Shown here: positions 1 to 64,000 of the stretch, piece after piece | Layout of the letters: each line of letters starts with the position of its first letter | How positions within the stretch are numbered: the stretch's first letter is position 1 | Source of the DNA: a virus | DNA length: 64,000 bases | Virus record (IMG/VR): IMGVR_UViG_3300011921_000005 | Coordinates: 4,354-68,353 of that record | Direction: 5' to 3' (one strand) | Position numbers and translations under genes: made by a program | The notes under the pieces: generated by a model | What the model was told of the DNA's origin: nothing | The model's input: the letters and a program-made list of their open reading frames with translations, nothing else | Database searches by the model: none

Positions 1-153
1 ATTTTTATATGCCTTAAGTTCTGCATCCCACTTTGTAGTGGACATGCTCACCTTGGAGTTAGCATCTCCTACTCCTAATTCAAGTGTTGATATTTTACAC
101 CCGAAGCATCCTTCTACATATTCTGGGTGTGTCTGCTTTTGATGTAAACTCAT
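1..153 (-). CDS. Partial conserved hypothetical protein (runs off the window start)
   Basis: Hand-translated MSLHQKQTHPEYVEGCFGCKISTLELGVGDA...KWDAELKAY. ATG overlaps the TGA of 150..410. Similar to the C-terminal half of 39500..39979 (PCFGCK...LQLATGDA...KWDKEL). Confidence 0.75.
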   Translation of the reverse strand, partial: MSLHQKQTHPEYVEGCFGCKISTLELGVGDANSKVSMSTTKWDAELKAYKN

Positions 154-410
154 GCTGGTGTGATGTACTCCCCATATCCTTGAGCAGTCAAGGCATCTGC
201 TGTTTCTTGTGTGATTACAGTCTTAGTGCCACCTAGGTAGAACTCACTAGCGTTGGCAATATCAGTTTGTGCAGGGTAACGATATGAGGAATAGATACCG
301 TTAACTCTTAAGACAGAAACTCCTTTAGTCATTTTATAGCGCGAGAATAAAACTCCACCACCCATTGGGGTTTCTTCGACTGTGGGTGTAGTAAAAATGT
401 ACTGAGTCAT
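150..410 (-). CDS. Conserved 86-aa protein downstream of the capsid gene (probably virion/head-associated)
   Basis: Clear homologue of 39979..40239 in the same position; function inferred from position only. Confidence 0.7.
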   Translation of the reverse strand: MTQYIFTTPTVEETPMGGGVLFSRYKMTKGVSVLRVNGIYSSYRYPAQTDIANASEFYLGGTKTVITQETADALTAQGYGEYITPA

Positions 411-429
411 ACTGTCCTATTCTGTTGCA

Positions 430-456
430 GAGGATGGGGCTTTCGCCCCACCCCCC
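430..456 (-). other. GC-rich GNRA (GAAA) tetraloop hairpin after capsid gene X
   Basis: Minus strand GGGGTGGGGC-GAAA-GCCCCATCCT, with no U-tract after it. Confidence 0.6.
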
Positions 457-468
457 GACAACTACTGC

Positions 469-1641
469 TTAGAGAGCAGCGATTGATGAGCCTGATTCGA
501 TGCGGTATAGGGCAGCCTCGCGGTAGCGATTCCATCCGATAACACCGTACCAACCGATTGGGCGGAAGCGCATCAACTTATCGGTAATTGGTCCGATAAC
601 AACTGATGGCTCTTGTGCAACAGCCTCAGCCAATGCCTGCTTTCCAGCAAGGATTGTGTCGAATACGCGGGTTACAGGTGTAACAGTTACAACAGTTGTT
701 GCTGTGACTGCAGCGGTGTTCGCTGTGTCAACAGTAATTGTTGTTGTTGAACCTGATGTTGCGATAGCAGAAATCTTAGCGCCTGTAGCGACACCTGTTC
801 CTGAAATCTTGTCGCCGACCTCTGCACGAGATGCGATGACTGATGTTGAAGCAACACCAAAGGTGAAGCCTGCTGATGTACCAGCAACAGTTACTGCTGT
901 TGTAGCGAGTGCTGTCTGGTCTGCACCTGACTTGCTTGAGAACATGCGTGGGTTTTCAATGAAGAAAGCACCTTCGTATGTACCGATTGAACCTGCGAAG
1001 AGGTTGCCAAGTGATGCATCTGTGTGCTGGTGTGTGTCACGCCAGCCGATGTTTCCTGTCTCAGCACGAAGGTCGTGTGAAACTTCTGGGTGGATACCTG
1101 TCCAGTATAGGCTTCCTGCACGAGGAACAGCCTTGTTTGTGCGCAACTTAGCAACTGCCTTGCGAAGGTTAGCAGATGTGATTGTCATACCTGATGTAAC
1201 TGTCGCTGTTGATGTTGCTGTGCCTGAATAGATAACATTGACACCGTTGACGAGCGCTTGCTGTGCAATGTCGTCAAGTGAGTCTGCCATGTTGTAAGCG
1301 ATGATGTCAGCGATTGCTGGGTCAACATCTGAGAGTGAGAGCAACTCTAACTTACGGGTTGCAAGTGCTGCGTTACCCTGTTCGTTGAGAGTTACTGATA
1401 CTGTAGAAACATCTGGTAGTGCTACTGCATCTACATCTGTTGTTTCTGAAAGAGCAGCAGTTGCTGCAGCCAAGTCATTGTAAAGTGAGAATACAACGCT
1501 TGAACCTGGCATCGCCTGCTGTACTGGGCGCTTGTCCGCTACTGCACGAATCATCGGCGTATCGCGGAGGGCAAATTCTACATAACGGTCATAAGCGGTC
1601 TTGACAAGACCAGCCATGGATGTTGTGTCTGTATATGCCAT
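469..1641 (-). CDS. Major capsid protein, phage X (HK97 fold, N4-gp56/P22-coat-like family)
   Basis: 390 aa; YDRYVEFALR, HPEVSHDLR, GEIG-like GSIGTYEG, PIGWYG motifs; strong GGAGGTG SD; follows the scaffold-like gene; homologue at 40312..41523. Confidence 0.9.
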   Translation of the reverse strand: MAYTDTTSMAGLVKTAYDRYVEFALRDTPMIRAVADKRPVQQAMPGSSVVFSLYNDLAAATAALSETTDVDAVALPDVSTVSVTLNEQGNAALATRKLELLSLSDVDPAIADIIAYNMADSLDDIAQQALVNGVNVIYSGTATSTATVTSGMTITSANLRKAVAKLRTNKAVPRAGSLYWTGIHPEVSHDLRAETGNIGWRDTHQHTDASLGNLFAGSIGTYEGAFFIENPRMFSSKSGADQTALATTAVTVAGTSAGFTFGVASTSVIASRAEVGDKISGTGVATGAKISAIATSGSTTTITVDTANTAAVTATTVVTVTPVTRVFDTILAGKQALAEAVAQEPSVVIGPITDKLMRFRPIGWYGVIGWNRYREAALYRIESGSSIAAL

Positions 1642-1682
1642 GTGGGTTCACCTCCTGGTGATTGGTTAGTTGGTTGGGTTAA

Positions 1683-2135
1683 TTACAAACCAAGGAGTGC
1701 ATCTAGTTCATCGCGTGACTTTGCTTGAAGAACTCTCGACATAGAATCTTGGTCAAGGCTTGGAGCCTGACCAGTAGCAACCATGTTGTTAATTCTTGCT
1801 TGAGCAGTCACATCTTGAGACTGTTGTGTTGGCTGAGATTCAGCCTGGGTTGTCGCTCCAAATACATCGCCATACTCTGTAATCCATTGGTTGATTGCTT
1901 CTTCCGAAGTATCAATATCCTGTGGTACAAAGGCTGCAATCTTTGGATTCAATCCCTTTGCTTGTAGCACATCCTTGACAGTACGCTGACGGGTCTGTGA
2001 CTTAAGACCTAACAACTCCTGTTCTAGTTCCTTTGCACGCTTTTCAAGCGCACGGTTTACTTTGCGGAGTTGATTGATGCCAGTATCTGTACTGGTGTCA
2101 TCATCTTCGTCATCGTATTCATAGTTGGTAGCCAT
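1683..2135 (-). CDS. Putative capsid scaffolding protein, phage X
   Basis: Acidic N-terminus, coiled coil (QLRKVNRALEKRAKELEQEL), directly upstream of MCP; homologue 41563..42042. Confidence 0.75.
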   Translation of the reverse strand: MATNYEYDDEDDDTSTDTGINQLRKVNRALEKRAKELEQELLGLKSQTRQRTVKDVLQAKGLNPKIAAFVPQDIDTSEEAINQWITEYGDVFGATTQAESQPTQQSQDVTAQARINNMVATGQAPSLDQDSMSRVLQAKSRDELDALLGL

Positions 2136-2152
2136 CTACCTATCTCCCTTTG

Positions 2153-2253
2153 TTAGTTGTATTCGCAATCCACAATGCAGTTCGGGGAAACTACCTTGGC
2201 TATTGCTCCCAGTCTTATACGCCCCCCTGGGCTGGTCGGTCAGGGTGGGGATT
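2153..2253 (-). ncRNA. Conserved structured RNA element upstream of the scaffold gene (copy X)
   Basis: Invariant loops ACCGACCAGCC, AGACTGGGAG and TTTCCCCGAA shared with 42066..42164; stems differ in sequence but still pair. Confidence 0.75.
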
Positions 2254-2256
2254 CTT

Positions 2257-3672
2257 TTATACTAAGTCGGTGGACTTAAGCGATGTGCTTGTCACACCTG
2301 AACGCCCGCCGAAGCGAGTAATAACTTCTCGCTCAGCACGCTTCTGTGAAGCAAGTTGGTTCTCTATATCGCGACCAACGACACCTCTAATTGCCTCAAG
2401 GTCTGAGTATTGCTGACCTTCGATACGAGCCAATCGGCTTTGCTGGTCTGATAGAAGTTTGGCTTGCTCAAAGGATTGTTGGATTGTCTGGTAGTCCTGT
2501 TCTCCAACAGCACCACGAAGTTCCTCGGCAACTGGCATAGATACTGCGGACTTAAATCCTGCAGCCAAACCAGCAGCACCAATCTCAGCAAGGCGAACCT
2601 GCTTCTTAATAACATCCATACCCTTTGTAGGATTCAATAGGTATGCAGTCAATGCGTTGTTATCTACCTCTGGGTAGAAAGTCTTGAACTGTTTAACAAC
2701 ATCTGGATTATCCTTGACACGAGTTGCAGCAAGGTTGACTCGCTCCTCAAACTCACGAGGACTAACCAGATTAGCAATGTAAGTACCAAGTTCTTTACGG
2801 GTTCCAAGGACTTCTGGCTCCAATCCATAGGCTGCAAGGGTCTGTAAGTAACCCTTCTCCATTGAGATATATGTAGCCTCTGACACAGCCTGACCTGCAG
2901 CACGGAGTGCTTCCATGCCAGGGAATCGCAACTTGTATGCGTTAGTCTTAGGTAGTTCAAACTTAATCTGTGAAACTGTGTAGTCGTTTCTAATCAATTC
3001 ATCTACGGCATCAGCCAAATCGCCAAGCCCAAACTCTGCAAGAGTTGCACGGAACTCCTGTTGCGCTGTACGCCTTTGTGCTACTACTGCTTCTGCCTTA
3101 GCCTTATCTGTTGCAGCCTGTTGTGCTGCTGCTAAGTCTGTAGTCTTTTTGGTTGACCAAGTTGAAACAAAAGCACTTAGTTCTGCTTGTGAGTTAAATG
3201 TTCTAACGGCTCCAGTATCAGGGTCAGTCCATGTAAAGGTTTGCGCTCCACCTGTTGAGCCTGTTCCACCAGTACCACCTGTGCTACCGCCGAAACCACC
3301 GCCGTTGCTAAAGTTTACTCTTGCCCAGGTTCTGTTTCTTTCTTGCCAGACCCAACGATTGCCTGGTCCTGGGTCCTCTGTAGGCTTGTTAGCAAATGCA
3401 GCATCACGAGCAGCACGGTCTGCATTTTGTGCAGTAAGAACATCACCAAGTTTTGTACCAACTTCTGCTGTAATACCACTACGGCTGCTTGTTACAGTTG
3501 TGGGTGTAGCAGCAGGCGCAGGAGTAGGTGTTGTAGCACCAAACATTGGGTTGCCAGAGCCGTAAGTAAAGTTTGATGTTGGGGCTGGAGACATGCCAAG
3601 GAGTTTGCGCTCTTCGTTAGTAAGTGTCTGACCACTTGTTAATTTGCGTAAAGCATCTGATGCATTAGCCAT
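2257..3672 (-). CDS. Putative internal virion/ejection protein
   Basis: 471 aa; low-complexity N-terminal half; C-terminal domain (YKLRFPG...SEATY...LAEIGAA) homologous to 42169..43614; lies between portal and scaffold genes. Confidence 0.6.
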   Translation of the reverse strand: MANASDALRKLTSGQTLTNEERKLLGMSPAPTSNFTYGSGNPMFGATTPTPAPAATPTTVTSSRSGITAEVGTKLGDVLTAQNADRAARDAAFANKPTEDPGPGNRWVWQERNRTWARVNFSNGGGFGGSTGGTGGTGSTGGAQTFTWTDPDTGAVRTFNSQAELSAFVSTWSTKKTTDLAAAQQAATDKAKAEAVVAQRRTAQQEFRATLAEFGLGDLADAVDELIRNDYTVSQIKFELPKTNAYKLRFPGMEALRAAGQAVSEATYISMEKGYLQTLAAYGLEPEVLGTRKELGTYIANLVSPREFEERVNLAATRVKDNPDVVKQFKTFYPEVDNNALTAYLLNPTKGMDVIKKQVRLAEIGAAGLAAGFKSAVSMPVAEELRGAVGEQDYQTIQQSFEQAKLLSDQQSRLARIEGQQYSDLEAIRGVVGRDIENQLASQKRAEREVITRFGGRSGVTSTSLKSTDLV

Positions 3673-3674
3673 GA

Positions 3675-5144
3675 TTACCCCATAAATCCAAACATCTTAG
3701 CAATATCAAGTGCTGTATTGCTGTATGTTTCTTTAGCGTTGCGTGTGACTTGCCATAGTGGGTCTTGCTTAAGTTGCTTGGTGAAGTCTGCAAAGGTGCG
3801 AGCATTGCCAGAGTTACCGTCAATAACTTTACCCATAAGGTCGTTCCATGTAATGGCAGTTGAATCAACCTCAAGGAGGCTAGCCATTTGCTGACGATAA
3901 CTATTTGTTACCTCGTAAAGGTTGCGACCTTGCTGTAGTGCAGGCAAGAAAGGCTTGTTCTGTGGTGCATCATAAGCCATATCTTTTACTGATTTAATCC
4001 AGTAGTTAACATCGCGACCATCCATAGGGTCAAGCAATGATGTATTAATAGTCTGCTTCATAGTTGCATCTAGTGGCACGCCATAAAGGAAAGCCTGTTG
4101 TGCAACGCGGTCATAGTAGGAACCAAGGGTTCCACCACCAGAAAAGATAATGTTGCCCTGTGTAGAAAGGTAGTTCTCTAACTGGTCATCATCCCAGCCG
4201 TTCTCAATCGCCTTCATAGCGATACCTTTGAGGTACTCTGAGTTGTCAGTTACCTTGCCAGTAGTAGGGTCAATCTGCCTGACTTGAATACCCAATGTCT
4301 CCAACTTACCAAGAGTTGAGTCCATGGTGTTACGCATCTTCTCGGCAAATGTTGAGGCGTTGCGCTTGTCATGTGTATCAAGAAAGAATTGGCGCATGCT
4401 TGGAAGGGTTGTCTGCCACCATACGGTGCCTTCAAGGGCATCCATAAAGGTATCTTCATCCCACTTCTCAGACTTAGCACGGGCAAGAAGCCCATCAATC
4501 TCAGCCTTCTGAGTCTTGTCCTCAAGTGTTGCAAAGGTTGAACGAAGGTATGAAGTCCATAAATCTTTAATGTCCTGACCACCGCCCCCAGCAGGTGGGG
4601 TTTGGTCGCCTTTAACTCCAGAAGGTTTCTTATCTGGCTTAGGTGTTTCAGTTACAAGAATACCGTTTTCATACTTCTTATTCTTGTAGGTTCCAGTATA
4701 GTTTTCACCATCAAGCGTCAATGGCTTGTCTTTTGTTCCACTTCCTAAGTAACCCTTAGCGCCATCTTTAGTCTTATCTTCTAATGTAAAACCAGGTAGT
4801 GGCTTGCCATTTGCATCTTTAGGTTGCACACCAGCATCAATCATGTCTTGTGCAATCTCGTCAGCCTTAGCCTTATCACCTGTGGCTAGAGCAACATCTA
4901 AATCACCCTGTAATGGTTCTGCACCTTTTGCTTTTTTAGTAGCCTTTTGCTCCTCAAGGAAACGCTTTTCTGCACGCTTTAATTTATCGTAATTAGCCTG
5001 AGCATCTTGTAACTGCTTGAGCAAAGCGCGGTATTCAGGAGTATTTGTCTTACCATCTCTAGCAAGTTTTTGAATTGCTGGCTTAAGAACATTAAGCCCA
5101 GCAAAGGCTTGGCGAATACGAACGGAGTATTTATTTTCAGCCAT
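3675..5144 (-). CDS. Putative internal virion/ejection protein
   Basis: 489 aa; C-terminus (LKQDPLWQVTRNAKE...FG) matches the end of 43614..45128. Confidence 0.6.
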   Translation of the reverse strand: MAENKYSVRIRQAFAGLNVLKPAIQKLARDGKTNTPEYRALLKQLQDAQANYDKLKRAEKRFLEEQKATKKAKGAEPLQGDLDVALATGDKAKADEIAQDMIDAGVQPKDANGKPLPGFTLEDKTKDGAKGYLGSGTKDKPLTLDGENYTGTYKNKKYENGILVTETPKPDKKPSGVKGDQTPPAGGGGQDIKDLWTSYLRSTFATLEDKTQKAEIDGLLARAKSEKWDEDTFMDALEGTVWWQTTLPSMRQFFLDTHDKRNASTFAEKMRNTMDSTLGKLETLGIQVRQIDPTTGKVTDNSEYLKGIAMKAIENGWDDDQLENYLSTQGNIIFSGGGTLGSYYDRVAQQAFLYGVPLDATMKQTINTSLLDPMDGRDVNYWIKSVKDMAYDAPQNKPFLPALQQGRNLYEVTNSYRQQMASLLEVDSTAITWNDLMGKVIDGNSGNARTFADFTKQLKQDPLWQVTRNAKETYSNTALDIAKMFGFMG

Positions 5145-5536
5145 TACGCCTGTGCCTTTCTAACATCTTCTGCAATACGGTTATAGATAGCATCCATGTA
5201 CTTGTTCTCTTCACGGATGACGAACTCATCGCCACCTTGCACTAGGTCAACGATTGCTTGCTGACGACCAGAGGCATCTGTGTCTGCAGACTGGCTAAGA
5301 AAGACATTGATTGCCTTAGACTTCTCAGCACCCATAGCATTACGCCCAAGGAGTTGCTGGTAAACAGATTGGACATAGGTTGCTGCATCTTGTGTGGTGA
5401 ACTTAGGACCAGAGACATCTCCACTTTGTGGTGCATTTGCTATAAGGTCAGCCAAGTTAATGCTGGTAGTTTTTGCGCCTGTACCTGCAGGTGTACCTGA
5501 CTTAGTTCCAGGCTTCTTGTTTTCTTCTTTAGCCAA
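5144..5536 (-). CDS. Hypothetical protein of the internal-virion gene cluster
   Basis: 130-aa ORF abutting both neighbours. Confidence 0.6.
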   Translation of the reverse strand: MAKEENKKPGTKSGTPAGTGAKTTSINLADLIANAPQSGDVSGPKFTTQDAATYVQSVYQQLLGRNAMGAEKSKAINVFLSQSADTDASGRQQAIVDLVQGGDEFVIREENKYMDAIYNRIAEDVRKAQA

Positions 5537-8500
5537 TTACACCACCACCGTATCATTTATGAAATAACGATTTAAGAACTCTTCAAACTCTGGGCTTTCG
5601 GCAACGAGTTGTGTGCGTACTTGGTCAAGTACATACACGATGTCACCATTGCTTTTAGCGCTAAGGGAGCGAGAACCGCCTGCCTTTTCACGCTGTTCTA
5701 GCAATGAAGCAAGTTGCTTACGAGCATCAAGATAGACAGCCATAGCCTTAACTACTGGGCGATTGCCGTTCTGTGACATCCATGCCTTGTCAGTCAGAGC
5801 CTTCTCAAGTACCTGCGCACGGCGCTCATACTTGCCTCTATCTGGAGAGATAAAGTCTGAGTACCAATCAAGGTTTTCTTTTGCCTGTTGGCGTAACCAG
5901 AATCGCTTAGCGTTATTGATTGCATCCATGGCTGAGTCATTATCAGAGACGATACCGTTCTGAATCTTATAGGTATTAATCTGACCCATAAGCGAGTTGA
6001 ACTGTGTCCAACCACGCTTGATGTTTGCATCGCGCAATAGTTCCTCAGGGCTACGATTCTGGCGGTAAGTATTCTTTGAGCCAGGGTATGCACCTTCACG
6101 ATACTGCCATTGGTACGCAGCCTGGCTAAATGTGTACTGACCATCAAAGTCGTTAGCAAGGAATCCAATAAGTTCAGGGTTGTCTGATGCCTCGGCAGCA
6201 GCCATAAGCCCCTGATGCTTTCTTAAGTTACGAACAGTATCAATGTTTGCTTCTAGTCCACCAGGTGACTTAGAAAGGCTAATAGTTGCCTCAAAGTAAT
6301 CTGGGTACATCTCAAGGAACTTAGCCTCTGCTTCGCCTGGTCCGTACTGTGTAAGGAACTGGCGGTATGTAGCCTGATAGAAGTCCATCTCTGGGCTGAT
6401 TGCAATAGGCAATGAGATTGAACCTAACGCACGGAGCATGAAGAACTTGTTTGTCTTGTCCTCAATCTCCTTGAGAGTAGGCTGGTCAACACGCTTACCG
6501 CTGTTAAAGTTGTAACTTTCGTAGCGAAGCATCTGATTAAATGTACGCACATACAGTTCATCCTGTGACCACATTGTGGACAAACGGCGGAGTGCTGCAG
6601 GTGTGAACAAGTCAGAAACCTTTTGTGGCTGTCCTGCTGGGAACAAAGGTCTAAACGCTTCTTCTAGTTCAGGGCGACCACGAACAATCAAGTATGTTGG
6701 AAGGACTGCGTATGGACCAAATCCTGGGTTTCCAGGCTGACCCTGAGTAATCACATCAAGAGATGAAAGCGGGATGCTAACACTCTTAAATGCGTTCTCT
6801 GCTACCTCTTGCCATCCCTTAGGGAGTGACTTGATAAATCCTTCTGGAACCTGTACTACAAGGTTAGCCATGCCATCTTCTGACAACTTCTTAGCATCTG
6901 TAATGCGGTTGCCATCCTGGTCAACAACCATCTGACCATTTACCAACTGAGCGATAGTACGACCAGCGGTTGCTACAGCCTGTGGGTTCTCGGCAATGAT
7001 GCCAGACCAACGCTTCATAGTATTTTCATAGGCTGCAAAGAACGGGAACATCAACTGCATTACTTGGCTAGATGATGCACGGCTACGGCGAACAATCGTA
7101 AAAAGTGTGCGCTCAACTTCACGGCGTGATTCTTCACGAGCGCCACGGATAGCACGCTCAATCTCTTCGCCAGTTAGTTTGTCTGAGCCTTTGCCCGCAG
7201 CCAACTGCTCAAGGTTAATCTTAACTCGCTTGTTATATGTAGCCCTTGCAAGTGGGTGACGAGCAAATACATCTTCTGGTAGCGCACCAAGGAAGCGCAT
7301 AACACGGCGGTTAAAGGTATCAATCAGGCGTTCTTGGTCGCGGTATTCTTTAGATGTAGTTACAAGCAATCCGTTAATCTCTGGGAGATTCTCTGGGTTG
7401 CCACTAAATCTATCGCGTAACCAATTCTGGATGTCTCCACCTGAGATAACCTTGCCATCTTCTTTGACTCGGCTAAGGACAAGCGCTGTTTCCTCGTCTG
7501 GGATGTAAGTCTTTACAGCGCCACGAGTAATGTTAATCTTCTCAAGCAAGTCCTCATCTAGTTCGCCACCCTTAAGGGCAGTAAATCCAAACGCTTGCTT
7601 AGGTGTTGTGTATGTATCGTTAGCATACTTGCGACCCTCAAAGGAGCGAGTAAACCAACGAAGCAAATCTTCATCAGTTTGCCCGTCAAGAATCTTGCGA
7701 ACAACTGGGTCCATGATTCCTGTTTCAGGGTCACGGAAGTGCATGTTAAGGATATTTGCCCAGCCCTCGAAATAGCGTGGGTCATTTGGCTTCATTGATG
7801 AAACTGTACGAGCGCCAATTCCTGCACTAAATGCCATCTCCTGCGTACCAACCATGGCGTTCCAGGTATCCTCGGCTGAGGTGCGACCCATAAACCATGA
7901 TGCATCTTGGAAAACTTCTGGGATGTTGTAGTTGTAACCGCCAGCATCAATGTCCATGTAGCCGTAACCTGTGCGCTGTTTAATTGCATTAGATTCAGCA
8001 CGAGTAATAGCAGCGCCAAGGCGCTCAGACATATCATCAAGATGTGCATGTGACATTGTGTAGATACGAGCAAGGTTTTCAGCAGCATCTGCAACACCAT
8101 TGTTAATCATGGCGTTTACATTGTCCTTGTTATAGTAAGGAGATACTGGTGCATCTGGTCTGCGCTTAGCCTTGCGTGCTGCACGAAGTGCCTCACGGCG
8201 TTCCTTGCTAGTCATCATCTTAGCCTGGAAATCTGTAGCAACTTCCCAGTCTAGTGCTTCACCTTGCTTAGCCATCAGGGTTTTAATCTTTGAATCTACT
8301 TCGCGGATGCGACCCTTTTTACTGACAGCCTCTGGCAATACGATGTATGACAATCCACCTGCACGCTTGTCATCAAGGACAGCAGCGCTACCGTATCCGT
8401 TGTCACGGAGGTACTGGAAGATTGGAGATTTCTGGTCTTGCCAACCTTTTTTCTTTAACCAAGTGTTGTACTCGGAAGCCTTGTTATTAAATATAGCGCG

Positions 8501-11221
8501 TACTTCTAGTGGTAGTTCGCTCCAACGGTCCATGCGTAAAGATGGTCCATAGACACGAATTGGTTGAACACTACCCTTAGTATAGTTCACACGAAATACT
8601 GGGCGATGTGACCAATTCTTAAATAGAACTGTCTCAAACTCATCTGTCTCAAGGGCTAATACAAGTGTTTCGTAATCAATAGACTGAACTTCAACCCATT
8701 TACTACCACGCTTAATTTCAACTTTAGCGCCTGAATTTTTTGCTGTAATCATGTCAGACTGCAATTTAATCATTGCTTCATCAAGAGTAGCAGCACGCTT
8801 TTCAGATGGAATAGTTCCACCCTCTGGTGTTGGTTTTTGTCCTAAGCGACCTGGGCGACCAGTAGGTGTTGGGATGTACTGTTCGATAGATACAATCTGC
8901 CCACCCTCTGAATAACGCCGAGCAACTGCAGGAGAACCAGATGCTGAAATTGGGCGTGTTTCATCAAACTTAAAGACACCCTCAGGTGAGCCGTGGTAAA
9001 GAGTTACTGACTCTAAATCAGCAAGTACACCTTTGAGTGTGCGTACTTCATCCTCTACCGTAAGTGGACTGACATCTTCGGTGAAACGAGGTTTAAATGC
9101 ATCGCGTTCTAGTTCACCAATGCGCTTTGCAATTTCCTTAGAAAGTTGCTGGCGGCTCATATCGGCAGCGCGTAGTTTGTCAACATCTGTCATAAACGCG
9201 TACTGCAACGCATCAACATCTTCTCGGCGACCAGCACGGATATTTACTTGGTCAATAAGACGATTAAAGCCAACCTTACGGTTATTAAAGAATCGCTGTA
9301 CTCCATCTTTGCCACCCGCTGCAACCATGGCTGGCATAGCAAATCCCTTAGCCAACATAGATAGTTGCGCTTCGGTAATGTTACGCACGGTGTATCCAAG
9401 GCGCATAAGTACAGAAGTTTTAAAGATGTCGTTAATAGTACCAAGGGCTGCAAGTCCCTTATCTGTACGGAGTGTTAAATCTTGAACATCAATGCCATCG
9501 AGTAGTCCTGGCAATATACCTTCATGCGCACGGATAGCGCGAGATAACTTACGCATATCTGCAATGATTGAGTAGTTAGCAGACTCACGCTGTAGCACAG
9601 GTGATACTGCGTTAACTACCTGACCGTTCTCAAGATATGAGACGAAGCCTTGGTCGCGGTGTGCCTTGATACGAGAAGCACGGCGTGCATCAAAGATTGC
9701 ATAAAGGTTATCAATAGTTGATGGGTCATAGCCAGGAAAAAGAACCGCAAAGGATTCTTTCTCGGCACGCTGGATAATTCCATTGCGCTCGCCAGCAGAT
9801 GCTGCGCCAAGGTACTCATCTGCATATTGTGCAGCGCGTGCGCCGAAGCCACCCTTAGATAGGTCATTGACCTCACGAAGGAAAGCATTAAATTCTGTGT
9901 ATGAGTCACCATCGTTGACATTAAAGACACCGCTTGGCATTTCATTTTTAAAGTAGTTAACTACCTTGATAAGTGGGTGCAGGCTTGTCTTTTGTATTAA
10001 GACAGATTCTGGCTCAGCAAATGTACGAGCAGACTTAGCCTTTGATTTCTCGGCAAGTTTTCCTTCCCAAGGTCCACGGCTAAATCCATACTTAAACTGT
10101 CCACCAGTTTGTACTGTTTCAAGGGCTACGCGGAAGCGGTCATCTTCTGTTGATGCTTTAGCAATGTAGCCTTGTAGTACCTCGTTGTACTTAGGTGAGG
10201 TAATAAAATCTCCATCAGACTTACCCTCAAGATACATACGATGTGGATGTGGGACATCATTAAGTGCATCAAATACTAAGCCAGCCTCAGAGTCAGCATC
10301 AGCAATTTTAGAAATTGCATTTGTGTCTTTATACATAACAGCACGGAAGGTGTCAACAACTTCTTCCCTTGAGTTAGCACGACCAAAGAGATATGCCATT
10401 GCATCAGGGTTTGTGACTTTTTTCTTGCGCCAGTATTCGTATTGTTCTTTAGCACCAGAGTTTGTAAGAAAGTTAATATCGGTAAGTGCTTCACCTTTGC
10501 CGTCAAGGGCTTGAACAAGGATGTTATCCATGCGCTCTTCTGTCATGGCAAACTTACCAAATACTGCACGAGTAGTCTTACCAGAGATTGTATCTAGCAT
10601 CGGAGCCTTAGCAGCAATGACTGCACCCTTACCAAGGAAACCTGTAAAGGTTAATGGGTCAATAATTGTTGATGCGGTAATATCACCAATACCCGAAAGA
10701 AACTTTCCTCTGTATTGGTCCTGAAACGCAGCCTCGCGGTCCATTGGGTCAAACAGGTCAAAACCAGCAGATAAGAACTTAAGGTTGTTATCTGTCCAGT
10801 CCTGAAGCCATCCTGACTTATCGCCAGCATTTTTTCCAGGAGAAAGAATCGAGAGAGTCGCCTGTCCCAAACTGATGTTTTCTTTTTCGCGCTCAACGCG
10901 TGTTGTGTAGTCGGCGTATGACTCGTTCTCGTTCTTAAACTTGTTGTACATAAAAGGTTGGTCAAGAATTGTCTCAACACCTTCACGGCGTACTTTGCCA
11001 CCTAGTTCGTATGATGCTTCACCAGCGGCAAGTAATCCACCGACAGCAGCACGAACTGGTGTGGTTGTAACCTTAACTGTGTTCTTAGCAAGGTTAATAC
11101 CATCTACATACCACGGGTCATCATTTGAACCAGCAGTTGCTAAATCTTTAAATAGTCCAGGCAAGCCAGTAAAGTCAATGGCTCCCTTTGCCATCTTGCC
11201 AAGGTTTTCAATCCAACTCAT
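5537..11221 (-). CDS. Very large putative ejection/polyvalent protein (1894 aa) with an ADP-ribosyltransferase-like segment
   Basis: Size and position typical of podovirus ejection proteins; internal LYHGS...ARRYS...GYGSAAVL...SYIVL motifs. Confidence 0.6.
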   Translation of the reverse strand: MSWIENLGKMAKGAIDFTGLPGLFKDLATAGSNDDPWYVDGINLAKNTVKVTTTPVRAAVGGLLAAGEASYELGGKVRREGVETILDQPFMYNKFKNENESYADYTTRVEREKENISLGQATLSILSPGKNAGDKSGWLQDWTDNNLKFLSAGFDLFDPMDREAAFQDQYRGKFLSGIGDITASTIIDPLTFTGFLGKGAVIAAKAPMLDTISGKTTRAVFGKFAMTEERMDNILVQALDGKGEALTDINFLTNSGAKEQYEYWRKKKVTNPDAMAYLFGRANSREEVVDTFRAVMYKDTNAISKIADADSEAGLVFDALNDVPHPHRMYLEGKSDGDFITSPKYNEVLQGYIAKASTEDDRFRVALETVQTGGQFKYGFSRGPWEGKLAEKSKAKSARTFAEPESVLIQKTSLHPLIKVVNYFKNEMPSGVFNVNDGDSYTEFNAFLREVNDLSKGGFGARAAQYADEYLGAASAGERNGIIQRAEKESFAVLFPGYDPSTIDNLYAIFDARRASRIKAHRDQGFVSYLENGQVVNAVSPVLQRESANYSIIADMRKLSRAIRAHEGILPGLLDGIDVQDLTLRTDKGLAALGTINDIFKTSVLMRLGYTVRNITEAQLSMLAKGFAMPAMVAAGGKDGVQRFFNNRKVGFNRLIDQVNIRAGRREDVDALQYAFMTDVDKLRAADMSRQQLSKEIAKRIGELERDAFKPRFTEDVSPLTVEDEVRTLKGVLADLESVTLYHGSPEGVFKFDETRPISASGSPAVARRYSEGGQIVSIEQYIPTPTGRPGRLGQKPTPEGGTIPSEKRAATLDEAMIKLQSDMITAKNSGAKVEIKRGSKWVEVQSIDYETLVLALETDEFETVLFKNWSHRPVFRVNYTKGSVQPIRVYGPSLRMDRWSELPLEVRAIFNNKASEYNTWLKKKGWQDQKSPIFQYLRDNGYGSAAVLDDKRAGGLSYIVLPEAVSKKGRIREVDSKIKTLMAKQGEALDWEVATDFQAKMMTSKERREALRAARKAKRRPDAPVSPYYNKDNVNAMINNGVADAAENLARIYTMSHAHLDDMSERLGAAITRAESNAIKQRTGYGYMDIDAGGYNYNIPEVFQDASWFMGRTSAEDTWNAMVGTQEMAFSAGIGARTVSSMKPNDPRYFEGWANILNMHFRDPETGIMDPVVRKILDGQTDEDLLRWFTRSFEGRKYANDTYTTPKQAFGFTALKGGELDEDLLEKINITRGAVKTYIPDEETALVLSRVKEDGKVISGGDIQNWLRDRFSGNPENLPEINGLLVTTSKEYRDQERLIDTFNRRVMRFLGALPEDVFARHPLARATYNKRVKINLEQLAAGKGSDKLTGEEIERAIRGAREESRREVERTLFTIVRRSRASSSQVMQLMFPFFAAYENTMKRWSGIIAENPQAVATAGRTIAQLVNGQMVVDQDGNRITDAKKLSEDGMANLVVQVPEGFIKSLPKGWQEVAENAFKSVSIPLSSLDVITQGQPGNPGFGPYAVLPTYLIVRGRPELEEAFRPLFPAGQPQKVSDLFTPAALRRLSTMWSQDELYVRTFNQMLRYESYNFNSGKRVDQPTLKEIEDKTNKFFMLRALGSISLPIAISPEMDFYQATYRQFLTQYGPGEAEAKFLEMYPDYFEATISLSKSPGGLEANIDTVRNLRKHQGLMAAAEASDNPELIGFLANDFDGQYTFSQAAYQWQYREGAYPGSKNTYRQNRSPEELLRDANIKRGWTQFNSLMGQINTYKIQNGIVSDNDSAMDAINNAKRFWLRQQAKENLDWYSDFISPDRGKYERRAQVLEKALTDKAWMSQNGNRPVVKAMAVYLDARKQLASLLEQREKAGGSRSLSAKSNGDIVYVLDQVRTQLVAESPEFEEFLNRYFINDTVVV

Positions 11222-11670
11222 TGAACCTGTCCCTGTACCTGGCTACGGATGTAGCGATACCAGTTACGGGTGGCATTAGATGCCTGTGGGGATTCTGCAA
11301 TCTTTGCATAGAAAGGCAGCGAAGCAGCGAGCGCAGCAATATCTTCATTGTTTTGCGCTGCAAGCATGCTAGGTGCTGCCATAACTTCTTGACCTGCGTT
11401 AGGTCCAAGGGCTGCTCCTGTATCTACTCCTTCTTCTGGGTAGAGTGTTGGAGCATCGAGAGGAACAATATCGCCAACTGACATCTTAGGTGCAACAGGA
11501 TTACCTCTATTTGGCAACTGTACGCCAGACTTTGACATTGGGGCTTGAGTTTGAAGTTCATAAAAATCTCCTGCATTGTCAATACCTGCAGCATACTGTG
11601 CTGCCTGTCCGCTTGAACCGTCTCCGCCTGTAGCAGATACCTTGAAGTTTTTACTTGCTTCGATTGCCAT
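11218..11670 (-). CDS. Conserved hypothetical protein after portal
   Basis: 150 aa; LDAPTLYPEEGVDTGAALGP matches LDAPTMFPDEPISAGADYGMGP of 50614..51024. Confidence 0.7.
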   Translation of the reverse strand: MAIEASKNFKVSATGGDGSSGQAAQYAAGIDNAGDFYELQTQAPMSKSGVQLPNRGNPVAPKMSVGDIVPLDAPTLYPEEGVDTGAALGPNAGQEVMAAPSMLAAQNNEDIAALAASLPFYAKIAESPQASNATRNWYRYIRSQVQGQVQ

Positions 11671-11709
11671 GATTACCTCTATGCTAAATTAGCGCTCTTG
11701 TGAATAATT

Positions 11710-11740
11710 GTGAGCCTTTTAATGTCAAATGCTCAGGACT
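11710..11740 (-). ncRNA. Candidate small H-type pseudoknot (copy 1)
   Basis: Minus strand AGTC-CTGAGC-ATTT-GAC-ATTAAAAG-GCTCAC; same layout at 32926..32954. Confidence 0.45.
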
Positions 11741-11804
11741 ATTTGATGTGTTAATCGCGGTTATCAACCCACTAACTCTGCTTTTCATAGCAGCCGATTA
11801 TGTA

Positions 11805-11978
11805 TTACTTGTTCTTTGAACCGCGTGTTCCGCTTGGTGCATTGGTCTGATAGACCTTGCCACCCTTAGAGGATGCCTTCTTCGCTGTCATTGGCTTCTG
11901 GTAGTTAGGCTTTCCTGCTGTGCCTTGGTTAGCAGGCTTCTTGCTGTAGCCCTTCTTAAGTGCTGATGCTTTCTTCAT
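11805..11978 (-). CDS. Small Lys-rich protein (57 aa, below the ORF-track cut-off)
   Basis: Hand-translated MKKASALKKGYSKKPANQGTAGKPNYQKPMTAKKASSKGGKVYQTNAPSGTRGSKNK; strong SD GGAGGTG. Confidence 0.75.
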   Translation of the reverse strand: MKKASALKKGYSKKPANQGTAGKPNYQKPMTAKKASSKGGKVYQTNAPSGTRGSKNK

Positions 11979-11990
11979 TTGTTCACCTCC

Positions 11991-13820
11991 TTACGCTGGT
12001 AGTCGTCTGATTAGCGATGCCTGCAAATTAGGTTCGCCTCGCTGAGTTAAACTTGCTAGTAGAGATTGAACATCTGGTCTGCCACCTGGAGCAATCTGTC
12101 CTGGTGCTACGCCAACCATGCGACCTGTTGGACTTAGCCCTTCGGGAAGTTGCCCCTCACCTGGTGGGACCGCGCCTGCTTGCCCGAGAATTTCAGGACT
12201 TACACCCTCAGGGGTCATCTCGCCAGGTGGGGGATTCTGTGGTTTAAACGCATCAGAAACCGCAACCTCAATAGAGGTTCCCTTCTGGCGTTCGTTAATG
12301 ACATAAGATAACTTGTAAAGAATATCCGATGGGTCCTGACCCTGGGAGGCAAGTGCTGGAATAGCCTGTGCATAAGAAGCAATCGCTTGCTTCATGGCAT
12401 CGCGTAGTTCTTCGGTGTCAACCTTCTCTTCTTCTTGTGTTGCATTGAAGGAGAAAGGCATTTGACGGCGAAGGAAGTCGCGAGAAATCAACTTGTCACC
12501 GCGTGCCTGTAGTCCAAAGACCAAAGCACGGTTAGGGTCAAGTCCTGCCATCAAGCCATACTGAACATCAACGGTGTAGTCACCATCAATGTCACGCTTT
12601 GGCTTGTACTTAATGTTGTAAGGAGTACCGTTGCGGACACCGCGTAGGTTCTTCTCTACATCACCAAAAACTTTTTCATCAACCTTAAGTGCAAGGCTGA
12701 GCAATTCGACAAAGCAACGCGCAAACATTGCATGTGCTGTCTTAATCTGTGTATCAAAACCACCCATAAGTGCCTGAACACCACGACCTGTAACGATTGA
12801 AGCATCAATGTTACCTGTACGAGATTCAGGATAGCGTGAGCCTAGGCGTAGTTCGCCTTCGAGAACCTGCTGTTGAGCAAATGTTCCGCCAGGAATTTCA
12901 ATAGATACACGGCGTACATCCTGTGGGCGCTCTGTTTGGATAACTGCATCTGGACCAAGGGCTAAATCTGACACATCGCGTGGAACTACAATAGGAGCCT
13001 GTACTGCCTTAGTCGCTGCCTCAAGAGATAGAAGCGCATAGCGTGCCTTTGCAACCTGAATTGCAAGTACATCATCAAATTGACCGCGTGATTGGTTGTC
13101 AATAGATGGGCGCTGTACGACACGAATCATAACTTCGCCGAGTGAGTTCTTTGCTCGGTCAATTACAAGGTTATTGCGTGACGGGATGAACAAAACATCC
13201 TGGTCTTTGTCGTGATAGCGCACGACTTCAATCAAAGATTGGTCAATGTTCTCATCTTTGTCGTAAATGATGTGGGCATACTCTGGATATGCAGCCATCA
13301 ACTCAGTTACAGACTTCTGAATACGCTGATAGAAATACTGAACTCGACCAAAGCGGTCAATCATTGGGTATGAACCGTAAGAATCTAAGAAGCGGATGCG
13401 TGGCATCTGGGCATCTAGGTCATATTCAACCTGTGCAGGTACGAATCCGTATGTTACATAGCGGTCCGCTGCATTAAACATCTGGGTTTGTAGGTCAGAG
13501 AAGTCAACAATGCCGTTGACAATCTCTTCACGCTTATCAGCCTTCTTGCGTTCCTTCTCAGAAACCATAGTAGGTGAGTTGCAGTTAAATGCGGGTAGTG
13601 GGGCGATAACTTCTGATAGGTCACGCGCTGAAATATCCACCATGTTTGCCACGATAGGGTTCTCGAAAGGACCATCTGGGAACAAATCAGGGTACACATC
13701 GCGCATGCGACCTTTACGAACTAGGAGGACATCTTCCATGCGACTGTCACGCTCGGCAAAAACCTGCTTGACAACGAGGAAGTTATCTTTAATTTCATCT
13801 ACAGTTAGAATCGCACCCAC
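11991..13820 (-). CDS. Portal (head-tail connector) protein, phage X
   Basis: 609 aa directly after terminase; ANMVDISARDLSE, GQFDDVL motifs; homologue 51274..53043. Confidence 0.85.
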   Translation of the reverse strand: MGAILTVDEIKDNFLVVKQVFAERDSRMEDVLLVRKGRMRDVYPDLFPDGPFENPIVANMVDISARDLSEVIAPLPAFNCNSPTMVSEKERKKADKREEIVNGIVDFSDLQTQMFNAADRYVTYGFVPAQVEYDLDAQMPRIRFLDSYGSYPMIDRFGRVQYFYQRIQKSVTELMAAYPEYAHIIYDKDENIDQSLIEVVRYHDKDQDVLFIPSRNNLVIDRAKNSLGEVMIRVVQRPSIDNQSRGQFDDVLAIQVAKARYALLSLEAATKAVQAPIVVPRDVSDLALGPDAVIQTERPQDVRRVSIEIPGGTFAQQQVLEGELRLGSRYPESRTGNIDASIVTGRGVQALMGGFDTQIKTAHAMFARCFVELLSLALKVDEKVFGDVEKNLRGVRNGTPYNIKYKPKRDIDGDYTVDVQYGLMAGLDPNRALVFGLQARGDKLISRDFLRRQMPFSFNATQEEEKVDTEELRDAMKQAIASYAQAIPALASQGQDPSDILYKLSYVINERQKGTSIEVAVSDAFKPQNPPPGEMTPEGVSPEILGQAGAVPPGEGQLPEGLSPTGRMVGVAPGQIAPGGRPDVQSLLASLTQRGEPNLQASLIRRLPA

Positions 13821-13828
13821 CTCCAGTT

Positions 13829-15697
13829 CTATGAATAGTTGTAGTCATTTAAGTTGACAGTAATCTGTCGTGATTGGTCGTACTTTGTATGAAACATATT
13901 CATACGATTGTGTGATTTTGCGAAGTTGCTTGCATTAACAAGTCTGTCTCGACAGCCAAGTTCAGCAAACCAGAAAGCCATGACGGTATCCGTCTTTTGC
14001 GACTTAGGCGCATCTGGATACCAGGTAACAAGTTGCTCGATAAGAGTTTTTAAACCTTCTGATGCATGGGTTGATGGGAACTCAATAAGAGCATTGCCAT
14101 CTTCCCAACCGTGAAAGAGGGTCGTCAGGGATGCAACTCCGAAGTTGGTGTCCCATTTGTTTTGACCCGTATGATGTTCGCGTAAAATTGCACCCCGTGA
14201 CGACAGGTATTCCCGTACCTCACGGTCCTGAGTCAACATAGTTTGAAAAGCGTTCTTCTCAACTCGCCACTCAGAAACTCGATATTTATCTGTCCAGCCC
14301 TTAATCAGTTCTCTGATTTCATCTGGCTTCATCGCTGCCTTGTTAGATACATCTAGCAGGTAGCGCTTTTGTGTAGAAACATCAAGTGCTAGACATACGG
14401 CTGCTGTGTAACCAGAGCCTGCGGGGTCTAGCCCTGCGACTACAATCAATCCATCCATACCGTTGTAGCGAACACCGTTCTTACCCTTAGGTATTGTGCC
14501 GATGTTACGAGCGCCATTGATGATGCCCTTAACCGCTGTGGTAGGAAATGCTGAATCTTCGTGGACCTGTTGCTGTTGGTAAACCATAGCCCACAAGTTA
14601 GGTGAGATGCGAGAGCGCTTCTTATGAAGTGCAGGTCCATCCCACTTGGCATACAGCCCGTTCTCGTCAGGTACTCCGTTACCCGATACGGGTGGCATGT
14701 TGGTCTTAGCCCAGAGGGTTGTCCATTTTTCAGGGTCCTCGTCAAATTCTAAAACTGCAGGTTGTGCAAAGTAGGTCCATGGGGAAGTCTCATCAGGGTA
14801 GCGAGCAGGGTCGCGTAACTCTGAGTACAAGTCCCTTGGGCGAAGGCGGGTACCAATTACAAGAAGGCGACCACCATCGTTATCAATACGGGACATAACT
14901 TCCGACTGAATCCAGTCAATCTGCTTCTCAAATTCATGGGCGTTGGTATGGTCAACACAGTCATCCATGATGATTAAGTCAGCACGAGCGCCGTAGATAT
15001 GACCACGGATACCGATAGCCTGGACAGTAGGGTCCTTTTCGCCTGAGTCACGAGACTCGGAGGATAGGTAAATTAAGTCCTGCTTCCATGAATCAGAGCC
15101 TTTTTGGAATCCCCCTGGCGGACCAAAGGTGAGTTGCAAGTCCTGATACTTTGGATGCGTAAGTCTGTTCTTTATGGAGAGCAGGAACTTTTGCGCCATA
15201 GCCTGTGTCTTAGACACAACCATTATTCTGATATTAGGGTTCTGGCAAATCCGATAGACCGCATAGTTGACCGTAATAGTCGTTGACTTTGCGTGTTCTG
15301 GTGGAGTGTTAACAATTAATAAATCTGGGCTACCCTGTTCATGGGTAATGGCAGGATGGACATCCGAAGGTTCTCTACCCTCCAATAGGTCAATCCAATG
15401 TTCCTGGTGCTTGAACACCTTAGTGCCTAAAAATTTTTCTGAGAATTCAGGGAAGGGTGGTACTTCCCCTCTAGCCCCGCCTATTTCACCACGGGCAGTC
15501 ATACTACGGACTTTATCTACCTGGGTGGCAAACTCCTGGTCTATCTTTCGGTAGTATTCGTAGGTCTTAACGCTACGACCAACGGCATCCATGGCTCGTT
15601 GGACAGAGTACCCCTCCATTAGGAATTCGATAATCTGCTTCTTGATAGCATCGCTTCGATGGCTAGCAGCAGTTGTTCTTTTTCTCTCCATAGGCAT
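13829..15697 (-). CDS. terL: Terminase large subunit, phage X, with N-terminal HTH-like extension
   Basis: Walker A variant PPEHAKST, Walker B LIIMDD, nuclease motifs AGLDPA and KTDTVMA. Confidence 0.92.
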   Translation of the reverse strand: MPMERKRTTAASHRSDAIKKQIIEFLMEGYSVQRAMDAVGRSVKTYEYYRKIDQEFATQVDKVRSMTARGEIGGARGEVPPFPEFSEKFLGTKVFKHQEHWIDLLEGREPSDVHPAITHEQGSPDLLIVNTPPEHAKSTTITVNYAVYRICQNPNIRIMVVSKTQAMAQKFLLSIKNRLTHPKYQDLQLTFGPPGGFQKGSDSWKQDLIYLSSESRDSGEKDPTVQAIGIRGHIYGARADLIIMDDCVDHTNAHEFEKQIDWIQSEVMSRIDNDGGRLLVIGTRLRPRDLYSELRDPARYPDETSPWTYFAQPAVLEFDEDPEKWTTLWAKTNMPPVSGNGVPDENGLYAKWDGPALHKKRSRISPNLWAMVYQQQQVHEDSAFPTTAVKGIINGARNIGTIPKGKNGVRYNGMDGLIVVAGLDPAGSGYTAAVCLALDVSTQKRYLLDVSNKAAMKPDEIRELIKGWTDKYRVSEWRVEKNAFQTMLTQDREVREYLSSRGAILREHHTGQNKWDTNFGVASLTTLFHGWEDGNALIEFPSTHASEGLKTLIEQLVTWYPDAPKSQKTDTVMAFWFAELGCRDRLVNASNFAKSHNRMNMFHTKYDQSRQITVNLNDYNYS

Positions 15698-16231
15698 ACC
15701 GAAACGCAGTAAAGGAAGTTTCGGGTGTATCTCCTAACCGTAGGCGTAGTCTAAACGAAGCCGAAGGTTAGGGCTTCTCTTAGGGTGCGACCCCCAGGGT
15801 CGCTGCTAGTGTGTGGAGAGGCTCCGATTATTTCGCCTCTCACTTATACTATAGGTGTCCAAAAGGTCCTTAGCGGACACTTTTGTCCAAAGTTTTTTTA
15901 CGGGTTTTTTGCCTACGGCAAAAGTGCTGGTCAGAGGCATATAGTGACCCCAGAACTATCAAAGTTATGTGGGTAGATACACATACACATACACACCACG
16001 GATTTAACAATCCTGGGGTGAAGCATGCACGCTCACTCATCTACTTTCCATGCTGGCTTGGCATTGCTTGCAGGGCTAAGCGGTGCAGGCTTGAAGGGCT
16101 AGGGCAGGGCTTGGCTTTCACTCTTGATTCACTCGCGCTCAATATGCCCCGCGCCCCCCGCATTGCTTGCCCGATTGCCCCGCATGCTTGCCGTCTCAAT
16201 ATGTGAGACACCTACCCCCTCACGCTCGCCA

Positions 16232-16247
16232 TGTGATGTTCGTCACA
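16232..16247. promoter_or_regulatory. CRP/GlxR-type box
   Basis: TGTGA-TGTTCG-TCACA, perfect consensus; TTGACA at 16274-16279 downstream. Confidence 0.7.
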
Positions 16248-16273
16248 TTTTCAAGATTGAGCGTGTTAGGTGC

Positions 16274-16304
16274 TTGACACCGCATAAACGGCGGGTGTAG
16301 AAAT
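16274..16304 (+). promoter_or_regulatory. Putative early promoter
   Basis: Perfect -35 TTGACA and a weak -10 (TAGAAA) upstream of the first early gene. Confidence 0.5.
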
Positions 16305-16357
16305 CTCTCATGGCTTAAGTCATCGGGGCTTAAGACTCAAGAACAGGAGAACAAGAA

Positions 16358-16993
16358 ATGACCGCAACAACCGCAACCAAGGCGAACAAGGCAAGCAAGG
16401 CAGAAGCACTCTCAACAATCACCAAGGCACTAGAACAGGCTCACGAGATTATCAAGGCAGAAACAGGGGCACCCCGCGCAACTCTTCTCGTGACTCGCGA
16501 CCTCAAGGGGCGCAAGGGTCACTTCACACCCTTCACACCTTGGAAGGCGGGGGAAGAATCTTTCTCGGAAATCGCTTTCAATCTTGAACACTTCACAACC
16601 CCCGAGGAACTTCTCTCAACACTTCTCCACGAGGTGGCTCACTCAATGAATCACATGAACGGGATTGAAGATTGCTCAAGCAACCAATACCACAACAAGC
16701 ACTTTAAGACTCAAGCCGAGGCACTCGGTCTTAAGACACTAGAAATCAAGGGCAAGGGGCACGCCTCAACAGAACTCACCGAGTTTGGCGCTAAGCGATG
16801 GGCTAAGGCGCTTAAGGTGCTTTCAAATGCTTTCGACTTGGTGGCACTTGGTGGCGAATCTGCCAAGAAGAAGGGGCGCAATACGAATCTCCTCAAGGCA
16901 ATGTGTCCATGTGAGCAGGTAATCCGCGCCTCTCGTGGCGTGATTGAAGCGGGCGTGCGTTGCGATATGTGCGGGTGCCAATTCGTGGCTTAA
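16358..16993 (+). CDS. SprT-like zinc metalloprotease-fold protein
   Basis: LLHEVAHSMNH (HExxH plus third His) and a C-terminal CPC...CDMC zinc finger. Confidence 0.8.
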   Translation: MTATTATKANKASKAEALSTITKALEQAHEIIKAETGAPRATLLVTRDLKGRKGHFTPFTPWKAGEESFSEIAFNLEHFTTPEELLSTLLHEVAHSMNHMNGIEDCSSNQYHNKHFKTQAEALGLKTLEIKGKGHASTELTEFGAKRWAKALKVLSNAFDLVALGGESAKKKGRNTNLLKAMCPCEQVIRASRGVIEAGVRCDMCGCQFVA

Positions 16994-17002
16994 GACAGAA
17001 AA

Positions 17003-17077
17003 GCCCCCCGCCCGATAAGTCGGCGCAGGCTCGCGACCTACGGGGGGCACGACATAGGGAGAAAGTCTCCTTATGAC
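17003..17077 (+). ncRNA. tRNA-like mini-element plus 3' hairpin (copy 1)
   Basis: GCCCCCC/GGGGGGC stem, CCGA-TAAG-TCGG arm, AGG-CTCGCGA-CCT arm, then ACGA; followed by CATAGGGAGA-AAG-TCTCCTTATG. Confidence 0.55.
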
Positions 17078-17099
17078 TTAAGACAGGAGAAAGGGGCTA

Positions 17100-17300
17100 G
17101 TGATGACAATCACAGCAACTAACTACAAGGGGCGCGTTTGGACATGCGACCACCACAACGCCAAGATTGAGGCGATGATTAACGAGGGAAAGACAGCCGA
17201 GGCGATGGCTCTCGTTAATGTCTTAAGCCCCAAGAAATCGCGGGGAATCTGCGCCGAGTGTCGGCGCTTATGGCAAGAGACACCGCCAATGAATCGGTGA
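17100..17300 (+). CDS. Small early protein with possible Zn ligands
   Basis: 66 aa, CDHH and CAEC; SD GACAGGAGA. Confidence 0.65.
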   Translation: MMTITATNYKGRVWTCDHHNAKIEAMINEGKTAEAMALVNVLSPKKSRGICAECRRLWQETPPMNR

Positions 17301-17311
17301 CTTAAGACACA

Positions 17312-17379
17312 GCCCCCGCCGATAGGGTACGGATTCACAATCCAACGGGGGCACGAACTCTCAACCTAAAGTTGAGGGT
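17312..17379 (+). ncRNA. tRNA-like mini-element plus 3' hairpin (copy 2)
   Basis: GCCCCCG/CGGGGGC, CC-GATA-GG, GGA-TTCACAA-TCC, then ACGA; followed by CTCTCAAC-CTAAA-GTTGAGGG. Confidence 0.55.
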
Positions 17380-17383
17380 TAGG

Positions 17384-17415
17384 TGTGACCAACATCACAC
17401 GCAAAATGATTGACA
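17384..17415 (+). promoter_or_regulatory. CRP/GlxR-type box plus TTGACA
   Basis: TGTGA-CCAACA-TCACA (17384-17399), 10 nt, TTGACA (17410-17415). Confidence 0.7.
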
Positions 17416-17499
17416 CGCTCAATCACCGCGTGAGAAGGTTACACCAAGCAAGAACACGACAGGCAGAGCGCAGGTTGTGTATTAAGACAGGAGATAAAA

Positions 17500-17820
17500 A
17501 TGTCAGAAGAAGTAAAGACAGCAAGCCAGCAATTCGCAGATGACTATCTGCTAGTGGTTGAAAATGACCGCGAAGGATGGGATGAGATTACTCAAGAAGC
17601 CCGCCGAGTTAAGTACAACATGCCAGAACTCAGCGACTCAATCCGCGAACAGTTCGAGACTCTTGCCTCTCAGGTTATAGAAAACTCAGAAGAAGAAATC
17701 ACAGAGTTTGGCGCTAATGTCTTAAGACAGGTACTCATCGGCATGGGTTCATCAACTTTCGACATCATCGCTCGCGAAGTAATCGCCCGCGATAAAGAGA
17801 CACTAGGAATTGAGGCTTAA
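17500..17820 (+). CDS. Hypothetical early protein
   Basis: 106 aa acidic ORF; SD GACAGGAGA. Confidence 0.7.
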   Translation: MSEEVKTASQQFADDYLLVVENDREGWDEITQEARRVKYNMPELSDSIREQFETLASQVIENSEEEITEFGANVLRQVLIGMGSSTFDIIAREVIARDKETLGIEA

Positions 17821-17823
17821 GAC

Positions 17824-17967
17824 ATGAAAATCACATACGAAATTTATTCAAAAGTCGGCAACTTCGCAGGCTCCAACACAACGGACAGCCTGGCAAAGAT
17901 GGCAGAGATTCGCCACTTACTGGAGAGTAATAACCAAGCCTGCACAATCACAAAGATTGAGGAGTAA
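17824..17967 (+). CDS. Small early protein (47 aa)
   Basis: Hand-translated MKITYEIYSKVGNFAGSNTT...; starts in the TAA-GAC-ATG junction. Confidence 0.55.
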   Translation: MKITYEIYSKVGNFAGSNTTDSLAKMAEIRHLLESNNQACTITKIEE

Positions 17968-17984
17968 TCGGTATTAAGACACAA

Positions 17985-18000
17985 TGTGACTAATATCACA
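17985..18000. promoter_or_regulatory. CRP/GlxR-type box
   Basis: TGTGA-CTAATA-TCACA, perfect consensus. Confidence 0.7.
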
Positions 18001-18079
18001 GCCCCAAATGTTGAAGAAACCGCGGTCATCATGCGACCATTGGGGCACAAGATAAAGCAGGGAAAGTCCCCGCATTATC
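18001..18079 (+). ncRNA. tRNA-like mini-element plus 3' hairpin (copy 3)
   Basis: GCCCCAA/TTGGGGC, GGTC-ATCATGC-GACC, then ACAA; followed by GATAA..GGG-AAAGT-CCC..TTATC. Confidence 0.5.
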
Positions 18080-18107
18080 GGCACGACATCACGACAGGAG
18101 AAAGCAA

Positions 18108-18662
18108 GTGAAGAAAGCAGAACTCAAGGCAGGTGTTGCTTACTATGCAACATCTCAGAACAACGGCATGCAGACTTACAGCACTTCATTGTTTAAGACA
18201 CATAGCCAACACAGTCGCAATCGTTTCTATGTAATCTTTAATGCAGACGGACAGCCAGCCACAGGATACCGAAGCGCAAGCGTAATCTATATGACCAACT
18301 GCAAGACATACGGATTCGACTGCCCAAAACATGGCAAAGACGGCAGACTAAATTGCTATCGCACAGACTTCCGACTCATGGACATCCGCGATGAATACTG
18401 GGCGGTAATCAAGCGCATGCACGAGGCACGCAAGGCACAGCCAACCAAGGACATTAGAGCCGAGCGCCTACGCCGTATCGCCAAGCGCAATCAGGAAAAG
18501 CAGGAAGCACCAATCAAGGAAGAATTCTATCGTGTCTTAAGTCAGATTACAAATAGTTACTGCCACTCTTATGACCGCCTTGGTGGATTCACACCCGCCC
18601 AAATGCAGAAGATTACCGAAGCACTCAAGGCAAGCATGCCATCAGTCCAGGCGGTGGCGTAA
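18108..18662 (+). CDS. Hypothetical early protein
   Basis: 184 aa, GTG start with SD GACAGGAGA. Confidence 0.7.
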   Translation: MKKAELKAGVAYYATSQNNGMQTYSTSLFKTHSQHSRNRFYVIFNADGQPATGYRSASVIYMTNCKTYGFDCPKHGKDGRLNCYRTDFRLMDIRDEYWAVIKRMHEARKAQPTKDIRAERLRRIAKRNQEKQEAPIKEEFYRVLSQITNSYCHSYDRLGGFTPAQMQKITEALKASMPSVQAVA

Positions 18663-18838
18663 TGAGCGACCAGCAATTCAACCTCACTTTCGTAGCCGAC
18701 CACTTCACCCTACACACGACCATCAACGCCGAGACAGAGGAGCAGGCAGAGGCTAACGCCATTGCCAATCTGCAAGACTTCTACGGCATAGACCTTAATG
18801 CAATCAAGTGTTCATTGACCGAGATTGTAGGTGCATAG
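18662..18838 (+). CDS. Small early protein (58 aa)
   Basis: MSDQQFNLTFVADHFTLHTTI resembles MTNYDVLFMHNHFVLVTTV of 57932..58174. Confidence 0.65.
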   Translation: MSDQQFNLTFVADHFTLHTTINAETEEQAEANAIANLQDFYGIDLNAIKCSLTEIVGA

Positions 18839-18913
18839 TATGTCTTACGACACAATCTGCGGTGACTGCCTTATCCCACTATCACAATGCCAACATGCGA
18901 AGGAGTACAAGCG

Positions 18914-19066
18914 ATGAAACTTAATAGACGAGGCAAAAAAGTTAGAGCGATTCTAATTTATGTCTTAATACTTATTGCAATCTATTCAGTATCGGTTGCG
19001 ATGGGCGTGTGGGAGATACCCGAATCATGCCTAGTTGATGGAGTCGGATGCCCAGATGGGTATTAA
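18914..19066 (+). CDS. Small membrane protein (50 aa)
   Basis: MKLNRRGKKVRA followed by a hydrophobic helix ILIYVLILIAIYSVSVAMGVW. Confidence 0.6.
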   Translation: MKLNRRGKKVRAILIYVLILIAIYSVSVAMGVWEIPESCLVDGVGCPDGY

Positions 19067-19073
19067 GACAGAG

Positions 19074-19105
19074 TGTGACCAACAACACATGACAAATGCT
19101 TGACA
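19074..19105 (+). promoter_or_regulatory. CRP/GlxR-type box plus TTGACA
   Basis: TGTGA-CCAACA-ACACA (one mismatch), 10 nt, TTGACA (19100-19105); same spacing as 17384. Confidence 0.65.
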
Positions 19106-19157
19106 CCTACAACCAAATAGATTTAACTACAACTACCAACTAGACAGGAGAAAGAAC

Positions 19158-19301
19158 ATGACAAGACAAACAAGCAAGACAGCAAAGATGACAGTAAGTA
19201 TTAAGACAGAACAAGGTATCGAGTCTTACTTCTTCTATGACATGGAGCAGTACGGCGCAATCCTCAAGGCGATAGACCAAGCACAGATGGGGGGCAACTA
19301 A
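19158..19301 (+). CDS. Small early protein (47 aa)
   Basis: SD GACAGGAGA; stop overlaps the next ATG. Confidence 0.55.
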   Translation: MTRQTSKTAKMTVSIKTEQGIESYFFYDMEQYGAILKAIDQAQMGGN

Positions 19302-19669
19302 TGAGCAACACAACAGGGCATGTAAATGCCAACGGAGAAGGAACAATCATTGTGCCCGTTGAACTAGACCGCAAGGAATTATGGTCAGCGGTTATGGGGT
19401 CAGCATGGGAAACTTTCGGCGACCATTGGCAGGAGTACGAGTACATTAGCGGTGATTGGGATGACCCAACTAGCAAGGTGCGCCTCGTATGCCATAACGA
19501 TAAGTACGAAAATGTTGAGAAGGTAATCACCATTGACGACATTGCCTTGGCGCTACCTATTGCAAACAAGAAAGTTTATATGGACTTATTTGACTTTGAC
19601 CAATACGATGCTATTTGCGGTGATGCAGTCTTACAGGTTGCAGTCATTGGCGATGTGGTATTTGGTTAG
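19301..19669 (+). CDS. Hypothetical early protein
   Basis: 122 aa acidic ORF, translationally coupled. Confidence 0.7.
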   Translation: MSNTTGHVNANGEGTIIVPVELDRKELWSAVMGSAWETFGDHWQEYEYISGDWDDPTSKVRLVCHNDKYENVEKVITIDDIALALPIANKKVYMDLFDFDQYDAICGDAVLQVAVIGDVVFG

Positions 19670-19825
19670 GACTTAAGACATGAACGACACCGAACGCAAG
19701 CAGATACAGCGCCTTGCAAGGCGAGCGCGTGAGCAACGCAACGCCACGACAGACAACGAATCGTTTGACTATTGGCAAGGCGTTATGGAAAACTTACTCA
19801 ACCAACTAAAGACAGGAGATAACAA

Positions 19826-19939
19826 ATGAGCGAACCACAATGGCTGCAAGGTGACGACATAGCCCTTGGTAAAGACGAAGAAGATACCGAACCCAACCCA
19901 CAGTACGACACACTTGAGGAGATGTACGGAGATGACTAA
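19826..19939 (+). CDS. Small acidic early peptide (37 aa)
   Basis: MSEPQWLQGDDIAL...MYGDD matches MSEPQWLEGDDYAL...MYGDEE in 58174..58368. Confidence 0.65.
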   Translation: MSEPQWLQGDDIALGKDEEDTEPNPQYDTLEEMYGDD

Positions 19940-20195
19940 GGAATTAGAAGTTGGTGCATTACTTAAGACAGAAACAGCCTATGACAAGGACATGAACATC
20001 ACCTTTGATGGGCAAGAGATACGAGTTATCCTGCATTGGGATGACCATGATGGCTTTGATATTCAATGGCTTGACCTGGAAGGGCGCTGGATTCAGGCAC
20101 CTGCATGGGCAGATAAGATTGAGGAAGATGGGCAGATGAGCATTGGCTACTTCCTTGATTCACTTGAAGCACACACCAAGAAGGAGACACCATGA
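19932..20195 (+). CDS. Hypothetical early protein
   Basis: Start moved to ATG 19932 (MTKELEVG); acidic, Trp-rich. Confidence 0.65.
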   Translation: MTKELEVGALLKTETAYDKDMNITFDGQEIRVILHWDDHDGFDIQWLDLEGRWIQAPAWADKIEEDGQMSIGYFLDSLEAHTKKETP

Positions 20196-20368
20196 CAGTC
20201 TTGATGGAGTGCCTTGGTTGTGGCACGACAGTAACCAACCCAAGAATAATGAACTACATGTACGAGAAGTGTAACCCTTGCACCGAAAAGCAGAAGGACA
20301 TGGAAGAGAAAGCAATAGATACTTTCTTGCATGCCGAAGCCGAGAGAAAGTTGGACAGTAATGTTTGA
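20192..20368 (+). CDS. Small zinc-finger-like protein (58 aa)
   Basis: CLGC...CNPC; SD AAGGAG. Confidence 0.55.
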   Translation: MTVLMECLGCGTTVTNPRIMNYMYEKCNPCTEKQKDMEEKAIDTFLHAEAERKLDSNV

Positions 20369-20804
20369 TAACTTAAGACAGATTCATCCGCACGCCCGAC
20401 TGTGGATTGTATCCGCCATCGTACTTGCCTTGGTACTTATGCTCAAAGAACCAGCCACCTTCATTGTGAAGCCACCACATGGCAAGGTAATTGCTTACTA
20501 TCAGAACGATTACCAACGCTATGCAATAGACAGACTAACCGAGATGGACATGCTTGAGCAGTATCCATGTCTCTATGAACTATGGATGCGCGAGTCTAAC
20601 TGGCGACCAGAAGCAAAGAACAAGCAGTCTAGTGCAACGGGGATACCTCAGTTGCTTAGTAGTACATGGAAGAATATCAAGGTGAAGCCCACGCGTGATG
20701 GCATGAAGCAGGTTGATGCGGGCTTGCGCTACATCAAACACAGATATGGAAGCAAAGGTGTGTGCCGAGCATACGCCCACCACTTAGCGAAGGGTTGGTA
20801 TTAA
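20361..20804 (+). CDS. Lytic transglycosylase (SLT/lysozyme-like) with N-terminal membrane anchor
   Basis: LWMRESNW catalytic Glu motif, GIPQL, YIKHRYG, C-terminal GWY; homologue 58378..58818. Confidence 0.8.
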   Translation: MFDNLRQIHPHARLWIVSAIVLALVLMLKEPATFIVKPPHGKVIAYYQNDYQRYAIDRLTEMDMLEQYPCLYELWMRESNWRPEAKNKQSSATGIPQLLSSTWKNIKVKPTRDGMKQVDAGLRYIKHRYGSKGVCRAYAHHLAKGWY

Positions 20805-20807
20805 GAC

Positions 20808-21161
20808 ATGAGTAAGTTTCAACCAAAGCACCACCGAGTTATAGCAGTAAGAGGTAGCCTCAATAGATACGGCAAAGGGTTAGTGTCTTATGTCTTAAGA
20901 TATAACGCACGCCTCTGGGATGGGGCAACATGTCGAGGCATAGACACCGATGTCTTTTACCCAGCGCAAGAACTATTTAGTCGTGATGAAGAGCGCATGT
21001 TCAAACGCATGTGTGCCGATTGTCCAGCGATGGATGCTTGCTTGGAGTGGGGCTTAGCCCACGAAAGGTACGGCGTATGGGGTGGCACTACACCACCAAT
21101 GCGACACAAGATGAGAAAGACTTTAGGATTGGCTATCGCAGACCCACAGCACAATCCATGA
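20808..21161 (+). CDS. whiB: WhiB-family Fe-S transcription factor
   Basis: C...MCADCPAMDAC...GVWGGTT signature. Confidence 0.92.
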   Translation: MSKFQPKHHRVIAVRGSLNRYGKGLVSYVLRYNARLWDGATCRGIDTDVFYPAQELFSRDEERMFKRMCADCPAMDACLEWGLAHERYGVWGGTTPPMRHKMRKTLGLAIADPQHNP

Positions 21162-21167
21162 TACAAT
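21159..21167 (+). promoter_or_regulatory. Extended -10 promoter for the anti-RBS hairpin RNA (X)
   Basis: TG-a-TACAAT, 6 nt before the hairpin stem. Confidence 0.6.
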
Positions 21168-21173
21168 AAGGAC

Positions 21174-21215
21174 AAAGCCCGCTAGATTCTCTCCTGTCTC
21201 TGGCGGGCTTTCTTA
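21174..21215 (+). ncRNA. Hairpin with anti-RBS loop; also a likely bidirectional terminator
   Basis: 13-bp stem AAAGCCCGCTAGA/TCTGGCGGGCTTT; loop TTCTCTCCTGTC complementary to GACAGGAGA; TTTCTT tail. Confidence 0.7.
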
Positions 21216-21219
21216 TGTC

Positions 21220-21759
21220 TTAAGAATCTAAATGTAATTCCTTAGCAAGCATGAACACTTCATCACTCAAGTCATCGAGAGTTCCATCGTTATAGATAAC
21301 ATGATTAAACATGTAGTTATCCATCGCATGCTCTGATGCATGACCATTGACAGCGCTATGGTTGTGTCGGTTGATGCGCCAAAGAGAACCACCAAGTTTC
21401 TTGATTGCATCAGCCTCATTAGGAAAGCGCACATCCGAGATAACAACTTTATCTTCTGACTTAATACCTGATAGTGCTATGTCAACCCAAAAGTTTTCAC
21501 CGAACATCTTGCGACCAACCTCAGTACCTAGCACCTGCAATAGACGGCGCACCTCAGGGTCTTTTTTAGTCAAGTCCCAGCCGTAGTCCTCAACGCGATG
21601 TGCTACATGTGTGATGCTATCCAACTTAGGGTTGAGTCTAAGTAAAGCCTCACGCATAGGGTCAGCAAAAGCAATACGGCGGTATCCGTAATTAAGACAT
21701 AACAATTCTGCCGTGCTGTCCTTGCCTGATTGTGCGTATCCACTTAGTCCGATAATCAT
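21220..21759 (-). CDS. Deoxynucleoside monophosphate kinase
   Basis: IIGLSGYAQSGKDS P-loop, FADPMRE, RRLLQVLGTE, VVISDVRFPNEA, HASE. Confidence 0.9.
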   Translation of the reverse strand: MIIGLSGYAQSGKDSTAELLCLNYGYRRIAFADPMREALLRLNPKLDSITHVAHRVEDYGWDLTKKDPEVRRLLQVLGTEVGRKMFGENFWVDIALSGIKSEDKVVISDVRFPNEADAIKKLGGSLWRINRHNHSAVNGHASEHAMDNYMFNHVIYNDGTLDDLSDEVFMLAKELHLDS

Positions 21760-21890
21760 TACCACTCACCACCAATCCACCAAAATCCTAGGTCAATGTT
21801 CCACATCTTAAAGCGTGGGCTTATGTCAAAACCAATACCAAAGCCAGACTTCTTGCCTGCTTGTAGCCAATACTTTCTAATCATCTTCAT
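21759..21890 (-). CDS. Small Trp/Gly-rich protein (43 aa)
   Basis: Hand-translated MKMIRKYWLQAGKKSGFGIGFDISPRFKMWNIDLGFWWIGGEW; fills the gap with coupled start and stop. Confidence 0.6.
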   Translation of the reverse strand: MKMIRKYWLQAGKKSGFGIGFDISPRFKMWNIDLGFWWIGGEW

Positions 21891-22555
21891 TACAAATCCC
21901 TCACTTCTTCTCTCGCTTGTGCATTAGAACTGCGGTGTTGTCGCCATACTGGTTGCTCTCCGCCGAGTCTATCTTGTAACTTAGTCAGCGCTCGCTTGAC
22001 TCTCTTACGCATGGCTTCTTCTGTTGTGCCGTAGGTTTCAGCCAGCGCGCCAAGTTCCATACCACCATCGTCATAGCGTAGGCGTAGCAACTCTCTATCT
22101 GTGTCCGATAGTTTCTTAAGACCTGATGCTACATCTGCTAGCAATGCCATGCGATTGCCACCTTCGCTTGGTTTACTGGAGCGAGATACAAATTCATTAC
22201 TTAAGTCAGGAGTATCTGTCCATCCTATGTGTGACCACACATCGCGCAGTAATTCATGCAATACCTCATGTGAGTAATAGAAAGTATCTGACATAGGCGA
22301 ACGCGAGTAGCGCGAGCGCTCTTTTGCTGCATACTTCTGTGCTTCATTGAAGAAAGTCTTACGCAGTTTGTACTTAAGACTCTCCTCTGCTTCCCATTGT
22401 TCTATCTTGTTCCAATGTTCTAGCGCCCACAAAGACAGGTGTTGGTACAGGTCATCAACAGTTACCAGGTTGCGGTGCATGCGATTACTACGGGTGGCAA
22501 CCTGCCGTGCCACACCATAGATTGTTTCCCATACCTTGTCCTGATTCTCACTCAT
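21890..22555 (-). CDS. Sigma-70/ECF-like RNA polymerase sigma factor
   Basis: Region-2-like DDLYQHLSLW and region-4 HTH (LSDTDRELLRLRY...ELGALAETYGTTEEAMRKRVKRAL). Confidence 0.75.
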   Translation of the reverse strand: MSENQDKVWETIYGVARQVATRSNRMHRNLVTVDDLYQHLSLWALEHWNKIEQWEAEESLKYKLRKTFFNEAQKYAAKERSRYSRSPMSDTFYYSHEVLHELLRDVWSHIGWTDTPDLSNEFVSRSSKPSEGGNRMALLADVASGLKKLSDTDRELLRLRYDDGGMELGALAETYGTTEEAMRKRVKRALTKLQDRLGGEQPVWRQHRSSNAQAREEVRDL

Positions 22556-22955
22556 CTTTAATCTCTGCCTTCTCGTTCTTTAGTTTGCGCATTGCCATAA
22601 GTAAATCATCTACGGTTATGAGATAACCTTTACTCTTATTCGGGGGAATCTCACATGTAATCGCACGACCAAACTCTTTAATGGCGTACAGCACATGGCT
22701 TGTGGGAACCATGAGTACACCCTGCTCTAGTACAAAAGCCCAGTATGCTGCCTCTGTCACCATGACACCAGACTTCTCCCAAGACTTGGACTTCATGTAC
22801 CAGCACTCTACTTCTACATAAAGATTGTTAGTAACCCACCATTTTCTATCTCGCTTTACTTCTACTGTCTTTCCTTGGGTTAACAGTTCTTCTACTAACT
22901 GCTCTCCCTTTCTACCGTATCCAAAGTCTAAATCAAATGATGAGTTCTTTGCCAT
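22548..22955 (-). CDS. Conserved hypothetical protein, possible PD-(D/E)XK fold
   Basis: GEQLV...TVEVKRD...NLYVE pattern. Confidence 0.5.
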   Translation of the reverse strand: MAKNSSFDLDFGYGRKGEQLVEELLTQGKTVEVKRDRKWWVTNNLYVEVECWYMKSKSWEKSGVMVTEAAYWAFVLEQGVLMVPTSHVLYAIKEFGRAITCEIPPNKSKGYLITVDDLLMAMRKLKNEKAEIKDE

Positions 22956-22958
22956 GTC

Positions 22959-23579
22959 TTAAGACCCAACGCGTTTGCGCAAGCCTTCCGCCCCTTCTTG
23001 TAGGTAAACATCATTGACATCACAGTTATCAGGCATGAACACAGGGAACACATTGTCGAGTTCTCTGCTTATGTTCTTAGCCATCTCTCTACCTGCGTTG
23101 TCTCCATCACAGAACAACATAATCTTTTCCCAGTCAGCCAATACCCGTGAGTAAAAAGGTTTCCAGTTGTTTGCCCCTGGTAGCCCGACTGCCGAGAACC
23201 CTACTTGTGTGGCAATGATAGTATCTATCTCGCCTTCGCATATAACAAGCACATCACTATCAGATTCAAGTGCCTTCACATTATAGATATGCGTGCTTGA
23301 CCCAGGGCGTGAGAGATACTTCGGTCCTTGGTCATTGCTTAAGTTACGAAAGCGGATGTCAATCACACCCGATGGGGTGATGTATGGGATAGCCAACTTA
23401 CCTGCGTATGGTTCATGTCCTGTTTCAGGATTCGCCACGAAGCCGAGGCGGAACATACGAGCCGTTTCCTCTGTTATACCGCGACTCGCCAGATACGGAA
23501 GCACCTCTGCTAGGCTTTCTCCGTAGTTCGTTGTTGCTTTCTCCAGTAATTCTCTCTGCGATTTTGACAGCCTCGCCAT
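22959..23579 (-). CDS. DNA primase, TOPRIM part
   Basis: VICEGEIDT, GLPGA and FCDGDNAG motifs; own SD AAGGAG. Confidence 0.88.
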   Translation of the reverse strand: MARLSKSQRELLEKATTNYGESLAEVLPYLASRGITEETARMFRLGFVANPETGHEPYAGKLAIPYITPSGVIDIRFRNLSNDQGPKYLSRPGSSTHIYNVKALESDSDVLVICEGEIDTIIATQVGFSAVGLPGANNWKPFYSRVLADWEKIMLFCDGDNAGREMAKNISRELDNVFPVFMPDNCDVNDVYLQEGAEGLRKRVGS

Positions 23580-23799
23580 ACTTGACTCCTTCTTTCTTCA
23601 TAATTAGTGAGTACACATCTCCTGCCATGTCACAGGCAAAGCATCTGAATCCGCCCTTGTCAATGTTGAGTCGAGCCGACTTAACCTTATCGTTGTGGAA
23701 GGCACAGCGAACTGTGACCCATCCCTCACGCACAGGTATAGTAAATCCGTAGTGTTCTAGTACCTTAACGATGTCATGCTTAGAGTTTTGGGAGGACAT
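23425..23799 (-). CDS. DNA primase, CHC2 zinc-finger part
   Basis: CAFH.D...SA...FRCFAC...GD; overlaps the TOPRIM ORF by 155 nt. Confidence 0.85.
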   Translation of the reverse strand: MSSQNSKHDIVKVLEHYGFTIPVREGWVTVRCAFHNDKVKSARLNIDKGGFRCFACDMAGDVYSLIMKKEGVKYGEAVKIAERITGESNNELRRKPSRGASVSGESRYNRGNGSYVPPRLRGES

Positions 23800-24148
23800 T
23801 GCTGAGCCTTTGAACAACATAAGCATCACCTATTCCCTTATTACTAGCCTTAATAATCACCAATGGTGATGGTGCCAGCAGTAATCTCTTTGCCAATCGG
23901 TAGTTCTCTGCCTCAACATCTGCCTCACGCAACCAACCTGATAGGTCAATGCGACCATCACGCCGTGGTGCCTTGGCTTCAATCACATACGAATCGTTTA
24001 CTGTCTTAAGAAAGACATCACCAATGTCGTTACGCCCTGCCCGAGGCAGGCGCTGTGCTTCGTAATCTAACTCAACAAACCAATCTGCTAAGTCAATCTC
24101 CCACGCTGCACCTCTACGCTTGTTCGCTGTCTGCGGACTGTTGCTCAC
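23780..24148 (-). CDS. Holliday-junction resolvase (Hjc-like PD-(D/E)XK)
   Basis: KRRGAAWE...DIGD...VIEAK; homologue 63066..63413. Confidence 0.75.
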   Translation of the reverse strand: MSNSPQTANKRRGAAWEIDLADWFVELDYEAQRLPRAGRNDIGDVFLKTVNDSYVIEAKAPRRDGRIDLSGWLREADVEAENYRLAKRLLLAPSPLVIIKASNKGIGDAYVVQRLSNVLPKL

Positions 24149-24851
24149 GCTCTCTCCTCTCGGCTATCTCTACTGATGCCCAGTACAGGTTGTAGTAACC
24201 ATCATCCAGGGCAAAGCGCTTCATGTGCTTTACCAATGCTGATGTATTTGCATAGACTTGTATGCCTGCTGCTTTAACCTTGCGGAAGAAGGCAATGTCC
24301 TCACCAATAAACTGCTCACCGCTTTCATTGTTCTCAGCAAACACAAAGTCTGTCTCACCAAACTTGTCATGCAATGCCTTGATAACAGACTTATGCATTA
24401 AGACCAAACCTAAACCAGCGCTGTCAACCTTAATAACTTGATTGCGTGGCAATGGATGGTGATGTTTAATCTGATACTCATGTTCACCCTCATCAAAGAT
24501 AGCGGGCATAGGTTGCATGAGTGTGTTCTCCATCTGCTTAGAGATAAAGTACACACCACTTACAACTGGGCGAGCAATCTTGTCGGCGGTATCCCATAGT
24601 GTCTTGACAACTTCCTTTGTAAGTACGATGTCAGAGTCAACCCATAACGCCCAGTCAGTACCAACCTTGTTCCACATCTCAAAGGCAGCCTGTCGTTGGC
24701 GTGCAATCTGATTACCCTGCACACGAATAGCGTTGTGAAACGGAACCTCACCAGTGATGATGCTGTACACCAAGCCTTCTGTAAACTTGCCATCTGTGTT
24801 CCCATTGTCACACCAGATAACGGATAGTGTTTCCTTATTGCTGTGTGCCAT
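24114..24851 (-). CDS. GT-A (family 2-like) glycosyltransferase
   Basis: IARQR, WALWVDSDIV (DxD), AGLGLVLMH, GEDIAFF, ANTS...H.K motifs. Confidence 0.8.
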   Translation of the reverse strand: MAHSNKETLSVIWCDNGNTDGKFTEGLVYSIITGEVPFHNAIRVQGNQIARQRQAAFEMWNKVGTDWALWVDSDIVLTKEVVKTLWDTADKIARPVVSGVYFISKQMENTLMQPMPAIFDEGEHEYQIKHHHPLPRNQVIKVDSAGLGLVLMHKSVIKALHDKFGETDFVFAENNESGEQFIGEDIAFFRKVKAAGIQVYANTSALVKHMKRFALDDGYYNLYWASVEIAERREREQQSADSEQA

Positions 24852-25257
24852 CTTCAAACACCCTTTCTGATTCGTCTAGTATCTGCATTGCACCTTCGGC
24901 TAAGTCTTTCCAAGCATCACCCATAATCTTTAGGTTGATTCCGACTTGTTCGATGCACTCTTGGTCGTGTCCTTGGATGATGTGGTCAGCCATTTGGCTA
25001 ACATAATCAGCAAACTGGAGGCACTCCAACCATATTGCGGCAGGGTCGTAGATTTTTCTTGTCGCCTCGTCAATGTGTTCCATAAAGTTTGGAAGTTCAT
25101 TTAGGATTGTCTCCTTCATTTGAGGTGTCAACTTTGCTTTCATCACTGCTTCGGTCATCATCTCTGGAGTAAGTGACAGTTCCCGCATTAAGGAGTGTGT
25201 CATACTCATCTTGTGAAAGGTCTTTGAACCTACCCGTTTCTTTCTCCTGCCAAACAT
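24835..25257 (-). CDS. Hypothetical protein (start uncertain)
   Basis: Protein-like C-terminal 100 aa; ATG 25257 has SD GGAGG but overlaps 25097..25420 by 161 nt. Confidence 0.55.
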   Translation of the reverse strand: MFGRRKKRVGSKTFHKMSMTHSLMRELSLTPEMMTEAVMKAKLTPQMKETILNELPNFMEHIDEATRKIYDPAAIWLECLQFADYVSQMADHIIQGHDQECIEQVGINLKIMGDAWKDLAEGAMQILDESERVFEDGTQQ

Positions 25258-25420
25258 AACTCCTCCAACCCACTGTCCATGAAAAATTCTTAGGTACAAA
25301 CATTAACTGTGCCTTCATGTCAATGAACAACTTGTCGGTTGGCACGGATAACTCTTCTGTTGTTGACAAAGCACGCAGTTCTCCTGCGTTCTCCGCAATC
25401 TTTAATTCCCAATTACTCAT
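25097..25420 (-). CDS. Hypothetical protein
   Basis: MSNWELKIAE...; start overlaps the helicase stop. Confidence 0.6.
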   Translation of the reverse strand: MSNWELKIAENAGELRALSTTEELSVPTDKLFIDMKAQLMFVPKNFSWTVGWRSYVWQEKETGRFKDLSQDEYDTLLNAGTVTYSRDDDRSSDESKVDTSNEGDNPK

Positions 25421-26196
25421 TGCTGTATTAAGTCCAAAATCTGCATACTTGCAGGGTCGTAGGACAGCCACACAGGTGAAGCACCCATGGCATCGGCTGG
25501 TCCGTATCGGTTCTTAACTGCGCACACGCCCATTGATGCTAGTTGTCCGTGTACTGTGAGTATCAAGGAAGGAGTCTGCGCAATCTTGCCATGCAACGCA
25601 GAGCGTGGCGGGCAAGGATTACCTGGGACACCTTCACTTGTATGATGGCAAACAACAACAGCAGCGCCTGTATCTCTAGCCCACCACTTGAGTTCACGCA
25701 TGAGTGTGCGCAGTCCGCCGTACTCATCTTGTCCATCAAGGGTTACATCTACTGCGTTGTCAAGAACGATGAGTTCAACATCCCTACCAAGGCGCTCACG
25801 ACTTGCAAGGACTGCATCCTCTACATCTTTGAGTGTTGGTGCGGAGTCGAACTCCCATAGGATGTGGTCTGCAGCCTTGAGCATTTGCCCTGCCCACTCC
25901 CTATCCATCTCCATGAGAGGTTCGACTTCGTTCTGTGGTTTGCCAGTTAGCATTGCAAGCATACGCAAACTCATTGTGTGAGAGTGTGTATCTGCTGAAA
26001 TGTATAGCGTTGGGACACCAGCATGTACTGCAAGTGATAGAGCAAGTGTTGATTTACCTGCTCCTGGTGGACCCGCAATCATGCTGACTTCACCCCGCCG
26101 AATTGCTATCTGCTGCGCAGCAAGGGTTTGCCATACTGTTGGCAGCGTGGCTCCCCCTTGCGAGGCAGTCTTAATAGCACGGGATAGAAGGCGCAT
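25417..26196 (-). CDS. DnaB-like/RecA-fold replicative helicase
   Basis: GPPGAGKS Walker A, LIVLDN, VVCHHT, KNRYG; homologue 62254..63069. Confidence 0.88.
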   Translation of the reverse strand: MRLLSRAIKTASQGGATLPTVWQTLAAQQIAIRRGEVSMIAGPPGAGKSTLALSLAVHAGVPTLYISADTHSHTMSLRMLAMLTGKPQNEVEPLMEMDREWAGQMLKAADHILWEFDSAPTLKDVEDAVLASRERLGRDVELIVLDNAVDVTLDGQDEYGGLRTLMRELKWWARDTGAAVVVCHHTSEGVPGNPCPPRSALHGKIAQTPSLILTVHGQLASMGVCAVKNRYGPADAMGASPVWLSYDPASMQILDLIQQ

Positions 26197-26199
26197 GGA

Positions 26200-26622
26200 T
26201 TATGGCTGTGCCTTGTGGTTGCAAGCCTGACCTTGTGGCTGAGGGCATGCATAGAAAGCGCGGTATGGCTTGCCTGTTGACTTAGAGATACCTGCTGCAA
26301 CAAAGCGCATTGGTCCTGCACCGCATGCGCAGTTAGGGATTGTGCCTGGTGCTGCTGCTGGTGCCTGTGGTGCTGGGCGCTGTACTGCACCCTGATTCAC
26401 AACCTGTGCGCCTGGAAAAACTTCTTGGATTGTGTTAGTTGCACCTGCAGTACGAGCCATTGATTCAGCAGTTGTTTCCAAATCAATGAGTGCAGCAAGG
26501 CGTTGTGATACTTGGTCAAGAAGCAAATCAAGTTCTGCTCCATCGCTAGCGCGAAGGTTGATGAGCATGCCGTCTTTCTTTGTCTTGAAGTTAATCTGAA
26601 TTGGTGCGTTTTCGTTACTCAT
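26200..26622 (-). CDS. Conserved replication-module protein with C-terminal zinc finger (possible ssDNA-binding/annealing role)
   Basis: INLRA..AELD, Ala/Pro linker, C...M...G...KPY.AFYACP; homologue 61783..62253; function inferred from position. Confidence 0.55.
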   Translation of the reverse strand: MSNENAPIQINFKTKKDGMLINLRASDGAELDLLLDQVSQRLAALIDLETTAESMARTAGATNTIQEVFPGAQVVNQGAVQRPAPQAPAAAPGTIPNCACGAGPMRFVAAGISKSTGKPYRAFYACPQPQGQACNHKAQP

Positions 26623-27454
26623 TTGTTTCTCCTAGTTCAGGGTAGAGGTGGGAGTTCTTTCCTTTTACTGCATAGCATGCATGATTGACTGAACAAGTAC
26701 CGCACATAAACCCAGGTTGTGGGATGAAGATATTGTTATCAACTGCAATCTTGAAGCCCTTGACATGGGTAGCCAAGCGACCTTCTGTGTAGTGGTCCAA
26801 CTCTACAGGTTCAGTTAACTCCCCTGTACGAGCCATCCAGTATGCGCCCTTGACTGGGCGGATGCCCATTGTTTTCTCTGTCAAGATTGCGTAAGTACCC
26901 AACTGGGTGTAGGTAACTGGTGCTTTACTTGATGTCTTAATATCAACAACAATCAGTTCACCTTCGGGCGATACCATGAGGCGGTCAAGAAACCCCTTCA
27001 TGCTTACGCCACCAACTTCTGTATTAAGTTCTGTTTCTACAGCCTTGGCTCCGTCAGGTAGTTCGTAGATTGTGTATCCACTTGTCTCACGGAACTGAAC
27101 CCAGAAGTCAAGCATCTTAGGTCCATTGTCTAGCCACCAGCGAGCATCTTCCTTGTTTGGATATGCTGTGGTTTTCTTGCCACCAGCACGGAAGGGCATG
27201 CCATTGTCTGCCAGTTTGTAGTTCTCTGCCCAGCGCTGTTCAAAGACAGCACGAGAATCGAAGGCTGCTCCTGGCTCAAGGGCATCATAGATTTCTGTAC
27301 CCTCGTGCAAAGACTTGCCACCTACTAGCCAGTAGGATGGGTTCTCCTGTATCTTCTGGATACGGGTAAGGTAGAAGGACCAACCACAGTTAAGCCATGT
27401 TGACATGGCGCTGTGGGAGATATAGTTCTTCCCTGTCTTTTCTTCTAGTGTCAT
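26615..27454 (-). CDS. PD-(D/E)XK exonuclease, RecB/Cas4-like with Fe-S cysteines
   Basis: ISHSA...C, KGFLDRL...VDIKTS, QLGTYA, C-terminal CGTCSVNHAC. Confidence 0.85.
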   Translation of the reverse strand: MTLEEKTGKNYISHSAMSTWLNCGWSFYLTRIQKIQENPSYWLVGGKSLHEGTEIYDALEPGAAFDSRAVFEQRWAENYKLADNGMPFRAGGKKTTAYPNKEDARWWLDNGPKMLDFWVQFRETSGYTIYELPDGAKAVETELNTEVGGVSMKGFLDRLMVSPEGELIVVDIKTSSKAPVTYTQLGTYAILTEKTMGIRPVKGAYWMARTGELTEPVELDHYTEGRLATHVKGFKIAVDNNIFIPQPGFMCGTCSVNHACYAVKGKNSHLYPELGETNE

Positions 27455-27549
27455 ATAACTTCCTTTCAATAGAGGAGTTTACGCTACAAAGTCTCTTCTA
27501 TTGTTAGACACGCCGAGAAAAACTACAGGTATGTAATTCAATTTTCTAG

Positions 27550-27555
27550 TACACT
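27550..27555 (+). promoter_or_regulatory. -10 element of a probable leaderless transcript
   Basis: TACACT 7 nt before the GTG at 27563, with no SD. Confidence 0.5.
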
Positions 27556-27562
27556 CCTGTTC

Positions 27563-27784
27563 GTGCAGAACGGGTTAAGTATAGCCAGGCGTTGGCGTAA
27601 GCCAAAGCCAGCAAAGGCTAATTATAGGGGTGTCCCTACTCATGCTTGCCCATGCGGTGAAAAAGTTTTTATTATCCGTGCAACTTTTGATGACCATGAA
27701 ATCTCTTTGTATATGTTAGATGCAGAGTGCAGCGCTTGTGGCGCTCTGCTTACTGCTCCATGTTTGGCGGACCTTGATGCCTAA
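27563..27784 (+). CDS. Small zinc-finger protein
   Basis: CPCG...CSACG; 73 aa. Confidence 0.65.
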   Translation: MQNGLSIARRWRKPKPAKANYRGVPTHACPCGEKVFIIRATFDDHEISLYMLDAECSACGALLTAPCLADLDA

Positions 27785-27953
27785 GTATGACTTTCGTTGT
27801 ATCAGTTGTAATGTAATATCTGAAACGCTACTCGCCTTTGATGAAAGTCATGTCGCACCAAAGTGTACTTTGTGTGGTGGTGATACAATCCGTGTGTACT
27901 CTCCGCCAGCGATACAGTTTAAAGGCTCTGGCTTTTACAAGACAGGCGGATAG
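27777..27953 (+). CDS. FmdB-family zinc-ribbon protein
   Basis: MPKYDFRC..C...C..CG...RVYS...FKGSGFY signature. Confidence 0.88.
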   Translation: MPKYDFRCISCNVISETLLAFDESHVAPKCTLCGGDTIRVYSPPAIQFKGSGFYKTGG

Positions 27954-27990
27954 ATTTCTTAACTGTAGGGGAAGCGGTTAAGGAAAAACA

Positions 27991-28036
27991 AAAAAGCCCC
28001 CGCTAACTAGATTGCTCTAGCGCGGGGGTTTCTTTG
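27991..28036. terminator. Bidirectional intrinsic terminator
   Basis: AAAAAGCCCCCGC...GCGGGGGTTTCTTT between convergent genes. Confidence 0.85.
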
Positions 28037-28051
28037 TGTCTTAAAACTGTA

Positions 28052-28240
28052 TTACTTCTTCAAGCCAAACTCTTTTGCTGACTTGTCAAGGTACTTAGCA
28101 GCAGGTCCAACAAATCCAGCGATGAAGGCGTAAGCCAACACCTTTGGGTCATGCTCTCCTGCCATGTACAACGCTACTACTGCTGCACCTGCTGCACGAG
28201 CATAGGTAAGAGCGACTTGCTTGAGGGTATTGATGTCCAT
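28052..28240 (-). CDS. Holin (actinophage type)
   Basis: 62 aa, two hydrophobic helices, basic C-terminus, next to the lysin. Confidence 0.7.
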   Translation of the reverse strand: MDINTLKQVALTYARAAGAAVVALYMAGEHDPKVLAYAFIAGFVGPAAKYLDKSAKEFGLKK

Positions 28241-28249
28241 TGTTTCTCC

Positions 28250-28762
28250 TTATGACTTGAACACTGGCTTGCCGAAGCCAACCACTGTTACTGCCTGTGA
28301 CTTGCGTAGTTTGGAACCGTTCTTCTTCTTGAAGGCTCGTACCTTAAGACAGACTTGACCGCCGTTACGCTGGTTGCCTTTCTTATCTGGTGCTGTGTTG
28401 CCTTCAATACATGTGACTGTGCCATCGCCATTGTCTTTAACAACAATGCCAACATGGGAGATGCGGTCAACGCCATCGTTAGGGAAGTCAAAGAACACGA
28501 TGTCTCCTGGTAGTGGTGTAGCGGTATCGCTTGCCAACTCCCATTGACCTTTCTTTTCAAATGCCTTGGCACCTGCAACTGTTGATACGCAGTTAGGAAT
28601 CTTTAGTCCTACTTCGTTAGCACACCAGTTAACAAAGGAGCCACACCATGGCAAGAAGTTTGCCTTAGTAAAAGCACCGTACTTAGTTTCGTTATCCTTT
28701 GGACCTTCGATAACTCCGAGTTCACCCTTTGCTACTGCAATAAAGTCTGCTCTTTGTCCCAT
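28250..28762 (-). CDS. Endolysin, CHAP domain
   Basis: PWCGSFVNW (Cys), SHVGIV (His), IEGNT. Confidence 0.9.
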   Translation of the reverse strand: MGQRADFIAVAKGELGVIEGPKDNETKYGAFTKANFLPWCGSFVNWCANEVGLKIPNCVSTVAGAKAFEKKGQWELASDTATPLPGDIVFFDFPNDGVDRISHVGIVVKDNGDGTVTCIEGNTAPDKKGNQRNGGQVCLKVRAFKKKNGSKLRKSQAVTVVGFGKPVFKS

Positions 28763-29007
28763 TATTCTGCACTCGCTTTCTTGTCAACCTTTGCAAAGGC
28801 TGCATTGATTTCTTCCGATGTAAGACTTCCATCTGCTAGATAGAAACGAGCAAGTGCTTCAAGCACACGGGCTGCACCAAGTGCGCCTGCAAGTGTTGCT
28901 GCTTGCCATACTTCAATACCTACCAGTGAGCCAGCGCCGATAACGCCAAGAGATTCTGCTGCAATAACAGCAAAGATTCTCATCATTACATTTTTAAATG
29001 TATCCAT
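28762..29007 (-). CDS. Small membrane protein
   Basis: 81 aa, hydrophobic, in the lysis cluster. Confidence 0.65.
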   Translation of the reverse strand: MDTFKNVMMRIFAVIAAESLGVIGAGSLVGIEVWQAATLAGALGAARVLEALARFYLADGSLTSEEINAAFAKVDKKASAE

Positions 29008-29180
29008 TATTCATCATCCTTTGGGTTGCGTAGCGGATAGGTAATTGCCCAAGCAACAAGTGTGCCTGCAATGGCATAACCAACTACTGTTTTGGCTGAA
29101 CCATCAAGGACAACCCAGGCAATGAACATGCCTAGTAGAGTCCACAGTTGTTCAACCATATCTTTCATTATCTTTTTCAT
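29007..29180 (-). CDS. Small two-helix membrane protein (57 aa)
   Basis: Hand-translated MKKIMKDMVEQLWTLLGMFIAWVVLDGSAKTVVGYAIAGTLVAWAITYPLRNPKDDE; coupled to both neighbours. Confidence 0.7.
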   Translation of the reverse strand: MKKIMKDMVEQLWTLLGMFIAWVVLDGSAKTVVGYAIAGTLVAWAITYPLRNPKDDE

Positions 29181-30712
29181 AAGTTTCTCCTATAGGCTGC
29201 TGCTGCTCCTGCCATGCCCGCTGCATTAACTGCAGCCTGCCCAGCAATAACTGATGCGACAATAATCTTTTCTGCTTCTTCTCTTTCTTCTTCTGACATA
29301 TCGGCACCAATACTTGCCAATGCAAGCAGCGCTTGTCCTGGGTCAGTAAAGATTGCTTCAACTAATGCTGCTGGGTTTTCAAGTACAACAAGGGCTGCTG
29401 CTATCTCTGCTGTGATAACAACTTCATTGCCGTTTTCATCTTGACGAACTTCAACTGGGGTATCGGGTGGCAAATCTTCATAGGTAAGTCCTGCATCTTG
29501 AATAGCCTGTGCTGTAACTGGTTGACCCTGTGCTGCTTCAATGATTGCTTCTGCAACTACAGCCTTTTCTTCCTCGGTTGGGTTCTTGTCTGCTACCATG
29601 GGAGTATGAGATTCTTCAACAACATTATCAATAGGCTCAACAACTGGTGGAGCAACTTCTTCTGGAAGTTTAGGCTCAACAGGGGGAGGCGCAGGCGCTT
29701 CATCAACAGGCTCAGGAGCAGGCTCGGCGGGTGGTATCTCCGCCTCTGGTACTGGGTCTGGGATAGGTTCAGGTAATGGCTCTTCGGCAGGAGGTGCTTC
29801 CTCTACGGGAGGAGCAGGTTCTTCTACAGGTGGAGCAGGTTCCACTGGCACAGGCTCTGGCGCTGGCGCAGGAGGAACTGGCTCTGGCGCTGGAACGGGC
29901 GCAGGTTCAGGTGCAGGTGGCGCTGGCTGAGGCACAGGTGCAGGCTCTGGCTGTGGAGATGGCTGAGGTTGTGGCTCAGGTGCAGGAGTTGGTGCAGGCT
30001 GTGGAGCAGGCTCAGGTTCCACCGCAGGTGGAGTCGAAGGCACGCTTGGCACTGGTTCAGGGGAAGGAGTAGGTTGTGATGGGACAGGTTCTACAGGCGC
30101 TGTTGTTGTTTCTTGCGGGCTGGTTGCTGTCGCTGTATCACTACTCGCAGAAGGAGAAGGCTCTACTGTTGCAGTCGGAGTCTCGGGTGTTGGAGTTGAA
30201 GTTGCAGTTGAACCATCACTCTGACTTGGTTGCGGAGAAGGAGACTCAGTTGGAGCAGGCTCACTCGGCGCTGGAGAAGGCGATGCTTCGGCAGTCGGAC
30301 TTGGAGATGGCTCTGGACTTGGCTCACTCGAAGGCGATGGTGTCACAGAAGGCTCTGGAGTGGGACTTGCAGTAGGTGTTGGAGATTCTGCAGGGGCTGG
30401 TTCTGGGGCTGGTGTTGGTGTTGGTGTTGGTGCTAAGCCAGCATAGTAACCAATAGAACTATCAGGAAGGTCATCACTAACATAAGTGGTAAATCCTGGT
30501 GCATATCCGCCCTCACAAAACAATCGAGGGATGTACCCTCTGCCACTAAAGAAACTGTTGCTGTTGTCCCATCCGATTTGAAAAGACTGGGTGCTTCCAT
30601 CTTGCCTGGCACATACAACATTGGCGTTACCCTGTGCTGCATTTGCTGATGGAAAGAAAAACGATGTGCCAAATATAATAAAACAAACTGCAAGTAAACG
30701 GGGAAGTTTCAC
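29177..30712 (-). CDS. Exported Pro/Glu/Thr-rich membrane-anchored protein
   Basis: Signal-peptide-like N-terminus ending SANA, long (P/E/T/S/A) tract, C-terminal hydrophobic helix. Confidence 0.75.
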   Translation of the reverse strand: MKLPRLLAVCFIIFGTSFFFPSANAAQGNANVVCARQDGSTQSFQIGWDNSNSFFSGRGYIPRLFCEGGYAPGFTTYVSDDLPDSSIGYYAGLAPTPTPTPAPEPAPAESPTPTASPTPEPSVTPSPSSEPSPEPSPSPTAEASPSPAPSEPAPTESPSPQPSQSDGSTATSTPTPETPTATVEPSPSASSDTATATSPQETTTAPVEPVPSQPTPSPEPVPSVPSTPPAVEPEPAPQPAPTPAPEPQPQPSPQPEPAPVPQPAPPAPEPAPVPAPEPVPPAPAPEPVPVEPAPPVEEPAPPVEEAPPAEEPLPEPIPDPVPEAEIPPAEPAPEPVDEAPAPPPVEPKLPEEVAPPVVEPIDNVVEESHTPMVADKNPTEEEKAVVAEAIIEAAQGQPVTAQAIQDAGLTYEDLPPDTPVEVRQDENGNEVVITAEIAAALVVLENPAALVEAIFTDPGQALLALASIGADMSEEEREEAEKIIVASVIAGQAAVNAAGMAGAAAAYRRNL

Positions 30713-30725
30713 TTGAACCTTTCAG

Positions 30726-30926
30726 TTAGTTGTTGCGTTCACATAAGATTTCATAGATACGGTCAACGCGTTCCTCAAGTCTGTCAACGGAATCGCGGAG
30801 GCTTGACCCAGAGTTGGGTCTTAATTCAGAAAGATAATGTTTAACTAACCATCTCACTGCTGCTGTAAAAGCACCAACGATAGTAGCGATGGAAACTGCA
30901 AGGGCAGCCCAATCTGTAGGTGTCAC
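30726..30926 (-). CDS. Small membrane/coiled-coil protein
   Basis: N-terminal TM helix then GSSLRDSVDRLE. Confidence 0.7.
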   Translation of the reverse strand: MTPTDWAALAVSIATIVGAFTAAVRWLVKHYLSELRPNSGSSLRDSVDRLEERVDRIYEILCERNN

Positions 30927-30928
30927 CT

Positions 30929-32896
30929 TTACACCACCGTTCTGGCAACTATAGTTACAATTCCACCGTAACCTGAGAAGCCCGCCTGTGGTGGAGTTGT
31001 TCTTGTAAATGTAACTTGCTCTACTACTGCTTCGGTAGGTTCACCACCTGCAGTAAAGTCTTGGATGATAAGGGTTTCGCCTTGTGCTTCAAGTTGTTCA
31101 AGCGCTTGAAGTCTTGATAGCGCATAGCCATCAAAGCCAACTATCTGTCTGTTTCTATCTGTCTCTTTGTCAAAACAAAAAACAGGAATTTGTAGAACGC
31201 GAGCGCGGGTAGGAGTAGGCAAAGCCTTAACAGAATAACCAAGCATAGTGGCACCAAGTGCGGTATCTGTATCGTTGCGGTTAAGACGGAAAGTGAACTG
31301 GGCTTCGGCTTGAACATCGCTAAAGACTGATGCTAAGTCGTAGTCATAAATGGCTGTCGTTCCTTCTTGCACTGTTTGGAAGGCTTCATTGACACCATTG
31401 ACTGTCCTAAAAATATCAATGTCTCCCTGCAACTCGCCATCAAAACGAATCTTTAAACGCTTCCATGCTTTATTTTCAAATGTATCAAAGCGAATAATAC
31501 CTGTTGTTATTTCACCAGACTCAACAAGTTCTGTTTCATCTTCAATCCACAAGCCAGAGTCCTCTACGGTAAATGCTTTACGCCCATCTGGAAGGGTTGC
31601 AATAGCCCATACAGAACCACTTGTTCCATCAGCATAAACATCTTTTGCATAAGCATATCCACCAGTAGATAGTGGTGAGCCTAGATTAAAGCGTATCAAA
31701 CCAGAGTGTGTACCAATTTGTCCAGCAACGCCAGCCCATACAAATTCATTGCGGGCTGTAAAGGCATAAACATTGCCCTCAGTTTCAAATATAATTGGTC
31801 CGTAAGAAAGATTAGAGTTGTCATCAACAACAGCAACACGCACACCCTGGCTAGTGCCAACCATTACGAAGGTACCAAGGTAGCCATAGAGTGATGTCAG
31901 AATCTCACCTCGTGGGAGGATGAGGACTGTGGACATTGTGCTGAGTGTGCCAGCATTATCAACTGTAATCTTAAAGGCTAAGCCCTGGTCGCCTGAGTAA
32001 CCACCGACATAGATAGCACCGCTTGACTCTGTGACTGCAGTAAAGGTAAAGCCAATAGGTAAGGTAGTAGAACCGTTGACTGGGGTAAGAGTGCTGAGGT
32101 TGATACTAGAACCTGTGTTACGGTTTAACTCATAGACAAAAGTATTCTTTGCTGTGTCGGAGAAAGCAAGGATAAAGCGCTGCTTGACATAACCAATGTT
32201 TGCAGTAACAGCGTTGGCTGTGTTGATTGCATAGTCTTGGTGTAGAGCAGGAGATGCTGCATCAAATGAGTAACGCCATACTTTGGTAGGTGTAACCAAC
32301 ATCAAGTCGTTACCACCCATGGCTCCCCATAGAATAGTCTCAGTAATCTGGCTATTGTTAATGATTGTGGTTTCTGCACCATCAGATATGCGAATTCTTA
32401 AGACACGAATAGTCTCAGTAGATGCACCAGTTACCTTAATAAGGTAGTCAACTCCACCAATGGTTGTTGAGAATACGCCAGCACGGGAGGTTGAGCCTTC
32501 CTGTAGGGAAGTTGAACGAAGCAAATTTATTTGTCCAGGAGTCCATGGGTCAATGCCCACGCTATCTACATAGCGGAAACGAACTTCCTCTGGAGTACCA
32601 ACGATTGGCTCTTGGTAGGTACTGCCTGCTCCAAGGTGGAAAGATGACTGACTTCTAATCCAGTAACCAGAACCAGAGAGTGACTGCTCACCTGGGTCAC
32701 GCGAGTTATCAAAGCGCTGGGTACGAAACTCTGCAGTCTGGCGCTTGTAAGGTGTCTGGTCTGTAATGGCATAAACAAATGGCATGCCACCAATAGCCAC
32801 ATCAAACTTGTAGGTAGTTGGGTCATAGTATGCAGAGGCGCGACCTGAAAGGTCAATTATTACGCGCTCGGATATATCGGGTGGTCTGCTTGCCAT
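30929..32896 (-). CDS. Putative tail tubular/stabilisation protein (beta-rich)
   Basis: 655 aa beta-rich ORF at the end of the tail cluster; functional call from position and composition. Confidence 0.55.
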   Translation of the reverse strand: MASRPPDISERVIIDLSGRASAYYDPTTYKFDVAIGGMPFVYAITDQTPYKRQTAEFRTQRFDNSRDPGEQSLSGSGYWIRSQSSFHLGAGSTYQEPIVGTPEEVRFRYVDSVGIDPWTPGQINLLRSTSLQEGSTSRAGVFSTTIGGVDYLIKVTGASTETIRVLRIRISDGAETTIINNSQITETILWGAMGGNDLMLVTPTKVWRYSFDAASPALHQDYAINTANAVTANIGYVKQRFILAFSDTAKNTFVYELNRNTGSSINLSTLTPVNGSTTLPIGFTFTAVTESSGAIYVGGYSGDQGLAFKITVDNAGTLSTMSTVLILPRGEILTSLYGYLGTFVMVGTSQGVRVAVVDDNSNLSYGPIIFETEGNVYAFTARNEFVWAGVAGQIGTHSGLIRFNLGSPLSTGGYAYAKDVYADGTSGSVWAIATLPDGRKAFTVEDSGLWIEDETELVESGEITTGIIRFDTFENKAWKRLKIRFDGELQGDIDIFRTVNGVNEAFQTVQEGTTAIYDYDLASVFSDVQAEAQFTFRLNRNDTDTALGATMLGYSVKALPTPTRARVLQIPVFCFDKETDRNRQIVGFDGYALSRLQALEQLEAQGETLIIQDFTAGGEPTEAVVEQVTFTRTTPPQAGFSGYGGIVTIVARTVV

Positions 32897-32925
32897 GATT
32901 CTCCTTGTGTCTTAATAAATAATAA

Positions 32926-32954
32926 GTGAGCAGTTTAAACCCATGCTCAGGGAT
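32926..32954 (-). ncRNA. Candidate small H-type pseudoknot (copy 2)
   Basis: Minus strand ATCC-CTGAGCA-T-GGGT-TTAAAC-TGCTCAC. Confidence 0.45.
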
Positions 32955-32960
32955 AATCAT

Positions 32961-33335
32961 TTATTCAGATAAAGGTATTGAAACCCATTCTTGATTTAAT
33001 TCAAACCATCTCCATGTATAACCCTCAATATCATTTGGCTTAGGTATAGGTGGTTCCCATTGAAATGTAGTATAATTTAATTTCCAAGTAGGAAATTGTT
33101 TAGGTGCAATAAATGCATCAAAATCAGCATTATAGAAAAACCCAACTCCAGCATAATTTTTTCTAAAGTTTCTATTATATGAAGTTTGCTTCCATAAGTT
33201 ATGCCCATACAATTCAGTTAAAAAATCAATACCTGCTTGTTCAGATTCTGCACCGTCAATTATAAGTACATCATTAGATACAGCAAGTACATCAATTACA
33301 TTATTGTTTTCATCTAATTTAGCAAAGTGTGCCAT
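32961..33335 (-). CDS. Tail-fibre-associated hypothetical protein
   Basis: MAHFAKLDENN...WKQTSYN...RKNYAG...WEPP; AT-rich; follows the Gly-rich fibre gene. Confidence 0.55.
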   Translation of the reverse strand: MAHFAKLDENNNVIDVLAVSNDVLIIDGAESEQAGIDFLTELYGHNLWKQTSYNRNFRKNYAGVGFFYNADFDAFIAPKQFPTWKLNYTTFQWEPPIPKPNDIEGYTWRWFELNQEWVSIPLSE

Positions 33336-34897
33336 TATATTGTTATACTCCCTGTTCCTGTAAATGCATAGTATGTGTAACCACCGTTTACTGTACGAGT
33401 TGGTGACCCTGTAGTTCCAGCGGCTGTATAAGTTCCACTAAATCGCATAATAACTAAACCAGTACCACCGTTTCCGCCAGTACCAGTACCATTACTGCCA
33501 GTATTATTGAAGGCACCACCTCCACCGCCAGTGTTTGCAGTGCCGTTTGTAGCATTGCCTCCTCCGCCACCAGAGCCACCGCTTTGTCCGCTACCAGAAC
33601 CACCACCTGCAAACCAGTAAGTTCCACCAATGTTTTGTCCAAGTGATGTAGCAGAACCCCAAGAACTATAAGCAGATGTTCCGTTTCCACCAGTACCTTG
33701 ACCGTTAGTATTTCCTGCTTGGCTGTAACCACCACCGCCACCAGCGCGAGAACTGCTTTCATTGCCATTGTAAGTCTGACCACCGCCACCGTTTTGCCCT
33801 TGAGAACCAGTAGATGTGCCAGTACCACCGCTAGTTGGACCATTATTTCCACCACCGCCGCCAGAGCCACCAGAACCACCCGCGGTTCCACTACTAAAAT
33901 CTCTACCAAGTCCACCACCAACAGTGGCTGTTAAAGATAGCGCTCCCCCAGTAATGTTGGATGTTGTTCCTTGAGTTCCAGCACCAGCACCACCCGTACC
34001 GCCTGTACCGCCACTTCCAACTGTTACGGTATATGTAGTACCAATACTAAATGATGTGCCAGTGTGCGCTAATAAACCACCAGCACCACCGCCGCCGCCA
34101 TCACCATTAACATCAAAAGCACCAGCAGCCCCGCCGCCGCCAGCAATAATAAGTGAATCAGCACTTATTGCAGTTGGAATTGTTACAGAGTTTGTTGCAG
34201 AAGATTCTACGCTACTACCATTTGCATTTGTTGCTTTAACTTTAAATGTATAAGAAGAACCACCAGTTAAACCAGTAATGTTTAATGATGTAGAACTTGT
34301 TGTTGCAGCATTTATTGGAGTCTGGGCGGTTGCTCCAATATATGGAGTAACCGTAACTGCTGTAAGATTTTTACCACCAGTTGCACCAAGAGTCCAAGTT
34401 ACATCTACAGTTAATCCAGCAAGTGTGGCAGTACCAATAGTTGGCGCTTGAGGCGTTGTTGTTGCTGTAACAGGTGCTGCATTAGCAGTATTAACAGTAG
34501 TACCAAAATTGTTTTGTGCATTACCGTATACAGTAAAAGAAGTTGCAGGAGTTAATCCAGTTAATGATACAGTTGTGTTTGAAGAACTAGCAGTAAAACC
34601 ACCTGCTGTTGTAAAGGCGTTATATTGGCTAGGTGTTCCTCCACCAGAACCAGGAGCAAAAACAGCATTTAAAGTACCACCTGATGTGAAGGCAAGTGAA
34701 GTACCAACATCTGTTACAGAAATAAGTGATGGAGTTGCTGGAGGTGCAGATACTGCGACCCATGCACTGCCGTTCCAAATTTCTAAGATTTCTAATTGAC
34801 CATTGTAATATGTATCACCTATTACGGGACCTGATGGGCGACCAGCAGTATTACCTGATGGGATGCCACCCTTTTGAGGGTATTGTTGAAATGCCAT
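33335..34897 (-). CDS. Tail fibre/receptor-binding-like protein (FN3-like repeats plus Gly-rich domain)
   Basis: PQAPTIGTAT...VTW...Y.F.V.A.N..G FN3 pattern, then IIAGGGG...GGGGAGG...GG.GLVI.R Gly-rich domain. Confidence 0.7.
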   Translation of the reverse strand: MAFQQYPQKGGIPSGNTAGRPSGPVIGDTYYNGQLEILEIWNGSAWVAVSAPPATPSLISVTDVGTSLAFTSGGTLNAVFAPGSGGGTPSQYNAFTTAGGFTASSSNTTVSLTGLTPATSFTVYGNAQNNFGTTVNTANAAPVTATTTPQAPTIGTATLAGLTVDVTWTLGATGGKNLTAVTVTPYIGATAQTPINAATTSSTSLNITGLTGGSSYTFKVKATNANGSSVESSATNSVTIPTAISADSLIIAGGGGAAGAFDVNGDGGGGGAGGLLAHTGTSFSIGTTYTVTVGSGGTGGTGGAGAGTQGTTSNITGGALSLTATVGGGLGRDFSSGTAGGSGGSGGGGGNNGPTSGGTGTSTGSQGQNGGGGQTYNGNESSSRAGGGGGYSQAGNTNGQGTGGNGTSAYSSWGSATSLGQNIGGTYWFAGGGSGSGQSGGSGGGGGNATNGTANTGGGGGAFNNTGSNGTGTGGNGGTGLVIMRFSGTYTAAGTTGSPTRTVNGGYTYYAFTGTGSITI

Positions 34898-35211
34898 TAT
34901 GAAATCTCCACTCCACTGATGTGAATTGACACAGCAGTTGTAGATGCAAAGCCAGTAATTACCTTAGGTGTTGCGTTAGCAGGAATAACCTGCTTAAGGT
35001 CAAAGCCTACAAGTGAGTTAGCAGGAATAGAAACAGCAGGAACAACCGCTACGCCATCAATAGCAATAGTTGCTGTTGATGCTGAGGTTGCTGCGTTAGC
35101 CAACACAATGTTTGACACAACAGTTATAGTTGATGTATTAGGTACTGTGTATAGAGTGGTACTTGATGTGGCTGCTGCTGTTCTAGCAAGAGCCTGGGTT
35201 AATGTAGCCAT
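34897..35211 (-). CDS. Small virion protein
   Basis: 104 aa beta-rich ORF (LYTVP...ISGVEIS) between fibre genes. Confidence 0.55.
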   Translation of the reverse strand: MATLTQALARTAAATSSTTLYTVPNTSTITVVSNIVLANAATSASTATIAIDGVAVVPAVSIPANSLVGFDLKQVIPANATPKVITGFASTTAVSIHISGVEIS

Positions 35212-35226
35212 TAGTTACTACCTTTC

Positions 35227-36927
35227 CTAAAGTGCTTCCATAAGAAGCAGGGTGAGTTCGTCTTTAATACTACCTGGTCCAGTAAGGACAATATCGGTAA
35301 CACCATTTAAAGTTCCTATTGTTGTACCAGATGCTATAAGTGTTGAACCAATAGTAGGTGCTGAGTAAGAACTAGTTGTGTTAATAGCAACCCAAGCACT
35401 ACCTGACCACACAGCCATAACACTAGTTACTGAGTTAAAGTACATAGCACCAACAAGAAGTGTGTTGCCATCATTGTCTGTAGTTGGAGCAGTTGTTTTA
35501 GCGCCAAGATAACGGTCATCAAAATTGTCATAAGTTGTAGCAGCATCAGATGCACTTGTTGCTGCGCTTGACGCAGAAGTAGATGCTGATGCAGCACTTG
35601 TTGTAGCAGCCGTGGCTGATGCAGCAGCAGATGTAGCACTGGTAGCAGCAGCGGTTTGTGAGGCTGCTGCGGATGTGGCTGAAGTAGAGGCTGCTGTTGC
35701 TGAGGCTGCTGAACTTGTAGCCGAAGTACTGGCTGCGGTAGCAGAAGCCGCTGCTGAGGTAGCGCTAGTAGATGCTGCGCTAGCCGAGTTAGCGGCACTG
35801 GTAGCACTAGTAGAAGCAGAAGAGGCAGACGTAGATGCGGCTGATGCTGAGTTGGCAGCAGAAGTGGCTGAAGTCTGAATAGCGGCTACTGAGTTGGCTG
35901 CTGTAGTAGCGCTAGCAGCAGCGCTAGAAGCGCTTGTAGCGGCTGCTGTGGCGCTTGTAGCAGCACTTGCAGCAGATGTGCTAGCAGCAGTAGCAGAAGC
36001 GGCAGCAGAGGTAGCCGAAGTCGCAGCAGCGGCTACGCTTCCACTAATAGAAGAGGCAGATGCAGCAGCGCTGGTAGCAGATGTAGCAGCAGATGAGGCT
36101 GAAGTAGCAGCCGAAGACGCTGAAGTAGAAGCAGCCGTAGCGCTATTTGCAGCGCTGGTTGCTGAAGTAGCAATTGTAGCCACAGAGTTAGCAGCCGTTG
36201 TAGCAGAGGCTGCCGCTGAAGTTGCTGACGTAGCAGCAGAAGCAGCAGAAGTTGCTGCTGCTGTAGCGGATGTACCTGCGTTAGAAGCAGATGTTGCTGC
36301 GCTTGCAGCGCTTGTTGCTGCTGCTGTTTGGCTGGCTGTCTGTAGTACAAGTATAGCATCTACATAATTTTTAGGAGTTGCCTGCGTGTCGGCTAGTGAC
36401 GAACTAGTTAATCCAGTTACAATTGCACCTGTCAGGGTGCCACCAGAAATAGTAGCAGTAGAAGTAATAGTACCAGATAGAGTCGCTCCAGCGACTATAG
36501 GTGTAGTCAGTGTTTTATTAGTAAGTGTTTGAGTAGCAGCAGTACCTACAACTACACCAGATGTAGCAAGCAATCCGTGTACTTGACCAGTTGCTTCAAT
36601 GTGAGTATTAGACTCACGAAGGTCACGACCAATAATCATATGTCGGACTACAGCACCTGCTGAGTGGTCTTGCGCTGTGCCAGTAGCATCAACGCTACGA
36701 GTAATAGTAAACGTATTACTAGACGCAGCCGTAATATCTACAATTTCTTCAATGGCTGTATCTGGGTCAATGACTACGGTAAACGTAGCACCATTTATAA
36801 ACTCACCTGAACCTACAGTAGCAAGCAATGTAGATGCAGATGCAACTGCCATTGATGTAGCGCCAGATGTAATAGCAGATGTTAGCGTTGTTTGTTGAGA
36901 ACGAGATGTATATTTACGGACTGTCAT
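35227..36927 (-). CDS. Tail fibre-like protein with a long Ala/Ser/Thr repeat shaft
   Basis: About 250 aa of SAASAATSA-type repeats, followed by YDNFDDRYLGAK...DNDGN.L..GA.YFN. Confidence 0.7.
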   Translation of the reverse strand: MTVRKYTSRSQQTTLTSAITSGATSMAVASASTLLATVGSGEFINGATFTVVIDPDTAIEEIVDITAASSNTFTITRSVDATGTAQDHSAGAVVRHMIIGRDLRESNTHIEATGQVHGLLATSGVVVGTAATQTLTNKTLTTPIVAGATLSGTITSTATISGGTLTGAIVTGLTSSSLADTQATPKNYVDAILVLQTASQTAAATSAASAATSASNAGTSATAAATSAASAATSATSAAASATTAANSVATIATSATSAANSATAASTSASSAATSASSAATSATSAAASASSISGSVAAAATSATSAAASATAASTSAASAATSATAAATSASSAAASATTAANSVAAIQTSATSAANSASAASTSASSASTSATSAANSASAASTSATSAAASATAASTSATSSAASATAASTSATSAAASQTAAATSATSAAASATAATTSAASASTSASSAATSASDAATTYDNFDDRYLGAKTTAPTTDNDGNTLLVGAMYFNSVTSVMAVWSGSAWVAINTTSSYSAPTIGSTLIASGTTIGTLNGVTDIVLTGPGSIKDELTLLLMEAL

Positions 36928-36935
36928 GTGGTTGC

Positions 36936-37832
36936 CTATCTACCGTAGTGGACGCGGGTTGGGTACTGAAGTTTCTGCTTAAGCGATTCGTCTTCAAGAC
37001 GCTGTAAGTAGAGAGTTTGCAATTGACGAGTTACGTTTGCACCTGTTCCATACGGACGCTTGCTGTCAATTTCATCTGATTGTGGAGAAGTAATAGAATT
37101 ACGGGCTGGGTCAAAGAAAGAAGCAAGTCGCCAAGAAGCGCCGTAAATAACTACGTCTCTCATACTGGTTGGCAAACCAGATACACTTTCAAAATTGTCC
37201 GTAGGGTTTTGTAACTCTACTGGCATGTGTGAATAAATAATATTAATAGTACGACCTGGAAGAACGTTGTCGTAAATAGATACGGTCTTACCAGTTGGAA
37301 ATGATGGAGCATAAGCAATTGGGTCCCAACGCCATTGGCGGATAGGCAGCCATTCAAGTGTTGGTCCAACTGATTGCCATGCCATTGAAAGAATCTGAAT
37401 GGCTTCTGACGGTACAGGATAAGTTGTACGGCTAGCCAAGAAAGATACTGGAGTAGAACCTACTGCATACACCTTTGGGTACACAGAATTAATTGTGTCG
37501 TTAATTGCACGCTTAACAGCCTGACGTGGGTATGTAGGTGCAATTGTAATCTTAGAGTTTACGCTATGTGCTGCTGCTGTTGTGCCATTATAACCGCGAC
37601 CATAAGGAGCAATGCTTACTGTGTTTGATTGACGGTCATATGAATCTACCCACATCATTTCGTCATCAATTTCAATAATGCCTTTACCAATGTTTTCAGT
37701 AGATGCAACTTTAATGCTAAGGTCACTGCTAGACATTTCAGTAGTAAGATAAGTAGCGCGGTCTTGACGGTAGGTAAAACCTGCAAGGTTTAGTTGCGTG
37801 TCATTAATAAGGTCAGTTAACGTAGTTGCCAT
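36936..37832 (-). CDS. Putative head-tail adaptor/tail tubular protein
   Basis: 298 aa; RGYNGTTAAAH, AINDTIN; functional call from position. Confidence 0.5.
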   Translation of the reverse strand: MATTLTDLINDTQLNLAGFTYRQDRATYLTTEMSSSDLSIKVASTENIGKGIIEIDDEMMWVDSYDRQSNTVSIAPYGRGYNGTTAAAHSVNSKITIAPTYPRQAVKRAINDTINSVYPKVYAVGSTPVSFLASRTTYPVPSEAIQILSMAWQSVGPTLEWLPIRQWRWDPIAYAPSFPTGKTVSIYDNVLPGRTINIIYSHMPVELQNPTDNFESVSGLPTSMRDVVIYGASWRLASFFDPARNSITSPQSDEIDSKRPYGTGANVTRQLQTLYLQRLEDESLKQKLQYPTRVHYGR

Positions 37833-38167
37833 TAGGAAGCGATAGTCCTTAATGCGGTAACGATTTCAACGTACTGGTTAGGAGGAAAGTTCATTCCAGC
37901 CAGTTCGTTAGCAACTGCGTTATTCGCCTTGTAGTCTTTAGCAGCACGGGTTGGGTCTGCTTTGAAATTAAGAGCAGCGGTCATTCCCAGTCCTGGGTCA
38001 GTGCCACACCAATCATTTGCTGCACCAGTATCATCTTTATATGTAAGACGATTTGGGTATTCGCCACCATTGGCAAGACGATTTAATTCATCACGTAGTG
38101 TTGAACCTGGAAATCCATAAAGAGTGTATGTAGTTCCATTGTACGTAGCAGTACCGTATGTAGTCAT
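37832..38167 (-). CDS. Hypothetical protein
   Basis: 111 aa, coupled to neighbours. Confidence 0.6.
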   Translation of the reverse strand: MTTYGTATYNGTTYTLYGFPGSTLRDELNRLANGGEYPNRLTYKDDTGAANDWCGTDPGLGMTAALNFKADPTRAAKDYKANNAVANELAGMNFPPNQYVEIVTALRTIAS

Positions 38168-38325
38168 TACTTGCCTTTCTTTTGTGCGGCTCTCATATTG
38201 TCTACAAGATTAGGATATTTTCTGCCAGCCTTTTTAGCGGCAGCCTTTGCTGACGCTTTGGCAGCAGGTGTAAGTGGTGTTGATTTTTTCTTTGGGTTAG
38301 GTGTTTCCCAAACTTTTTTAGCCAT
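38167..38325 (-). CDS. Small Lys/Ala-rich protein (52 aa)
   Basis: Hand-translated MAKKVWETPNPKKKSTPLTPAAKASAKAAAKKAGRKYPNLVDNMRAAQKKGK. Confidence 0.7.
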   Translation of the reverse strand: MAKKVWETPNPKKKSTPLTPAAKASAKAAAKKAGRKYPNLVDNMRAAQKKGK

Positions 38326-38582
38326 TACCATTTAACCTTGTCTGCCCAATATGCAGCACTCATCTTGCCTTTAGCAATGTTCTTAGCATGACGGGCTTTA
38401 AAAGAAGCCTGACGTGCTGTTGGTTTTTTATCACCAGTAACTCCCTGTTGACCAAAGCGAATAGTCTTGACCGTGCTACCTTCTTTAGCAACAACTACGT
38501 GGCTCTTCTTTGGGTGGTTTGGTGTGCGCTTAGGCTTGTTAAAGCCTGACACTCCTGCTCGCTTTAGTCTAGGGTCTGTCAT
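38325..38582 (-). CDS. Small basic conserved hypothetical protein
   Basis: 85 aa, KTIRFGQQG...SFKARH...SAAYWA. Confidence 0.7.
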   Translation of the reverse strand: MTDPRLKRAGVSGFNKPKRTPNHPKKSHVVVAKEGSTVKTIRFGQQGVTGDKKPTARQASFKARHAKNIAKGKMSAAYWADKVKW

Positions 38583-38870
38583 TTACTTACGCTTTCCTTT
38601 ACTGTCATAACGTGCGCCTTTTACAATTGCTCCAACTGCTTGTCCAAACTCAGCCTTAGCCTTGTTATCTTTAGGCTTAACACCCATAACAACACCCTTG
38701 CTAGTATGACGTGGAGTATTCTGCGCAGCATCTGCATCAAGAATATCTTTGACAACAGCCTTAGCATATTGTCCAGTTTCTTTTACAGCATTACCAAAGT
38801 AACCTGCAATAGGCTTGTAAATCTTATTTATGTTTGAACGGTCATCCGCTGCGCGGCGTGTACCCGCCAT
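38583..38870 (-). CDS. Small basic hypothetical protein
   Basis: 95 aa, coupled. Confidence 0.6.
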   Translation of the reverse strand: MAGTRRAADDRSNINKIYKPIAGYFGNAVKETGQYAKAVVKDILDADAAQNTPRHTSKGVVMGVKPKDNKAKAEFGQAVGAIVKGARYDSKGKRK

Positions 38871-39103
38871 TAGAACTTACCGCCACCTACTGTAGGTTGT
38901 GTGTAAACACCCTGCACTACAGTTGCTGGACCGTTAGCGGTTCCTGCTCCTGAGCGTGGTGCTGACATAGGGGCTTGTCCTGGTCCTACTCCGCCACCAA
39001 AGTCCTTGTTAACAGCAGACTTGTCTGTAGCAGCCTTACGTACTTTTGCTGGTACCTGTAGTCCAGCACCAAATACGTTTGAGTTCATATATTCATTAGC
39101 CAT
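38870..39103 (-). CDS. Small Gly/Pro-rich hypothetical protein
   Basis: Start moved to MANEYM (SD AAAGGA). Confidence 0.55.
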   Translation of the reverse strand: MANEYMNSNVFGAGLQVPAKVRKAATDKSAVNKDFGGGVGPGQAPMSAPRSGAGTANGPATVVQGVYTQPTVGGGKF

Positions 39104-39105
39104 GT

Positions 39106-39294
39106 TTAGTTTCCTTTTCCGTATGGTGCTGGTGTGTTCCAACCAGCGATTACGCTTGCATCTGAGTTGTGTAGTTCTTGTCCACCAATAGATGAACCGC
39201 CAACATAAGACGGGGTTCCTGCACTCTTGGTGTTTGTACGCACTGGTGCGTCAATAGTTACTGGGCGGTCTGCGCATCCACATGCTGTGCACAT
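39106..39294 (-). CDS. Small hypothetical protein (MCTACGC)
   Basis: 62 aa, N-terminal Cys cluster. Confidence 0.55.
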   Translation of the reverse strand: MCTACGCADRPVTIDAPVRTNTKSAGTPSYVGGSSIGGQELHNSDASVIAGWNTPAPYGKGN

Positions 39295-39296
39295 AA

Positions 39297-39500
39297 TTAC
39301 TTGCCCTTCTTCATTACGCGCTTACGAAGAGCCATGTCCATACGCATGTCTGCCTTAGCAGATGGCTTCTTGACATCCATCTTCTTGTCAGCCTTCTTGA
39401 AGGCGGACTTCTGCGCTGGCTTCATACCCATCATCATCTTCTTATCCTGTGCCATGTCTTTCTTCATTGACATAGCGGCTGCCTTCTTCTTTGCTGCCAT
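39297..39500 (-). CDS. Small Lys/Met-rich protein
   Basis: 67 aa MAAKKKAAAMSMKKDMAQDKK... Confidence 0.65.
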   Translation of the reverse strand: MAAKKKAAAMSMKKDMAQDKKMMMGMKPAQKSAFKKADKKMDVKKPSAKADMRMDMALRKRVMKKGK

Positions 39501-39979
39501 TAGATTTGTCCTATCTCTTTCATTACTGCTACGGTTTCTTTATTAATTTGTGTTGCCTTTGGCATAGTCTCACCACTGTAAGGTCTGTTAAGAACCTCTG
39601 ATGCTTCTAGCGCTTTCTCTACAGCCTTGCGTGAAGTTGCCTCAGGTTGTACACCTTGAGCACGTGCATCTCTGTAGAAATCTAGTTCTTTGTCCCACTT
39701 CTTTTGAGTGATACCAGCATTTATAATGTGACTTGATGCATCACCAGTTGCTAATTGTAATCCTTTAGCCTTGCAACCAAAGCAAGGGTTATTATCACAA
39801 TCACTGTGGTCAATTTGTTTAGCCTTGTATTCACCAGCATCTTCCCATGCTGTTTTTGACGTAGCATCACAACGGGTACAACCCCAAAGTTCTACCGTAA
39901 AATGCATCTGCCCATCTACTAACGTGTAGCCATCTTTAACTACTTTGCCAACATGTCCCTCTTCAATACACTTACTCAT
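39500..39979 (-). CDS. Conserved hypothetical protein
   Basis: C-terminal half matches the partial gene at 1..153. Confidence 0.7.
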   Translation of the reverse strand: MSKCIEEGHVGKVVKDGYTLVDGQMHFTVELWGCTRCDATSKTAWEDAGEYKAKQIDHSDCDNNPCFGCKAKGLQLATGDASSHIINAGITQKKWDKELDFYRDARAQGVQPEATSRKAVEKALEASEVLNRPYSGETMPKATQINKETVAVMKEIGQI

Positions 39980-40239
39980 TATTCCGCCCTTACGTATGCT
40001 CCATATCCCTGAGCAATTAGTTCTTGAGCCTGATATTCAGGTATGACATATTCATGTCCACCTAAATAAAATATGTCGGCATCTGCAATTACATCTTCTG
40101 TGGGAAAAGTTGTTTCAGACCATACGCCGTTGTTGCGTTGTAGACTCTTACCACGTGTCAAGCGATAACGAATGAACAAACGTCCACCGCCTGCTGGACC
40201 GTACTCCTCCGTTGGAGGGGTTAAGATATAAGTAGTCAT
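39979..40239 (-). CDS. Conserved 86-aa protein downstream of the capsid gene (Y)
   Basis: Homologue of 150..410. Confidence 0.7.
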   Translation of the reverse strand: MTTYILTPPTEEYGPAGGGRLFIRYRLTRGKSLQRNNGVWSETTFPTEDVIADADIFYLGGHEYVIPEYQAQELIAQGYGAYVRAE

Positions 40240-40262
40240 TAGTCTCCTATAGTTGATTTACT

Positions 40263-40294
40263 ATAGGACAGCGAGATTGCTCTCCCTGCCCTAT
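40263..40294 (-). other. GNRA (GCAA) tetraloop hairpin after capsid gene Y
   Basis: ATAGGGCAG-G-GAGA-GCAA-TCTC-G-CTGTCCTAT, with no U-tract. Confidence 0.6.
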
Positions 40295-40311
40295 CGTCAA
40301 TTAACTATTGT

Positions 40312-41523
40312 TTACACAAAGTCAATTGATGAAGAAGTCTCTACGCGGTAGAGTGCTTCCTGACGGTAGATAGCGTGACCAAGTACGCCGTACCATCCGA
40401 GTGGACGGTGACGCATCAACTTGTCAACGACTGGTCCGATAACAACATGTGGCTCCTCAGCAACCGCTTCAGCAAGTGCTTGCTGTCCAGCAAAGTAGGT
40501 GTTGAACACCTTTGTTACTGGTGTGATTGTGATAGCAGTTGTTGCTGATACAGCGCCAGTGTTAGCAATTGTTACTGTTACTGATGTTCCATCAATAGCA
40601 GCAACCTTTGCGCCTGAAGCAATACCTGTACCAGATACCTTGTCACCAACATTTAGACCTGATGTAGATGTAAATGTGATAACAGTTGCTGCTGATGCTG
40701 ATGTAGCAGAAGCAGTTGTACCTGATGTAGTGCGGTCAGCACCTGTCTTGTCAGAGAATAGACGTGGTGATTCTACGTAGAATGCACCTTCGTATGTTCC
40801 TAGTTCGCCTGCCCAGATAGCATCATTTGACTGATACTCATGTGGCTGACGCCATGAACCAACGCCTGTTTCCGCACGTAGGTCAAGAGCAACTTCTGGG
40901 TGGATACCAGCCCAGTAGAGTGAACCCTTGCGTGGGATAGCCTTGTTTGAACGCAACTTAGCAGTTGTCTTACGTGCAAGAGCAGATGTGAAAACATCTG
41001 AAGATGTAAGTGAACCTGAAGTTGTTGCTGTTCCGCCGTAAAGAACATTGGTAGAACCAGTGTTTGCGGAACCGTTAATGATAGAACCTGCTGCACGGTC
41101 AGCGAGAACATTCTGCGCTACTGTGTCAATTGAGTCTGCCATGTTGAACGCAATGATGTTAGCGATTGCTGGGTCTACATCAGCAAGGCTGAAGAGTTCC
41201 AACGCACGTGTTACGAGTACTGCGTTACCACGCTCAACGAGTGTGATTGTGGTGTATGTTGGTGTAGCCATTGCTACAGCATCTGGGTCAACTGTTTCTG
41301 TTAGTGAAGCAGTAGTCTGTGTCAAGTCAACATAACGCTGCAAGACAACTGATGAACCAGGGATGCTTTGACGGGCTGGAGTCTTATCTGCGACTGAGCG
41401 GATGAGTGGTTGCGCACGTAGTGCGAACTCAATCAGACGGTCATATGCCTTCTGGACAAGACCTGCTGCTCCTACTGTACCTCCAAGCGAGTTGGAAGCG
41501 GTAGATACATATGCATTAGCCAT
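40312..41523 (-). CDS. Major capsid protein, phage Y
   Basis: 403 aa; YDRLIEFALR, HPEVALDLR, GELGTYEG, PLGWYG; SD GGAGGTG. Confidence 0.9.
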   Translation of the reverse strand: MANAYVSTASNSLGGTVGAAGLVQKAYDRLIEFALRAQPLIRSVADKTPARQSIPGSSVVLQRYVDLTQTTASLTETVDPDAVAMATPTYTTITLVERGNAVLVTRALELFSLADVDPAIANIIAFNMADSIDTVAQNVLADRAAGSIINGSANTGSTNVLYGGTATTSGSLTSSDVFTSALARKTTAKLRSNKAIPRKGSLYWAGIHPEVALDLRAETGVGSWRQPHEYQSNDAIWAGELGTYEGAFYVESPRLFSDKTGADRTTSGTTASATSASAATVITFTSTSGLNVGDKVSGTGIASGAKVAAIDGTSVTVTIANTGAVSATTAITITPVTKVFNTYFAGQQALAEAVAEEPHVVIGPVVDKLMRHRPLGWYGVLGHAIYRQEALYRVETSSSIDFV

Positions 41524-41562
41524 TTATTGCACCTCCTTCTGAGGGTTTAGTTCGGTTGAGTT

Positions 41563-42042
41563 TTACTGAAATTCGCCCGATTGAATCATTGCAATAATCT
41601 CATCAGCGCTTTGAGCGTTGTTAAGACGTAGCAATGTGTCATCTGAGCGGTCAGGCGTAAACGCCTGCTGAGTAACAATGTCCTGCTGGCGTAATGCCGC
41701 ACGGTCAATTGTTTGTTCAGGCGTCTGTTGCTGACGTACTTGTAGTCCGAATACTTCGGCGTTATCATCAACCCAGTTAGAAACTGAATCTTCTGTAATG
41801 TCACCATCTAGTTCACGGACAATCAAGCGTGCAGCCTTTGGACTTACGCCTTTATCTTCTAGGACTTTCTTAATGACGGTCTCACGTTGAGCCTTATCAA
41901 AGGCTTCAAGTTTTTCTGTGAGTTCTTTAATACGCTTCTCATCTGCACGCTTAGCCTTACGCAATTGTTTCATTGCATCGCCATCATTCAGTGGAGTTGT
42001 ATCCATTTCGTCTTCTTCTTCGTCCCAGTATTGGTTGGTCAT
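41563..42042 (-). CDS. Putative capsid scaffolding protein, phage Y
   Basis: Start moved to MTNQYW (SD GGGAG); homologue of 1683..2135. Confidence 0.75.
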   Translation of the reverse strand: MTNQYWDEEEDEMDTTPLNDGDAMKQLRKAKRADEKRIKELTEKLEAFDKAQRETVIKKVLEDKGVSPKAARLIVRELDGDITEDSVSNWVDDNAEVFGLQVRQQQTPEQTIDRAALRQQDIVTQQAFTPDRSDDTLLRLNNAQSADEIIAMIQSGEFQ

Positions 42043-42065
42043 AGCAACCGTTCTCCCATTCTTCA

Positions 42066-42164
42066 TTAGTTGAATCGCAGACCACAACATAGTTCGGGGA
42101 AACTGTGTTGGCTTCTACTCCCAGTCTGTTACGCCGTACGGGGCTGGTCGGTCCGTTCGGGATT
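42066..42164 (-). ncRNA. Conserved structured RNA element upstream of the scaffold gene (copy Y)
   Basis: Same loops as 2153..2253 with compensatory stem changes. Confidence 0.75.
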
Positions 42165-42168
42165 TTAG

Positions 42169-43614
42169 TTAGAATCTACCTTGTGTAGATTGTGCAAGAC
42201 CAGCGTTACCTGTCATGCCTGTGCTGCCACTAAAGGCTGCTCGTTCCATAGACTTTAAACGCTTACGCTTTTCTGCTGCGTCTTGGTTCTGTTTAAGGAA
42301 CTCAGCCTCACCAGTGGCTTGGGTATAATCAATACCTGCTTCACCATAGATGTCGCTAAGTTTTTCAGATGCAGGTAATACGCTCTTAATGTCTGCGTAT
42401 CCTGCTAATGCAGCAGCACGGTCAACACCATAATCAGCAAGACCCAGTGCATCAGTAGCACCCTTAAAGCCTTGTCCAATTGCAGCAGCACCAATCTCAG
42501 ATGCAGTTACCTTACGCTTTAATTCAGGCAAAGCCTGAACTGGATTAAGGAAGTATGAAACTAAATCCTTATCATCAAGAGTTGGGTAGTATGTTTTCAA
42601 CTCTTTCATAATTGTAGGGTCAGCATTTTTTACACGGTCAACTGCTAAACCAATACGGTTTTTAGCCTCAAGCGCTGATACGTCATTACCAATAAGTGTT
42701 GCCATTTGCTGACGTGTAGCAAGATTTTGTACACCGTACTCTTTAAAGTACTGTCCATAATCTTTTTCTTGCTGAAGATATTCACCTTCTGATAGTGCAT
42801 TAAGCCCTGCTTTAACGCGGGCTTCATTGCCAGCAAAGCGCTGCTTATATACACCAAGATTACGCATGCCAAGTATGGCTGCGTTTGGTCCTATGTTAGG
42901 GTCAATGATTGATGATTCAATATAGCCAGATAGTTCGGAAAGTTCCGCATCTGTAAAACCATATGAACGCATAGTATCTTGTACTAATGCAAATGCATCA
43001 CGTTTTTCTGCACGGTCTGCTGCTGCTTTAGCAAGCGCTGCTTGCTCTGCATCATAACGTTCTTTATTATCTTCGGCTTCTTGGTCTTTAATTTTAGTAC
43101 CAGCCTGAAGAAGAGTGCGCTTACCGCTCTTCCATACTTGGTAAATGTCACCCGTAGTAGGGTCAGTATAAGTACTAACTACTGAATCATTTGGGTCTGG
43201 CTCGTCTTCGTTGACTTTCTTGGTAGTAATTGGTCCACCAATTTTACCAGTCTTAGGGTCGTATGTACGCCCAAGTTGCGCAGCCAAAACTTTGTTAGCA
43301 GCAAACTGGTCTGCTTTATCTTTGGCAATTGCTGCTTGTTGTGCTTTTGTTTCCGCTTCAACAGCAGCCTGTCGTTGTTCCGCTGCTTTAATTTGTGATT
43401 CTATTTTAGCAATTTGTGCTTTTGCATCTGCAAGAACCTTAGCAGCATTAGATGCTGCCGTAGGTGTTGAAGTAGGCTTAGGCGCAGGAGATGGCGAAGG
43501 CTTAGGTGCGGGAGTAGGTGTTGGTTTAGGTGTTGGTTTAGGTGCGGTTGCTGCCGCACGTGCTGCATCAGCAGATGTAGCAACAGGCTTTGGTGTTGGT
43601 TTAGGTGATGCCAT
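42169..43614 (-). CDS. Putative internal virion/ejection protein
   Basis: PTPKP repeats, then a domain homologous to 2257..3672 (YKQRFAGN, SEGEYLQ, SEIGAAA). Confidence 0.6.
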   Translation of the reverse strand: MASPKPTPKPVATSADAARAAATAPKPTPKPTPTPAPKPSPSPAPKPTSTPTAASNAAKVLADAKAQIAKIESQIKAAEQRQAAVEAETKAQQAAIAKDKADQFAANKVLAAQLGRTYDPKTGKIGGPITTKKVNEDEPDPNDSVVSTYTDPTTGDIYQVWKSGKRTLLQAGTKIKDQEAEDNKERYDAEQAALAKAAADRAEKRDAFALVQDTMRSYGFTDAELSELSGYIESSIIDPNIGPNAAILGMRNLGVYKQRFAGNEARVKAGLNALSEGEYLQQEKDYGQYFKEYGVQNLATRQQMATLIGNDVSALEAKNRIGLAVDRVKNADPTIMKELKTYYPTLDDKDLVSYFLNPVQALPELKRKVTASEIGAAAIGQGFKGATDALGLADYGVDRAAALAGYADIKSVLPASEKLSDIYGEAGIDYTQATGEAEFLKQNQDAAEKRKRLKSMERAAFSGSTGMTGNAGLAQSTQGRF

Positions 43615-45128
43615 TATCCTACCTTGCCCCATGTCTTGAGTAGAGTATTAATAAAAGATGCTGCCATCTCATTAGCCTTTGGCGTTTTACGCCACTCTGG
43701 TTTAGAACGTACTCCAAGAATGAAGTCGTTGTTAGAGTAAATCTTGTCTCCGCTAATTGCATTCTGTACATCTTGGTCGTATACGTTTACGCTATTGGCT
43801 ACCAATCCGTATTCATTTTCTTTCATACGCTGGAAGTTAGATGCAATATCAGTAACCTTTAAACCCTGGTCAATATATGGAGCAAGGGTCTTAAACTTAA
43901 TCTTGGCTGCCTGCTTAATGCTGTTAGCCTCTTGCTCTAGTCCAGTTGCCATAGCATCAGGGCTAATGCCTGTAGTTACACCACCTGGTTTAACAGCCTG
44001 ACGAGAACGCTGAAGCAAATCGGTATGTGTTAGTTCAATACCATAATCGGCAGCAACTGCACGCAGTTTGCCATATGATGCACCAATAAGTGCACCTGCT
44101 TCTTCAAGGTCATCAGCAGCAGTCTGTGTAATACCAGTACTAAGAACAGTTTTTAATTTTGTTTTAGGGTCTGTTACTACAGCACCATTAACTACAAGAC
44201 CAAGACGCATATCAAGACGGTCTTGTTCAGACATCTGTGTGTATGCAGTAGTATTGCTAGTACGGTTTCCAAAGATGTCAGTTGTGCTAGTGCCTGTGCT
44301 TTGACGCGCTAGTTCAGCCTTGTGCAGGCGCTGCCAGTACTCTTCACGTAAGGCTTTGACTTCATTAACAAGTGCAGGGTCTCCGACATACTGCTTAACA
44401 GTACGGTCAAACTCAGCGTATGCATCTTCTTTAACAGTAAGACCACTAGTACGTGCGCTTTCACTTGTAGGTGAAGCCATAGGAATACGTGTTTGTACAA
44501 ACGAATTAAAGTCATACATTTTGGCTTGCTTATTGCCTTCGGCAATTTGCTTACCAGTGTTGTAGTTGTCTACAGATGCAGCCATCAAAGCCTTCTTGAT
44601 AGCCATTTGGAATCCTAAGTCCTTATCGGTCATAGGTCCAGCAGCAATAGAAGTCTTAAACGCACTCTGTGTAGCGTAGTAAGACTTTAACTGTGTCTTA
44701 AAGTATTCAATGTTTGCACGCGGAATCTGAGCAAGAATCTTGTCAACTTCTGAATCAATGTCTGTTGTAGTAAAACCAATCTGGTCTCCAGCATCACTAA
44801 ACTTTGGCAATACAACAATAGCCTTTGGCTGTGTATTGCTAGCAGTTGGACGTGTAGATACATATGGTTCGTTAGATACAGCACCTGCGCTACCAGCGCT
44901 ATTAAGAACAATAGAGCCATCTGTAAATGCTTTATAGTCTTTTTGAACACCAGTAGGCAACGGCTTAATAGGGTCTGTGCTACCTGTACCTGGAGCACTT
45001 GTGCTAGGTGTAGGGGTAGGAGTCTTTGTTGCTTTAGGTGTAGGCTTTTTAGTAGGTTTAATAGCATTGTTTGCTGCAACAGCAGGACCATATGATGACG
45101 CTGGAGATGGTGTTGGAGGTGTTGTCAT
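43614..45128 (-). CDS. Putative internal virion/ejection protein
   Basis: 504 aa; C-terminus VRSKPEWRKTPKANE matches 3675..5144. Confidence 0.6.
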   Translation of the reverse strand: MTTPPTPSPASSYGPAVAANNAIKPTKKPTPKATKTPTPTPSTSAPGTGSTDPIKPLPTGVQKDYKAFTDGSIVLNSAGSAGAVSNEPYVSTRPTASNTQPKAIVVLPKFSDAGDQIGFTTTDIDSEVDKILAQIPRANIEYFKTQLKSYYATQSAFKTSIAAGPMTDKDLGFQMAIKKALMAASVDNYNTGKQIAEGNKQAKMYDFNSFVQTRIPMASPTSESARTSGLTVKEDAYAEFDRTVKQYVGDPALVNEVKALREEYWQRLHKAELARQSTGTSTTDIFGNRTSNTTAYTQMSEQDRLDMRLGLVVNGAVVTDPKTKLKTVLSTGITQTAADDLEEAGALIGASYGKLRAVAADYGIELTHTDLLQRSRQAVKPGGVTTGISPDAMATGLEQEANSIKQAAKIKFKTLAPYIDQGLKVTDIASNFQRMKENEYGLVANSVNVYDQDVQNAISGDKIYSNNDFILGVRSKPEWRKTPKANEMAASFINTLLKTWGKVG

Positions 45129-45130
45129 CT

Positions 45131-48100
45131 TTATCCCTTACTCATTGCTACAGTTGGAGTTGTATATACATCATCAATCAAAGGTTTGATAATGCTTTGG
45201 TATGCTTCAGTTAGCGGAGCATTGCCCGCTGCAAAGTTCTTAAGGTATTCAAGACCTTCATCACGTACTTTATTAACGGTTTCTTCACCGTTGAATTGTG
45301 AGCGTACATTGGTATCTTCTAATACCATTAACATACGGTTTGCTAATGCTGTCATTTGAGCCATCTGCAAACGCTGACCCTTAGGTAACTTGTCAAAGTA
45401 CTTAGGGTTATTAACCATCTGGTCTAGGTGGTTAAAGCGAGTAATTAACTCTTGACGTGGAATAACTGGATTAGTACCCAATTGAAGGGCTAACGCTGGG
45501 TTAGCCTGCTTCATAGCAAACTTAATATCACGTGCTTGACGCAAGACTTCTGAACGGTATGTTGCATAGTTGCGGTCTGGGTTATTAGGGTCATTAAACA
45601 ATGCCTGAACCTGACGGTCTACGTTATAGAAATCATTACGTGCACGAACCGTTGCTATATCAAGAAGGTAACGCTTGAGTACCCCACCATTATCATTAAA
45701 CGGGTTAGTCTTGCCAGGGATAATATCCGCTGCTTCAAGATACTTAACTACAGATGGGTCGTACTTACCAATGTTAGGAGCAAACACCCAAGCAACATCT
45801 GAGTAATCACGGAGCAATTCCGTGTTCTTCATAGTCCATAACTTAGTTTCTTTGGTGTATGAAATGGCTGCTTTAGCAGCCTTATTGTTTGCGCCTACAG
45901 TGTAAATCAACTTATCTGGATTAGACGCCGTAAACATTGATACTGCTGTACCAATAGGGTCATCCATATAGTAACCGTACTTAGAGTTAACATCAAGAAC
46001 AGCGCGAAGTATATCGCTAAACTCTTGACGGAAACTAAGAATACCTACTTTGCGTAGTTCATTTGGAAAATCAGGGTCATTAGTACTAAGGCTTGTAGGC
46101 ACAATAGTATTAAAACCAACCTTAACAGAAATAAGATTGTGTGCTGCAATACCTAAACGGTCATAGTATTGCTGTACCTTTTCTGCATTTTCCCAGTCTT
46201 CTGGCTTCATCTTTGTAGTGCCAGATACTTCTAGGTTAGCAGCCGCTTGCATAAGCGTAGTAGCCTGAATACCAGTTTTGTGTTCTGGGTCAAACTGTGC
46301 CCATGCATTACTTAACATAACTGGAACTATTGAACGTGCCCATGTAGTGTTATCTGAACCTGGACCAAGAACAATATTGTCAATGTTATCTGCAACCTTA
46401 AGGATTGTTTCATTACCTAGTTCACGTCCAATGACGTTAAACAAAGCCTTAACAGTAAGGGCTGGGATAGCAATAGTAGGACCAGTAAGTGATGGAACAC
46501 CTGCTGCATCATTGTATGATGGGTTAAGTAAAGATATTTTTGCGCTGTATTGGTTCCACTGTGGCTGCTTAAAGAAGTCCCAGTTACCTTGTGCTAGATT
46601 AACAGCAGCCTTTACAGGGTCTGTTAGCGCAGTAAGGGCAGGTGCAACCATGCCCCAGATAATGCCATCATTAGGAACCATTACATACTGGTTGCCCTTA
46701 TCATCTGTATATACAACACCAGAGCCAGACATTGCTTGGCTCAAGTGACCCGTACGGTAGATAACCTTGTCAGGGTGTGCAATAAGATAACGTGTATAAC
46801 GGCGGATATAGTCTTCAGATGCACGGTAGAAACGTCCAACACCACGTAGATTCCACGCCATTTGTGAGCGTACATCTGGGTTATCAGCATACTTCATTAG
46901 TTCATCAGCAGCATTGTGCGTAGCACGGCTATCAAAGAATAGGTCAGCCTGCAATCTAGCAGCATCTTCATCTGCACCGCGAGCAATAAGGTCTTTGACC
47001 ATTTGTGCTTCATCACCCTGCATCTTGCTGCGTTGCTCCATTACCTTGATACCAAATGCATCAGCACGGTACAAATCGGTAAGTTGCTTGTCCATCATCT
47101 TCCACGGAATCTCACCAAACTTCTTGAATGCGCTTTCAGCGCTATCAATAAGCCCAGGAAAATCGTATTGAGTCTTTAACATACCCTGAATTGGGTAGTC
47201 TTTAACTAATACTTCAAAGTCTGAATAAGGCATCTGGCTGACATGGTAGGAAGGTGACTTCATACGTGCTTCATAAGCACGGCGAGCCTTCTCTGTGTCT
47301 GCATTCTTAGGCAATGGCTTGCCTGCATAGTCACGTAGGTATTCGTCTGACTTCTGGAAGTCGCTGCGCTTTTTAATCTTTTCAGCAGCCTCATCCAACT
47401 TACCACGAATAGCATCTATAAGTGGACGATTAAATGTTTCAGCAGAACCGTGGAATACTACATACAATTCACCCATGCTCTTGCGTACAATTGCATCTGT
47501 AATCTGTGAAGCAGACTTACCTGCTGCACGTAATCCAAATGTCTGACCAAAGCGACCATTAAATCGCTTGATAGATGTAAGCAACTGCTCTTGTGTAATA
47601 ACTTTTTCAAAATCTGTACCAGGGTTAAGTACCTTGTCTACAACAACCCAAGAACCGTCAGACTTTTTAGTCCAACCAATTAGTTCCATAATCTCATCTG
47701 TATAAGCAGCACCATCAGCAGCGGTCTCAAGACCGTTGTGCTTGATAAACAAAGAACCAAAGTCAATGACTGGACCATATGATGTTTTAAATACGTTCTT
47801 ACCAAAGTAACGGTAGAAAGCGTCATAGTGAACAGCAGTACGCTCTGATGTTGTGAGCATCATCTTCTCATCAGTAAGGAACTCGCCCATATCCTTACGA
47901 CCCCACTCTTCAACAGCCTCTGTGAGTGGTGACTTGCCGTACATTTCAGCCTGAATTGAACCTTCAACCATAGTGTTACCAAATGAACGTGCTACTTGTG
48001 ACTGCACCATGCCTTCAGTGGCATGTGAGTTGTTCATAAGGTGTGTTGCTAGCCAGCGTTGTTCTTGTTCAGACAACTTACCAGCATACTTAGCAATAAC

Positions 48101-50614
48101 CATGTTGGCTAAACGCTCTTCGTATGTACCGCCAAAGTATTCATCAGCAGAAACTAACTGCTGACGTTCAATAACCTTGCCGTTAGGCAATGTGTAACTA
48201 GCATCAACCATCTGAGGCTGCTGCATAGCACGGCGTTGAGCAGGAGATACGTACTCTGCTGGGTTTTTGCCAGCAACAGAAAGCAATTTGCTCTTTACAA
48301 GACCGTAAGTTTCAGTACTTCCACGGTATGCAGCAACTGTGTTAGAGATTGCAGCGCCTTTGCCAGTAAGAAACGCAAAAATTGAACTTGGTTGCTGTGT
48401 CATAGCAGCAATTGTGCCTTCATCAACAGCAGACTTAAGACCTAACTTAGGAAATAGCGTTAACTTAGTCCAGCCATTCATAAGAACCTGTGCCCAAGCA
48501 GCATTAGTTAGTTCACTAATACCAAAGTGGCGGCGTAAACCAGCATTTAATGTAACGTTGCTGTGTACCCACTCTGCAATTTCATTAAAGTTAGGCATAG
48601 ACACACCTTCAGTGGTGTGTAGAATCTGACTTGGACCCGTAGGTACGTCAATCATTCCTTCGGAAAGCAAATGCTCTGGCATTTTAATATCTGAGATTGG
48701 ACCCATACCCTTGATAGGGGCAAAGATAGACTCTAGCCATGCACGCTGTACGTCTAATCCCTTAACAGTTGAGGCTAAACCTATCTTGTCTGTATAAAGT
48801 TTAAACATAGAGAAAAGCATATTGATACGCTCTTCTGGAGTAACGCGTAGGTAACGCTCTGTAAGAAGGTTGGCTCTAAACTTATCGCCAATGATTACAC
48901 GTGCAAAGTCACGAAACGCTCCAGCAGACTTAATAACCATGCCGTCTTCTGTATAAAGCATTACGTTAGTTGGGTGCTTAGACATTGCTGCGTTGTACGC
49001 ACTTTGTAGTCTATTGCCACTAGTAGTAAGAGACTTAATAACTTCATCTTGCTTAGGGTCTATGAGTCGGAACTCAGGACGGTCAGCAAAGTACTTATCA
49101 AATGCCTTAGCACTTTCTAGCACTTCTTCTGGAATAGGGTCTTTACCAGCAGCAACACGGCGTTCAACGCCGTTGAATATCTGGTCAAAAGTTTCTTTAA
49201 TGCCTGTAGTAATTTTACGTGTAGAACGTTCAATGGCTACGTGGTTTTCTGTGTAGTAACGTGAGCCTTCTACGCGACCAGAGATAATATAGTTCATATG
49301 CTCGCCCTGCTCAAAGAACTTAATTATTGTAGGCAGGTCAGTAATTGGAACTAATTTTTCTTCGTCATTAAGTACTTTAGTTTTCTGTAAAAGATTTAAT
49401 ACGCCTTCGTCATCATACTTAGGATAATCACGAGCAATACGCATACGAGCAACAGCGGCTTCAGCATCATTACCTGCCTCACGTGCAGTACGTAACGCAA
49501 CAATTTCTTTGGCTAGACCATCATGTAGCGCTGCTACTTGTGGGTCTGCAAACAAATCTAGTACGCGAGTAGCGTTGTTGTTTTTTCCAGCGTTAACAAA
49601 TGTCTCTGCAAGTTTTTCAGACTTAAGAACAGCCTTGCTGCTACCACCAGTAAGCCACGTTAGTGGGTCAACTGCAATCTGGTAGGCAAAGTTAATTGTT
49701 CCTGAAGGAGAAACATACTTGTCTTTAGAAAATGGATTAGGGTTAGCAATAACCCACTTATCAATTTCTTTAGACTTTTCAAATGCACGATAACCTTCAG
49801 TATCAACAGTGCCAGTAAGTGCACTAAGGCTTAGCGGAATAAGTGACCATAGGCTACCCTCTGAAGGTGGGTGTTCCTTGTTCATCCAGTTTGTAAAGTC
49901 GTTACCTGGATTAACCTGACCAGCCTTGTGCTCAGCAAATGCTGTCTTCCACTCTGTGCCATTTTCAGACATCTTGCGGACAGCACTAATCATCTGGTTA
50001 TCTAGTGGACCATACTCACGAAGAATGTCGCCTGGCTTTTTGCCATCAATAATTCCACGGATAAGATAACTGTCGGCTTTACCGTACTTGCCCTCAAGTT
50101 GCTTGAGCATTTTGGTATCCCACTGGTTGTGACCATCCCAAGCATCTGTCCAAGTTTTTCTTGCAAGCAGATTTTTAAAGTCACCAGATGTAGGTTTTTG
50201 GTCATCAAGTACGTTAGATAACATTTTATACGGAAGGTTAATACCTTTGTAATATGTATCAGCAACATCAAATACCATACGGAATGGCTCGGTTACTGTT
50301 TGAAGAGCAGCCTTACCAAGCATGCCAAGAATACTTGGCGGTGCTTTTTGATATGTAGCACCTTCGTTAATAAACATAAGACCCTGTTTAATCTGTGGGT
50401 CTAGTTTGTTGTATGCTTCCCATGCTTTACCAGCATCAGTAATACGTGTAAGTTCGCGGTCTTTATTTAAAAGACGCTGAATGTTTTCCTGAATAGCACG
50501 TTCTTCTTGTGTGGGCTGTCCCGCAAGGGAGGCTGCATACAGCGTTGGGTTTTTTGTTGCAAGAACGTTATTAACAGGTTGAGGTATTGGCTGATTAGGA
50601 TTTATCAGAGACAT
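45131..50614 (-). CDS. Very large putative ejection protein (1827 aa)
   Basis: Positional equivalent of 5537..11221; only weak sequence similarity visible. Confidence 0.6.
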   Translation of the reverse strand: MSLINPNQPIPQPVNNVLATKNPTLYAASLAGQPTQEERAIQENIQRLLNKDRELTRITDAGKAWEAYNKLDPQIKQGLMFINEGATYQKAPPSILGMLGKAALQTVTEPFRMVFDVADTYYKGINLPYKMLSNVLDDQKPTSGDFKNLLARKTWTDAWDGHNQWDTKMLKQLEGKYGKADSYLIRGIIDGKKPGDILREYGPLDNQMISAVRKMSENGTEWKTAFAEHKAGQVNPGNDFTNWMNKEHPPSEGSLWSLIPLSLSALTGTVDTEGYRAFEKSKEIDKWVIANPNPFSKDKYVSPSGTINFAYQIAVDPLTWLTGGSSKAVLKSEKLAETFVNAGKNNNATRVLDLFADPQVAALHDGLAKEIVALRTAREAGNDAEAAVARMRIARDYPKYDDEGVLNLLQKTKVLNDEEKLVPITDLPTIIKFFEQGEHMNYIISGRVEGSRYYTENHVAIERSTRKITTGIKETFDQIFNGVERRVAAGKDPIPEEVLESAKAFDKYFADRPEFRLIDPKQDEVIKSLTTSGNRLQSAYNAAMSKHPTNVMLYTEDGMVIKSAGAFRDFARVIIGDKFRANLLTERYLRVTPEERINMLFSMFKLYTDKIGLASTVKGLDVQRAWLESIFAPIKGMGPISDIKMPEHLLSEGMIDVPTGPSQILHTTEGVSMPNFNEIAEWVHSNVTLNAGLRRHFGISELTNAAWAQVLMNGWTKLTLFPKLGLKSAVDEGTIAAMTQQPSSIFAFLTGKGAAISNTVAAYRGSTETYGLVKSKLLSVAGKNPAEYVSPAQRRAMQQPQMVDASYTLPNGKVIERQQLVSADEYFGGTYEERLANMVIAKYAGKLSEQEQRWLATHLMNNSHATEGMVQSQVARSFGNTMVEGSIQAEMYGKSPLTEAVEEWGRKDMGEFLTDEKMMLTTSERTAVHYDAFYRYFGKNVFKTSYGPVIDFGSLFIKHNGLETAADGAAYTDEIMELIGWTKKSDGSWVVVDKVLNPGTDFEKVITQEQLLTSIKRFNGRFGQTFGLRAAGKSASQITDAIVRKSMGELYVVFHGSAETFNRPLIDAIRGKLDEAAEKIKKRSDFQKSDEYLRDYAGKPLPKNADTEKARRAYEARMKSPSYHVSQMPYSDFEVLVKDYPIQGMLKTQYDFPGLIDSAESAFKKFGEIPWKMMDKQLTDLYRADAFGIKVMEQRSKMQGDEAQMVKDLIARGADEDAARLQADLFFDSRATHNAADELMKYADNPDVRSQMAWNLRGVGRFYRASEDYIRRYTRYLIAHPDKVIYRTGHLSQAMSGSGVVYTDDKGNQYVMVPNDGIIWGMVAPALTALTDPVKAAVNLAQGNWDFFKQPQWNQYSAKISLLNPSYNDAAGVPSLTGPTIAIPALTVKALFNVIGRELGNETILKVADNIDNIVLGPGSDNTTWARSIVPVMLSNAWAQFDPEHKTGIQATTLMQAAANLEVSGTTKMKPEDWENAEKVQQYYDRLGIAAHNLISVKVGFNTIVPTSLSTNDPDFPNELRKVGILSFRQEFSDILRAVLDVNSKYGYYMDDPIGTAVSMFTASNPDKLIYTVGANNKAAKAAISYTKETKLWTMKNTELLRDYSDVAWVFAPNIGKYDPSVVKYLEAADIIPGKTNPFNDNGGVLKRYLLDIATVRARNDFYNVDRQVQALFNDPNNPDRNYATYRSEVLRQARDIKFAMKQANPALALQLGTNPVIPRQELITRFNHLDQMVNNPKYFDKLPKGQRLQMAQMTALANRMLMVLEDTNVRSQFNGEETVNKVRDEGLEYLKNFAAGNAPLTEAYQSIIKPLIDDVYTTPTVAMSKG

Positions 50615-51024
50615 TACGCCAAGTTAATTCTATTGTAGATAGCCTCTAATTGACCAGTCGGGTCATTCTTCATCATGTTATAAATAACAGATGCAGGGTC
50701 TGGTGGTTGAATACCACGAATACCAGTTAAGTCTAGCCCTGGTCCCATACCATAATCTGCACCAGCAGAGATAGGTTCATCTGGAAACATTGTAGGAGCA
50801 TCTAAAGGAATAACATCAAATGCATCTGGCATTCCTGCCATTGGTGCACCAGCCTGTTGGTCATTTAGCGCTTTGTTTTCACCATATTGAAAGCCTGTAT
50901 ATTGCTGCATTGGCTGTTGCATTCCATCAATTGCACCACCATCTGTGCGCTGCGAAAGCGCACCTGGTCCTGATACAGGTGCTGGATTTTCAGGTTGACG
51001 ATAACCACCGTGTCCGTTAGCCAT
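50614..51024 (-). CDS. Conserved hypothetical protein after portal
   Basis: Homologue of 11218..11670. Confidence 0.7.
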   Translation of the reverse strand: MANGHGGYRQPENPAPVSGPGALSQRTDGGAIDGMQQPMQQYTGFQYGENKALNDQQAGAPMAGMPDAFDVIPLDAPTMFPDEPISAGADYGMGPGLDLTGIRGIQPPDPASVIYNMMKNDPTGQLEAIYNRINLA

Positions 51025-51263
51025 TAGTCTTCGTCCTCCTCATCAATATGATTTCTAATATCATCTAGTGTTGGTTGCTGCACCCATGTAGGATATGATT
51101 CAGGTGTAGCAATTAACCACAACGCATCATCTCTACTAAAACCTGAGCGGCGTAATGATTTAAAATATTCATTTAACCAGATTGAATGTTCATCTAGTTT
51201 TGTATATTCTCTTTCTTCAACTTTGCGTCTACGAGTAACTGGCTTCTTCTTAGGGGTTGCCAT
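51024..51263 (-). CDS. Hypothetical protein
   Basis: 79 aa; SD AAGGAG; basic N-terminus. Confidence 0.65.
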   Translation of the reverse strand: MATPKKKPVTRRRKVEEREYTKLDEHSIWLNEYFKSLRRSGFSRDDALWLIATPESYPTWVQQPTLDDIRNHIDEEDED

Positions 51264-51273
51264 TGTTTACTCC

Positions 51274-53043
51274 TTATCTTGGACGCTTGTTACTAATCTG
51301 TGCACTAGAGCGAGCAGCACCGCTGCCTGTCATTGTGCTAAGTAATGTTTGTAATTCTGGTTTTGCTGGAGGCATAGCCGCTCCACCTGGAGCGCCTCCT
51401 ACTGGTGGTTCACCAGGAGCAGAGGGGACAGGTTGCTCAACTGATTCAGCAGCACCAGCAGGAGGATTCTCAGGTGTGAACACATCTTCAATTGCCTCTT
51501 CAATGGATACACCCTTCTTACGTGCTTTGATTACATCTGCAATCTGTCGCACTAAGTTAGATGGGTCTTGTCCTTGCATAGCCATTTGAGGAATTGCTTG
51601 TGTCATCTGCTGGAGTGAGCCAACAAGAGCCTCTCGCATTTTTTCAATTTCTATCTTCTCTTGCTCTAGTGTTACGTTAACTCCAAATGGAAGTTCACGC
51701 ATAGCCATATCCTTAGAGATAAGACCGCCACCTAAAGCCTGAAGCATAAAAATCAAACCTTGTGCTGGGTTAAGACCAGCGAGCATTCCGTAACGTACAT
51801 CTGCGGAATAATCTTTTTTGATGTCTTTGCTTGGCAAGTATGTAAGAACATACGGTGAGCCTGCATCTACACCACGAATAGTTTTTTCAACATTAAAGAG
51901 TGCTTCATCTGCTTTGAAGCAAAGCGTGATTACATCACGAAGCGCAGCGGCTAAGATAGCCTGCGCAGATTTTACTTGAGTATCAAATGCACCAAGTAGT
52001 GCTTGTACACCCTGTCCAGTGACAATGCTTGCATTAACGTTACCAGTACGAGACTCTGGGTAACGAGCGCCAACGCGTAGTTCTTGGTTAAGAATATTCT
52101 GCTCAGTAAATGCGCCTTGTGGAAGTGTAAGTTCTACACGGCGTACGCCTGCTGGATTTGCCGTACGAATAACAGCATCTCCACCAAGTTGTAGTTCCTG
52201 GACATCTTGTGGCAAAACAATTGGTGCTTGTACTGACTTCTCTGCTGCCTCCATTGCAAGTAATGCAAATCGGTTGCGAAGCAACTGAATACCAAGTACG
52301 TCATCAAACTGTCCACGCAATTCACCATCTACAGATGGTCGCTTTGCGATAACAACATTCATAATGCCAAGTGGGTTTACCGCTTGAGATAGAAGCATGT
52401 TGTTTCGGGATGGGAGGTATAGCACAGACTGGTCTTTGTCATAGTAGCGAATCATCTCTACCATGCCATTGAGGTCTTGCTTCCAACCTAACTTGCCTAG
52501 AAGTTCATACTCATGTTCTGGGAACATAGCCACTAGTTCACCTAATGTCATTGAGTATCGTTTTGCAAAAGCAACGCAACGTCCGTAGCGGTCAAACTCT
52601 GGGTAAGCACCTACTGGGTTTTCTAGTCGGATACGTGGCATTTGCGCTTCTTCATCCAGTTCAATAATGAACGGGAGGAATCCATATGTGATGTACATGT
52701 CTGCACCGTTGTACATCTGTACTTGCAAATCTGAGTGCTCAAAGTAATTTGATGCAATGCGGGTACGCTTGTCAGCAAAGTTACGAGCACGGTCATTAGT
52801 TTGGTTAGCAGCAGAGCAGTTAACCGCTGGAAGCGGTGCAATAACTTCAGACAAGTCGCGTGCAACAATGTCAATAAAGTTAGCAACTACGTTCTGGTCA
52901 ATGCCATCTGGAAAGAAGTTAGGGTAAACCTGTGAGATTTTTCCCTGACGTACCATCTGCACGTCACCGTTGCGCTGGTCGCGCCCATTGGCGCGGTAGC
53001 GTAGCGTGCTAACACGTGCACCAATCTGGTCAATGCTTAGCAT
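51274..53043 (-). CDS. Portal protein, phage Y
   Basis: ANFIDIVARDLSEVIAPLP, GQFDDVL; homologue of 11991..13820. Confidence 0.85.
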   Translation of the reverse strand: MLSIDQIGARVSTLRYRANGRDQRNGDVQMVRQGKISQVYPNFFPDGIDQNVVANFIDIVARDLSEVIAPLPAVNCSAANQTNDRARNFADKRTRIASNYFEHSDLQVQMYNGADMYITYGFLPFIIELDEEAQMPRIRLENPVGAYPEFDRYGRCVAFAKRYSMTLGELVAMFPEHEYELLGKLGWKQDLNGMVEMIRYYDKDQSVLYLPSRNNMLLSQAVNPLGIMNVVIAKRPSVDGELRGQFDDVLGIQLLRNRFALLAMEAAEKSVQAPIVLPQDVQELQLGGDAVIRTANPAGVRRVELTLPQGAFTEQNILNQELRVGARYPESRTGNVNASIVTGQGVQALLGAFDTQVKSAQAILAAALRDVITLCFKADEALFNVEKTIRGVDAGSPYVLTYLPSKDIKKDYSADVRYGMLAGLNPAQGLIFMLQALGGGLISKDMAMRELPFGVNVTLEQEKIEIEKMREALVGSLQQMTQAIPQMAMQGQDPSNLVRQIADVIKARKKGVSIEEAIEDVFTPENPPAGAAESVEQPVPSAPGEPPVGGAPGGAAMPPAKPELQTLLSTMTGSGAARSSAQISNKRPR

Positions 53044-53051
53044 TTAGTATC

Positions 53052-54941
53052 CTATCCGTATTGTTCTTGCCATTGTTCTGCAAAGGCATCATCTAAGTTA
53101 ACCGCAACGCGGGTATTCATTTGTGCCCTAGTAGCCCAACGGTTGTTAAGATACTGAGACGTTCTGCTTGCTTGTTGCATCAACTCACGTGCTCTAATTA
53201 CAGCAAACCACAAAGCCATGACGGTATCCGTCTTGCCTCTAGTCTCTGGTTTCCAGGTAAGTAACTGTTGAGTTAAAGCCTTTAGTCCTTCGCTGCCCTC
53301 TGATGAGGGTAGTTCAATAATGTGATTGCGTTGATGTTTGCCCTCGCGCTCCGTGCCAAAGAGGTTTGACATGGAGGCAACGCCGAAAGATGTGTCCCAC
53401 TTGTTCTTGCCTGTAAAGTGAGCATCAAGGCGTACGCCGTATTGAGCGAGCCAGTTTCGTAGTTCATCATCAAGCGCGTAGGCTTTCTGGTGCGCATTGA
53501 TTTCCACGCGGAACTCTTGTGGGTGATACTTCTGAACCAACTCTTCAATTGTTGCTCTAATCTTCTGGGGTGTTGGGTCTTCCATGTTGATACAATCCAA
53601 CACATAAATCTTGCCGTCAGCACGGTTGTAGTTAGTAACTACGAATGCGGAGTTACCAGTCATAGCAGGGTCAAAGCCAATAATGGTATAACCCTCTACC
53701 TGAGATGGATGTCCAGCAGCACCAGCCTTTAGCGGTCCTCGCTTGCGCATCCCATTGGTCGCTCCTTGCACGAGAACTGGCGGGAATATGCTGTCTTCCA
53801 TGATGTCTTCTTGTTGGTAGACCAACGCCCATGTTGATGGGGTGACTTCACTTCTTCGCTTGCTGAGGGCTTTGCCGTCCCACTTGGGGTAGAAACCATT
53901 TTCTTGAGGAGTATCATCATCCCCATCCCACGGGACGTCCGACTCTTTCCAGAGTGTAACCCAGTCTTCTGGTTTGTCGCTATACTCCAGTACAGCAGGC
54001 ATGCCCATATAAGTAAACGGAGTCTTGCCACCTGACCAATGCTTCGGATTACGAAGTTCTTTATATAAATCATTTGCTGCAATTCGCGTCCCCACGACTA
54101 GTAACTTACCGTTCTTACCCAAACGAGTAATAACTTCCTTCTGTAACCAGTCCAACTGCTTGTCCCACTCATGAGCGTTGGCTGTAGTTATACAGTCGTC
54201 CAAAATAATCAAGTCTGCGCGAGCGCCGTAAATCTGACCACCCATACCTAGTGCTTGAATGGTTGGGTCTTTTTCAGACGAGTTACGCGCATCACCCCCA
54301 AGATAGACGGTATCGGTACGCCAAGTATCTGCGTCCTGTTTCCAACCGCCCTCAGGACCATAAGCGGTCTGTAATTTGAGCCAGCGTGGATGGGACAATC
54401 GTTGCTTGATAGCGTATACGAACTCACGTGCCTTTGTAATCGTCTTTGATACCACAATGATGCGGATGTTGGGATTGAGGGCAATGCGGTAAGTCGGATA
54501 GTTCACCGTGACAACGGTGGACTTAGCGTGCTCAGGGGGCACGTTGATAAGTAGTCGGTTAGACTCCCCTGGCTCATATATAATATTAGGGTGTTGCCAT
54601 GATGGTTCGCGCCCCTCCAGAAGGTCAATCCAGTTCTGGTGGTGGGGGAAGACCGTCTGGTCAAAAAACATCTTGGAGAACTCCGCAAAGGGGATGGACT
54701 CCTTTTGGACACCGAGGGCATCAAAGGATTGTTTGTTTCCTTCTTCCTTAGCCTCTTCCAGCGCCGCCGCAAATAGTGGGTCTCTGACCATCCACTGACG
54801 GATGGTATCTGGCTTCTTGCCAATGGCAATCATAGCCGCCTGAGGGGAGACGCCCACCCTCACCTTTTCAAGTACCTGCTCTTTGGCTTGAGCCACACCC
54901 TTTGCTAGGTGGTGCTCCCCGCCTGATTTAAAACCTGACAT
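53052..54941 (-). CDS. terL: Terminase large subunit, phage Y, with N-terminal HTH-like extension
   Basis: PPEHAKST, LIILDD, IGFDPA, KTDTVMA. Confidence 0.92.
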   Translation of the reverse strand: MSGFKSGGEHHLAKGVAQAKEQVLEKVRVGVSPQAAMIAIGKKPDTIRQWMVRDPLFAAALEEAKEEGNKQSFDALGVQKESIPFAEFSKMFFDQTVFPHHQNWIDLLEGREPSWQHPNIIYEPGESNRLLINVPPEHAKSTVVTVNYPTYRIALNPNIRIIVVSKTITKAREFVYAIKQRLSHPRWLKLQTAYGPEGGWKQDADTWRTDTVYLGGDARNSSEKDPTIQALGMGGQIYGARADLIILDDCITTANAHEWDKQLDWLQKEVITRLGKNGKLLVVGTRIAANDLYKELRNPKHWSGGKTPFTYMGMPAVLEYSDKPEDWVTLWKESDVPWDGDDDTPQENGFYPKWDGKALSKRRSEVTPSTWALVYQQEDIMEDSIFPPVLVQGATNGMRKRGPLKAGAAGHPSQVEGYTIIGFDPAMTGNSAFVVTNYNRADGKIYVLDCINMEDPTPQKIRATIEELVQKYHPQEFRVEINAHQKAYALDDELRNWLAQYGVRLDAHFTGKNKWDTSFGVASMSNLFGTEREGKHQRNHIIELPSSEGSEGLKALTQQLLTWKPETRGKTDTVMALWFAVIRARELMQQASRTSQYLNNRWATRAQMNTRVAVNLDDAFAEQWQEQYG

Positions 54942-54960
54942 TCTTTGTCCCTTACATTAA

Positions 54961-55033
54961 TGGCGCCCCAGGAGGAATTGAACCCCTACCTCAGGGTACG
55001 TAACCCTGCGTTCTCTCCGTTAAACTATGAGGC
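54961..55033 (-). tRNA. tRNA-Arg(ACG), atypical
   Basis: D arm GTTT/GAAC with G18G19A20; anticodon arm CAGGG-TTACGTA-CCCTG; T loop TTCAATT; encoded CCA; 6-bp acceptor stem. Confidence 0.8.
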
Positions 55034-55961
55034 TATGTTGGATAGTTACTTCAATACGTTGGTCTCGTCAGACCAGTCGGGATACGAACCCTGTCCGCCC
55101 ACTACTCTTGATTTCGTGGGTATGCAAGCCTACACCTTTAACGTACCTTTTTACCACCAAGCAGATATTCCACTTTCTGCGAGAGGTGTGAGCCTCTGCT
55201 TGATGTCCAACAATTCTAAAATGGCAGACTATACCCGCCGTATAGAAGTATATCTGTACAACAGTATGTCACAGTATGAGGAAGGCTCTAAAAAGACTTC
55301 CGAATATAATTTACTGTACATATATACTTAATCCGTTCAAACTAACAAAACGAACTATTTAGCCATAACTATTTATAAAACAGCAGGTCAGATACTATAC
55401 TGGGGTCACTATATACAGAAATATTTATAGTCAGAGTTACCTACATATACAGGCGAACAGATTAAAACAGTAGGGGTCAAGACCCTACATGTTCTAATCT
55501 GAACAGACTGTCACTACTAGGCGTAGTCTGCGTAGAGATACTGTCTGTCGGGCTGTCGCCCCCTAAATAGATTTGTACTGACAGCCGTGCTGTATGTATA
55601 TATCTATTCAGGTTAAAGATTAAAAGACTAACTGCCTTGTCAGTGAGTCACGCATGCTGGCTGTGATACAGCGTGTCTAAAGCCACGCTCGGTATCTGCC
55701 AACCAGATGCGTTTATGTTTTAATCTATCAGTCGCCTGCATGGTAGCCCATGTGTCAAATCGGTCTATGTCTTTCCTATTCGGAAAGCCAATACTATCCC
55801 GATTGCTCTGCCCGCGGGGTGCAAGCACCCACGCGTGCTCGGCTGTCTAAAGCCATCCGCGCCCCCAGCCCAAGCATGGGCTGTGGTATGACATTCATAG
55901 GCTATCCAATTGGCGAACCGATAGATTGTCGGTGGAACTAACAAACTAAGGAGAGCACCAA

Positions 55962-56363
55962 ATGAACGAAGTAACATACACACAGGAAGACTCACTCACC
56001 ATCAGCAACGTCTGTCCTGAATGTATCGCGCAGGAGCAACTCTGTATTGACTGCGTGGAACTAGCAGACGCACGCCTCACAGACCGTGTATATGAGGCGG
56101 CGTCAGAAGGCAACCTTATGTACAAGTCCCAGTGGCTTGTGGAATCACAACCCAGCGGACATGACTGGACTGACCGAGAAGGGGAGTACAAGTTGCCTAT
56201 CGTCCAACTACAGGACGGAGGCGAACTTGACAACATCTGGTCACTTGATGACTACACACAGTCCCTACGTGAGGTAATATGCCACGCGTGTAACCTAGCC
56301 ACACCCAAGCAGTTCAACGACTGCCAGTGCTGCGACACACCATTGGAGGTGAATGTAAGATGA
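55962..56363 (+). CDS. Cys-rich early protein
   Basis: CPEC..C..C and CHAC..CQCC; SD AAGGAGAG. Confidence 0.65.
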   Translation: MNEVTYTQEDSLTISNVCPECIAQEQLCIDCVELADARLTDRVYEAASEGNLMYKSQWLVESQPSGHDWTDREGEYKLPIVQLQDGGELDNIWSLDDYTQSLREVICHACNLATPKQFNDCQCCDTPLEVNVR

Positions 56364-56526
56364 CTAACCCAGCAGACCTCGTACCAGAGGAAGAGTGTCC
56401 GTGCTTCTATGGTGGTTCCTGTCCAACAGACGGGGAACATCAGTAAGCACGTTACAGGTAGCCCTGTTGCCTACGGCAGGGCTACCTTCCACCATATATC
56501 AATCAACGAAACAAGGAGAGAAACAA

Positions 56527-56877
56527 ATGCAAAACGAAGTAACTATCACAGGTACAATCAAGAATGTCCGTCAGTTCACAGGTTCAAAGGGAACACTCGT
56601 AACTGGTTGGCTTAATCAGCGTGACTTCAGCCGTCTATCAGATGGTACAGCAGACCGCGCAGTGTACGTAACAGGCATCAATATCGTAGCGTTAGATGAC
56701 TCTACAGTTGGTGACTTGCTAGAACTAGATAAGATGCGTGCAGGTAACGAAGAGACCCAGACAGTGACGCTTAAGGGTCGTCTTATCACACGCTTTGACC
56801 GCCGACCAGACGTGGCAGAGGCAGCACGCCGAGCACCACAGTTGCAGTTGGAAGTCTTTGAGGTAAGCGTTAACTAA
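56527..56877 (+). CDS. Single-stranded DNA-binding-like OB-fold protein
   Basis: MQNEVTITGTIKN...VTLKGRL.T...QLEVFEV; start moved to ATG 56527 (SD CAAGGAGAG). Confidence 0.65.
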   Translation: MQNEVTITGTIKNVRQFTGSKGTLVTGWLNQRDFSRLSDGTADRAVYVTGINIVALDDSTVGDLLELDKMRAGNEETQTVTLKGRLITRFDRRPDVAEAARRAPQLQLEVFEVSVN

Positions 56878-56884
56878 CCGTTCA

Positions 56885-56933
56885 AGCAGGGAGGTGGGTG
56901 GCTCACGTAGTCACTCATCTCTCTGCTTTTTTT
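56885..56933 (+). terminator. Intrinsic terminator
   Basis: 19-bp stem AGCAGGGAGGTGGGTGGCT/AGTCACTCATCTCTCTGCT followed by a T-run. Confidence 0.9.
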
Positions 56934-57008
56934 ATTGTTCGGGGGCTTAAGGTAATCAAAAGCAACGGACAAGTCATCCATATCTATCATACCTAGCAAG
57001 GAGAGACC

Positions 57009-57188
57009 ATGTATTTTTCAGTACTAGATATAGCAGCAGTTATGATTGCGCTTACAGTATCAATCACATTGATACTGCTGACAGCACGGGCTAACCGTGA
57101 CCTGCTCAGACAAAACAGAAATCTGCGGGCGCAGAACAAGCGCCAGTCAGAACAATGCCGTAACTACCATAGCCCACGTCCGTTCTAA
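57009..57188 (+). CDS. Small membrane protein (59 aa)
   Basis: MYFSVLDIAAVMIALTVSITLILLTARANR...; SD CAAGGAGAG. Confidence 0.65.
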   Translation: MYFSVLDIAAVMIALTVSITLILLTARANRDLLRQNRNLRAQNKRQSEQCRNYHSPRPF

Positions 57189-57439
57189 TGAGCAATTGGA
57201 GAATGGATGATATGCGTGTAGGTTTAACTATTGTAGGTGAATACACAGTATCAACAGTTAAACTACGAAACAACCACGGTTGGGATACCATGCCATTATG
57301 GTATGAAACAATGATATTCCCAAAAGAAAGTATGTCAGAAGTATATATGGAGCGATATGCAACTGAAGAAGAAGCAGTAAAAGGACATGTGTATGCAATA
57401 GGGCATGCAACATCATTACAAAAAGGAGAGAACAAGTGA
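57188..57439 (+). CDS. Hypothetical early protein
   Basis: 83 aa; VSTV...WYETMIFP...ERY.TEEEA..GH. Confidence 0.65.
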   Translation: MSNWRMDDMRVGLTIVGEYTVSTVKLRNNHGWDTMPLWYETMIFPKESMSEVYMERYATEEEAVKGHVYAIGHATSLQKGENK

Positions 57440-57939
57440 CACTAACAATGACAATCAAAGAACACCTAGAAGAACTAGGTACACTAGTAGACAATCAAGA
57501 GCAGTCTGTCCAACGTGTAGGCGCACGCTTAGTTGAGCAGTACTTTGCATCATCAAGCACAGAACAAAATGCCGAAGTTGTAGTCAATGTCCTGTACTAT
57601 CTAACAGATATACAGGTACGTGACTACGCACTAGGCTTGATGAATAAGGACAAGGCAGATACACTTATACCTGCGCTTGCAAACTTAATTGAACATGCAC
57701 CAACAGATACGACATACATCAACGCACCAGCGGCTATACTTGCAGGGTTATACTACGAAGTAGGTAACACAGCAGATGCATTCCTTACCCTAAGTAATGC
57801 ACAACATAACTACTCGCTAGCAATCCTGTTGAACCGTGTGTTCAAGTCAGGTTGGGAGCCAGCATCATTCGCAGCAATGCGACAGGAACTACACCCTAAG
57901 GTAGTAGCGGGTATCTTTGGAGAGGAAACCAATGACTAA
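57436..57939 (+). CDS. DUF4192-like protein
   Basis: LTDIQVRDYALG...APAAILAGLYYEVGN...YSLA.LL; recognised from memory of the family, not searched. Confidence 0.6.
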   Translation: MTLTMTIKEHLEELGTLVDNQEQSVQRVGARLVEQYFASSSTEQNAEVVVNVLYYLTDIQVRDYALGLMNKDKADTLIPALANLIEHAPTDTTYINAPAAILAGLYYEVGNTADAFLTLSNAQHNYSLAILLNRVFKSGWEPASFAAMRQELHPKVVAGIFGEETND

Positions 57940-58174
57940 CTATGACGTACTATTTATGCACAACCATTTTGTACTGGTGACTACAGTTATGATGGAAGAA
58001 ACAGACGATAAAGAACTAATTGAATTGATTGCACTCAAGCGCTTGGCGGATGAGTACGGTGATGAGTTCTCTGAAATTGTCAAGTCATCCAAGCAAGTAA
58101 CTATTGAGTCAGTGCCAGGTACTAGTGTGCCTGAGCCAGGCGACCCAGAAGATGCAGGTATTGAACGTGACTAA
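57932..58174 (+). CDS. Hypothetical early protein
   Basis: Homologue of 18662..18838. Confidence 0.65.
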   Translation: MTNYDVLFMHNHFVLVTTVMMEETDDKELIELIALKRLADEYGDEFSEIVKSSKQVTIESVPGTSVPEPGDPEDAGIERD

Positions 58175-58368
58175 TGATGACGCCCGCTGTAGCCAATGCG
58201 GTACAGCGTGCGAGATATGCAACATGGAGGAAGATGATGAGTGAACCACAGTGGTTAGAAGGTGACGATTATGCACTGAAGGATGAGTGTGATGTATGCG
58301 GTAACTTTATACACTCATGTGAATGTGATAGTGGAGAACCTGACCGTATGTATGGAGACGAAGAGTAA
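58174..58368 (+). CDS. Small acidic early protein with Cys motif
   Basis: Shares MSEPQWL.GDD.AL with 19826..19939; adds CDVC...C.C. Confidence 0.6.
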   Translation: MMTPAVANAVQRARYATWRKMMSEPQWLEGDDYALKDECDVCGNFIHSCECDSGEPDRMYGDEE

Positions 58369-58377
58369 AGGACAAGT

Positions 58378-58818
58378 ATGCGACAGCAACTAGCACGGTA
58401 TATATCTATAGGCACTAGCCTTATGTTATCATTTGCTTCTTTAATTGGGATACCTGTTAAGGCTATTGCATTAAGCAATCAGCCACCGTTAGAACCAAAG
58501 AAAGAAGTTAAGTTAGTAGTACATGTGTGGAACAAGTTCACACTCAAGGCATATGCCAAAGCATATATAAAAGAAACTTATCCTAAGTGGGGACGCAATG
58601 AATGGTCAGCACTAAACAAGTTATGGGGTAAAGAATCTGCGTGGGACCACACGGCAGACAATCCACATTCATCAGCGTTTGGTGTAGCACAAGTACTTAA
58701 GACAGACCCTGAGACCCCAGCCCCCCTGCAAATTGCGAAGGGGCTGGAGTATATCGTTCACCGATACGACCTGCCATCAGTAGCATGGGCGCATTGGCGA
58801 AAGAACGGGTGGTACTAA
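58378..58818 (+). CDS. Lytic transglycosylase (SLT-like) with N-terminal anchor
   Basis: LWGKESAW, AFGVAQ, YIVHRY, GWY. Confidence 0.8.
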   Translation: MRQQLARYISIGTSLMLSFASLIGIPVKAIALSNQPPLEPKKEVKLVVHVWNKFTLKAYAKAYIKETYPKWGRNEWSALNKLWGKESAWDHTADNPHSSAFGVAQVLKTDPETPAPLQIAKGLEYIVHRYDLPSVAWAHWRKNGWY

Positions 58819-58979
58819 TGAACTACATAGTACAAGTAGAAGTATCAGTTGAAGCAGACAATGATGATGCTGCTTTATTCTGGGTACAAGATGCCGTACG
58901 AATGTACGGTGCAACAATGTCTATCCATAGGTGGATAGATACAAGGCTAGAAAGGGAGAGCAATGCTACAAATCAGTGA
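58818..58979 (+). CDS. Small hypothetical protein
   Basis: MNYIVQVEVSVEADNDDAA...; coupled. Confidence 0.55.
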   Translation: MNYIVQVEVSVEADNDDAALFWVQDAVRMYGATMSIHRWIDTRLERESNATNQ

Positions 58980-59988
58980 AGCATATCAAAGCAAATCAGT
59001 AGAAAAACTAAACAAACAAGCATGGGTACAGGCAGGCACTGCGGTTAACGCAGGGTCTGCATCAGAAGCAGCACGACAGGCTGGACTAGACTGGAACGTA
59101 ATGCTTGCAGATATGGAAGCAATTGTTTCCAATAAAGTTAATGAGTACGAGACATTGACTGACCATTATCCTGTACCTAAACGACAGGCTGTTATTAAAC
59201 TTGGCAAAGATAACAACAATGAAGTCATTGGTGTAGTCGGTGACAAGTACAAAATTGTACAAAACATGGAAGTATTTAGTGCGCTAGATACACTAGTTGA
59301 CTCAGGTGATGCACGCTATACGGCAGCAGGTGAGTACAACAACGGTGCTAACATCTGGATGGTAATGGAATTACCTATCGGAGTACAGGTAGCCAACGAC
59401 CCACACGCTGCATTCTTATTGGTGCAGTCATCACATGATGGTTCATGTGCAGTACGTATTCGCCCTATCATTGAGCGTTTATTCTGTGCTAATCAAATCA
59501 ACCGCATCATCAAGGGTAAACATAAGAATGATTACACCTATGTTATGAAGCACACTACTAACTCTGAGTTGTCGGTCAATGACATCCGCAACATCACGCA
59601 GTTAACTTATGATTCTATCCAGCAGTATGAAACAATTGCTGGCACATTACTAGAGCGCAAGGTAGATGACCAACAGGTACAGAATATTTTTAAGCGTGTA
59701 TGGGCATTGCCATCAGAGATTGAAGATGCACCAGAGCATCTACTATCACAAGGACAGCGCCGTCAACGTACCATTGCGCTTAATGGACGTGACTCTGCAT
59801 GGAATATCTACAGCCAGTCACATACACAAGAAAACATCAGAGGTACAGCCTTTGGTGTATGGCAAGCAGTGGTAGAACATGCAGACCACTATGCTTCTGG
59901 TGGCTCTGACCGCCGTGCAATCGCCACCATCAGCGGACGCAATGACCGTATCAAAGACAAAGCACTAGACCTAGTGCTTGCTAACTAA
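58963..59988 (+). CDS. DUF932-family (phage/plasmid-like) protein
   Basis: AGLDWNV, VGDKYKIVQN, SSHDGS, RLFCANQ, H.T, T.FG.WQAV.E.ADH. Confidence 0.85.
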   Translation: MLQISEAYQSKSVEKLNKQAWVQAGTAVNAGSASEAARQAGLDWNVMLADMEAIVSNKVNEYETLTDHYPVPKRQAVIKLGKDNNNEVIGVVGDKYKIVQNMEVFSALDTLVDSGDARYTAAGEYNNGANIWMVMELPIGVQVANDPHAAFLLVQSSHDGSCAVRIRPIIERLFCANQINRIIKGKHKNDYTYVMKHTTNSELSVNDIRNITQLTYDSIQQYETIAGTLLERKVDDQQVQNIFKRVWALPSEIEDAPEHLLSQGQRRQRTIALNGRDSAWNIYSQSHTQENIRGTAFGVWQAVVEHADHYASGGSDRRAIATISGRNDRIKDKALDLVLAN

Positions 59989-59996
59989 GGAGAGAC

Positions 59997-60431
59997 ATGT
60001 TCAATACAATCACAATCAATTCAGAAGTAGATGGTCAAGTAAACACAGTTACATATACTGAGACAGAAGTCTTGCACTTCAAGAAGAGAGCACAGGATAT
60101 AGATGCTATCGAACAAGCCAATGAAAACCAACGCAAACAACTCCGTGATTTACGTCATGAAGTCCGTGACTTTTTCAGTGAAGGTGAATGGTCAGACGGT
60201 GAGACAACATGCAACAAGAGTGACGTCAATGCATTACTCGAACGCATTGGTGCAGCCAAACTTACTACCAAGTACAACGGAACCTTTACAATCACAGGTT
60301 CATTTAGTATTGAAGTAGAAGATGAAGATGAGATTGAAGATATTATTACAGATAATACTGAAATCTCTAACTGGTCAGCCGACATGGATGTAGACCAGAT
60401 TGAAGTACATGATGTAGAAGAGGACAACTAA
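59997..60431 (+). CDS. Acidic hypothetical protein
   Basis: 144 aa; SD AAGGAGAG. Confidence 0.65.
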   Translation: MFNTITINSEVDGQVNTVTYTETEVLHFKKRAQDIDAIEQANENQRKQLRDLRHEVRDFFSEGEWSDGETTCNKSDVNALLERIGAAKLTTKYNGTFTITGSFSIEVEDEDEIEDIITDNTEISNWSADMDVDQIEVHDVEEDN

Positions 60432-60805
60432 TGTCCTCAGCCTACGTACCATACAACGGTACTGCTGGCTGGTCAGGTACGGATACATCTCAGCAGAGAG
60501 CGCTAGATAATATCCACTCTGGTCGGGAAGAAAACAACCAGCAAAAAGCGTTACACCTGTTAAAACATATGGGTAAACTAGGGCTAACTTGGAAAGAGTT
60601 AGCAACAGAAACAGGTTGGCATCACGGCACAGCAAGTGGCGTGTTGTCAGTACTGCACATGTCTGGTGCTATAGTACGTACATATACAACACGTAACAGA
60701 TGTAAAGTGTATGTGCACCAGAACTTTAAAGATGACGTTAAAGTAGAACCATATAAGAAACGAGAAAAACTTTGTCCGCATTGCGGGCATGACGTCAATG
60801 CATAG
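60431..60805 (+). CDS. Winged-HTH-like DNA-binding protein with C-terminal CxxC
   Basis: GLTWKELATETGWHHGTASGVLSVLH, CPHCG. Confidence 0.65.
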   Translation: MSSAYVPYNGTAGWSGTDTSQQRALDNIHSGREENNQQKALHLLKHMGKLGLTWKELATETGWHHGTASGVLSVLHMSGAIVRTYTTRNRCKVYVHQNFKDDVKVEPYKKREKLCPHCGHDVNA

Positions 60806-60815
60806 CCGTCACCTA

Positions 60816-60824
60816 TGCTATGAT
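60816..60824 (+). promoter_or_regulatory. Extended -10 promoter for the anti-RBS hairpin RNA (Y)
   Basis: TG-c-TATGAT, 6 nt before the hairpin stem. Confidence 0.6.
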
Positions 60825-60830
60825 GGGGAC

Positions 60831-60881
60831 AACCAGTGAGCGGTAGGTTTTGGCTCTCTCCTTGTCCTACCCTCACTGGTT
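60831..60881 (+). ncRNA. Hairpin with anti-RBS loop (Y)
   Basis: AACCAGTGAG/CTCACTGGTT plus GGTAGG/CCTACC; loop contains CTCTCTCCTTG, complementary to CAAGGAGAGA. Confidence 0.7.
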
Positions 60882-60900
60882 ACTTAATCTAAGGAGAAGC

Positions 60901-61671
60901 ATGGCAGAAGTAGAAATACCTAGAGATAGATACGGACGACCAATGGTTGTGCCACCTAAGGGTGGCAAGCCAGTACCGTATACACGTACCACTACAGTTG
61001 CAGGTTCGCTAGATGATGGCACTGCATTAGTAGCATGGAAGTTACGTATGGCAGCAGCAGGATTAACACTGCGACCTGACCTGTTGTTAGCAGCCAGTGC
61101 TGTAAGAGACAACAAGTTAGAGATGGACAAGTTAGTTGAAGATGCAATGGAAGCAGCAGGTGCAACCAAGCAAGCAACTATAGGTACAGCCATACATACA
61201 CTGACCGAGAAGCATGACAGAGGTATAGACTTAGGTGTAATCCCTGAAGATTATGTCGCTGACATACAAGCATATGACGCAGCAACTAAAGATTTTGAGA
61301 ATGTATTCATTGAACAGTTCTGTGTATTAGATAAGTTTAAAATAGCAGGCACGCCTGACCGTATCGTTAGATACAAAGGCGAGTTGTTTATTTCTGACCT
61401 CAAGACTGGTAGTATTTCCTACCCAAACAAGATTGCTATGCAGTTAGCAGTGTATGCAAACGGCTTGCCGTATGACCCTGCTACCGCAAGCCGTTCGTCT
61501 TGGGGAGATGTCAATACAGAAAAGGGAATTATTGTGCACTTGCCAGCAGGCAGTGGTGAATGTACCCTGCACTTTGTTGACATCAAAGAAGGATGGAAGG
61601 GTATCCAGTTAGCAATGAAGGTACGTGCTTTCAGAGATACCAAAAAGAAATTGGTAGAGAAACTTACGTGA
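60901..61671 (+). CDS. PD-(D/E)XK exonuclease
   Basis: IPRDRYGRP, AGTPDRI, SDLKTG, MQLAVYA. Confidence 0.8.
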   Translation: MAEVEIPRDRYGRPMVVPPKGGKPVPYTRTTTVAGSLDDGTALVAWKLRMAAAGLTLRPDLLLAASAVRDNKLEMDKLVEDAMEAAGATKQATIGTAIHTLTEKHDRGIDLGVIPEDYVADIQAYDAATKDFENVFIEQFCVLDKFKIAGTPDRIVRYKGELFISDLKTGSISYPNKIAMQLAVYANGLPYDPATASRSSWGDVNTEKGIIVHLPAGSGECTLHFVDIKEGWKGIQLAMKVRAFRDTKKKLVEKLT

Positions 61672-61782
61672 GGTTATGCACTAGTTGCATAGCCACAGAT
61701 GTTATACTCTATCGGTACGCAGAAACTAATACAGAATATGTATGCAGTTCTTGCGGGGTAATTACCACTATCAAGGAGAAAC

Positions 61783-62253
61783 ATGCACACAGAAGCACCA
61801 ATCAGTATCACCGTTAAATCACCAGCAGGTTCACTCATTACAGTTCGTGCGTCTAACGCAGAAGAACTAGACCAGACTGTTGCACTAACAGTCGCATCAC
61901 TTGCATCTGCAACTACAGAACTAGAAGCAGCAGTACGTGGTGCAGTAGCAGTTAATGCAGCAGTACCACCTAATCCTGTAGTAGGCATGCTTGCTACACA
62001 ACTAGGTGCAACTGTAATTGCAGAGACACCAGTACAAGCAGGACCACCAGCATTTGTATCGCCAGGTGCAGGCGCACGTCAGTGCCCACACGGTACAATG
62101 ACACGTATCCACGGACTAACAGGTAAGTTTGGTCCATACAAGGGACACTTCTGCCCAGCAAAGCAGGGAGACCCAACAAAATGTACAACAGTATATGTCA
62201 AGGCAAACACACCAGAGTTCGCCACATTCGTAGCCGACCAAACAAAGGCTTAA
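61783..62253 (+). CDS. Conserved replication-module protein with C-terminal zinc finger
   Basis: ITVRA..AEELD, CPHG.M...G...GPYKGHFCP; homologue of 26200..26622. Confidence 0.55.
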   Translation: MHTEAPISITVKSPAGSLITVRASNAEELDQTVALTVASLASATTELEAAVRGAVAVNAAVPPNPVVGMLATQLGATVIAETPVQAGPPAFVSPGAGARQCPHGTMTRIHGLTGKFGPYKGHFCPAKQGDPTKCTTVYVKANTPEFATFVADQTKA

Positions 62254-63069
62254 ATGAAAACACTACGCCGTAGTATTGGCAAGCCAGAGGTGGGGGGAGA
62301 ACCATTACCCCCACCTTTTCAGGCTTTCCAGCGTGAAGGAATCATTCTGCGTAGAGCAGAAGTCACCGTCATAGCGGGTACTCCAGGCGCAGGTAAGTCA
62401 TCTATTGCATTACATATCGCAGCAAGACTTAAACAACCGACACTATACTTCTCTGCTGATACTAATGCACATACTATGGCAATGCGTTTGCTTGCTATGA
62501 AAGCCAAGATAACTCAGCAAGATGCTGAGTACATGATTAAGACTAAGCCAGAAACAGCGGAGCATTATCTTCGTGAGTTCTCTGGTATGTACTGGTCATT
62601 TGAACCTAGCCCTACACTAAAAGATTTAGACGAAGAAGTATCTGCGTTTGAAACTATGTGGGGCAGAAGCCCTACACTTATAGTTGTAGATAACCTTATG
62701 GACATAGCCATTGATGGACATGAGGAGTTTGCTGGTATGCGTGCAGTTATGAAAGAGTTAAAGTATCTAGCACGTGATACTAACGCAGCAGTATTAGTCT
62801 TGCACCATACACAAGAAGGTGCGCAAGGTTATCCTTGTCAGCCACGTTCAGCATTACAGGGTAAGGTTGCACAGATTCCAGCAATGGTATTAACAGTAGG
62901 TCAAATGACACATGGAGTAGACTCTTACTTGTGTGTAGCCCCAGTTAAGAATCGTTATGGTAAGGCTGACCCAACAGGAGCAACTTACCTTACGTTATCG
63001 TTTGACCCAGCAAAGATGCATCTTGAAGATGTAATCAGAGACAGTACACAGATGGAGATGACAGTGTGA
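62254..63069 (+). CDS. DnaB-like/RecA-fold helicase
   Basis: GTPGAGKS, LIVVDN, VLHHT, KNRYG. Confidence 0.88.
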   Translation: MKTLRRSIGKPEVGGEPLPPPFQAFQREGIILRRAEVTVIAGTPGAGKSSIALHIAARLKQPTLYFSADTNAHTMAMRLLAMKAKITQQDAEYMIKTKPETAEHYLREFSGMYWSFEPSPTLKDLDEEVSAFETMWGRSPTLIVVDNLMDIAIDGHEEFAGMRAVMKELKYLARDTNAAVLVLHHTQEGAQGYPCQPRSALQGKVAQIPAMVLTVGQMTHGVDSYLCVAPVKNRYGKADPTGATYLTLSFDPAKMHLEDVIRDSTQMEMTV

Positions 63070-63413
63070 GTAGCGCAGCCAAAGCCAAAGGTTCGGGAGC
63101 CGAACGTGATGTAGTTAAGTATCTTAAACAATGGTTCCCTTATGTTGATAGGCGTTTGGCTGGTGCTACGCTAGACAAAGGTGACATATCAGGTATACCT
63201 GGAGTCACAATTGAAATTAAAAACCACGCGACAATGAAGTTGTCGGAGTGGACAGAAGAATTGTTAACCGAGATGGCTAACGATAAAGCATGGACAGGTG
63301 TGGTGTGGCACAAGCGCAAGGGTAGGGGAAGTCCTGGCGATTGGTACTGCACCATGCCTGCACATGTATGGGTAGACTTACTAAGGAGAGCACTTGGAGA
63401 AGCCAAGCATTGA
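63066..63413 (+). CDS. Holliday-junction resolvase (Hjc-like)
   Basis: KAKGSGAERDV...DKGDI...IEIKN. Confidence 0.75.
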   Translation: MSSAAKAKGSGAERDVVKYLKQWFPYVDRRLAGATLDKGDISGIPGVTIEIKNHATMKLSEWTEELLTEMANDKAWTGVVWHKRKGRGSPGDWYCTMPAHVWVDLLRRALGEAKH

Positions 63414-63771
63414 AGAGTATCTCCACTACATAGGTGCAGATACACCAGCAGTAGGTAGTGGCTGGCGTAAGATGAAGTGTCCATTTCATCACGACAGTCA
63501 TGCATCAGCAGCAGTTAACTATGATAAGAATGCATTTGTATGCCACGGTTGTGGCGTAAAGGGTGACGTATATTCCCTCATAATGTACAAAGAAGGTGGT
63601 GATTTCCGTGAGGCTGTCAACTTCGCAGCGTCAGTTCTTACTACAGGCAACACAGAGATACGCGGGAAAGATAGAACTAGCAAAAGAGTATCTGTCAAGC
63701 CGTCAACTCTCGGTAGAAGAGGCAAGCACATTTCACTTGGGAGTGGTAGACGACCCACTTCCAGGGCATGA
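63394..63771 (+). CDS. DNA primase, CHC2 zinc-finger part
   Basis: CPFHHD..ASA...FVCHGCG..GD. Confidence 0.85.
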   Translation: MEKPSIEEYLHYIGADTPAVGSGWRKMKCPFHHDSHASAAVNYDKNAFVCHGCGVKGDVYSLIMYKEGGDFREAVNFAASVLTTGNTEIRGKDRTSKRVSVKPSTLGRRGKHISLGSGRRPTSRA

Positions 63772-64000
63772 GGCGTACAAAGGACGCCTTGCTATTCCAT
63801 ACATTACACCATCAGGTGTAGTTGATATTAGATTCCGTGCTATGAATGGTGAAGACCCTAAGTACATGGGATTAGTTGGTGCTAAAACCACCATGTTTAA
63901 TACACAGGCTTGCTTCGTAGCAGATAAATATATCTGCGTAACCGAAGGTGAGTTTGATTGCATTATGATGTCAGTTAAAACTATACACCCAACCATAGGT
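63608..64000 (+). CDS. DNA primase, TOPRIM part (partial, runs off the window end)
   Basis: Hand-translated from GTG 63608: MRLSTSQRQFLLQATQRY...GRLAIPYITPSGVVDIRFR...ICVTEGEFD. Confidence 0.85.
   Translation, partial: MRLSTSQRQFLLQATQRYAGKIELAKEYLSSRQLSVEEASTFHLGVVDDPLPGHEAYKGRLAIPYITPSGVVDIRFRAMNGEDPKYMGLVGAKTTMFNTQACFVADKYICVTEGEFDCIMMSVKTIHPTIG

Follow-up and report, generated by a model that had tools for sequence, protein, structure and literature searches.

What keeps a short intergenic stretch alike in two phages whose surrounding proteins have drifted far apart? The question is raised by some 100 nucleotides in front of the scaffold and major capsid genes in the window (the whole stretch of 64,000 nucleotides analysed here, part of an IMG/VR virus record). 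The initial annotation placed this stretch at 2153-2253 and aligned it with a second copy at 42066..42164. The alignment was confirmed once both copies (X and Y, respectively) were read on the minus strand; since the genes lie on that strand here, the element is read as the reverse complement. The flanking proteins are strongly diverged, as had been pointed out: identity between X and Y is 31% for the scaffold proteins, 34% (over half the length) for the upstream proteins, and 56% for the capsids. The RNA region together with its immediate flanks is ~80% identical. The record of 76,622 bases (76.6 kb) consists of two related, diverged ~38-kb phage genomes placed head to tail, so that the two copies belong to different phages; it is probably an assembly or binning chimera and not one 76-kb genome. 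A relative (L221) is found on a 79-kb contig. The surroundings of the two copies are as follows.

2257 to 2259, minus strand: TAA stop codon of the upstream gene (471 amino acids, phrog_8424, function unknown), directly after which the RNA begins
2148 to 2256, minus strand: core of copy X, from which the conserved unit continues to 2127
1683 to 2135, minus strand: scaffold gene of phage X (150 amino acids, phrog_7813, weak DUF4355)
469 to 1641, minus strand: major capsid gene of phage X, downstream of the scaffold gene
42061 to 42168, minus strand: core of copy Y, with further parts down to 42033
42043 to 42168, minus strand: gap holding copy Y, with a gene layout identical to that of copy X

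The extent assigned initially was thus conserved but too short, the unit running through the Shine-Dalgarno (SD) sequence into a hairpin that ends at 2127. The element fills the whole intercistronic leader of the scaffold gene (116-131 nt; ~135 nt for the leader as delimited here). The genes further upstream overlap stop-to-start; the leader sets the scaffold gene apart from its neighbor, which argues that this gene initiates independently.

All stems and loops listed in the initial annotation were found in both copies. The first, CCCTG/CAGGG in X versus ACGG/CCGT in Y around the loop ACCGACCAGCC, is part of hairpin P1, which has 8 bp rather than the 5 bp proposed. The second, GCAAT/ATTGC versus GTAGA/TCTGC with inner stems around TTTCCCCGAA, forms hairpin P2. 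From 5′ to 3′, the RNA consists of P1, a pseudoknot (PK1), P2, an unpaired A/C-rich tail, the GGGAG ribosome-binding site, and a last hairpin, P3. In copy X, these parts are:

2222 to 2248, minus strand: hairpin P1, 8 bp with a central A.G mismatch (5′ strand 2241-2248, 3′ strand 2222-2229)
2230 to 2240, minus strand: loop L1 of P1, 11 nt, ACCGACCAGCC
2209 to 2235, minus strand: PK1, 4 bp between CCAG in L1 (2232-2235) and CUGG in the linker (2209-2212)
2165 to 2206, minus strand: long hairpin P2, 16 bp, interrupted
2202 to 2206 with 2165 to 2169, minus strand: outer 5 bp of P2
2199 to 2201 and 2170 to 2172, minus strand: internal loop of P2, AGC and UGG
2188 to 2198 with 2173 to 2183, minus strand: inner 11 bp of P2, closed by the tip CCCC (2184-2187)
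2149 to 2164, minus strand: conserved, unpaired A/C-rich tail, CGAAUACAACUAACAA
2144 to 2148, minus strand: scaffold-gene SD, GGGAG, with complementarity (UUUCCC:GGGAGA) to the P2 tip
2127 to 2140, minus strand: hairpin P3, GGUAG-AUGG-CUACC, with the scaffold AUG (2133-2135) in its loop

The counterparts in copy Y are:

42153 to 42160 with 42134 to 42141, minus strand: P1
42144 to 42147 with 42121 to 42124, minus strand: PK1
42114 to 42118 with 42077 to 42081, minus strand: outer helix of P2
42100 to 42110 with 42085 to 42095, minus strand: inner stem of P2, closed by the tip CCCC (42096-42099)
42061 to 42076, minus strand: tail
42053 to 42057, minus strand: SD GGGAG
42045 to 42049 (GGUUG) with 42033 to 42037 (CAACC), minus strand: P3 around the scaffold AUG (42040-42042)

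That the stretch is a structured RNA with covariation, as the initial annotation had it, was borne out by a deeper alignment. One hundred distinct sequences were aligned to a nested model, to which the pseudoknot, absent from the search model, was added by hand. Standard pairs occupied 93.9% of the cells, compared with 74.1% in shuffles; 21 of the 28 pairs had changed on both sides, and neither the pairing nor the covariation score was reached by any of 500 shuffles. When the partners were slid by 1-3 columns, pairing dropped to 25-45%. P1 was 91% paired, with changes on both sides in seven of its eight pairs, and the inner helix of P2 showed such changes in 9 of 11. The outer helix of P2 was 100% paired, including G-U wobbles; at one P2 pair (CG in 62 sequences, UG in 38) G-U is clearly tolerated, which fixes the strand of the RNA. 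The pairing of loop CCAG with linker CUGG, suggested initially as a possible pseudoknot, held throughout: PK1 was 100% paired, three of its four pairs covaried (UA:2, UA:9, and GC:6), and the variants CUAG:CUAG, CUGG:CCAG, UCGG:CCGA, and CCGG:CCGG were all encountered. A structure-blind MAFFT alignment analyzed with RNAalifold returned the same helices, P1 included, with 17 of 23 pairs compensatory. In a mutual-information scan the proposed pairs ranked highest, and no tertiary pairs emerged beyond the helices listed. The folding energies of single sequences are unremarkable (z of ~0); support for the structure therefore comes from comparison between sequences and not from thermodynamics. On this comparative evidence, the conserved stretch is a real folded RNA.

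Conservation is not confined to the helices. Nearly invariant unpaired positions occur in the P1 loop, in the linker (G(C/U)GUA..AG), in the internal loop (AGC/NGG), in the tip (UUCCCC), and at the start of the tail ((C/U)GCGA); in copy X, the conserved linker between P1 and CUGG reads GCGUAUAAGA. A connection between the UAAGAC of this linker and an early-gene octamer of phage X, TTAAGACA, was considered and dropped, as the octamer has no counterpart in Y and the hexamer is common.

Which phages carry the element was determined with a covariance model built from four copies (X, Y, and those in GenBank OX376640 and OX376641). In this search, recommended in the initial annotation, the loci had been retrieved by three different capsid queries and represented three phage clades; over all searches, more than 300 loci were found to carry the element. 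Every locus with enough upstream sequence contained exactly one match (E-values 1e-10 to 1e-33; copy Y scored 117.5 bits), invariably on the coding strand, ~0.5-0.6 kb upstream of where the capsid gene starts, and complete genomes had one copy each. Measured from the start of the match, the upstream stop codon fell between -3 and +5 nt (98 distinct contexts). The element persists where the capsid is only 35-45% identical. In some lineages small ORFs are inserted upstream, and the element still adjoins the scaffold gene; L038 (3204-3389) and L060 (1670-1790) have one or two extra small ORFs (~28-35 amino acids) between the upstream gene and the element. A DNA pattern scan that did not rely on a protein query added 116 loci, 114 of which had a scaffold homologue directly downstream (judged by BLAST coordinates); the other two end at a contig edge.

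The copies in OX376640 and OX376641 belong to the Planktophila phages LanE43AprE7 and LanE43AprF5, which were the first phages of ‘Ca. Nanopelagicales’ (acI) to be cultured and have genomes of ~39 kb encoding WhiB and a sigma factor (PMC10202952). Phage X has the same markers: the minus strand of the window encodes, at 21890-22555, a sigma-70-family protein (region 4), and the plus strand, at 20808-21161, a WhiB-like protein. The presence of cultured Planktophila phages among the carriers, together with these shared markers, identifies the carriers as a widespread family of freshwater actinophages. When ~185,000 species genomes of cellular organisms were scanned with a strict pattern, three matches were obtained. 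One failed the model, one had no model match, and the only real one comes from a metagenome-assembled actinobacterial genome, on a 5.8-kb contig. This contig is likely of phage origin, and no element was found in 120 other genomes of the same order. Streptomyces phage Immanuel3 (L284, NC_048686.1), a distant relative with a related capsid, contains no copy of the element; at the same position, just before its scaffold-like and capsid genes, it carries 22 tRNA genes (16040-17988). Processed or structured RNAs seem to be placed preferentially at the junction before the scaffold gene.

The initial annotation could not assign the RNA to a named family, and this view stands. With the 4227 models of Rfam 15 at gathering thresholds, only a tRNA was matched in the whole window. 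When matches up to E ≤ 10 were allowed, there was nothing on the element in X, Y, or the divergent member L272, and chance matches to miRNAs, snoRNAs, and lncRNAs fell nearby. Recoding of the upstream gene (readthrough or frameshifting) by a pseudoknot 6-9 nt past its stop codon was also considered and rejected; no frame is open through the element, and the frame of the scaffold AUG relative to the upstream stop is random (43/26/29 in 98 contexts).

Other regions of the window drew attention in passing. In phage X, several G+C-rich hairpins lie in the terminase leader (15698-15900, minus strand), where the late operon begins; the corresponding leader of phage Y (54942-55330, minus strand) contains a tRNA-Arg(ACG) gene (54962-55034) and other structured-looking sequence. 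Farther along the late operon, the gene after terminase (609 amino acids) is separated from its successor by 320 nt (11671-11990, minus strand) that lack any coding-strand ORF of at least 60 amino acids.

The part of the unit that lies next to the scaffold gene bears on translation initiation. The scaffold AUG was enclosed by a hairpin in each of 36 distinct start windows, in 12 different sequence forms and several registers (GGUAG-AUGG-CUACC, GUUGCU-AUG-AGCAAC, UCGCU-AUG-AGCGA, and UAGGC-UGAU-GCCUA among them), with a mean ΔG of -6.1 kcal/mol and a mean z of -1.9. Ranked by structure among the 59 gene starts of the window, the scaffold genes of X and Y came second and fourth. The A/C-rich tail of copy X had no covarying partner in the mutual-information scan and is probably a flexible spacer or a standby region. 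In both phages, an unpaired AACUAA-N(3-25)-GGAG arrangement stands ahead of the scaffold gene and of the capsid gene, and it also precedes a few early genes; it has eight matches in the window, compared with 2.6 expected, and may be a shared translational enhancer or standby leader. Its matches include:

1652 to 1671, minus strand: AACUAA-N(3-25)-GGAG
2144 to 2158, minus strand: the same arrangement
41533 to 41552, minus strand: the same arrangement
42053 to 42071, minus strand: the same arrangement
19804, 55936, and 56872, plus strand: the same arrangement

Two partners had been suggested for the C-rich tip of P2. The first, a GGGAG in the linker, does not hold up, as most members have GGUAG, GGAAG, or GGCAG at that place in the linker. 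The second, the SD of the scaffold gene, has limited support, from one lineage with matching changes. In most members, the predicted duplex between the UUUCCC tip and GGGAGA lies between about -7 and -11 kcal/mol. A single lineage among all the sequences inspected has an altered CCCC in the tip (CCUC; L307 and L339, from two samples), and there the SD region reads AGAGAGAGG in place of AGGGAGAGG, which puts an A opposite the new U. The change of CCCC to CCUC is thus linked to that of AGGG to AGAG, within a leader that has only three to four differences overall. The ancestral tip combined with the new SD region would yield only -3.8 kcal/mol; each native combination does better (-7.8 and -8.0 kcal/mol). 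Further members with an altered tip were sought in a wide pattern scan, and of its 118 matches only two were real members, both with CCCC. Where the SD is GGGUG (E7, F5, L281, and L285), the UUUCCCC tip is kept and one pair is lost, leaving predicted duplexes of -5 to -7 kcal/mol. When tips and SD regions were swapped among 78 distinct combinations, native pairs (-7.59 kcal/mol) did not differ significantly from swapped ones (-7.45 kcal/mol; permutation p = 0.09). Pairing between tip and SD is thus tentatively supported, by one evolutionary event.

The anatomy described above is best fitted by a cis-regulator of the scaffold gene. More specifically, we propose, at a probability of roughly 0.4, that the element is a cis-acting translational leader whose C-rich tip masks the ribosome-binding site. 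It would act in cis on the late polycistronic mRNA. A compact domain would come first, consisting of P1 locked by the loop-linker pseudoknot and followed by the long P2; an unpaired A/C-rich tail of ~17-20 nt would then lead to GGGAG, with the AUG presented in the loop of the small hairpin. By folding back onto GGGAG(A), the C-rich tip of P2 would form a second, long-range pseudoknot, and this pairing, together with the start-codon hairpin, would hold the initiation site of the scaffold gene closed. Initiation would require a factor that shifts the equilibrium, the leading guess being, by analogy with phage P22, unassembled scaffold or capsid protein. As a result, scaffold output could be tuned independently of the weakly expressed genes upstream. 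We infer both translational control and the identity of the effector. Control of the head genes, put forward in the initial annotation, would likewise be read from the fixed position before the scaffold gene, and nothing supports the packaging RNA that was suggested along with it.

Some findings do not sit easily with this proposal. About 35-40 conserved nucleotides of the element are unpaired, which is more than a simple protein operator usually needs and typical of ligand-binding or catalytic RNAs. The scaffold protein has an acidic N-terminus and no recognizable RNA-binding domain, and no RNA-binding regulator was recognized among the 20 proteins of phage X that were scanned.

As an alternative to masking, the element could be a module for processing and stabilizing mRNA. 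The late transcript would be cleaved at the element or immediately ahead of it, with host RNase III acting on the 16-bp P2 stalk or RNase E on the A-rich 5′ flank; P1 and PK1 would then cap the 5′ end of the scaffold-capsid message and block 5′-to-3′ decay by RNase J, so that this message outlives the upstream part. Exonuclease-resistant RNAs (xrRNAs) of flaviviruses and plant viruses, and the 5′ stabilizers of Bacillus phage SP82, are comparable. The location would suit such a function, as the element divides genes required in only a few copies from those required by the hundred; a loop paired with a segment ~10 nt downstream is also the topology of plant-virus xrRNAs, and processing of the tRNAs that take the same position in Immanuel3 would cut the transcript there. 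Transcript data do not clearly favor a cut. In metatranscriptome contigs from four studies, depth was in the tens to hundreds over the capsid gene, the scaffold gene, and the leader, and near zero upstream of 2257, where the upstream gene is much less conserved, so that relatives fail to map. Contig ends within the element were scattered (2151, 2187, 2219, and 2232), and true RNA ends are not visible in contigs. A single RNA-library contig runs through the element and on into the upstream gene, which argues against processing. Moreover, a stabilizer would leave the start-codon hairpin, the conserved C-rich tip, and the linked change of tip and SD unexplained. We regard this explanation as less likely than masking but as a serious rival.

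A riboswitch would account for the size (~100 nt), the pseudoknot, and the many invariant unpaired nucleotides in loops and junctions: the junction of P1, PK1, linker, and P2 would bind a small molecule or ion reporting the state of the host and thereby shift the pairing of tip and SD, a plausible expression platform for masking the SD. Phage-carried riboswitch classes are normally also found in hosts. Here, a single real match, on a contig likely derived from a phage, was obtained from ~185,000 species genomes, and none from the 120 genomes of the same order; aptamers preceding metabolically coherent genes in cellular genomes, the distribution typical of riboswitches, are thus not what is observed. 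Three divergent members lacked an Rfam match even at E ≤ 10, the unpaired tail lies between the aptamer-like part and the SD without a shared switching helix, and a scaffold gene offers no obvious metabolite logic. These points make a riboswitch improbable.

Small ribozymes (hammerhead, twister, pistol, and hatchet) are common in phage operons, and a new self-cleaving RNA could separate the scaffold gene from the upstream genes by cutting the late transcript. The succession of a hairpin, a loop pseudoknot, and a second hairpin, with many invariant nucleotides, loosely recalls pistol. In the pistol ribozyme (RF02679), a pseudoknot of 6 bp joins the P1 loop to the internal loop that separates P2 from P3, and cleavage takes place at a conserved G-U past P3; in the present RNA, PK1 has 4 bp, its partner is the linker between P1 and P2, and the pistol model does not match. 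HDV-like ribozymes form a nested double pseudoknot (P1, P1.1, P2, P3, and P4) in which the P2 strand at the 3′ end pairs between P1 and P3. No such arrangement is present here, the 3′ tail having no covarying partner in the mutual-information scan, and neither the HDV-like nor any other Rfam ribozyme model matched. One RNA-library contig also spans the element uncut. A ribozyme appears slightly less probable than a riboswitch; both are possible but less likely in view of the distribution, the lack of model matches, and the spanning contig.

Finally, a trans-acting small RNA or a DNA-level signal, such as a promoter for the sigma-70-family protein that the phage itself encodes (see also PMC10202952), is very improbable, despite a TGACC-N16-CGTA in the element that loosely resembles ECF-type promoters, because P1, in which the would-be -35 and the spacer are located, covaries as RNA and is pseudoknotted with sequence downstream of the would-be -10 (the transcript must thus include the -35 and the spacer), because the G-U pairs are strand-specific, because neither a sigma-70-like promoter nor an intrinsic terminator was found flanking the element on the coding strand, and because the window contains no second site complementary to the tip.

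Masking of the ribosome-binding site, the reading we prefer, has precedents of several kinds. Reportedly, the scaffolding protein of phage P22 represses its own synthesis post-transcriptionally (Casjens, Adams, Wyckoff, and King, in J Virol in 1985). To our knowledge, the RNA target of this regulation was never defined as a structure. The gene class, the post-transcriptional level, and the long late operon in which scaffold output is matched to assembly are alike; there is no sequence relation, and binding of a protein to the present element is conjectural. The leader of T4 gene 32, an autogenous translational operator, is likewise cis-acting and likewise places a pseudoknot on the 5′ side, followed by an unstructured stretch and then the ribosome-binding site. 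That element is a small H-type pseudoknot nucleating cooperative binding of the single-strand-binding protein, whereas the RNA described here is larger (P1, PK1, and a 16-bp P2) and has a candidate second pseudoknot with the SD as well as a start-codon hairpin. The SD is paired with a loop or with a strand of a pseudoknot in the preQ1-II and SAM-II riboswitches, and in the operator hairpin at the MS2 replicase start the initiation codon is presented in a small hairpin; none of the three shows sequence or model similarity, and here the partner of the SD would be the tip of a distant hairpin. The P1/PK1 topology resembles that of the xrRNAs of plant viruses and flaviviruses, in which the loop of a hairpin pairs with a short stretch just past its 3′ side, a few nucleotides away; sequence and models do not match, so that the likeness is one of topology only. 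We know of no xrRNA shown in a bacterial context.

A structured, cis-acting phage leader with a pseudoknot is of a known kind; the architecture and the gene association found here are new. Fremin et al (2023; PMC10690425) extracted more than 10,000 candidate structured RNAs from IMG/VR, the data source used here, and their catalogue similarly contains unnamed phage motifs supported by covariation upstream of structural genes. The main text names gene 32, terminase, and one capsid family as preceded by such motifs and never mentions a scaffold gene; according to it, the gene 32 leader pseudoknot of T4 likewise has no Rfam model (PMC10690425). The element could be one of these unnamed candidates; the RNA family appears to be undescribed.

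For the phages themselves, the element adds a well-supported family to the phage RNAs absent from Rfam, and within this very abundant family of freshwater ‘Ca. Nanopelagicales’ phages it is more conserved than the proteins it precedes. With Planktophila LanE-43 and its phages E7 and F5, a cultured pair is at hand in which masking of the ribosome-binding site is directly testable. Two stronger readings, to which we give little credence at present, would carry further: that the element is a new ligand- or protein-sensing switch with two pseudoknots that masks the ribosome-binding site, or that it is a bacterial xrRNA-like or self-processing RNA that releases the scaffold-capsid message from the longer transcript and protects it. 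How tailed phages set unequal gene outputs within one long late transcript is poorly understood, and either of these, if true, would be the first defined RNA mechanism that sets the stoichiometry of scaffold and capsid in a tailed phage.

Follow-up and report, generated by a model that had tools for sequence, protein, structure and literature searches.

Why is one eight-letter word written again and again through the early genes of a phage, and what reads it? The window analysed here is the whole 64,000-nt stretch of IMG/VR virus record IMGVR_UViG_3300011921_000005 (positions 4,354 to 68,353), in which a preliminary description had reported an extreme density of the octamer TTAAGACA in the early region of phage X. 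That density is borne out. The window carries 34 copies, compared with 3.32 +/- 1.93 (maximum 9) in 100 dinucleotide-preserving shuffles, and 21 of these (15 plus, 6 minus) lie within 16731-21223, where a first-order Markov model predicts ~0.20. All 33 positions previously listed are exact matches, and one further copy at 44694 (-) brings the window to 34. A codon-shuffled null had also been proposed: when the codons of the 16 ORFs were shuffled synonymously 2000 times and the DNA between genes was kept unchanged, 8.1 copies arose on average and never more than 13. As the observed 21 exceed every shuffle, the intragenic copies are not a by-product of codon usage and the excess persists. The extended form of the word is [C/A]TTAAGACA, with a weaker mirrored left half, TGWM. 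No word comparable to this array was found in the early block of phage Y.

The sites belong to a word-linked block that runs from the first site through the genes for an SLT transglycosylase, a WhiB-like protein and a dNMP kinase. The block and its leader are laid out as follows; every line without another description is an exact TTAAGACA copy.

16274..16303 (+): putative host-type promoter-like element of the block, from inspection (TTGACA 16274-16279, 18-nt spacer, TAGAAA 16298-16303)
16315..16322 (+): near-cognate TTAAGTCA in the first-gene leader
16330..16337 (+): near-cognate TTAAGACT, 5' of the first-gene SD
16358..16993 (+): first block gene, SprT-like metalloprotease (HEVAH motif) with C-terminal zinc ribbon; Pfam SprT-like 2.5e-6, phrog_6361
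16731..16738 (+): within the SprT-like gene, codons cTT AAG ACA
16990..16997 (+): its TAA (16991-16993) is the SprT-like stop; a GC-rich hairpin follows
17078..17085 (+): intergenic, directly 5' of the GGAGAAAGG SD of ORF 17100-17300
17219..17226 (-): antisense, within ORF 17100-17300
17302..17309 (+): 1 nt past the TGA stop of ORF 17100-17300; a hairpin follows
17482..17489 (+): directly 5' of the GGAGA SD of ORF 17500-17820
17718..17729 (both strands): perfect 12-bp palindrome TGTCTTAAGACA, two overlapping copies within ORF 17500-17820, as previously claimed
17817..17824 (+): stop/start junction; TAA ends ORF 17500-17820, last A begins the ATG of ORF 17824-17967
17974..17981 (+): intergenic, past ORF 17824-17967
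18193..18200 (+): within ORF 18108-18662
18533..18540 (-): antisense, within ORF 18108-18662
18961..18968 (-): antisense, within ORF 18914-19066
19063..19070 (+): TAA is the stop of ORF 18914-19066; upstream of a second TTGACA promoter-like box
19201..19208 (+): within ORF 19158-19301
19673..19680 (+): junction; after the TAG of ORF 19301-19669, last A begins the ATG of ORF 19680-19829
19963..19970 (+): within the ORF ending at 20195
20373..20380 (+): near the N-terminus of the SLT transglycosylase gene, TTA AGA CAg
20801..20808 (+): SLT/WhiB junction; TAA is the SLT stop, last A begins the whiB ATG
20891..20898 (-): antisense, within whiB
21216..21223 (-): sense to the dNMP-kinase gene, TAA is the kinase stop; abuts a bidirectional hairpin (about 21174-21212)
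21692..21699 (+): antisense, within the dNMP-kinase gene

The element at 16274..16303 was omitted by a consensus promoter scanner because the final base of its -10 is A. The same pair of near-cognate sites precedes the SprT-like gene in two relatives, G001 and G002. Beyond the block, copies are sparse:

22955..22962 (-): TTAAGACATG junction, stop of the primase TOPRIM gene and start of ORF 22548-22955
24002..24009 (-): within the RusA-like gene, sense
26933..26940 (-): within the exonuclease gene, sense
28037..28044 (-): intergenic, sense; a hairpin follows
28344..28351 (+): endolysin gene, antisense
32398..32405 (+): 655-aa gene, antisense
32908..32915 (-): 5' of the AAGGAG SD of the 655-aa gene (30929-32896)
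308..315 (+): structural module
9997..10004 (+): structural module, 1894-aa gene, antisense
12738..12745 (-): portal gene, sense

Nine of the 21 block copies stand in spacers or at the edges of genes. Five of these nine supply, with their TAA, the stop codon of the gene before them, and three copies (TTAAGACATG at 17817, 19673 and 20801) lend their final A to the following ATG; the junction at 22955 on the minus strand is a fourth of this kind. Boundary and intergenic copies are all sense relative to the flanking gene and intragenic copies are split 6:5, such that the reported bias toward the direction of transcription holds for the former and not for the latter; part of it is to be expected from a coding strand richer in A than in T. 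Copies may be placed in spacers where room permits, there overlapping stops, abutting an SD or sharing the A of an ATG, with the remainder written inside genes at a cost in codon or residue choice. In close X-type relatives, approximately two-thirds of sites lie directly before an SD or ATG, which would also fit a signal at the level of RNA or translation.

Do relatives each own a different octamer, as had been asked? They do. Among 80 terminase relatives only three words occur, CTTAAGAC(A), GTTTAGAC and the palindrome GTTTAAAC, and the arrays are always found within 6-10 kb adjoining the terminase gene, upstream, with nearly none in structural genes. The words are exact: GTTTAAAC relatives hold 38 copies against 0.29 expected, and words one mismatch away occur at the background rate (8 vs 5.9). 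When the conserved region from the dNMP kinase to GT was aligned with MAFFT, shared columns read GTTTAAAC, GTTTAGAC or, in X-type phages, A/CTTAAGACA according to group; the site at 21692 (alignment column 498) is GTTTAAAC or GTTTAGAC in relatives. Other aligned sites have decayed in X-type phages. Whole arrays are therefore rewritten letter by letter, in place, and the finding of each phage's own word in the same columns points to a trans-acting reader co-evolving with its sites. GTTTAAAC is the commonest form of this iterated-octamer system, and the word of X is a local re-spelling of the GTTTAAAC array, carried together with an SprT-like zinc-ribbon gene by many aquatic phages.

The early block is extremely mosaic among relatives, and in one pair of an X-type and a GTTTAAAC phage (L082 and L075) homology stops where the first site stands. 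Such observations could suggest that the boundary word supplies micro-homology for swapping small early gene cassettes between phages; 23% of early-block homology breakpoints in X-type phages lie <=10 bp from a site, against 8% of random positions. However, this result is confounded, as sites coincide with gene boundaries, which are the mosaic joints, and shared words lengthen BLAST hits. Moreover, known phage recombinases need more than eight bp, and conserved intragenic sites and concerted rewriting are left unexplained. A study of Cluster O phages likewise found no recombination-linker role for their repeats (PMC4351075). We regard such a role as very improbable.

The placement at gene starts raises the alternative that the word acts in mRNA just 5' of the ribosome-binding site, as proposed for the SAS elements of Cluster K: as a translation enhancer or coupling element, as the target of an RNA-binding protein, or as the target of an RNA from the hairpin after whiB, whose loop is complementary to AGACAGGAGA, including 5 letters of the word. 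Besides the uniformly sense boundary sites of X, an ATG follows at once after 13% of non-redundant X-type sites (background 2%) and an SD with start codon after 17%; about 16 of 23 sites in G001/G002 take the form TTAAGACAGGAG-N5-8-ATG or TTAAGACATG, and Venkman, a cultured phage of OM43, has 6 GTTTAAACATG junctions. However, boundary placement is expected of any DNA word given spacers of 10-30 nt, the GTTTAAAC sites of relatives show no enrichment before ATG or SD, and half of the X copies are intragenic. Sites flank terminator hairpins on both sides, and orthologous sites are kept inside replication genes, where GTTTAGAC phages carry the reverse complement in the mRNA. The intragenic copies in both directions, together with the replication-gene sites of GTTTAGAC phages, antisense relative to those of the early block, argue for action at the DNA rather than the RNA level. 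A signal in RNA is thus unlikely.

Which protein, then, reads the sites? We looked for alignment columns that separate TTAAGACA from GTTTAAAC phages.

20361..20804 (+): SLT transglycosylase, present in all dialects; 26 separating columns
20808..21161 (+): WhiB-like protein, present in all dialects; 11 separating columns and a 4-5 aa insertion in TTAAGACA phages
21220..21765 (-): dNMP-kinase-like P-loop protein, last gene of the block; 16 separating columns
21890..22555 (-): sigma factor (regions 2 and 4), first gene beyond the word-linked block; 0 separating columns

No such column exists in the primase and its zinc-finger part, RusA, GT, g135, TerL or the portal either. These data exclude replication and structural proteins as the reader, and they exclude the sigma factor, one of the binders suggested in the preliminary description, as a determinant of specificity. 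WhiB, also suggested there, is physically linked to word type and has no other support. Given that TTAAGACA and GTTTAAAC share a G+C range, that SLT, WhiB and the dNMP kinase have 11-26 separating columns and that X-type/GTTTAAAC homology breaks off at the first site, a phage-encoded reader with its gene in or near this block is favoured.

These comparisons bear on the idea that the word is a minimal promoter for a phage-modified RNA polymerase, with one start per small gene. Exact 8-mer promoters have models in the T4 late promoter TATAAATA and in the T7 group, whose promoters change concertedly with their polymerase. The words tolerate no mismatch, X-type relatives have about one site per gene with an SD or ATG immediately 3', and X encodes both a sigma factor and a WhiB-like protein. 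In the cultured Arthrobacter phage KeAlii, which has 23 GTTTACAC sites (0.2 expected), 19 of them co-oriented with genes, four sites lie directly 3' of the -10 in host-type TTGCGY-N18-TAGACT promoters, between it and the start site. However, no residue of the sigma factor tracks the word, no phage RNA polymerase was found and no conserved -35 or -10 partner was found within 30-40 nt. The commonest word is palindromic, there are 30-38 copies per 10 kb, many of them intragenic and in either direction, and sites stand directly 5' of terminator hairpins. We therefore consider a promoter quite unlikely.

The first gene of the block supplies a further candidate, absent from the preliminary description. 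Genome-wide, the SprT-like gene is the only X-type-specific gene; it is present in 9/9 TTAAGACA loci and was undetected by BLAST (E 1e-3 to 1e-6) in non-TTAAGACA loci. The first gene of every dialect nonetheless encodes a homologous C-terminal zinc-ribbon module, the only part that this gene retains in non-TTAAGACA loci, and in GTTTAAAC phages it is reduced to a conserved stand-alone protein of ~55 aa. Loci fetched by this module alone nearly all have an array when G+C is below about 57%; among high-G+C phages with SprT-like genes, the array was missing in 5/6 tested. About half of the out-of-family loci fetched via GTTTAAAC clusters have no SprT-like gene in the available fragment. Venkman, sharing little else with X-type phages and their relatives, encodes an SprT-like protein and carries 34 GTTTAAAC copies (1.4 expected); KeAlii also encodes one. 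No simple correspondence links zinc-ribbon residues to the word, and several different hairpin sequences accompany GTTTAAAC. A monomer of ~55 aa is small for eight asymmetric bp, and a symmetric dimer leaves GTTTAGAC unexplained.

Taken together, the sequence comparisons favour, with about even confidence, a stoperator-like array of DNA sites for a phage-encoded reader whose identity, binding and effect we infer: it is probably the SprT-type zinc ribbon. Exact copies of the word would be written among the non-structural genes, which in X means the small-gene block diverging from the terminase gene. There they would act on double-stranded DNA through a trans-acting, phage-encoded reader whose gene travels with the block, most likely the zinc-ribbon module of the first-gene SprT-like protein. 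A one-letter shift in its specificity would entail the rewriting of every site where it stands (GTTTAAAC <-> GTTTAGAC <-> CTTAAGAC). Promoter-proximal and intra-operon occupancy most likely controls or shuts down early and middle transcription; alternatively, the sites may tether a DNA-dependent protease to that part of the genome. The analogy drawn earlier with the stoperators of L5/Bxb1 is the best available. The array is dispersed, its short, exact sites keep to non-structural genes, and the word varies between relatives and changes concertedly. KeAlii, whose word is related, adds a link to transcription through its 19 of 23 co-oriented sites and the four that abut the -10 of promoters. The analogy is imperfect, as known stoperator arrays fall far below the density in X of one site per ~230 bp, half intragenic. 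It also counts against this reading that X yielded neither an HTH repressor nor an integrase. Our literature search found no published description of this system.

All-or-none 8-mers, comprising a classical 8-bp palindrome and asymmetric one-letter variants, resemble enzyme targets more than operators. The sites could thus be recognised by a DNA-modifying or nicking enzyme of R-M-like specificity that marks or interrupts the early part of the genome. A DNA methyltransferase is among the proteins of Venkman, the dNMP-kinase-like protein and glycosyltransferase of X are hallmarks of modified-DNA phages, and the kinase clade is word-linked. However, X lacks a methyltransferase or site-specific nuclease, its g135, RusA and exonuclease do not track the word, and the restriction to non-structural genes is left without explanation, making an enzyme target very unlikely.

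Finally, the word might be read by the host, either as a Chi-like protection of the first-entering DNA end from host exonuclease or as a site for some other host factor, both of which had been suggested. An exact 8-letter word is dense in the 7-10 kb adjoining the probable genome end, placed before the terminase gene by analogy with Beephvirinae, and in GTTTAGAC phages 19/25 sites point one way. Known Chi, KOPS and SRS words are G-rich, and the main word here is palindromic. Moreover, TTAAGACA and GTTTAAAC phages span the same G+C range, and GTTTAAAC is common to phages of Actinobacteria and of a betaproteobacterium, which makes a host factor unlikely. Intragenic orientation is mixed, giving the Chi-like idea no support, and a host-read word is the most improbable of these readings. 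Neither KeAlii nor Venkman has its sites near the genome ends, and the one-sidedness of GTTTAGAC sites in coding regions follows a synonymous TTA-to-CTA path.

The exact octamer of phage X, TTAAGACA/CTTAAGAC (hereafter the word), is strongly enriched. The 64-kb window holds 34 copies of TTAAGACA or its complement, against 3.3 ± 1.9 in dinucleotide-preserving shuffles. Between 16731 and 21223 there are 21 copies of TTAAGACA where a first-order Markov model predicts ~0.2, an array of 21 copies within 4.9 kb or 1 per ~230 bp. The coordinates listed in the preliminary description were all confirmed by exact match, and one copy, at 44694 (-), was absent from that list. Moreover, the enrichment persists against a codon-shuffled null. 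Synonymous-codon shuffling of the 16 ORFs of the X block (the early-gene stretch dense in copies), with spacers kept unchanged, gave a mean of 8.1 copies and a maximum of 13, compared with the real 21. Therefore, the intragenic copies are not an effect of codon usage.

The window belongs to a 76.6-kb IMG/VR contig that unites two related genomes of ~38–40 kb each. On this contig (G000) phage X extends up to ~33 kb and a second phage, Y, begins at ~39.5 kb; the two are diverged genomes of one phage family, and terminase, portal and a giant ejection-like protein each occur twice with ~45% identity. Rather than a single virus, the contig probably represents a chimeric assembly or a joined pair. 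The features of X needed here are as follows.

5537–11221, minus strand: virion/ejection-like protein, 1894 aa, matched by phrog_10618 only, Pfam match absent
13829–15697, minus strand: terminase gene of X, from which the structural genes extend leftwards
16358–21161, plus strand: small-gene block of X, rightward genes, SprT-like protease first
16358–16993, plus strand: SprT-like gene of X, Pfam SprT-like, HEVAH motif, C-terminal CxC...CxxC

Behind the SprT-like gene lie 13 small ORFs of 41–184 aa with no known function; genes for an SLT transglycosylase and a WhiB-like protein complete the block. The replication genes (dNMP kinase, sigma factor, split primase, RusA, glycosyltransferase, DnaB-like helicase and exonuclease) converge on it from the right. 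By terminase, the nearest isolates are Streptomyces podophages of the Beephvirinae (50% identity), and because the ends of Beephvirinae genomes lie just before the terminase gene, the X block is probably at one physical end of the genome. No integrase or partition gene was found among the X ORFs scanned. Scans of ORFs with Pfam, PHROGs and NCBIfam gave no gp71-like HTH repressor, in agreement with the initial impression that no repressor is obvious.

Within the X block, 9 of the 21 copies lie in spacers or at gene boundaries, and every boundary copy is sense-oriented; 11 are intragenic, with directions split 6:5. The TAA within the word is the stop codon of the upstream gene in 5 X copies, and the last A of the word is the A of the next ATG in 3, with a fourth such junction at 22955 on the minus strand. 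A GGAGA Shine-Dalgarno (SD) directly follows 2 copies, and 2 are followed by GC-rich hairpins. The X-type relatives, which have the same word, carry 20–23 sense and 3–4 antisense sites. Since ~two thirds of the sites in close X-type relatives are positioned exactly before an SD or ATG, the main rival to recognition as DNA is that the word acts at the RNA or translation level. Compared with the Cluster K sequences discussed below, the word precedes an SD or ATG in only ~30% of X-type sites (ATG next in 13%, SD plus start codon next in 17%), itself contains no SD, and elsewhere among relatives lies mostly away from starts. With spacers of 10–30 nt, any DNA word would be expected to fall at stop/start junctions and before an SD. 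Extended by its flanks, the X word approximates TGWM-TTAAGACA-GRA, a partly mirrored 12–18-mer; its mirrored half, TGWM, is only partial, whereas relatives with the word GTTTAAAC have perfect palindromes. We rejected TTAAGTCA and TTAATACA as separate variant sites, as they are mirrored left halves read on the opposite strand.

Relatives of X spell the word differently, and we refer to each spelling as a dialect. We fetched 80 loci with the terminase and tallied their 8-mers over the 6 kb lying upstream of its gene. Every locus with sufficient flank carries one of three words, so that relatives do have octamers of their own, as the preliminary description had wondered: the X-type word, with 14–21 forward and 2–5 reverse copies per locus; GTTTAGAC; or the palindrome GTTTAAAC, with 18–26 copies in its loci. 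The words occupy 7–10 kb adjoining the terminase gene and structural genes are almost without copies. Sites of GTTTAAAC have symmetric flanks and are all-or-none, with 38 exact copies against 0.29 expected and one-mismatch neighbours at background. Moreover, TTAAGACA and GTTTAAAC span the same G+C range (40–50%), independent of terminase similarity, which argues against a host-determined word and thus against a host factor as the reader (the putative protein recognising the word), one of the binders first suggested. A scan of genome contigs with a WhiB alignment gave only two distant actinobacterial matches; the word occurs just once in the one genome inspected, which has a high G+C content.

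The dialects correspond to one another site by site. In an alignment of the conserved dNMP-kinase-to-glycosyltransferase region from 12 phages, six columns hold GTTTAAAC in one phage group and GTTTAGAC in another at the same positions. X-type phages carry ATTAAGACA or CTTAAGACA in two columns and show decayed forms, e.g. GTTCAAAC or GCTTAAAC, in the remaining ones. The alignment fixes an ungapped register across dialects, N-T-T-W-A-R-A-C, in which CTTAAGAC can be superimposed gap-free on GTTTAGAC and GTTTAAAC at orthologous positions, fitting the form GTTTANAC or a near variant. These columns show that dispersed sites changed together, one letter at each step, and concerted change of this kind is a hallmark of sites co-evolving with a reader that acts in trans. 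In the replication genes of X-type phages, a few intact GTTTAAAC relics stand beside decayed copies (L082, L048 and L078; columns 1026, 1286 and 3518), as if a backbone of GTTTAAAC type had acquired the TTAAGACA early block.

At the replication-gene sites of GTTTAGAC phages the coding strand reads xGT CTA AAC, a synonymous spelling of xGT TTA AAC, and the one-way bias of sites in these phages may be a coding constraint. The same sites are the reverse complement of most early-block sites, which favours recognition of double-stranded DNA over that of mRNA and speaks against a role in RNA or translation. A -1 frameshift at U_UUA_AAC was dropped, because neither GTTTAGAC nor CTTAAGAC is a slippery sequence and the sites fall in every frame. 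Readings of the word as a promoter, enzyme target, recombination linker or Chi-like element each explain some features but fail on others. Chi, KOPS and DNA uptake sequences are selected exact words of 8–12 letters with one-letter dialects between lineages. They are read by the host and spread over whole chromosomes, whereas the X word is specific to the phage and keeps to a single functional module. Nor does the fixed direction relative to a DNA end that a Chi-like signal, one of the roles first put forward, would show appear here: intragenic copies run both ways, the main dialect is palindromic, and the direction bias of GTTTAGAC phages follows the synonymous codon path. For the recombination linker, an analysis of breakpoints at sites was positive but confounded.

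Which protein might read the word was approached through alignment columns separating TTAAGACA from GTTTAAAC phages. There are none in the alignments of sigma, primase, its zinc-finger part, RusA, glycosyltransferase, g135, terminase or portal, and all of these were rejected as reader, including the sigma-like protein that had been named as a candidate binder. This bears on the promoter reading. The promoter/polymerase pairs of the T7 group and the T4 late promoter TATAAATA are likewise exact short words repeated genome-wide that change with a phage reader, an RNA polymerase or sigma-like protein; however, they are strictly one-directional and intergenic, whereas in the X system sigma does not vary with the word, and many of the sites are palindromes or lie inside genes. 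Separating columns were found in SLT (26), WhiB (11) and dNMP kinase (16), and homology between one X-type and one GTTTAAAC phage ends at the first site, ~350 nt from the terminase start. Taken together, these columns and the homology break define a word-determining block that runs from the first site through the dNMP kinase. WhiB, also proposed as a binder, is indeed word-linked by its 11 columns, but its basic C-terminus has no word-following pattern and the odds of its being the reader appear low. The dNMP kinase (21220–21765) forms two clades, X-type plus GTTTAGAC phages and GTTTAAAC phages, with the same alignment columns separating X-type and GTTTAGAC phages each from GTTTAAAC phages. 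The two clades also differ in the sixth letter of the word, G versus A, a coincidence that could be plain linkage.

Across complete genomes, the only X-type-specific gene is the SprT-like gene. The C-terminal zinc-ribbon module of its product is common to the first gene of the other dialects, which is a 181-aa SprT-like protein with the module in GTTTAGAC phages and a conserved stand-alone zinc ribbon of ~55 aa in GTTTAAAC phages (L035:8999-9163 (-) and homologues). The ribbon sequence is conserved within each dialect and particular to it; no residue code linking ribbon to word is evident, and several different ribbon sequences accompany GTTTAAAC. Pfam, PHROGs and NCBIfam gave no DNA-binding domain in the small early ORFs of X and its GTTTAAAC/GTTTAGAC relatives, although in the relatives they recognised amidoligase, GATase and DUF3846. 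For an AlphaFold model of the 55-aa ribbon (pLDDT 76), generic zinc ribbons were the only PDB matches (best E 0.28). A search of the viral collection with the zinc-ribbon module alone yielded 77 loci. The array is present in nearly all of them with G+C below ~57%, distant lineages included, although the SprT link is partly built into the search; high-G+C phages carrying the SprT-like gene are mostly without an array. When loci outside the family were collected purely because they carry three clustered GTTTAAAC copies, about half had no SprT-like gene within the fragment. Neither the gene nor such an array was found in phage Y, an internal negative control on the same contig, or in Immanuel3, a Streptomyces phage of the closest isolates' group by terminase. 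In GTTTAAAC phages the ~55-aa ribbon is followed by genes for an amidoligase (PF12224), a class-II GATase and DUF3846, which X-type phages lack. The heptamer GAACTAG, frequent in Y, was set aside as ordinary coding sequence.

The best-supported reading is that the copies would form an array of DNA sites for a sequence-specific phage factor encoded in the same block; the SprT-type zinc ribbon is the likeliest candidate. This putative reader would act on early and middle genes in a stoperator-like way; alternatively, the sites would tether a DNA-dependent protease to those genes. We tentatively entertain a fuller model, as a possibility to which we give rather less than even weight. Here, a SprT-type zinc ribbon, fused to a DNA-dependent protease or free-standing, would be addressed to phage early and replication DNA by an exact 8-bp word iterated 20–40 times. 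Its specificity would be re-set by few mutations and the whole array then rewritten; the system would be widespread, and X a two-step derivative (GTTTAAAC > GTTTAGAC > CTTAAGAC). Were this true, reader–site co-evolution would be directly testable with three natural pairs. Moreover, if the SprT-like zinc ribbon is the reader, the very common phage annotation 'SprT-like protease' would gain both a function and a DNA address.

The module search also led to two cultured phages. OM43 phage Venkman (L180, Methylophilales, MT375522.1) has 34 copies of GTTTAAAC against 1.4 expected, 30 of them within the first 14.6 kb, the non-structural part, and six GTTTAAACATG stop/start junctions between small genes. 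In BLAST comparison with these actinophages, Venkman gave, besides the SprT-like gene, only a helicase/primase match of ~22% identity. Arthrobacter phage KeAlii (L181/L297, NC_071031.1), which encodes a serine integrase, uses a fourth word, GTTTACAC/GTGTAAAC, with 23 copies genome-wide against 0.2 expected. Its array is asymmetric, with 19 of the 23 sites sense and co-oriented with genes. At four conserved TTGCGY-N18-TAGACT promoters, one of which precedes the SprT-like gene, a site follows the -10 hexamer immediately and so separates it from the start region. The same words occur in phages of abundant freshwater Actinobacteria, marine OM43 and soil Arthrobacter and, as Venkman and KeAlii are both cultured, the question is open to bench experiments.

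Only a few groups of cultured actinophages are known to have dispersed site arrays, and most of these (Cluster O, Cluster K) are without a known binder or function. The X array works like the Cluster A, O and K systems and is a member of none. Cluster A mycobacteriophages have operator/stoperator arrays bound by L5 gp71 and Bxb1 gp69 (PMC6550527, PMC3029335). As in X, dozens of copies of one short site run through transcribed regions, often in tiny spacers overlapping stop and start codons, and motifs differ among relatives, with syntenic sites following the phage's own motif (PMC6550527). The related KeAlii array is asymmetric and co-oriented with transcription, whereas in X the boundary copies are sense and the intragenic ones split, and the GTTTAAAC dialect is palindromic. 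The stoperator comparison drawn at the outset therefore holds for dispersed copies and relative-specific motifs. However, the X ORFs scanned include no HTH repressor of the gp71 kind, no integrase and no parABS, the candidate reader being the SprT-type zinc ribbon, and because it departs from Cluster A in repressor and lifestyle X does not belong to the Cluster A-type stoperator systems. Moreover, sites of the X system are 8–12 bp rather than 13 bp, far denser, confined to the non-structural part and half intragenic in either direction, and the commonest dialect is a perfect palindrome.

Cluster O mycobacteriophages carry 17-bp dyad repeats, TGTTCGG-N3-CCGAACA, 34 of them in Corndog, whose function and binder are unexplained and most of which lie away from promoters (PMC4351075). 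Both systems consist of invariant repeats with dyad symmetry, which is only partial in the X word and perfect in GTTTAAAC, and their phages show no obvious sign of being temperate; about one third of Cluster O repeats are intragenic and they are denser towards the non-structural end, similar to the X system. The X word differs in sequence and length, and the Cluster O study (PMC4351075) described no dialects or concerted rewriting and proposed no gene link, whereas the X system has dialects and rewriting. The start-associated sequences (SAS/ESAS) of Cluster K mycobacteriophages (PMC3203893) resemble the X system in their restriction to non-structural genes (nearly complete for the word in X and relatives), single direction, position a few nucleotides from start codons, occasional inclusion of the upstream stop codon and, for ESAS, a consensus varying by subcluster. 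However, SAS includes the SD and stands 3–7 bp before the start in nearly all copies, whereas 11 of 21 X copies are intragenic; owing to this difference in position, X is not an SAS member. Full-text literature searches returned no paper mentioning GTTTAAAC arrays in these phages or in Venkman, and the iterated-word/SprT system is not described in any paper so found.

A single phage family here offers three natural spellings, in-place rewriting of orthologous sites and a candidate reader confined to one small block, which makes it a clean system for studying joint change of a DNA-binding specificity and dozens of its targets. The window contributes a dialect more divergent than any seen before, evidence of rewriting column by column and the exclusion of sigma as reader.

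Lastly, we note further elements around the block. A promoter/terminator consensus scanner gave no result above shuffles. CRP/GlxR-type palindromes, TGTGA-N6-TCACA, at 16232–16247, ~17385–17400 and ~19075–19092, lie beside TTGACA promoter-like boxes of the early block and would be a second regulatory motif separate from the word. The first ~345 nt upstream of the terminase gene (15700–16050) are 82–90% conserved across all dialects and hold GTCTAAAC in a hairpin (~15740–15775) regardless of the phage's own word, perhaps as a packaging or leader signal. A bidirectional hairpin after whiB (~21174–21212; also after whiB in the related genomes G001, G002 and G003-G005) has a loop complementary to AGACAGGAGA, an RBS context private to X-type phages; in GTTTAAAC/GTTTAGAC phages this hairpin differs and its loop matches GGACTGGAAC-type leaders.

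Follow-up and report, generated by a model that had tools for sequence, protein, structure and literature searches.

A conserved hairpin beside whiB in uncultured phages carries a loop complementary to early ribosome-binding sites

Two phage genomes and the whiB-kinase junction

The window analyzed here, 64,000 nucleotides long, corresponds to bases 4354-68353 of a single 76,622-bp contig. Self-comparison showed that the contig consists of two related phage genomes of ~37-39 kb, arranged head to tail and named X and Y; their structural genes share 30-56% identity at the protein level, the replication module of X is inverted relative to that of Y, and a 108-bp repeat at contig positions 37282-37389 recurs at 76515-76622. 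Near and distant DNA searches of a phage collection gave no DNA-level match of X or Y to cultured phages. Judged by the terminase, which is 50% identical, the closest cultured relatives are Streptomyces podophages such as Immanuel3. The public sequencing runs that contain the sequence are mine-drainage and freshwater metagenomes, and among the public runs searched for the hairpin described below none contained it as RNA; four runs labelled "RNA-Seq" contributed only short contigs, which are likely to be DNA and had been chosen by means of the query sequence itself. Many relatives are present in IMG/VR on contigs of ~40 kb. Their early gene content varies widely, and SLT and whiB are the only genes common to clades A, Y and C.

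The early + strand block of X ends with whiB (20808-21161; Pfam Whib PF02467, E 4e-15). The convergent gene on the - strand (21220-21765) encodes a dNMP kinase, matching an annotated deoxynucleoside monophosphate kinase in tblastn with 45% identity, and is the first gene met of the inverted replication module. As this gene stops at 21220, the intergenic space between whiB and the kinase gene amounts to 58 nt. The best match of the kinase, in Streptomyces phage Endor2, was considered and rejected; that phage has another genome plan and no counterpart.

An extended -10-like box (TGATACAAT, 21159-21167, + strand), which fits the pattern TGnTAnnnT, overlaps the end of whiB such that the TGA within the box is the whiB stop codon; a role as promoter is possible, and there is no -35 box. 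As described in the initial annotation, the box is followed after 6 nt (AAGGAC) by a hairpin on the + strand. It is made up of a 5' arm (21174-21186), a 12-nt loop (TTCTCTCCTGTC, 21187-21198) and a 3' arm (21199-21211), giving a stem of 13 bp between 21174 and 21211 with one U.G pair. The core of the loop, CTCTCCTGTC, is complementary to GACAGGAGA and is the candidate anti-RBS seed. The annotation had further described a U-rich tail; the hairpin itself is present, and the sequence that follows it, CTTATGTCTT (CUUAUGUCUU, 21212-21221, + strand), is only moderately rich in U, forming together with the stem an end that resembles an intrinsic terminator.

Folding of the + strand RNA gave -27.1 kcal/mol (z = -4.7), a stability equalled in 0 of 200 shuffles, and the fold of the - strand is weaker (-22 kcal/mol, z = -2.4). 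In an extended fold the tail pairs with an A-tract upstream of the hairpin. A terminator scan listed a sub-stem of the hairpin, which has the GC-rich stem and following U-rich tract of an intrinsic terminator. Lying between convergent modules, the hairpin is a terminator too, a caveat already raised in the initial annotation. The short, unconstrained loop (about 3-8 nt) that would be expected of such an element is not seen: the loop of X has 12 nt, which is unusually long for a terminator, and 10 of them are invariant in 64 loci. A cmscan search of positions 15000-23000 of the window against Rfam 15 (both strands, E up to 1) found no match among 4227 families, C4 included.

Ordinary terminators in the same contig serve as internal controls. 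The X terminator at 27995-28032 (+ strand) has similar stem ends and a fully paired stem, with a tetraloop and no anti-RBS loop, the terminal terminator of Y, located after Y whiB, has the loop GGTTAAAG; terminators of X and Y other than the hairpin have loops of 4-8 nt with unrelated sequence. An anti-RBS loop is therefore not a general property of terminators in these two phages.

Conservation and strand of the hairpin

The loop core CTCTCCTGTC was found, exact and downstream of whiB, in 64 of 77 whiB-bearing IMG/VR loci, and loop variants with one or two mismatches were absent from all 77. The WhiB proteins of the 64 core-bearing loci are only 52-97% identical to that of X, and the stems and flanks differ. 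For analysis of the stem we used an alignment (A1) of 41 distinct 62-nt versions; as these were picked by the loop core, loop invariance in A1 is by construction, and the unbiased evidence for loop conservation is the count of 64 in 77. The inner 12 pairs of the stem are paired in all 41 versions. Double-sided changes occur in 13 of the 21 pairs that make up the full structure, with compensatory examples such as GCCCGCTAGA/TCTGGCGGGC, GCCCAGCGA/TCGCTGGGT, ACCCATCACA/TGTGGTGGGT and GCCTAGCAA/TTGCTAGGC. The observed covariation was reached in 0 of 500 shuffles, and pairing fell from 92% to 31-56% in a slide control with the partner shifted by 1-3 columns.

The pairing also differs between strands. 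On the + strand the inner stems of the 41 versions comprise 426 Watson-Crick pairs, 42 G.U pairs and no mismatches, and on the - strand the same 42 cells become A.C mismatches. Because the loop core is kept and the stem compensates on the + strand only, the data point to a + strand (whiB-sense) RNA with a loop under sequence selection. A function on the - strand, with the loop as RBS of a - strand ORF or as a CsrA-like GGA loop, was considered and rejected: there is no start codon at a usable distance, the 42 wobble cells turn into mismatches there, and the corresponding element of Y sits in a co-directional + strand block.

One possible explanation for the hairpin is that it is a plain bidirectional intrinsic terminator, with a functionless likeness to an anti-RBS sequence and a conservation that stems from recent spread of the segment or recombination. 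The GC-rich stem, the A-tract before it, the U-rich tract after it and the position between convergent stop codons 58 nt apart all fit such an element, which would account for the whole hairpin except the loop. The loop of a functionless terminator should, however, drift at least as much as the stem. The opposite is observed, the stem having diverged by many compensatory changes around an unchanged loop, which argues against a functionless loop. Nor does this explanation agree well with the unusual length of the loop relative to the 4-8-nt unrelated loops of other X and Y terminators, with the G.U asymmetry, which speaks against equal use of both strands, or with two findings detailed below, namely that the Y hairpin is free of a U tail and lies away from convergent junctions, and that three loop classes each match their own early RBS words. 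We regard a terminator without further function as improbable.

A covariance model (R1) built from A1, and hence from X-type hairpins, recovers hairpins of the L051 and L078 types and not those of the Y type, in which the stem is an unrelated one. R1 also matches the X terminator at 27981-28046, which has a similar tail and a TTGC tetraloop. Taken together, the loop classes account for more than 120 IMG/VR loci, each with a loop of one class or another. In many clade A relatives an extra, variable first hairpin lies between the box and the conserved hairpin, and an RNA that includes it would measure about 95 nt; X has no such first hairpin. Its loop is purine-rich and conserved (GAAGGGGAAGC) in many relatives.

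Early ribosome-binding sites and their co-variation with the loop

Five copies of GACAGGAGA are present on the + strand, and the single copy on the - strand is the one inside the loop; 0.35 occurrences would be expected, and no shuffle reached 6. All five + strand copies are located 5-9 nt ahead of the start codon of ORFs of 37-184 aa and are the predicted targets: 17082-17090 (66-aa gene, GTG 17100), 17486-17494 (106-aa gene, ATG 17500), 18093-18101 (184-aa gene, GTG 18108), 19143-19151 (47-aa gene, ATG 19158) and 19811-19819 (37-aa gene, ATG 19826). A further predicted target on the same strand is the RBS of a 211-aa SprT-like gene (ATG 16358), where ACAGGAGA at 16344-16351 gives an 8-nt match. 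These complementarities, pointed out in the initial annotation, are borne out by the sequence, and so is its statement that capsid-type late genes use GGAGGTG; the remaining X genes have aaGGAGa, taGGAGa or GGAGGTG as RBS. At the sequence level, the hairpin thus has what a base-pairing sRNA has, a conserved seed that stays unpaired and is complementary to mRNAs in or close to the RBS.

Relatives whose contigs include the region upstream of whiB have up to 9 copies of GACAGGAGA each, all in sense orientation and all upstream of the hairpin. The sole antisense copy per locus is the loop, none being found among the 6 kb of - strand genes included. In clade A, 36% of 455 unique SD-bearing early start contexts match their own loop over at least 8 nt, and at most 1% match the other loop classes. 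The logo of 267 unique CAGGAG sites reads ttAAGACAGGAGAaa; in about 75% of them, GGAG is followed by the start codon at a distance of 6-9 nt. As early gene content differs widely between relatives, the shared RBS context is a maintained property and not something that individual genes inherited from a common ancestor.

When the entire contig was scanned for duplex formation in an unbiased way, all five early RBSs ranked in the top ten, at -16.8 to -17.3 kcal/mol. Two - strand sites, at 24164 (GAGGAGAGAG) and 28169, score equally through the 5' half of the loop, and one of them is the RBS of a gene. A few non-early RBSs of the GGAGAGAG type score like the early ones by duplex energy, in agreement with an earlier caution that the core is used by some non-early genes as well. 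Of the 12-14 loop nucleotides that are conserved, typical targets engage only 9-10. Because these targets carry A or T after GGAGA, at the place where the loop needs G, their pairing offers no explanation for the invariant UUCUC on the 5' side of the loop.

This conserved 5' half, which is not needed for the usual targets, would be consistent with the loop being a site for an RNA-binding protein or another RNA, such as a host factor or the GAAGGGGAAGC loop that the first hairpin carries, and with the anti-RBS likeness being secondary. This possibility also fits the extra hairpin that many relatives have immediately upstream, whose purine-rich loop is conserved, but that hairpin is missing from X. 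Clade A and L078 have its loop in common but differ in their second loops, which shows no co-variation between the two. The clade-specific match to RBS words would also go unexplained, and a primary role as such a site seems very unlikely.

The initial annotation had suggested examining whether the loop co-varies with the early RBS consensus in related phages. It does, in three discrete loop classes (A, C and Y), each of which matches its own early RBS words. Clade C comprises L078-L080 and twelve further loci whose whiB shows about 44% identity; the hairpin is found at the same place with three unrelated stems. The loop of clade C is GGTTCCAGTCC, and GACAGGAGA is absent from the clade C loci, where early genes start behind GACTGGA(A/G/T), 2-10 nt before ATG. 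The T of this atypical SD context is matched by an A in the loop. A motif GTTTAAAC, analogous to the TTAAGAC motif discussed below, is present in clade C in 32 copies within 12 kb.

Phage Y has a homologous promoter-like box and hairpin on the + strand at 60816-60881, consisting of the box TGCTATGAT, 6 nt ending in GGAC and a hairpin at 60831-60881 with -34 kcal/mol. The loop (60848-60865) contains CTCTCTCCTTGT, with the loop word CTCTCTCCTTGTC, and the early RBSs of Y read (C)AAGGAGAG. Compared with X, the C before AGGAG is replaced by A in the RBS, and G is replaced by U in the loop. The Y hairpin ends 20 nt ahead of an ATG at 60901, does not sit where convergent genes meet, and lacks a U tail. 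Among IMG/VR loci, 62 retain it; its outer stem covaries, and the + strand is the more stable one in 25 of 35 variants. Within the Y group, L198 has the loop ATCTCCTT and four RBSs that read AAGGAGAT.

Word densities, counted per kb on the sense strand in the 5 kb upstream, agree with these assignments. Clade A has 1.16/kb of its own word vs. 0.02-0.12 of foreign ones, clade C 0.40/kb vs. 0, and the Y clade 0.15-0.30/kb of its own words vs. 0.03 of the X word. GACTGGA does occur in Y-type loci; it was rejected there as an RBS because it is part of coding sequence (Gly-Leu-Asp-Trp). Seed and targets, then, change together in A, C, Y and L198, as in base-pairing sRNAs, and this relation is weak or absent in the Y sub-clades D and H, in which the own loop is no better match than closely related loops. 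Given the lack of own-loop preference in D and H, the co-variation signal comes from 3-4 independent loop classes, and it holds per clade and not per gene, because the early genes are not orthologous between clades. Since the loop and the RBSs change together in relatives, the hairpin probably acts as a small antisense regulator on the translation of early genes.

Co-variation alone cannot distinguish RNA pairing from a reoriented DNA site, and it is conceivable that a protein binds GACAGGAGA-like sites at early gene starts in a stoperator-like manner. The copy in the loop would then be one more site in opposite orientation, and protein and sites would have changed together between clades. The GAC of the target is in fact part of a separate, far more abundant motif, TTAAGAC, with 54 copies in the contig, mostly at 16330-24400 of the window, which overlaps the SD. 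Such hyper-abundance resembles a DNA-level signal, and the analogous GTTTAAAC motif of clade C points in the same direction. The loop itself, however, does not include TTAAGAC. The sense copies include the SD and keep a constant distance of 6-9 nt to the start codon, and there is exactly one inverted copy, always in the unpaired loop of a hairpin with RNA-level pairing on one strand. A DNA-binding explanation is thus given little probability.

Transcript, candidate mechanism and known systems

In nearly all X-, C- and Y-type loci, the first hairpin is preceded at 6-12 nt by a TGnTAnnnT box, or less often by TAnnnT without TG, and the sequence around this box is otherwise not alignable between the three types. 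In X- and C-type phages the hairpin faces the replication genes, has a U tail and is followed by no + strand gene. In Y, the promoter-hairpin unit precedes the replication genes on the same strand, and the hairpin there would be a 5' leader. Retention of the box where only the hairpin can be transcribed suggests that the hairpin RNA itself may be the product. The chance of a separate RNA of ~40-45 nt, produced from the extended -10 box that ends 6 nt upstream of the hairpin, appears to be about even; it is just as possible that the hairpin RNA forms the 3' end of the whiB/early transcript.

It is possible that the loop pairs only with an RBS on its own transcript and controls a neighbouring gene or mRNA stability. 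In the Y type, an H-type pseudoknot would arise by pairing with the SD of the gene that begins 20 nt further on; in the X type, the partner would be an upstream RBS on the same polycistronic early mRNA. The X hairpin does lie physically within the 3' end of the early transcript, and downstream SDs complementary to the loop are found in Y-type loci (e.g. H-type AACAAGGGAGAG against the loop complement AACAAGGAGAGAAC), with an 8-nt match in L198, L200 and L222. Nevertheless, the downstream SD of sub-clade D has no match to the loop, X- and C-type phages have no + strand gene after the hairpin, and the dispersed matching RBSs, up to 9 per genome, are more than one loop per transcript can occupy. 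Action restricted to the own transcript is therefore considered unlikely.

The feature as a whole is real and conserved; its best explanation is a phage antisense RNA that occludes RBSs, for which the comparison among relatives gives strong support. These observations partly support the sRNA interpretation of the initial annotation. In our judgement, the whiB-adjacent hairpin is rather likely a functional + strand RNA that also acts as a terminator, and its loop an antisense seed that lowers early-gene translation. We infer that, at the first cistron of every early transcript, the loop would pair with (A)GACAGGAGA over 9-10 nt, including the Shine-Dalgarno core. Such pairing would keep 30S subunits off the early mRNAs and reduce early-gene translation. 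Most of the following early cistrons begin at overlapping or TAA-GAC-ATG junctions, and downstream cistrons, being for the most part translationally coupled, would be expected to fall too. Possible purposes are an early shut-off, a limitation of dosage or damping of toxic early proteins, or the exclusion of superinfecting relatives of the same class.

On a more speculative note, the loop/RBS classes X (CUCUCCUGUC/GACAGGAGA), Y (CUCUCCUUGU/AAGGAGAG) and C (UUCCAGUC/GACUGGA) might represent specificity groups of RNA-based translational control in a large, uncultured family of actinobacterial podophages from freshwater. A minimal promoter-proximal terminator hairpin would then silence all early transcripts that carry the RBS "barcode" of the phage, both its own and those of superinfecting phages of the same class, and phages of other classes would escape in the manner of heteroimmune phages. 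We consider this scenario doubtful.

Among known systems, the c4 antisense RNA of the immI operon in phages P1 and P7 is similar (Citron and Schuster 1990, as cited in PMC8198154): according to the citing source, it too is a phage small RNA with exposed loop sequences that pair with the ribosome-binding region of a phage mRNA and block expression. The c4 RNA has one target region, on its own transcript, from which it is processed, whereas the loop of X matches 5-9 dispersed RBSs. The RNA of X also differs in being a single hairpin that doubles as a terminator and in having no Rfam match, and the host phylum and phage type are different. Related phages differ in c4 by matched changes in RNA and target, which set specificity. 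To our knowledge, RBS-covering phage antisense RNAs have been described in a few model temperate phages, with one target each, and we know of no regulation described for abundant freshwater actinophages of this kind.

In trans-acting RNAs such as the RsaE/RoxS-type sRNAs and the prophage-encoded DicF, which acts on ftsZ, a C/U-rich loop occludes the SD. The X hairpin resembles them in its pyrimidine-rich unpaired seed with complementarity to several SDs, its 3' Rho-independent terminator and the combination of a conserved seed with a variable scaffold. It differs from them in that the seed is inside the terminator loop, the whole RNA would perhaps be only ~40 nt, and the predicted targets are the phage's own early genes with a phage-specific extension of the SD. 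Intrinsic bidirectional terminators share with it the GC-rich stem, the A and U tracts and the site between convergent genes; the invariant 12-nt loop, the strand-asymmetric pairing and the Y homologue without a U tail in a co-directional block set it apart.

Phage T4 encodes the translational repressor RegA and the endoribonuclease RegB, which cuts GGAG in early SDs. The proposed task of the X hairpin, the shutting down of many early phage mRNAs via their RBSs, is comparable, but RegA and RegB are proteins, whereas the specificity element of X would be an RNA and no cleavage is implied. The start-associated sequence (SAS) of Cluster K mycobacteriophages is a conserved extended motif that includes the SD, found just before the start of a subset of genes. 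The (TT)AAGACAGGAGA motif of X-type phages is likewise an extended SD motif before the starts of a gene subset; having a different sequence, it is an analogue of SAS and not a member. We know of no complementary RNA described for SAS, whereas X has a conserved complementary loop.

If the proposed mechanism is correct, one hairpin of ~40 nt would address the whole early gene set through a phage-specific Shine-Dalgarno extension, as an RNA counterpart of the early shut-off by RegA and RegB of T4, and would explain the odd RBS contexts common to the early genes of these phages. The natural loop/RBS classes would provide a ready-made design of compensatory mutants. For genome annotation, the locus is a warning that the loop of a "terminator" can hold a regulatory seed. 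A further loop class, TATTGTTAGTCCTTTC, is carried by L051, a contig that has no early region and stands outside the loop/RBS comparison; in an exact-match scan its loop word occurred elsewhere only as the reverse complement of RBS-plus-ATG sites, on unrelated contigs.

Additional loops and a candidate counterpart in a cultured phage

Many relatives carry, between the whiB stop codon and the conserved hairpin with its anti-RBS loop, an extra, variable hairpin with a conserved, purine-rich loop, GAAGGGGAAGC (e.g. L100:6345-6400, L117:6351-6400 and the locus L078). The loop of this additional hairpin stays constant where the second, anti-RBS loop switches class, as seen in L078. X lacks this additional hairpin. 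A fourth loop class, TATTGTTAGTCCTTTC, was found in L051 on a hairpin resembling that of clade A, the X-type relatives (L051:4311-4382, minus strand). The complement of this loop, GAAAGGACTAACAATA, resembles an RBS and spacer through to a start codon, and the same word is also found as RBS plus ATG in unrelated viral contigs. The L051 contig is too short to reach the early genes of this phage.

Among cultured phages, the distant relative Streptomyces phage Immanuel3 (L256; NC_048686.1, region 37000-44700, minus strand) has a (C)AAGGG(G)AGAGA-type context in front of most of its first 14 early genes, and its replication genes lack this start context. An intergenic hairpin at 38420-38460 (minus strand) includes the pyrimidine stretch CUCUCUCCCCCUU, but the predicted fold pairs half of this stretch. 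Immanuel3 might thus far be regarded only as a possible culturable counterpart.

Minus-strand matches, the TTAAGAC motif and sigma-70 region 4 proteins

For two minus-strand sites in the window, pairing with the X loop, through its 5' half, is about as strong as for the early RBSs. One, GAGGAGAGAG (24148-24170), is an RBS immediately 5' of the GTG at 24148; the other, GGCAGGAGAGC near 28169 (28150-28170), has no confirmed ORF start. These sites may be additional targets or noise.

In the 76.6-kb contig the motif TTAAGAC has 54 copies (33 on the plus and 21 on the minus strand), compared to about 9 expected, and is concentrated in the early and replication region of X (window 16330-24400; contig 20683-28751). 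It frequently forms a stop-start junction (TAA-GAC-ATG) or is joined to the Shine-Dalgarno sequence (TTAAGACAGGAGA). Clade C relatives have GTTTAAAC in its place, likewise immediately 5' of ATG, with 32 copies in 12.3 kb of L151. Such motifs could be stoperator-like sites, or a signal for RNA processing or reinitiation. In both X (window 21890-22555, minus strand) and Y (65775-66473, plus strand), one product of the replication module contains a sigma-70 region 4 domain (Pfam, E 5e-9); this protein may be relevant to the choice of promoters firing after the early phase.

Two phage genomes in one contig

As assembled, the contig consists of two related phage genomes, X and Y, in tandem. Contig positions 1-984 and 39502-40464 are 71% identical, and a 108-bp repeat at contig 37282-37389 (window 32929-33036) recurs at the contig end with 99% identity. 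The replication module of X is inverted relative to that of Y.

Follow-up and report, generated by a model that had tools for sequence, protein, structure and literature searches.

A conserved promoter-hairpin element between the early and replication genes of an uncultured actinobacterial phage: a candidate antisense RNA directed at early ribosome-binding sites

We describe a structured element in the genome of an uncultured freshwater actinobacterial phage (phage Y) in which an extended -10 promoter-like box is followed by a stable, GC-rich stem-loop with a 16-bp stem (60831-60881), and the loop is complementary to a motif found at the ribosome-binding sites (RBSs) of early genes. The element lies between the early genes and the genes for an exonuclease, a helicase and a primase and, therefore, exactly at the boundary of the early and replication blocks. 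We consider it almost certain that this is a functional, conserved structured RNA element. With regard to what it does, we favor the possibility, to which we assign a probability of about 0.5 on the strength of the sequence comparisons presented below, that the hairpin acts as an antisense RNA, in Y as the 5' leader of the replication operon, that would mask the tagged RBSs of the early genes.

Results

Source and gene layout

The DNA analysed here, referred to as the window, is a 64-kb stretch comprising bases 4354-68353 of a 76.6-kb IMG/VR entry. Comparison of the record with itself revealed two collinear, diverged phage genomes of ~38-39 kb each in a head-to-tail join; X occupies the window up to ~35,000 and Y the rest of the window from there. 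X and the end of Y share a stretch of 108 nt at 99% identity (record positions 37282-37389 and 76515-76622; the former is window 32929-33036 and the latter lies past the window end), and outside this stretch the two genomes are only 65-75% identical. The 108-nt stretch is probably the overlap through which both phages were joined during assembly. When the early regions of X and Y were compared by megablast with 50,697 GenBank phages, no match was obtained.

The structural genes of Y are encoded on the minus strand and extend up to 54941. Some 900 nt without a convincing gene (55035-55960) separate the tRNA-Arg gene from the first early gene and are probably the early promoter and regulatory region of Y. 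The early block consists of small plus-strand genes (55962-60805), including those for DUF4192, transglycosylase and DUF932 proteins. It is not one simple transcript, since a canonical intrinsic terminator with a 20-bp stem and a T-run is located inside it (56884-56938), after the gene for a 116-aa protein. The element had been predicted to mark the end of the early block, and it does sit between the gene for a 124-aa early protein and the exonuclease gene (Table 1).

Table 1. Features of the element, its candidate targets and its surroundings (window coordinates; energies are those of predicted duplexes)
Feature	Position	Strand	Remarks
X counterpart of the element	21159-21215	+	TGaTACAAT, 13-bp terminator hairpin, loop TTCTCTCCTGTC, U-tail
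tRNA-Arg gene of Y	54962-55034		
Target RBS AAGGAGAG	55948-55955	+	ATG 55962, 133 aa; -17.5 kcal/mol with loop, -8.2 kcal/mol with 16S tail
Target RBS CAAGGAGAGA	56512-56521	+	ATG 56527, 116 aa; -20.4 kcal/mol with loop
Target RBS CAAGGAGAGA	56997-57006	+	ATG 57009, 59-aa membrane peptide; -19.7 kcal/mol with loop
Target RBS AAGGAGAGA	57423-57431	+	GTG 57436, DUF4192, 167 aa; -15.0 kcal/mol
Weaker candidate target GAAAGGGAGAGC	58950-58961	+	ATG 58963, DUF932, 341 aa; -16.9 kcal/mol
Target RBS AAGGAGAGA	59987-59995	+	ATG 59997, 144 aa; -15.1 kcal/mol
Last Y early gene, 124 aa	60431-60805	+	Weak winged-helix and zinc-ribbon matches
Extended -10 promoter-like box TGcTATGAT	60816-60824	+	Read from the letters; putative promoter
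Spacer GGGGAC, 6 nt	60825-60830	+	
Hairpin 5' arm AACCAGTGAG-(C)-GGTAGG	60831-60847	+	10 bp, bulged C at 60841, 6 bp
Loop TTTTGGCTCTCTCCTTGT, 18 nt	60848-60865	+	Core CTCTCTCCTTG at 60854-60864 complements the early RBS motif
Hairpin 3' arm CCTACC-CTCACTGGTT	60866-60881	+	No U-tract behind
SD AAGGAGA (60891-60897) and ATG (60901) of the exonuclease gene	60891-60903	+	Possible cis target
Cas4-type PD-(D/E)XK exonuclease gene, first of the replication block	60901-61671	+	phrog_466, 1.4e-63
DnaB-like helicase and primase genes of the replication block	62254-63069 (helicase); from 63394 (primase)		phrog_243, 8e-73, given for the block
Sixth AAGGAGAG	63383-63390	+	Before TTG 63394, primase zinc-finger ORF; outside the early block

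The hairpin is conserved as a plus-strand RNA

RNAfold predicts the hairpin in Y (105 nt, -38.2 kcal/mol, z -3.2) and places GG-CC pairs inside the loop. The loop would then be partly occluded, which counts against the antisense reading. Directly 3' of the stem stands ACTTAATCT, without a U-run. The original prediction had named an extended -10 box, a 6-nt spacer, a stem and a loop with no U-run behind them, and each is located where it had been placed. The spacer was further said to end in GGAC; this is true of Y, but nnGGAC is not conserved among its relatives and we have rejected it as a defining feature.

Relatives of Y were fetched with the upstream 124-aa protein, which gave 80 viral contigs at 68-96% identity, and with a second query that gave ~25 more; the element is present in all ~100 Y-type contigs fetched. 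Owing to indels, the stem went undetected when RNAalifold was applied to the raw MAFFT alignment, and this result was superseded by a covariance-model alignment of 68 distinct Y-type sequences with the structure stated. In that alignment, 94% of the cells of the stem are paired and double changes are found in 12 of the 16 pairs (162 cells), as compared with 43-57% paired when the 3' partners were slid by 1-3 columns as a control. Given that plus-strand G.U combinations greatly exceed A.C (76 versus 11), the structure under selection is that of the plus-strand RNA. The only blocks conserved at 90% or more in the 68 sequences are the -10 box, the loop (TTT...TCTCTCCTTGT) and the Shine-Dalgarno sequence (SD); for the loop core this level holds among Y-type relatives with the exception of one sublineage (B, see below). 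The -10 box is as conserved as the loop and varies among the 68 relatives solely where promoters tolerate change (TG[C/T]TA[T/A/C]GAT). We infer both promoter activity and the ends of the transcript. Public RNA runs yielded only four entries with a small share, all of them contigs of relatives at ~90% and probably DNA.

There is no U-tract in any of the ~100 Y-type loci and no convergent gene at any of them, just as had been noted for Y itself, and the element is therefore not a canonical terminator. We also rejected the idea that a minus-strand open reading frame or RBS lies behind the conservation of the loop, as there is no suitably spaced start codon and the G.U bias is that of the plus strand. 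A search of the whole window against Rfam at gathering scores returned the tRNA as the sole match and no other family, including C4 antisense RNA and 6C, and a local scan by E-value gave a single chance match (E 4.9).

The loop complements a motif at early start codons

The commonest 8-mer of the Y early block is AAGGAGAG, which occurs 7 times in the 64-kb window where 1.6 copies are expected, a count reached in none of 100 shuffles. Six of the copies precede start codons on the plus strand, five of these within the Y early block, and the single minus-strand copy in the window is the one inside the Y hairpin loop. The Y copies, as AAGGAGAG(A), are always 2-6 nt upstream of the start codon, and none is found at the Y structural genes. 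These are the five early RBSs that had been listed originally, to which the copy at 63383 is an addition, and the 10-nt matches that had been reported at 56512 and 56997 are real.

The predicted duplexes of the loop with six Y early RBSs (the five above and the weaker candidate before the DUF932 gene) range from -15 to -20.4 kcal/mol as compared with a mean of -8.5 kcal/mol for late genes, and the same six RBSs would pair with the 16S tail at only -8 to -9.5 kcal/mol. As early mRNA is purine-rich and the loop pyrimidine-rich, we chose composition-matched shuffles of the loop itself as the control. Against such shuffled loops, Y has 5 start-proximal matches of at least 8 nt where 0.58 are expected and 4 of at least 9 nt where 0.19 are expected (p 0.002 in both cases). 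In the X lineages the start-proximal matches give p values of at most 0.007 (~0.002 for X itself). The enrichment is weaker, with p 0.02-0.04, when matches are counted anywhere in the early region.

We also compared all hairpins in the window blindly with the predicted gene starts. The X hairpin ranked first and was a clear outlier, with 10 genes matched and 3 for the next best, and the Y hairpin ranked 4 of 1450 when 6-bp stems were allowed. The two hairpins that ranked between them have weak 6-bp stems and loops that are trivially, generically anti-SD-like, and one of the two is the antisense of an RBS. A point to be set against the antisense reading is that CUCCUU in the loop core is part of the 16S anti-SD, so that some complementarity to RBSs comes free. 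As a separate observation, the RBS GAGAGGAGAGAGC of an X minus-strand gene (24148-24175) has 10 nt complementary to the Y loop (-19.5 kcal/mol) and is a good match to the X loop too.

Loop and motif change together in several lineages

The covariance model built from Y finds the X element as its second-best match in the window (17 bits, E 0.14) and a box lies near the hairpin foot in most lineages, which bears out the earlier claim of an architecture common to both phages. More precisely, a TAnnnT hexamer, often TGnTAnnnT, is located 6-7 nt upstream of the first hairpin base in most lineages, whichever hairpin leads, and in some Y sublineages the distance from box to first hairpin base is 4-6 nt. 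Such spacings are what one would expect if transcription began at the base of a hairpin at the 5' end. Among relatives of X, fetched via a WhiB-like gene, the loop (A)TTCTCTCCTGTC(T) is preserved even at 52% protein identity, on no fewer than 5 different stems that include U.G pairs, and so is the U-tail. At many X-type loci the -10 box is separated from the terminator hairpin by a further 5' hairpin, which covaries, and by a conserved linker, AUAGAAAA; an RNA with two hairpins and a length of ~85 nt is predicted from this.

The loops of X and Y have TCTCTCCT(T)GTC in common, differ by one inserted T and are homologous. The extra U of the Y loop relative to X is mirrored by an extra A in the Y RBS motif. 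The two motifs are largely confined to their own lineages: GACAGGAG occurs 269 times in 64 X-type loci (266 of these start-proximal) and 6 times in 73 Y-type loci, and AAGGAGAG occurs 74 times in the 73 Y-type loci (72 start-proximal) and 5 times in X-type loci. The proteins of the tagged genes are not orthologous between lineages.

A third lineage (44% WhiB identity) has TGnTAGGCT, a 7-nt spacing and a terminator with a U-run, the 8-nt apical loop of which, UUCCAGUC, is the exact complement of GACUGGAA. In its early region GACTGGA (GACUGGA in RNA) is present 3-5 times per 6 kb where 0.35 are expected, nearly always 1-13 nt before a start codon and never on the other strand, and the p values obtained by shuffling the apical loop are 0.003-0.013. 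As this motif does not resemble an SD, anti-SD mimicry alone does not explain the pattern of loops and motifs.

The Y-type sublineages are less uniform. The loop of sublineage C contains one more U (..CCUUGUUCC), the RBSs follow the pattern AACAAGGAGA and the enrichment is marginal (p 0.004-0.34, depending on locus and match length). Sublineage B has a changed loop, UUUCUCUCUCUUUCC, that is still CU-rich, with one strong target and no enrichment; we rejected it as a clean case of covariation and it is the main internal counter-example. In all, co-change of loop and target is seen between X and Y, between sublineages A and C and in the third lineage, and is absent in sublineage B. The original proposal that loop and targets had changed in concert from X to Y stands in so far as the one-nucleotide differences mirror each other and the third lineage is matched as well, but the two loops are not unrelated sequences. 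The link between loop and early RBSs that was to be sought across homologous genomes is significant by shuffling in Y and X, with motifs specific to each lineage, is marginal in C and is missing in B.

The early regions hold other repeats as well. In X (16330-21223) and its kin TTAAGACA is dense, at 15-20 copies per 5-6 kb, and often reads TTAAGAC with an ATG immediately behind. Its place in the early region of the third lineage is taken by GTTTAAAC (21 copies, often as GTTTAAACATG). Each repeat contains a TAA stop immediately ahead of the next start, and this suggests stop-start coupling or a signal for a regulator.

A parallel in Cluster K mycobacteriophages

Cluster K mycobacteriophages carry start-associated sequences (SASs) with the consensus GGGATAGGAGCCC, in 11-19 copies that lie 3-7 nt upstream of the start codons of non-structural genes (Pope et al. 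2011, PMC3203893). The SAS consists of an SD core with an extension beyond 16S complementarity and is found in one orientation, before genes of unrelated families, with a single reverse copy in K1; its partner was suggested to be 'either RNA or protein' (PMC3203893). Its role was still called unknown in 2024-2025 (PMC11373665; PMC12699233) and no RNA partner has been proposed in the searchable literature.

We found that the transcribed (plus) strand folds into a stable hairpin of ~19 bp around the single reverse SAS of K1 phages, which makes up its 10-nt loop CCUCCUAUCC, in both Anaya (JF704106, ~59,850-59,905, between gp96 and gp97; z -4.0) and Adephagia (JF704105, ~58,660-58,715, between gp92 and gp93; z -7.9). 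The hairpin is conserved in K1, and compensatory changes in the outer stem among K1 phages are visible by eye in the alignment. The hairpin is located in the 430-nt intergenic region in which, taken as a whole, late transcription of K1 is reported to start (PMC11373665). In the alignment, Keshu and SirPhilip have no anti-SAS loop and the loops of Amgine and Ekdilam have diverged, and we therefore rejected the anti-SAS loop as a universal feature of Cluster K. K2, K3 and K6 keep their SASs without an exact anti-SAS loop, and this too counts against the antisense reading.

The SAS system and that of Y are alike in having a repeated asymmetric motif with an SD core, in one orientation, a few nt from the starts of non-structural genes that belong to different families, and a single reverse copy in a hairpin loop (in K1). 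The layout is also the same in K1 and Y, with the anti-tag hairpin at the head of the next temporal unit. On the other hand, the phages and their hosts are unrelated and the Y motif differs from the consensus GGGATAGGAGCCC, so that we regard Y as an analogue of the SAS system and not as a member of it.

Discussion

A working model

A plausible scenario is that the extended -10 promoter starts plus-strand transcription at the foot of a very stable hairpin that presents a conserved single-stranded loop, complementary to the lineage-specific RBS motif of five or six early genes. In Y the hairpin would be the 5' end of the transcript of the replication (middle) operon, and in X and the third lineage the U-tailed design would yield a free RNA of 45-90 nt. 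As this RNA accumulates, its loop may pair with the tagged early RBSs over 9-11 bp at -15 to -20 kcal/mol, which would be far stronger than the pairing of these sites with the 16S tail. Access of 30S subunits to them would thereby be blocked, such that translation of early genes drops as the next temporal class rises. A reciprocal variant, which is speculative, would have the early mRNAs and the exonuclease SD in cis compete for the loop. We infer that loop and RBSs pair in vivo and that the sign of the effect is repression.

Our reasons for favoring the antisense reading are that: (i) the single minus-strand copy of the motif is the one in the hairpin loop; (ii) loop complementarity is enriched over shuffled loops specifically near start codons; (iii) loop and motif differ between lineages by matched changes, including a lineage with a motif that is not SD-like; and (iv) K1 mycobacteriophages have an analogous arrangement.

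Alternative explanations

The loop might instead act only in cis. In this scenario the hairpin would stabilise the 5' end of the mRNA of the replication operon, and its loop would pair with the SD of the exonuclease gene ~25 nt downstream, or compete for it, in a pseudoknot-like fashion and so adjust the translation of this single gene; the matches at early RBSs would be a by-product of SDs being alike. Such an arrangement would account for the fact that at every Y-type locus the box is directly 5' of the hairpin and an SD and ATG are 3' of it, and the loop does match the downstream SD: the match spans 7 nt in Y (-13 kcal/mol), and in sublineage C, whose extra loop U has its counterpart in AACAAGG, it amounts to 7+5 nt around a single bulge. 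We nevertheless think it rather unlikely, as X and the third lineage have the same design of promoter, hairpin and loop without a downstream gene, the early RBSs pair with the loop more strongly than the cis SD does, and the cis match in sublineage B is poor. Sublineage B could more readily be accommodated if the loop of the RNA were bound by a protein, such as ribosomal protein S1 or an RNA-binding regulator of the phage, and did not pair with mRNA at all, since its loop stays CU-rich despite having lost complementarity to RBSs; the conservation of the loop likewise exceeds what pairing over 8-10 nt would need. This would not, however, predict that loop and motif differ in step by one nucleotide when X is compared with Y and A with C, and the third-lineage loop UUCCAGUC is no pyrimidine tract and yet matches the start motif of its own lineage. 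A protein site strikes us as improbable.

The motif could be a double-stranded DNA site for a phage regulator, comparable to a stoperator, with the loop merely one inverted copy. The motifs are short and lineage-specific, and they lie beside other dense repeats of the early-region DNA (TTAAGACA in X and GTTTAAAC in the third lineage), as might be expected of such sites. We consider this very improbable because all copies but one have the same orientation and are 1-13 nt before start codons, the single inverted copy is in a hairpin loop in every lineage examined, and the stem covaries with G.U pairs of the RNA type. Finally, the hairpin could be an ordinary terminator or processing signal at the end of an operon with a loop that matches by chance. 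Its position at the end of the early block would suit this, and the hairpins of X and the third lineage are textbook terminators. We give this explanation the least credence, given the absence of a U-tract at all Y-type loci and the shuffle tests, which speak against chance; nor does a terminator need a loop that is invariant across fully replaced stems.

A possible general timer

A broader version of the antisense reading, which we offer tentatively and regard as doubtful in its full extent, is that actinobacterial phages mark early or non-structural genes with a private RBS tag that is read by an anti-tag hairpin RNA, located at the head of the next temporal unit (Y and K1) or standing alone (X and the third lineage). 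This would amount to a general RNA timer and would explain the SASs of Cluster K. If true, it would add a simple RNA layer of temporal control that is predictable from sequence and recognisable in uncultured phages. The K1 parallel makes the purpose of the SASs experimentally addressable, as both Adephagia and Anaya can be grown on M. smegmatis and are open to engineering, and RNA-seq data already exist for them.

Comparison with known systems

Transcription factors and sigma factors are generally credited with temporal control in phages, together with a small number of proteins that include RegA and RegB. The latter two provide precedent in T4 for phage-coded shut-off of early mRNAs through the SD region, RegB as a nuclease and RegA as a repressor; they are proteins, whereas we propose an antisense RNA. 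As compared with an intrinsic terminator, the element is alike in being a GC-rich stem-loop at the end of an operon, but a U-run is found only in X and the third lineage, and the Y-type element has no U-run, a promoter box upstream and an invariant loop.

Masking of an RBS by the loop of an antisense hairpin is itself a known mechanism (c4, RNAIII, RsaE, 6C, icaR 3' UTR). In Gram-positive bacteria, RNAIII, RsaE/RoxS and the actinobacterial 6C RNA are small RNAs with pyrimidine-rich or C-rich loops that mask SDs, and the 3' UTR of icaR of S. aureus interacts with an SD as well; in these cases initiation is blocked when the anti-SD-like seed in a hairpin loop binds the SDs of several mRNAs or, alternatively, that of the mRNA to which it belongs. 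These are cellular regulators, whereas the seed of Y matches a private phage RBS tag and is located at a temporal-class boundary. The c4 antisense RNA of P1 and P7, reportedly described by Citron and Schuster in 1990, is said to have exposed loops that pair with RBS-covering sequences on phage mRNA, and the loops and targets of c4 from related phages are said to differ by matched changes. It reportedly controls one operon (icd-ant) in temperate-phage immunity and is excised by RNase P. In our search of the literature no paper was found that describes a private RBS tag together with a hairpin reader. The features that are new in comparison with these systems are the private RBS tag on unrelated early genes, the reader at a temporal-class boundary and the link to the SASs: c4 is limited to a single operon, whereas the tag of Y is common to several unrelated early genes.
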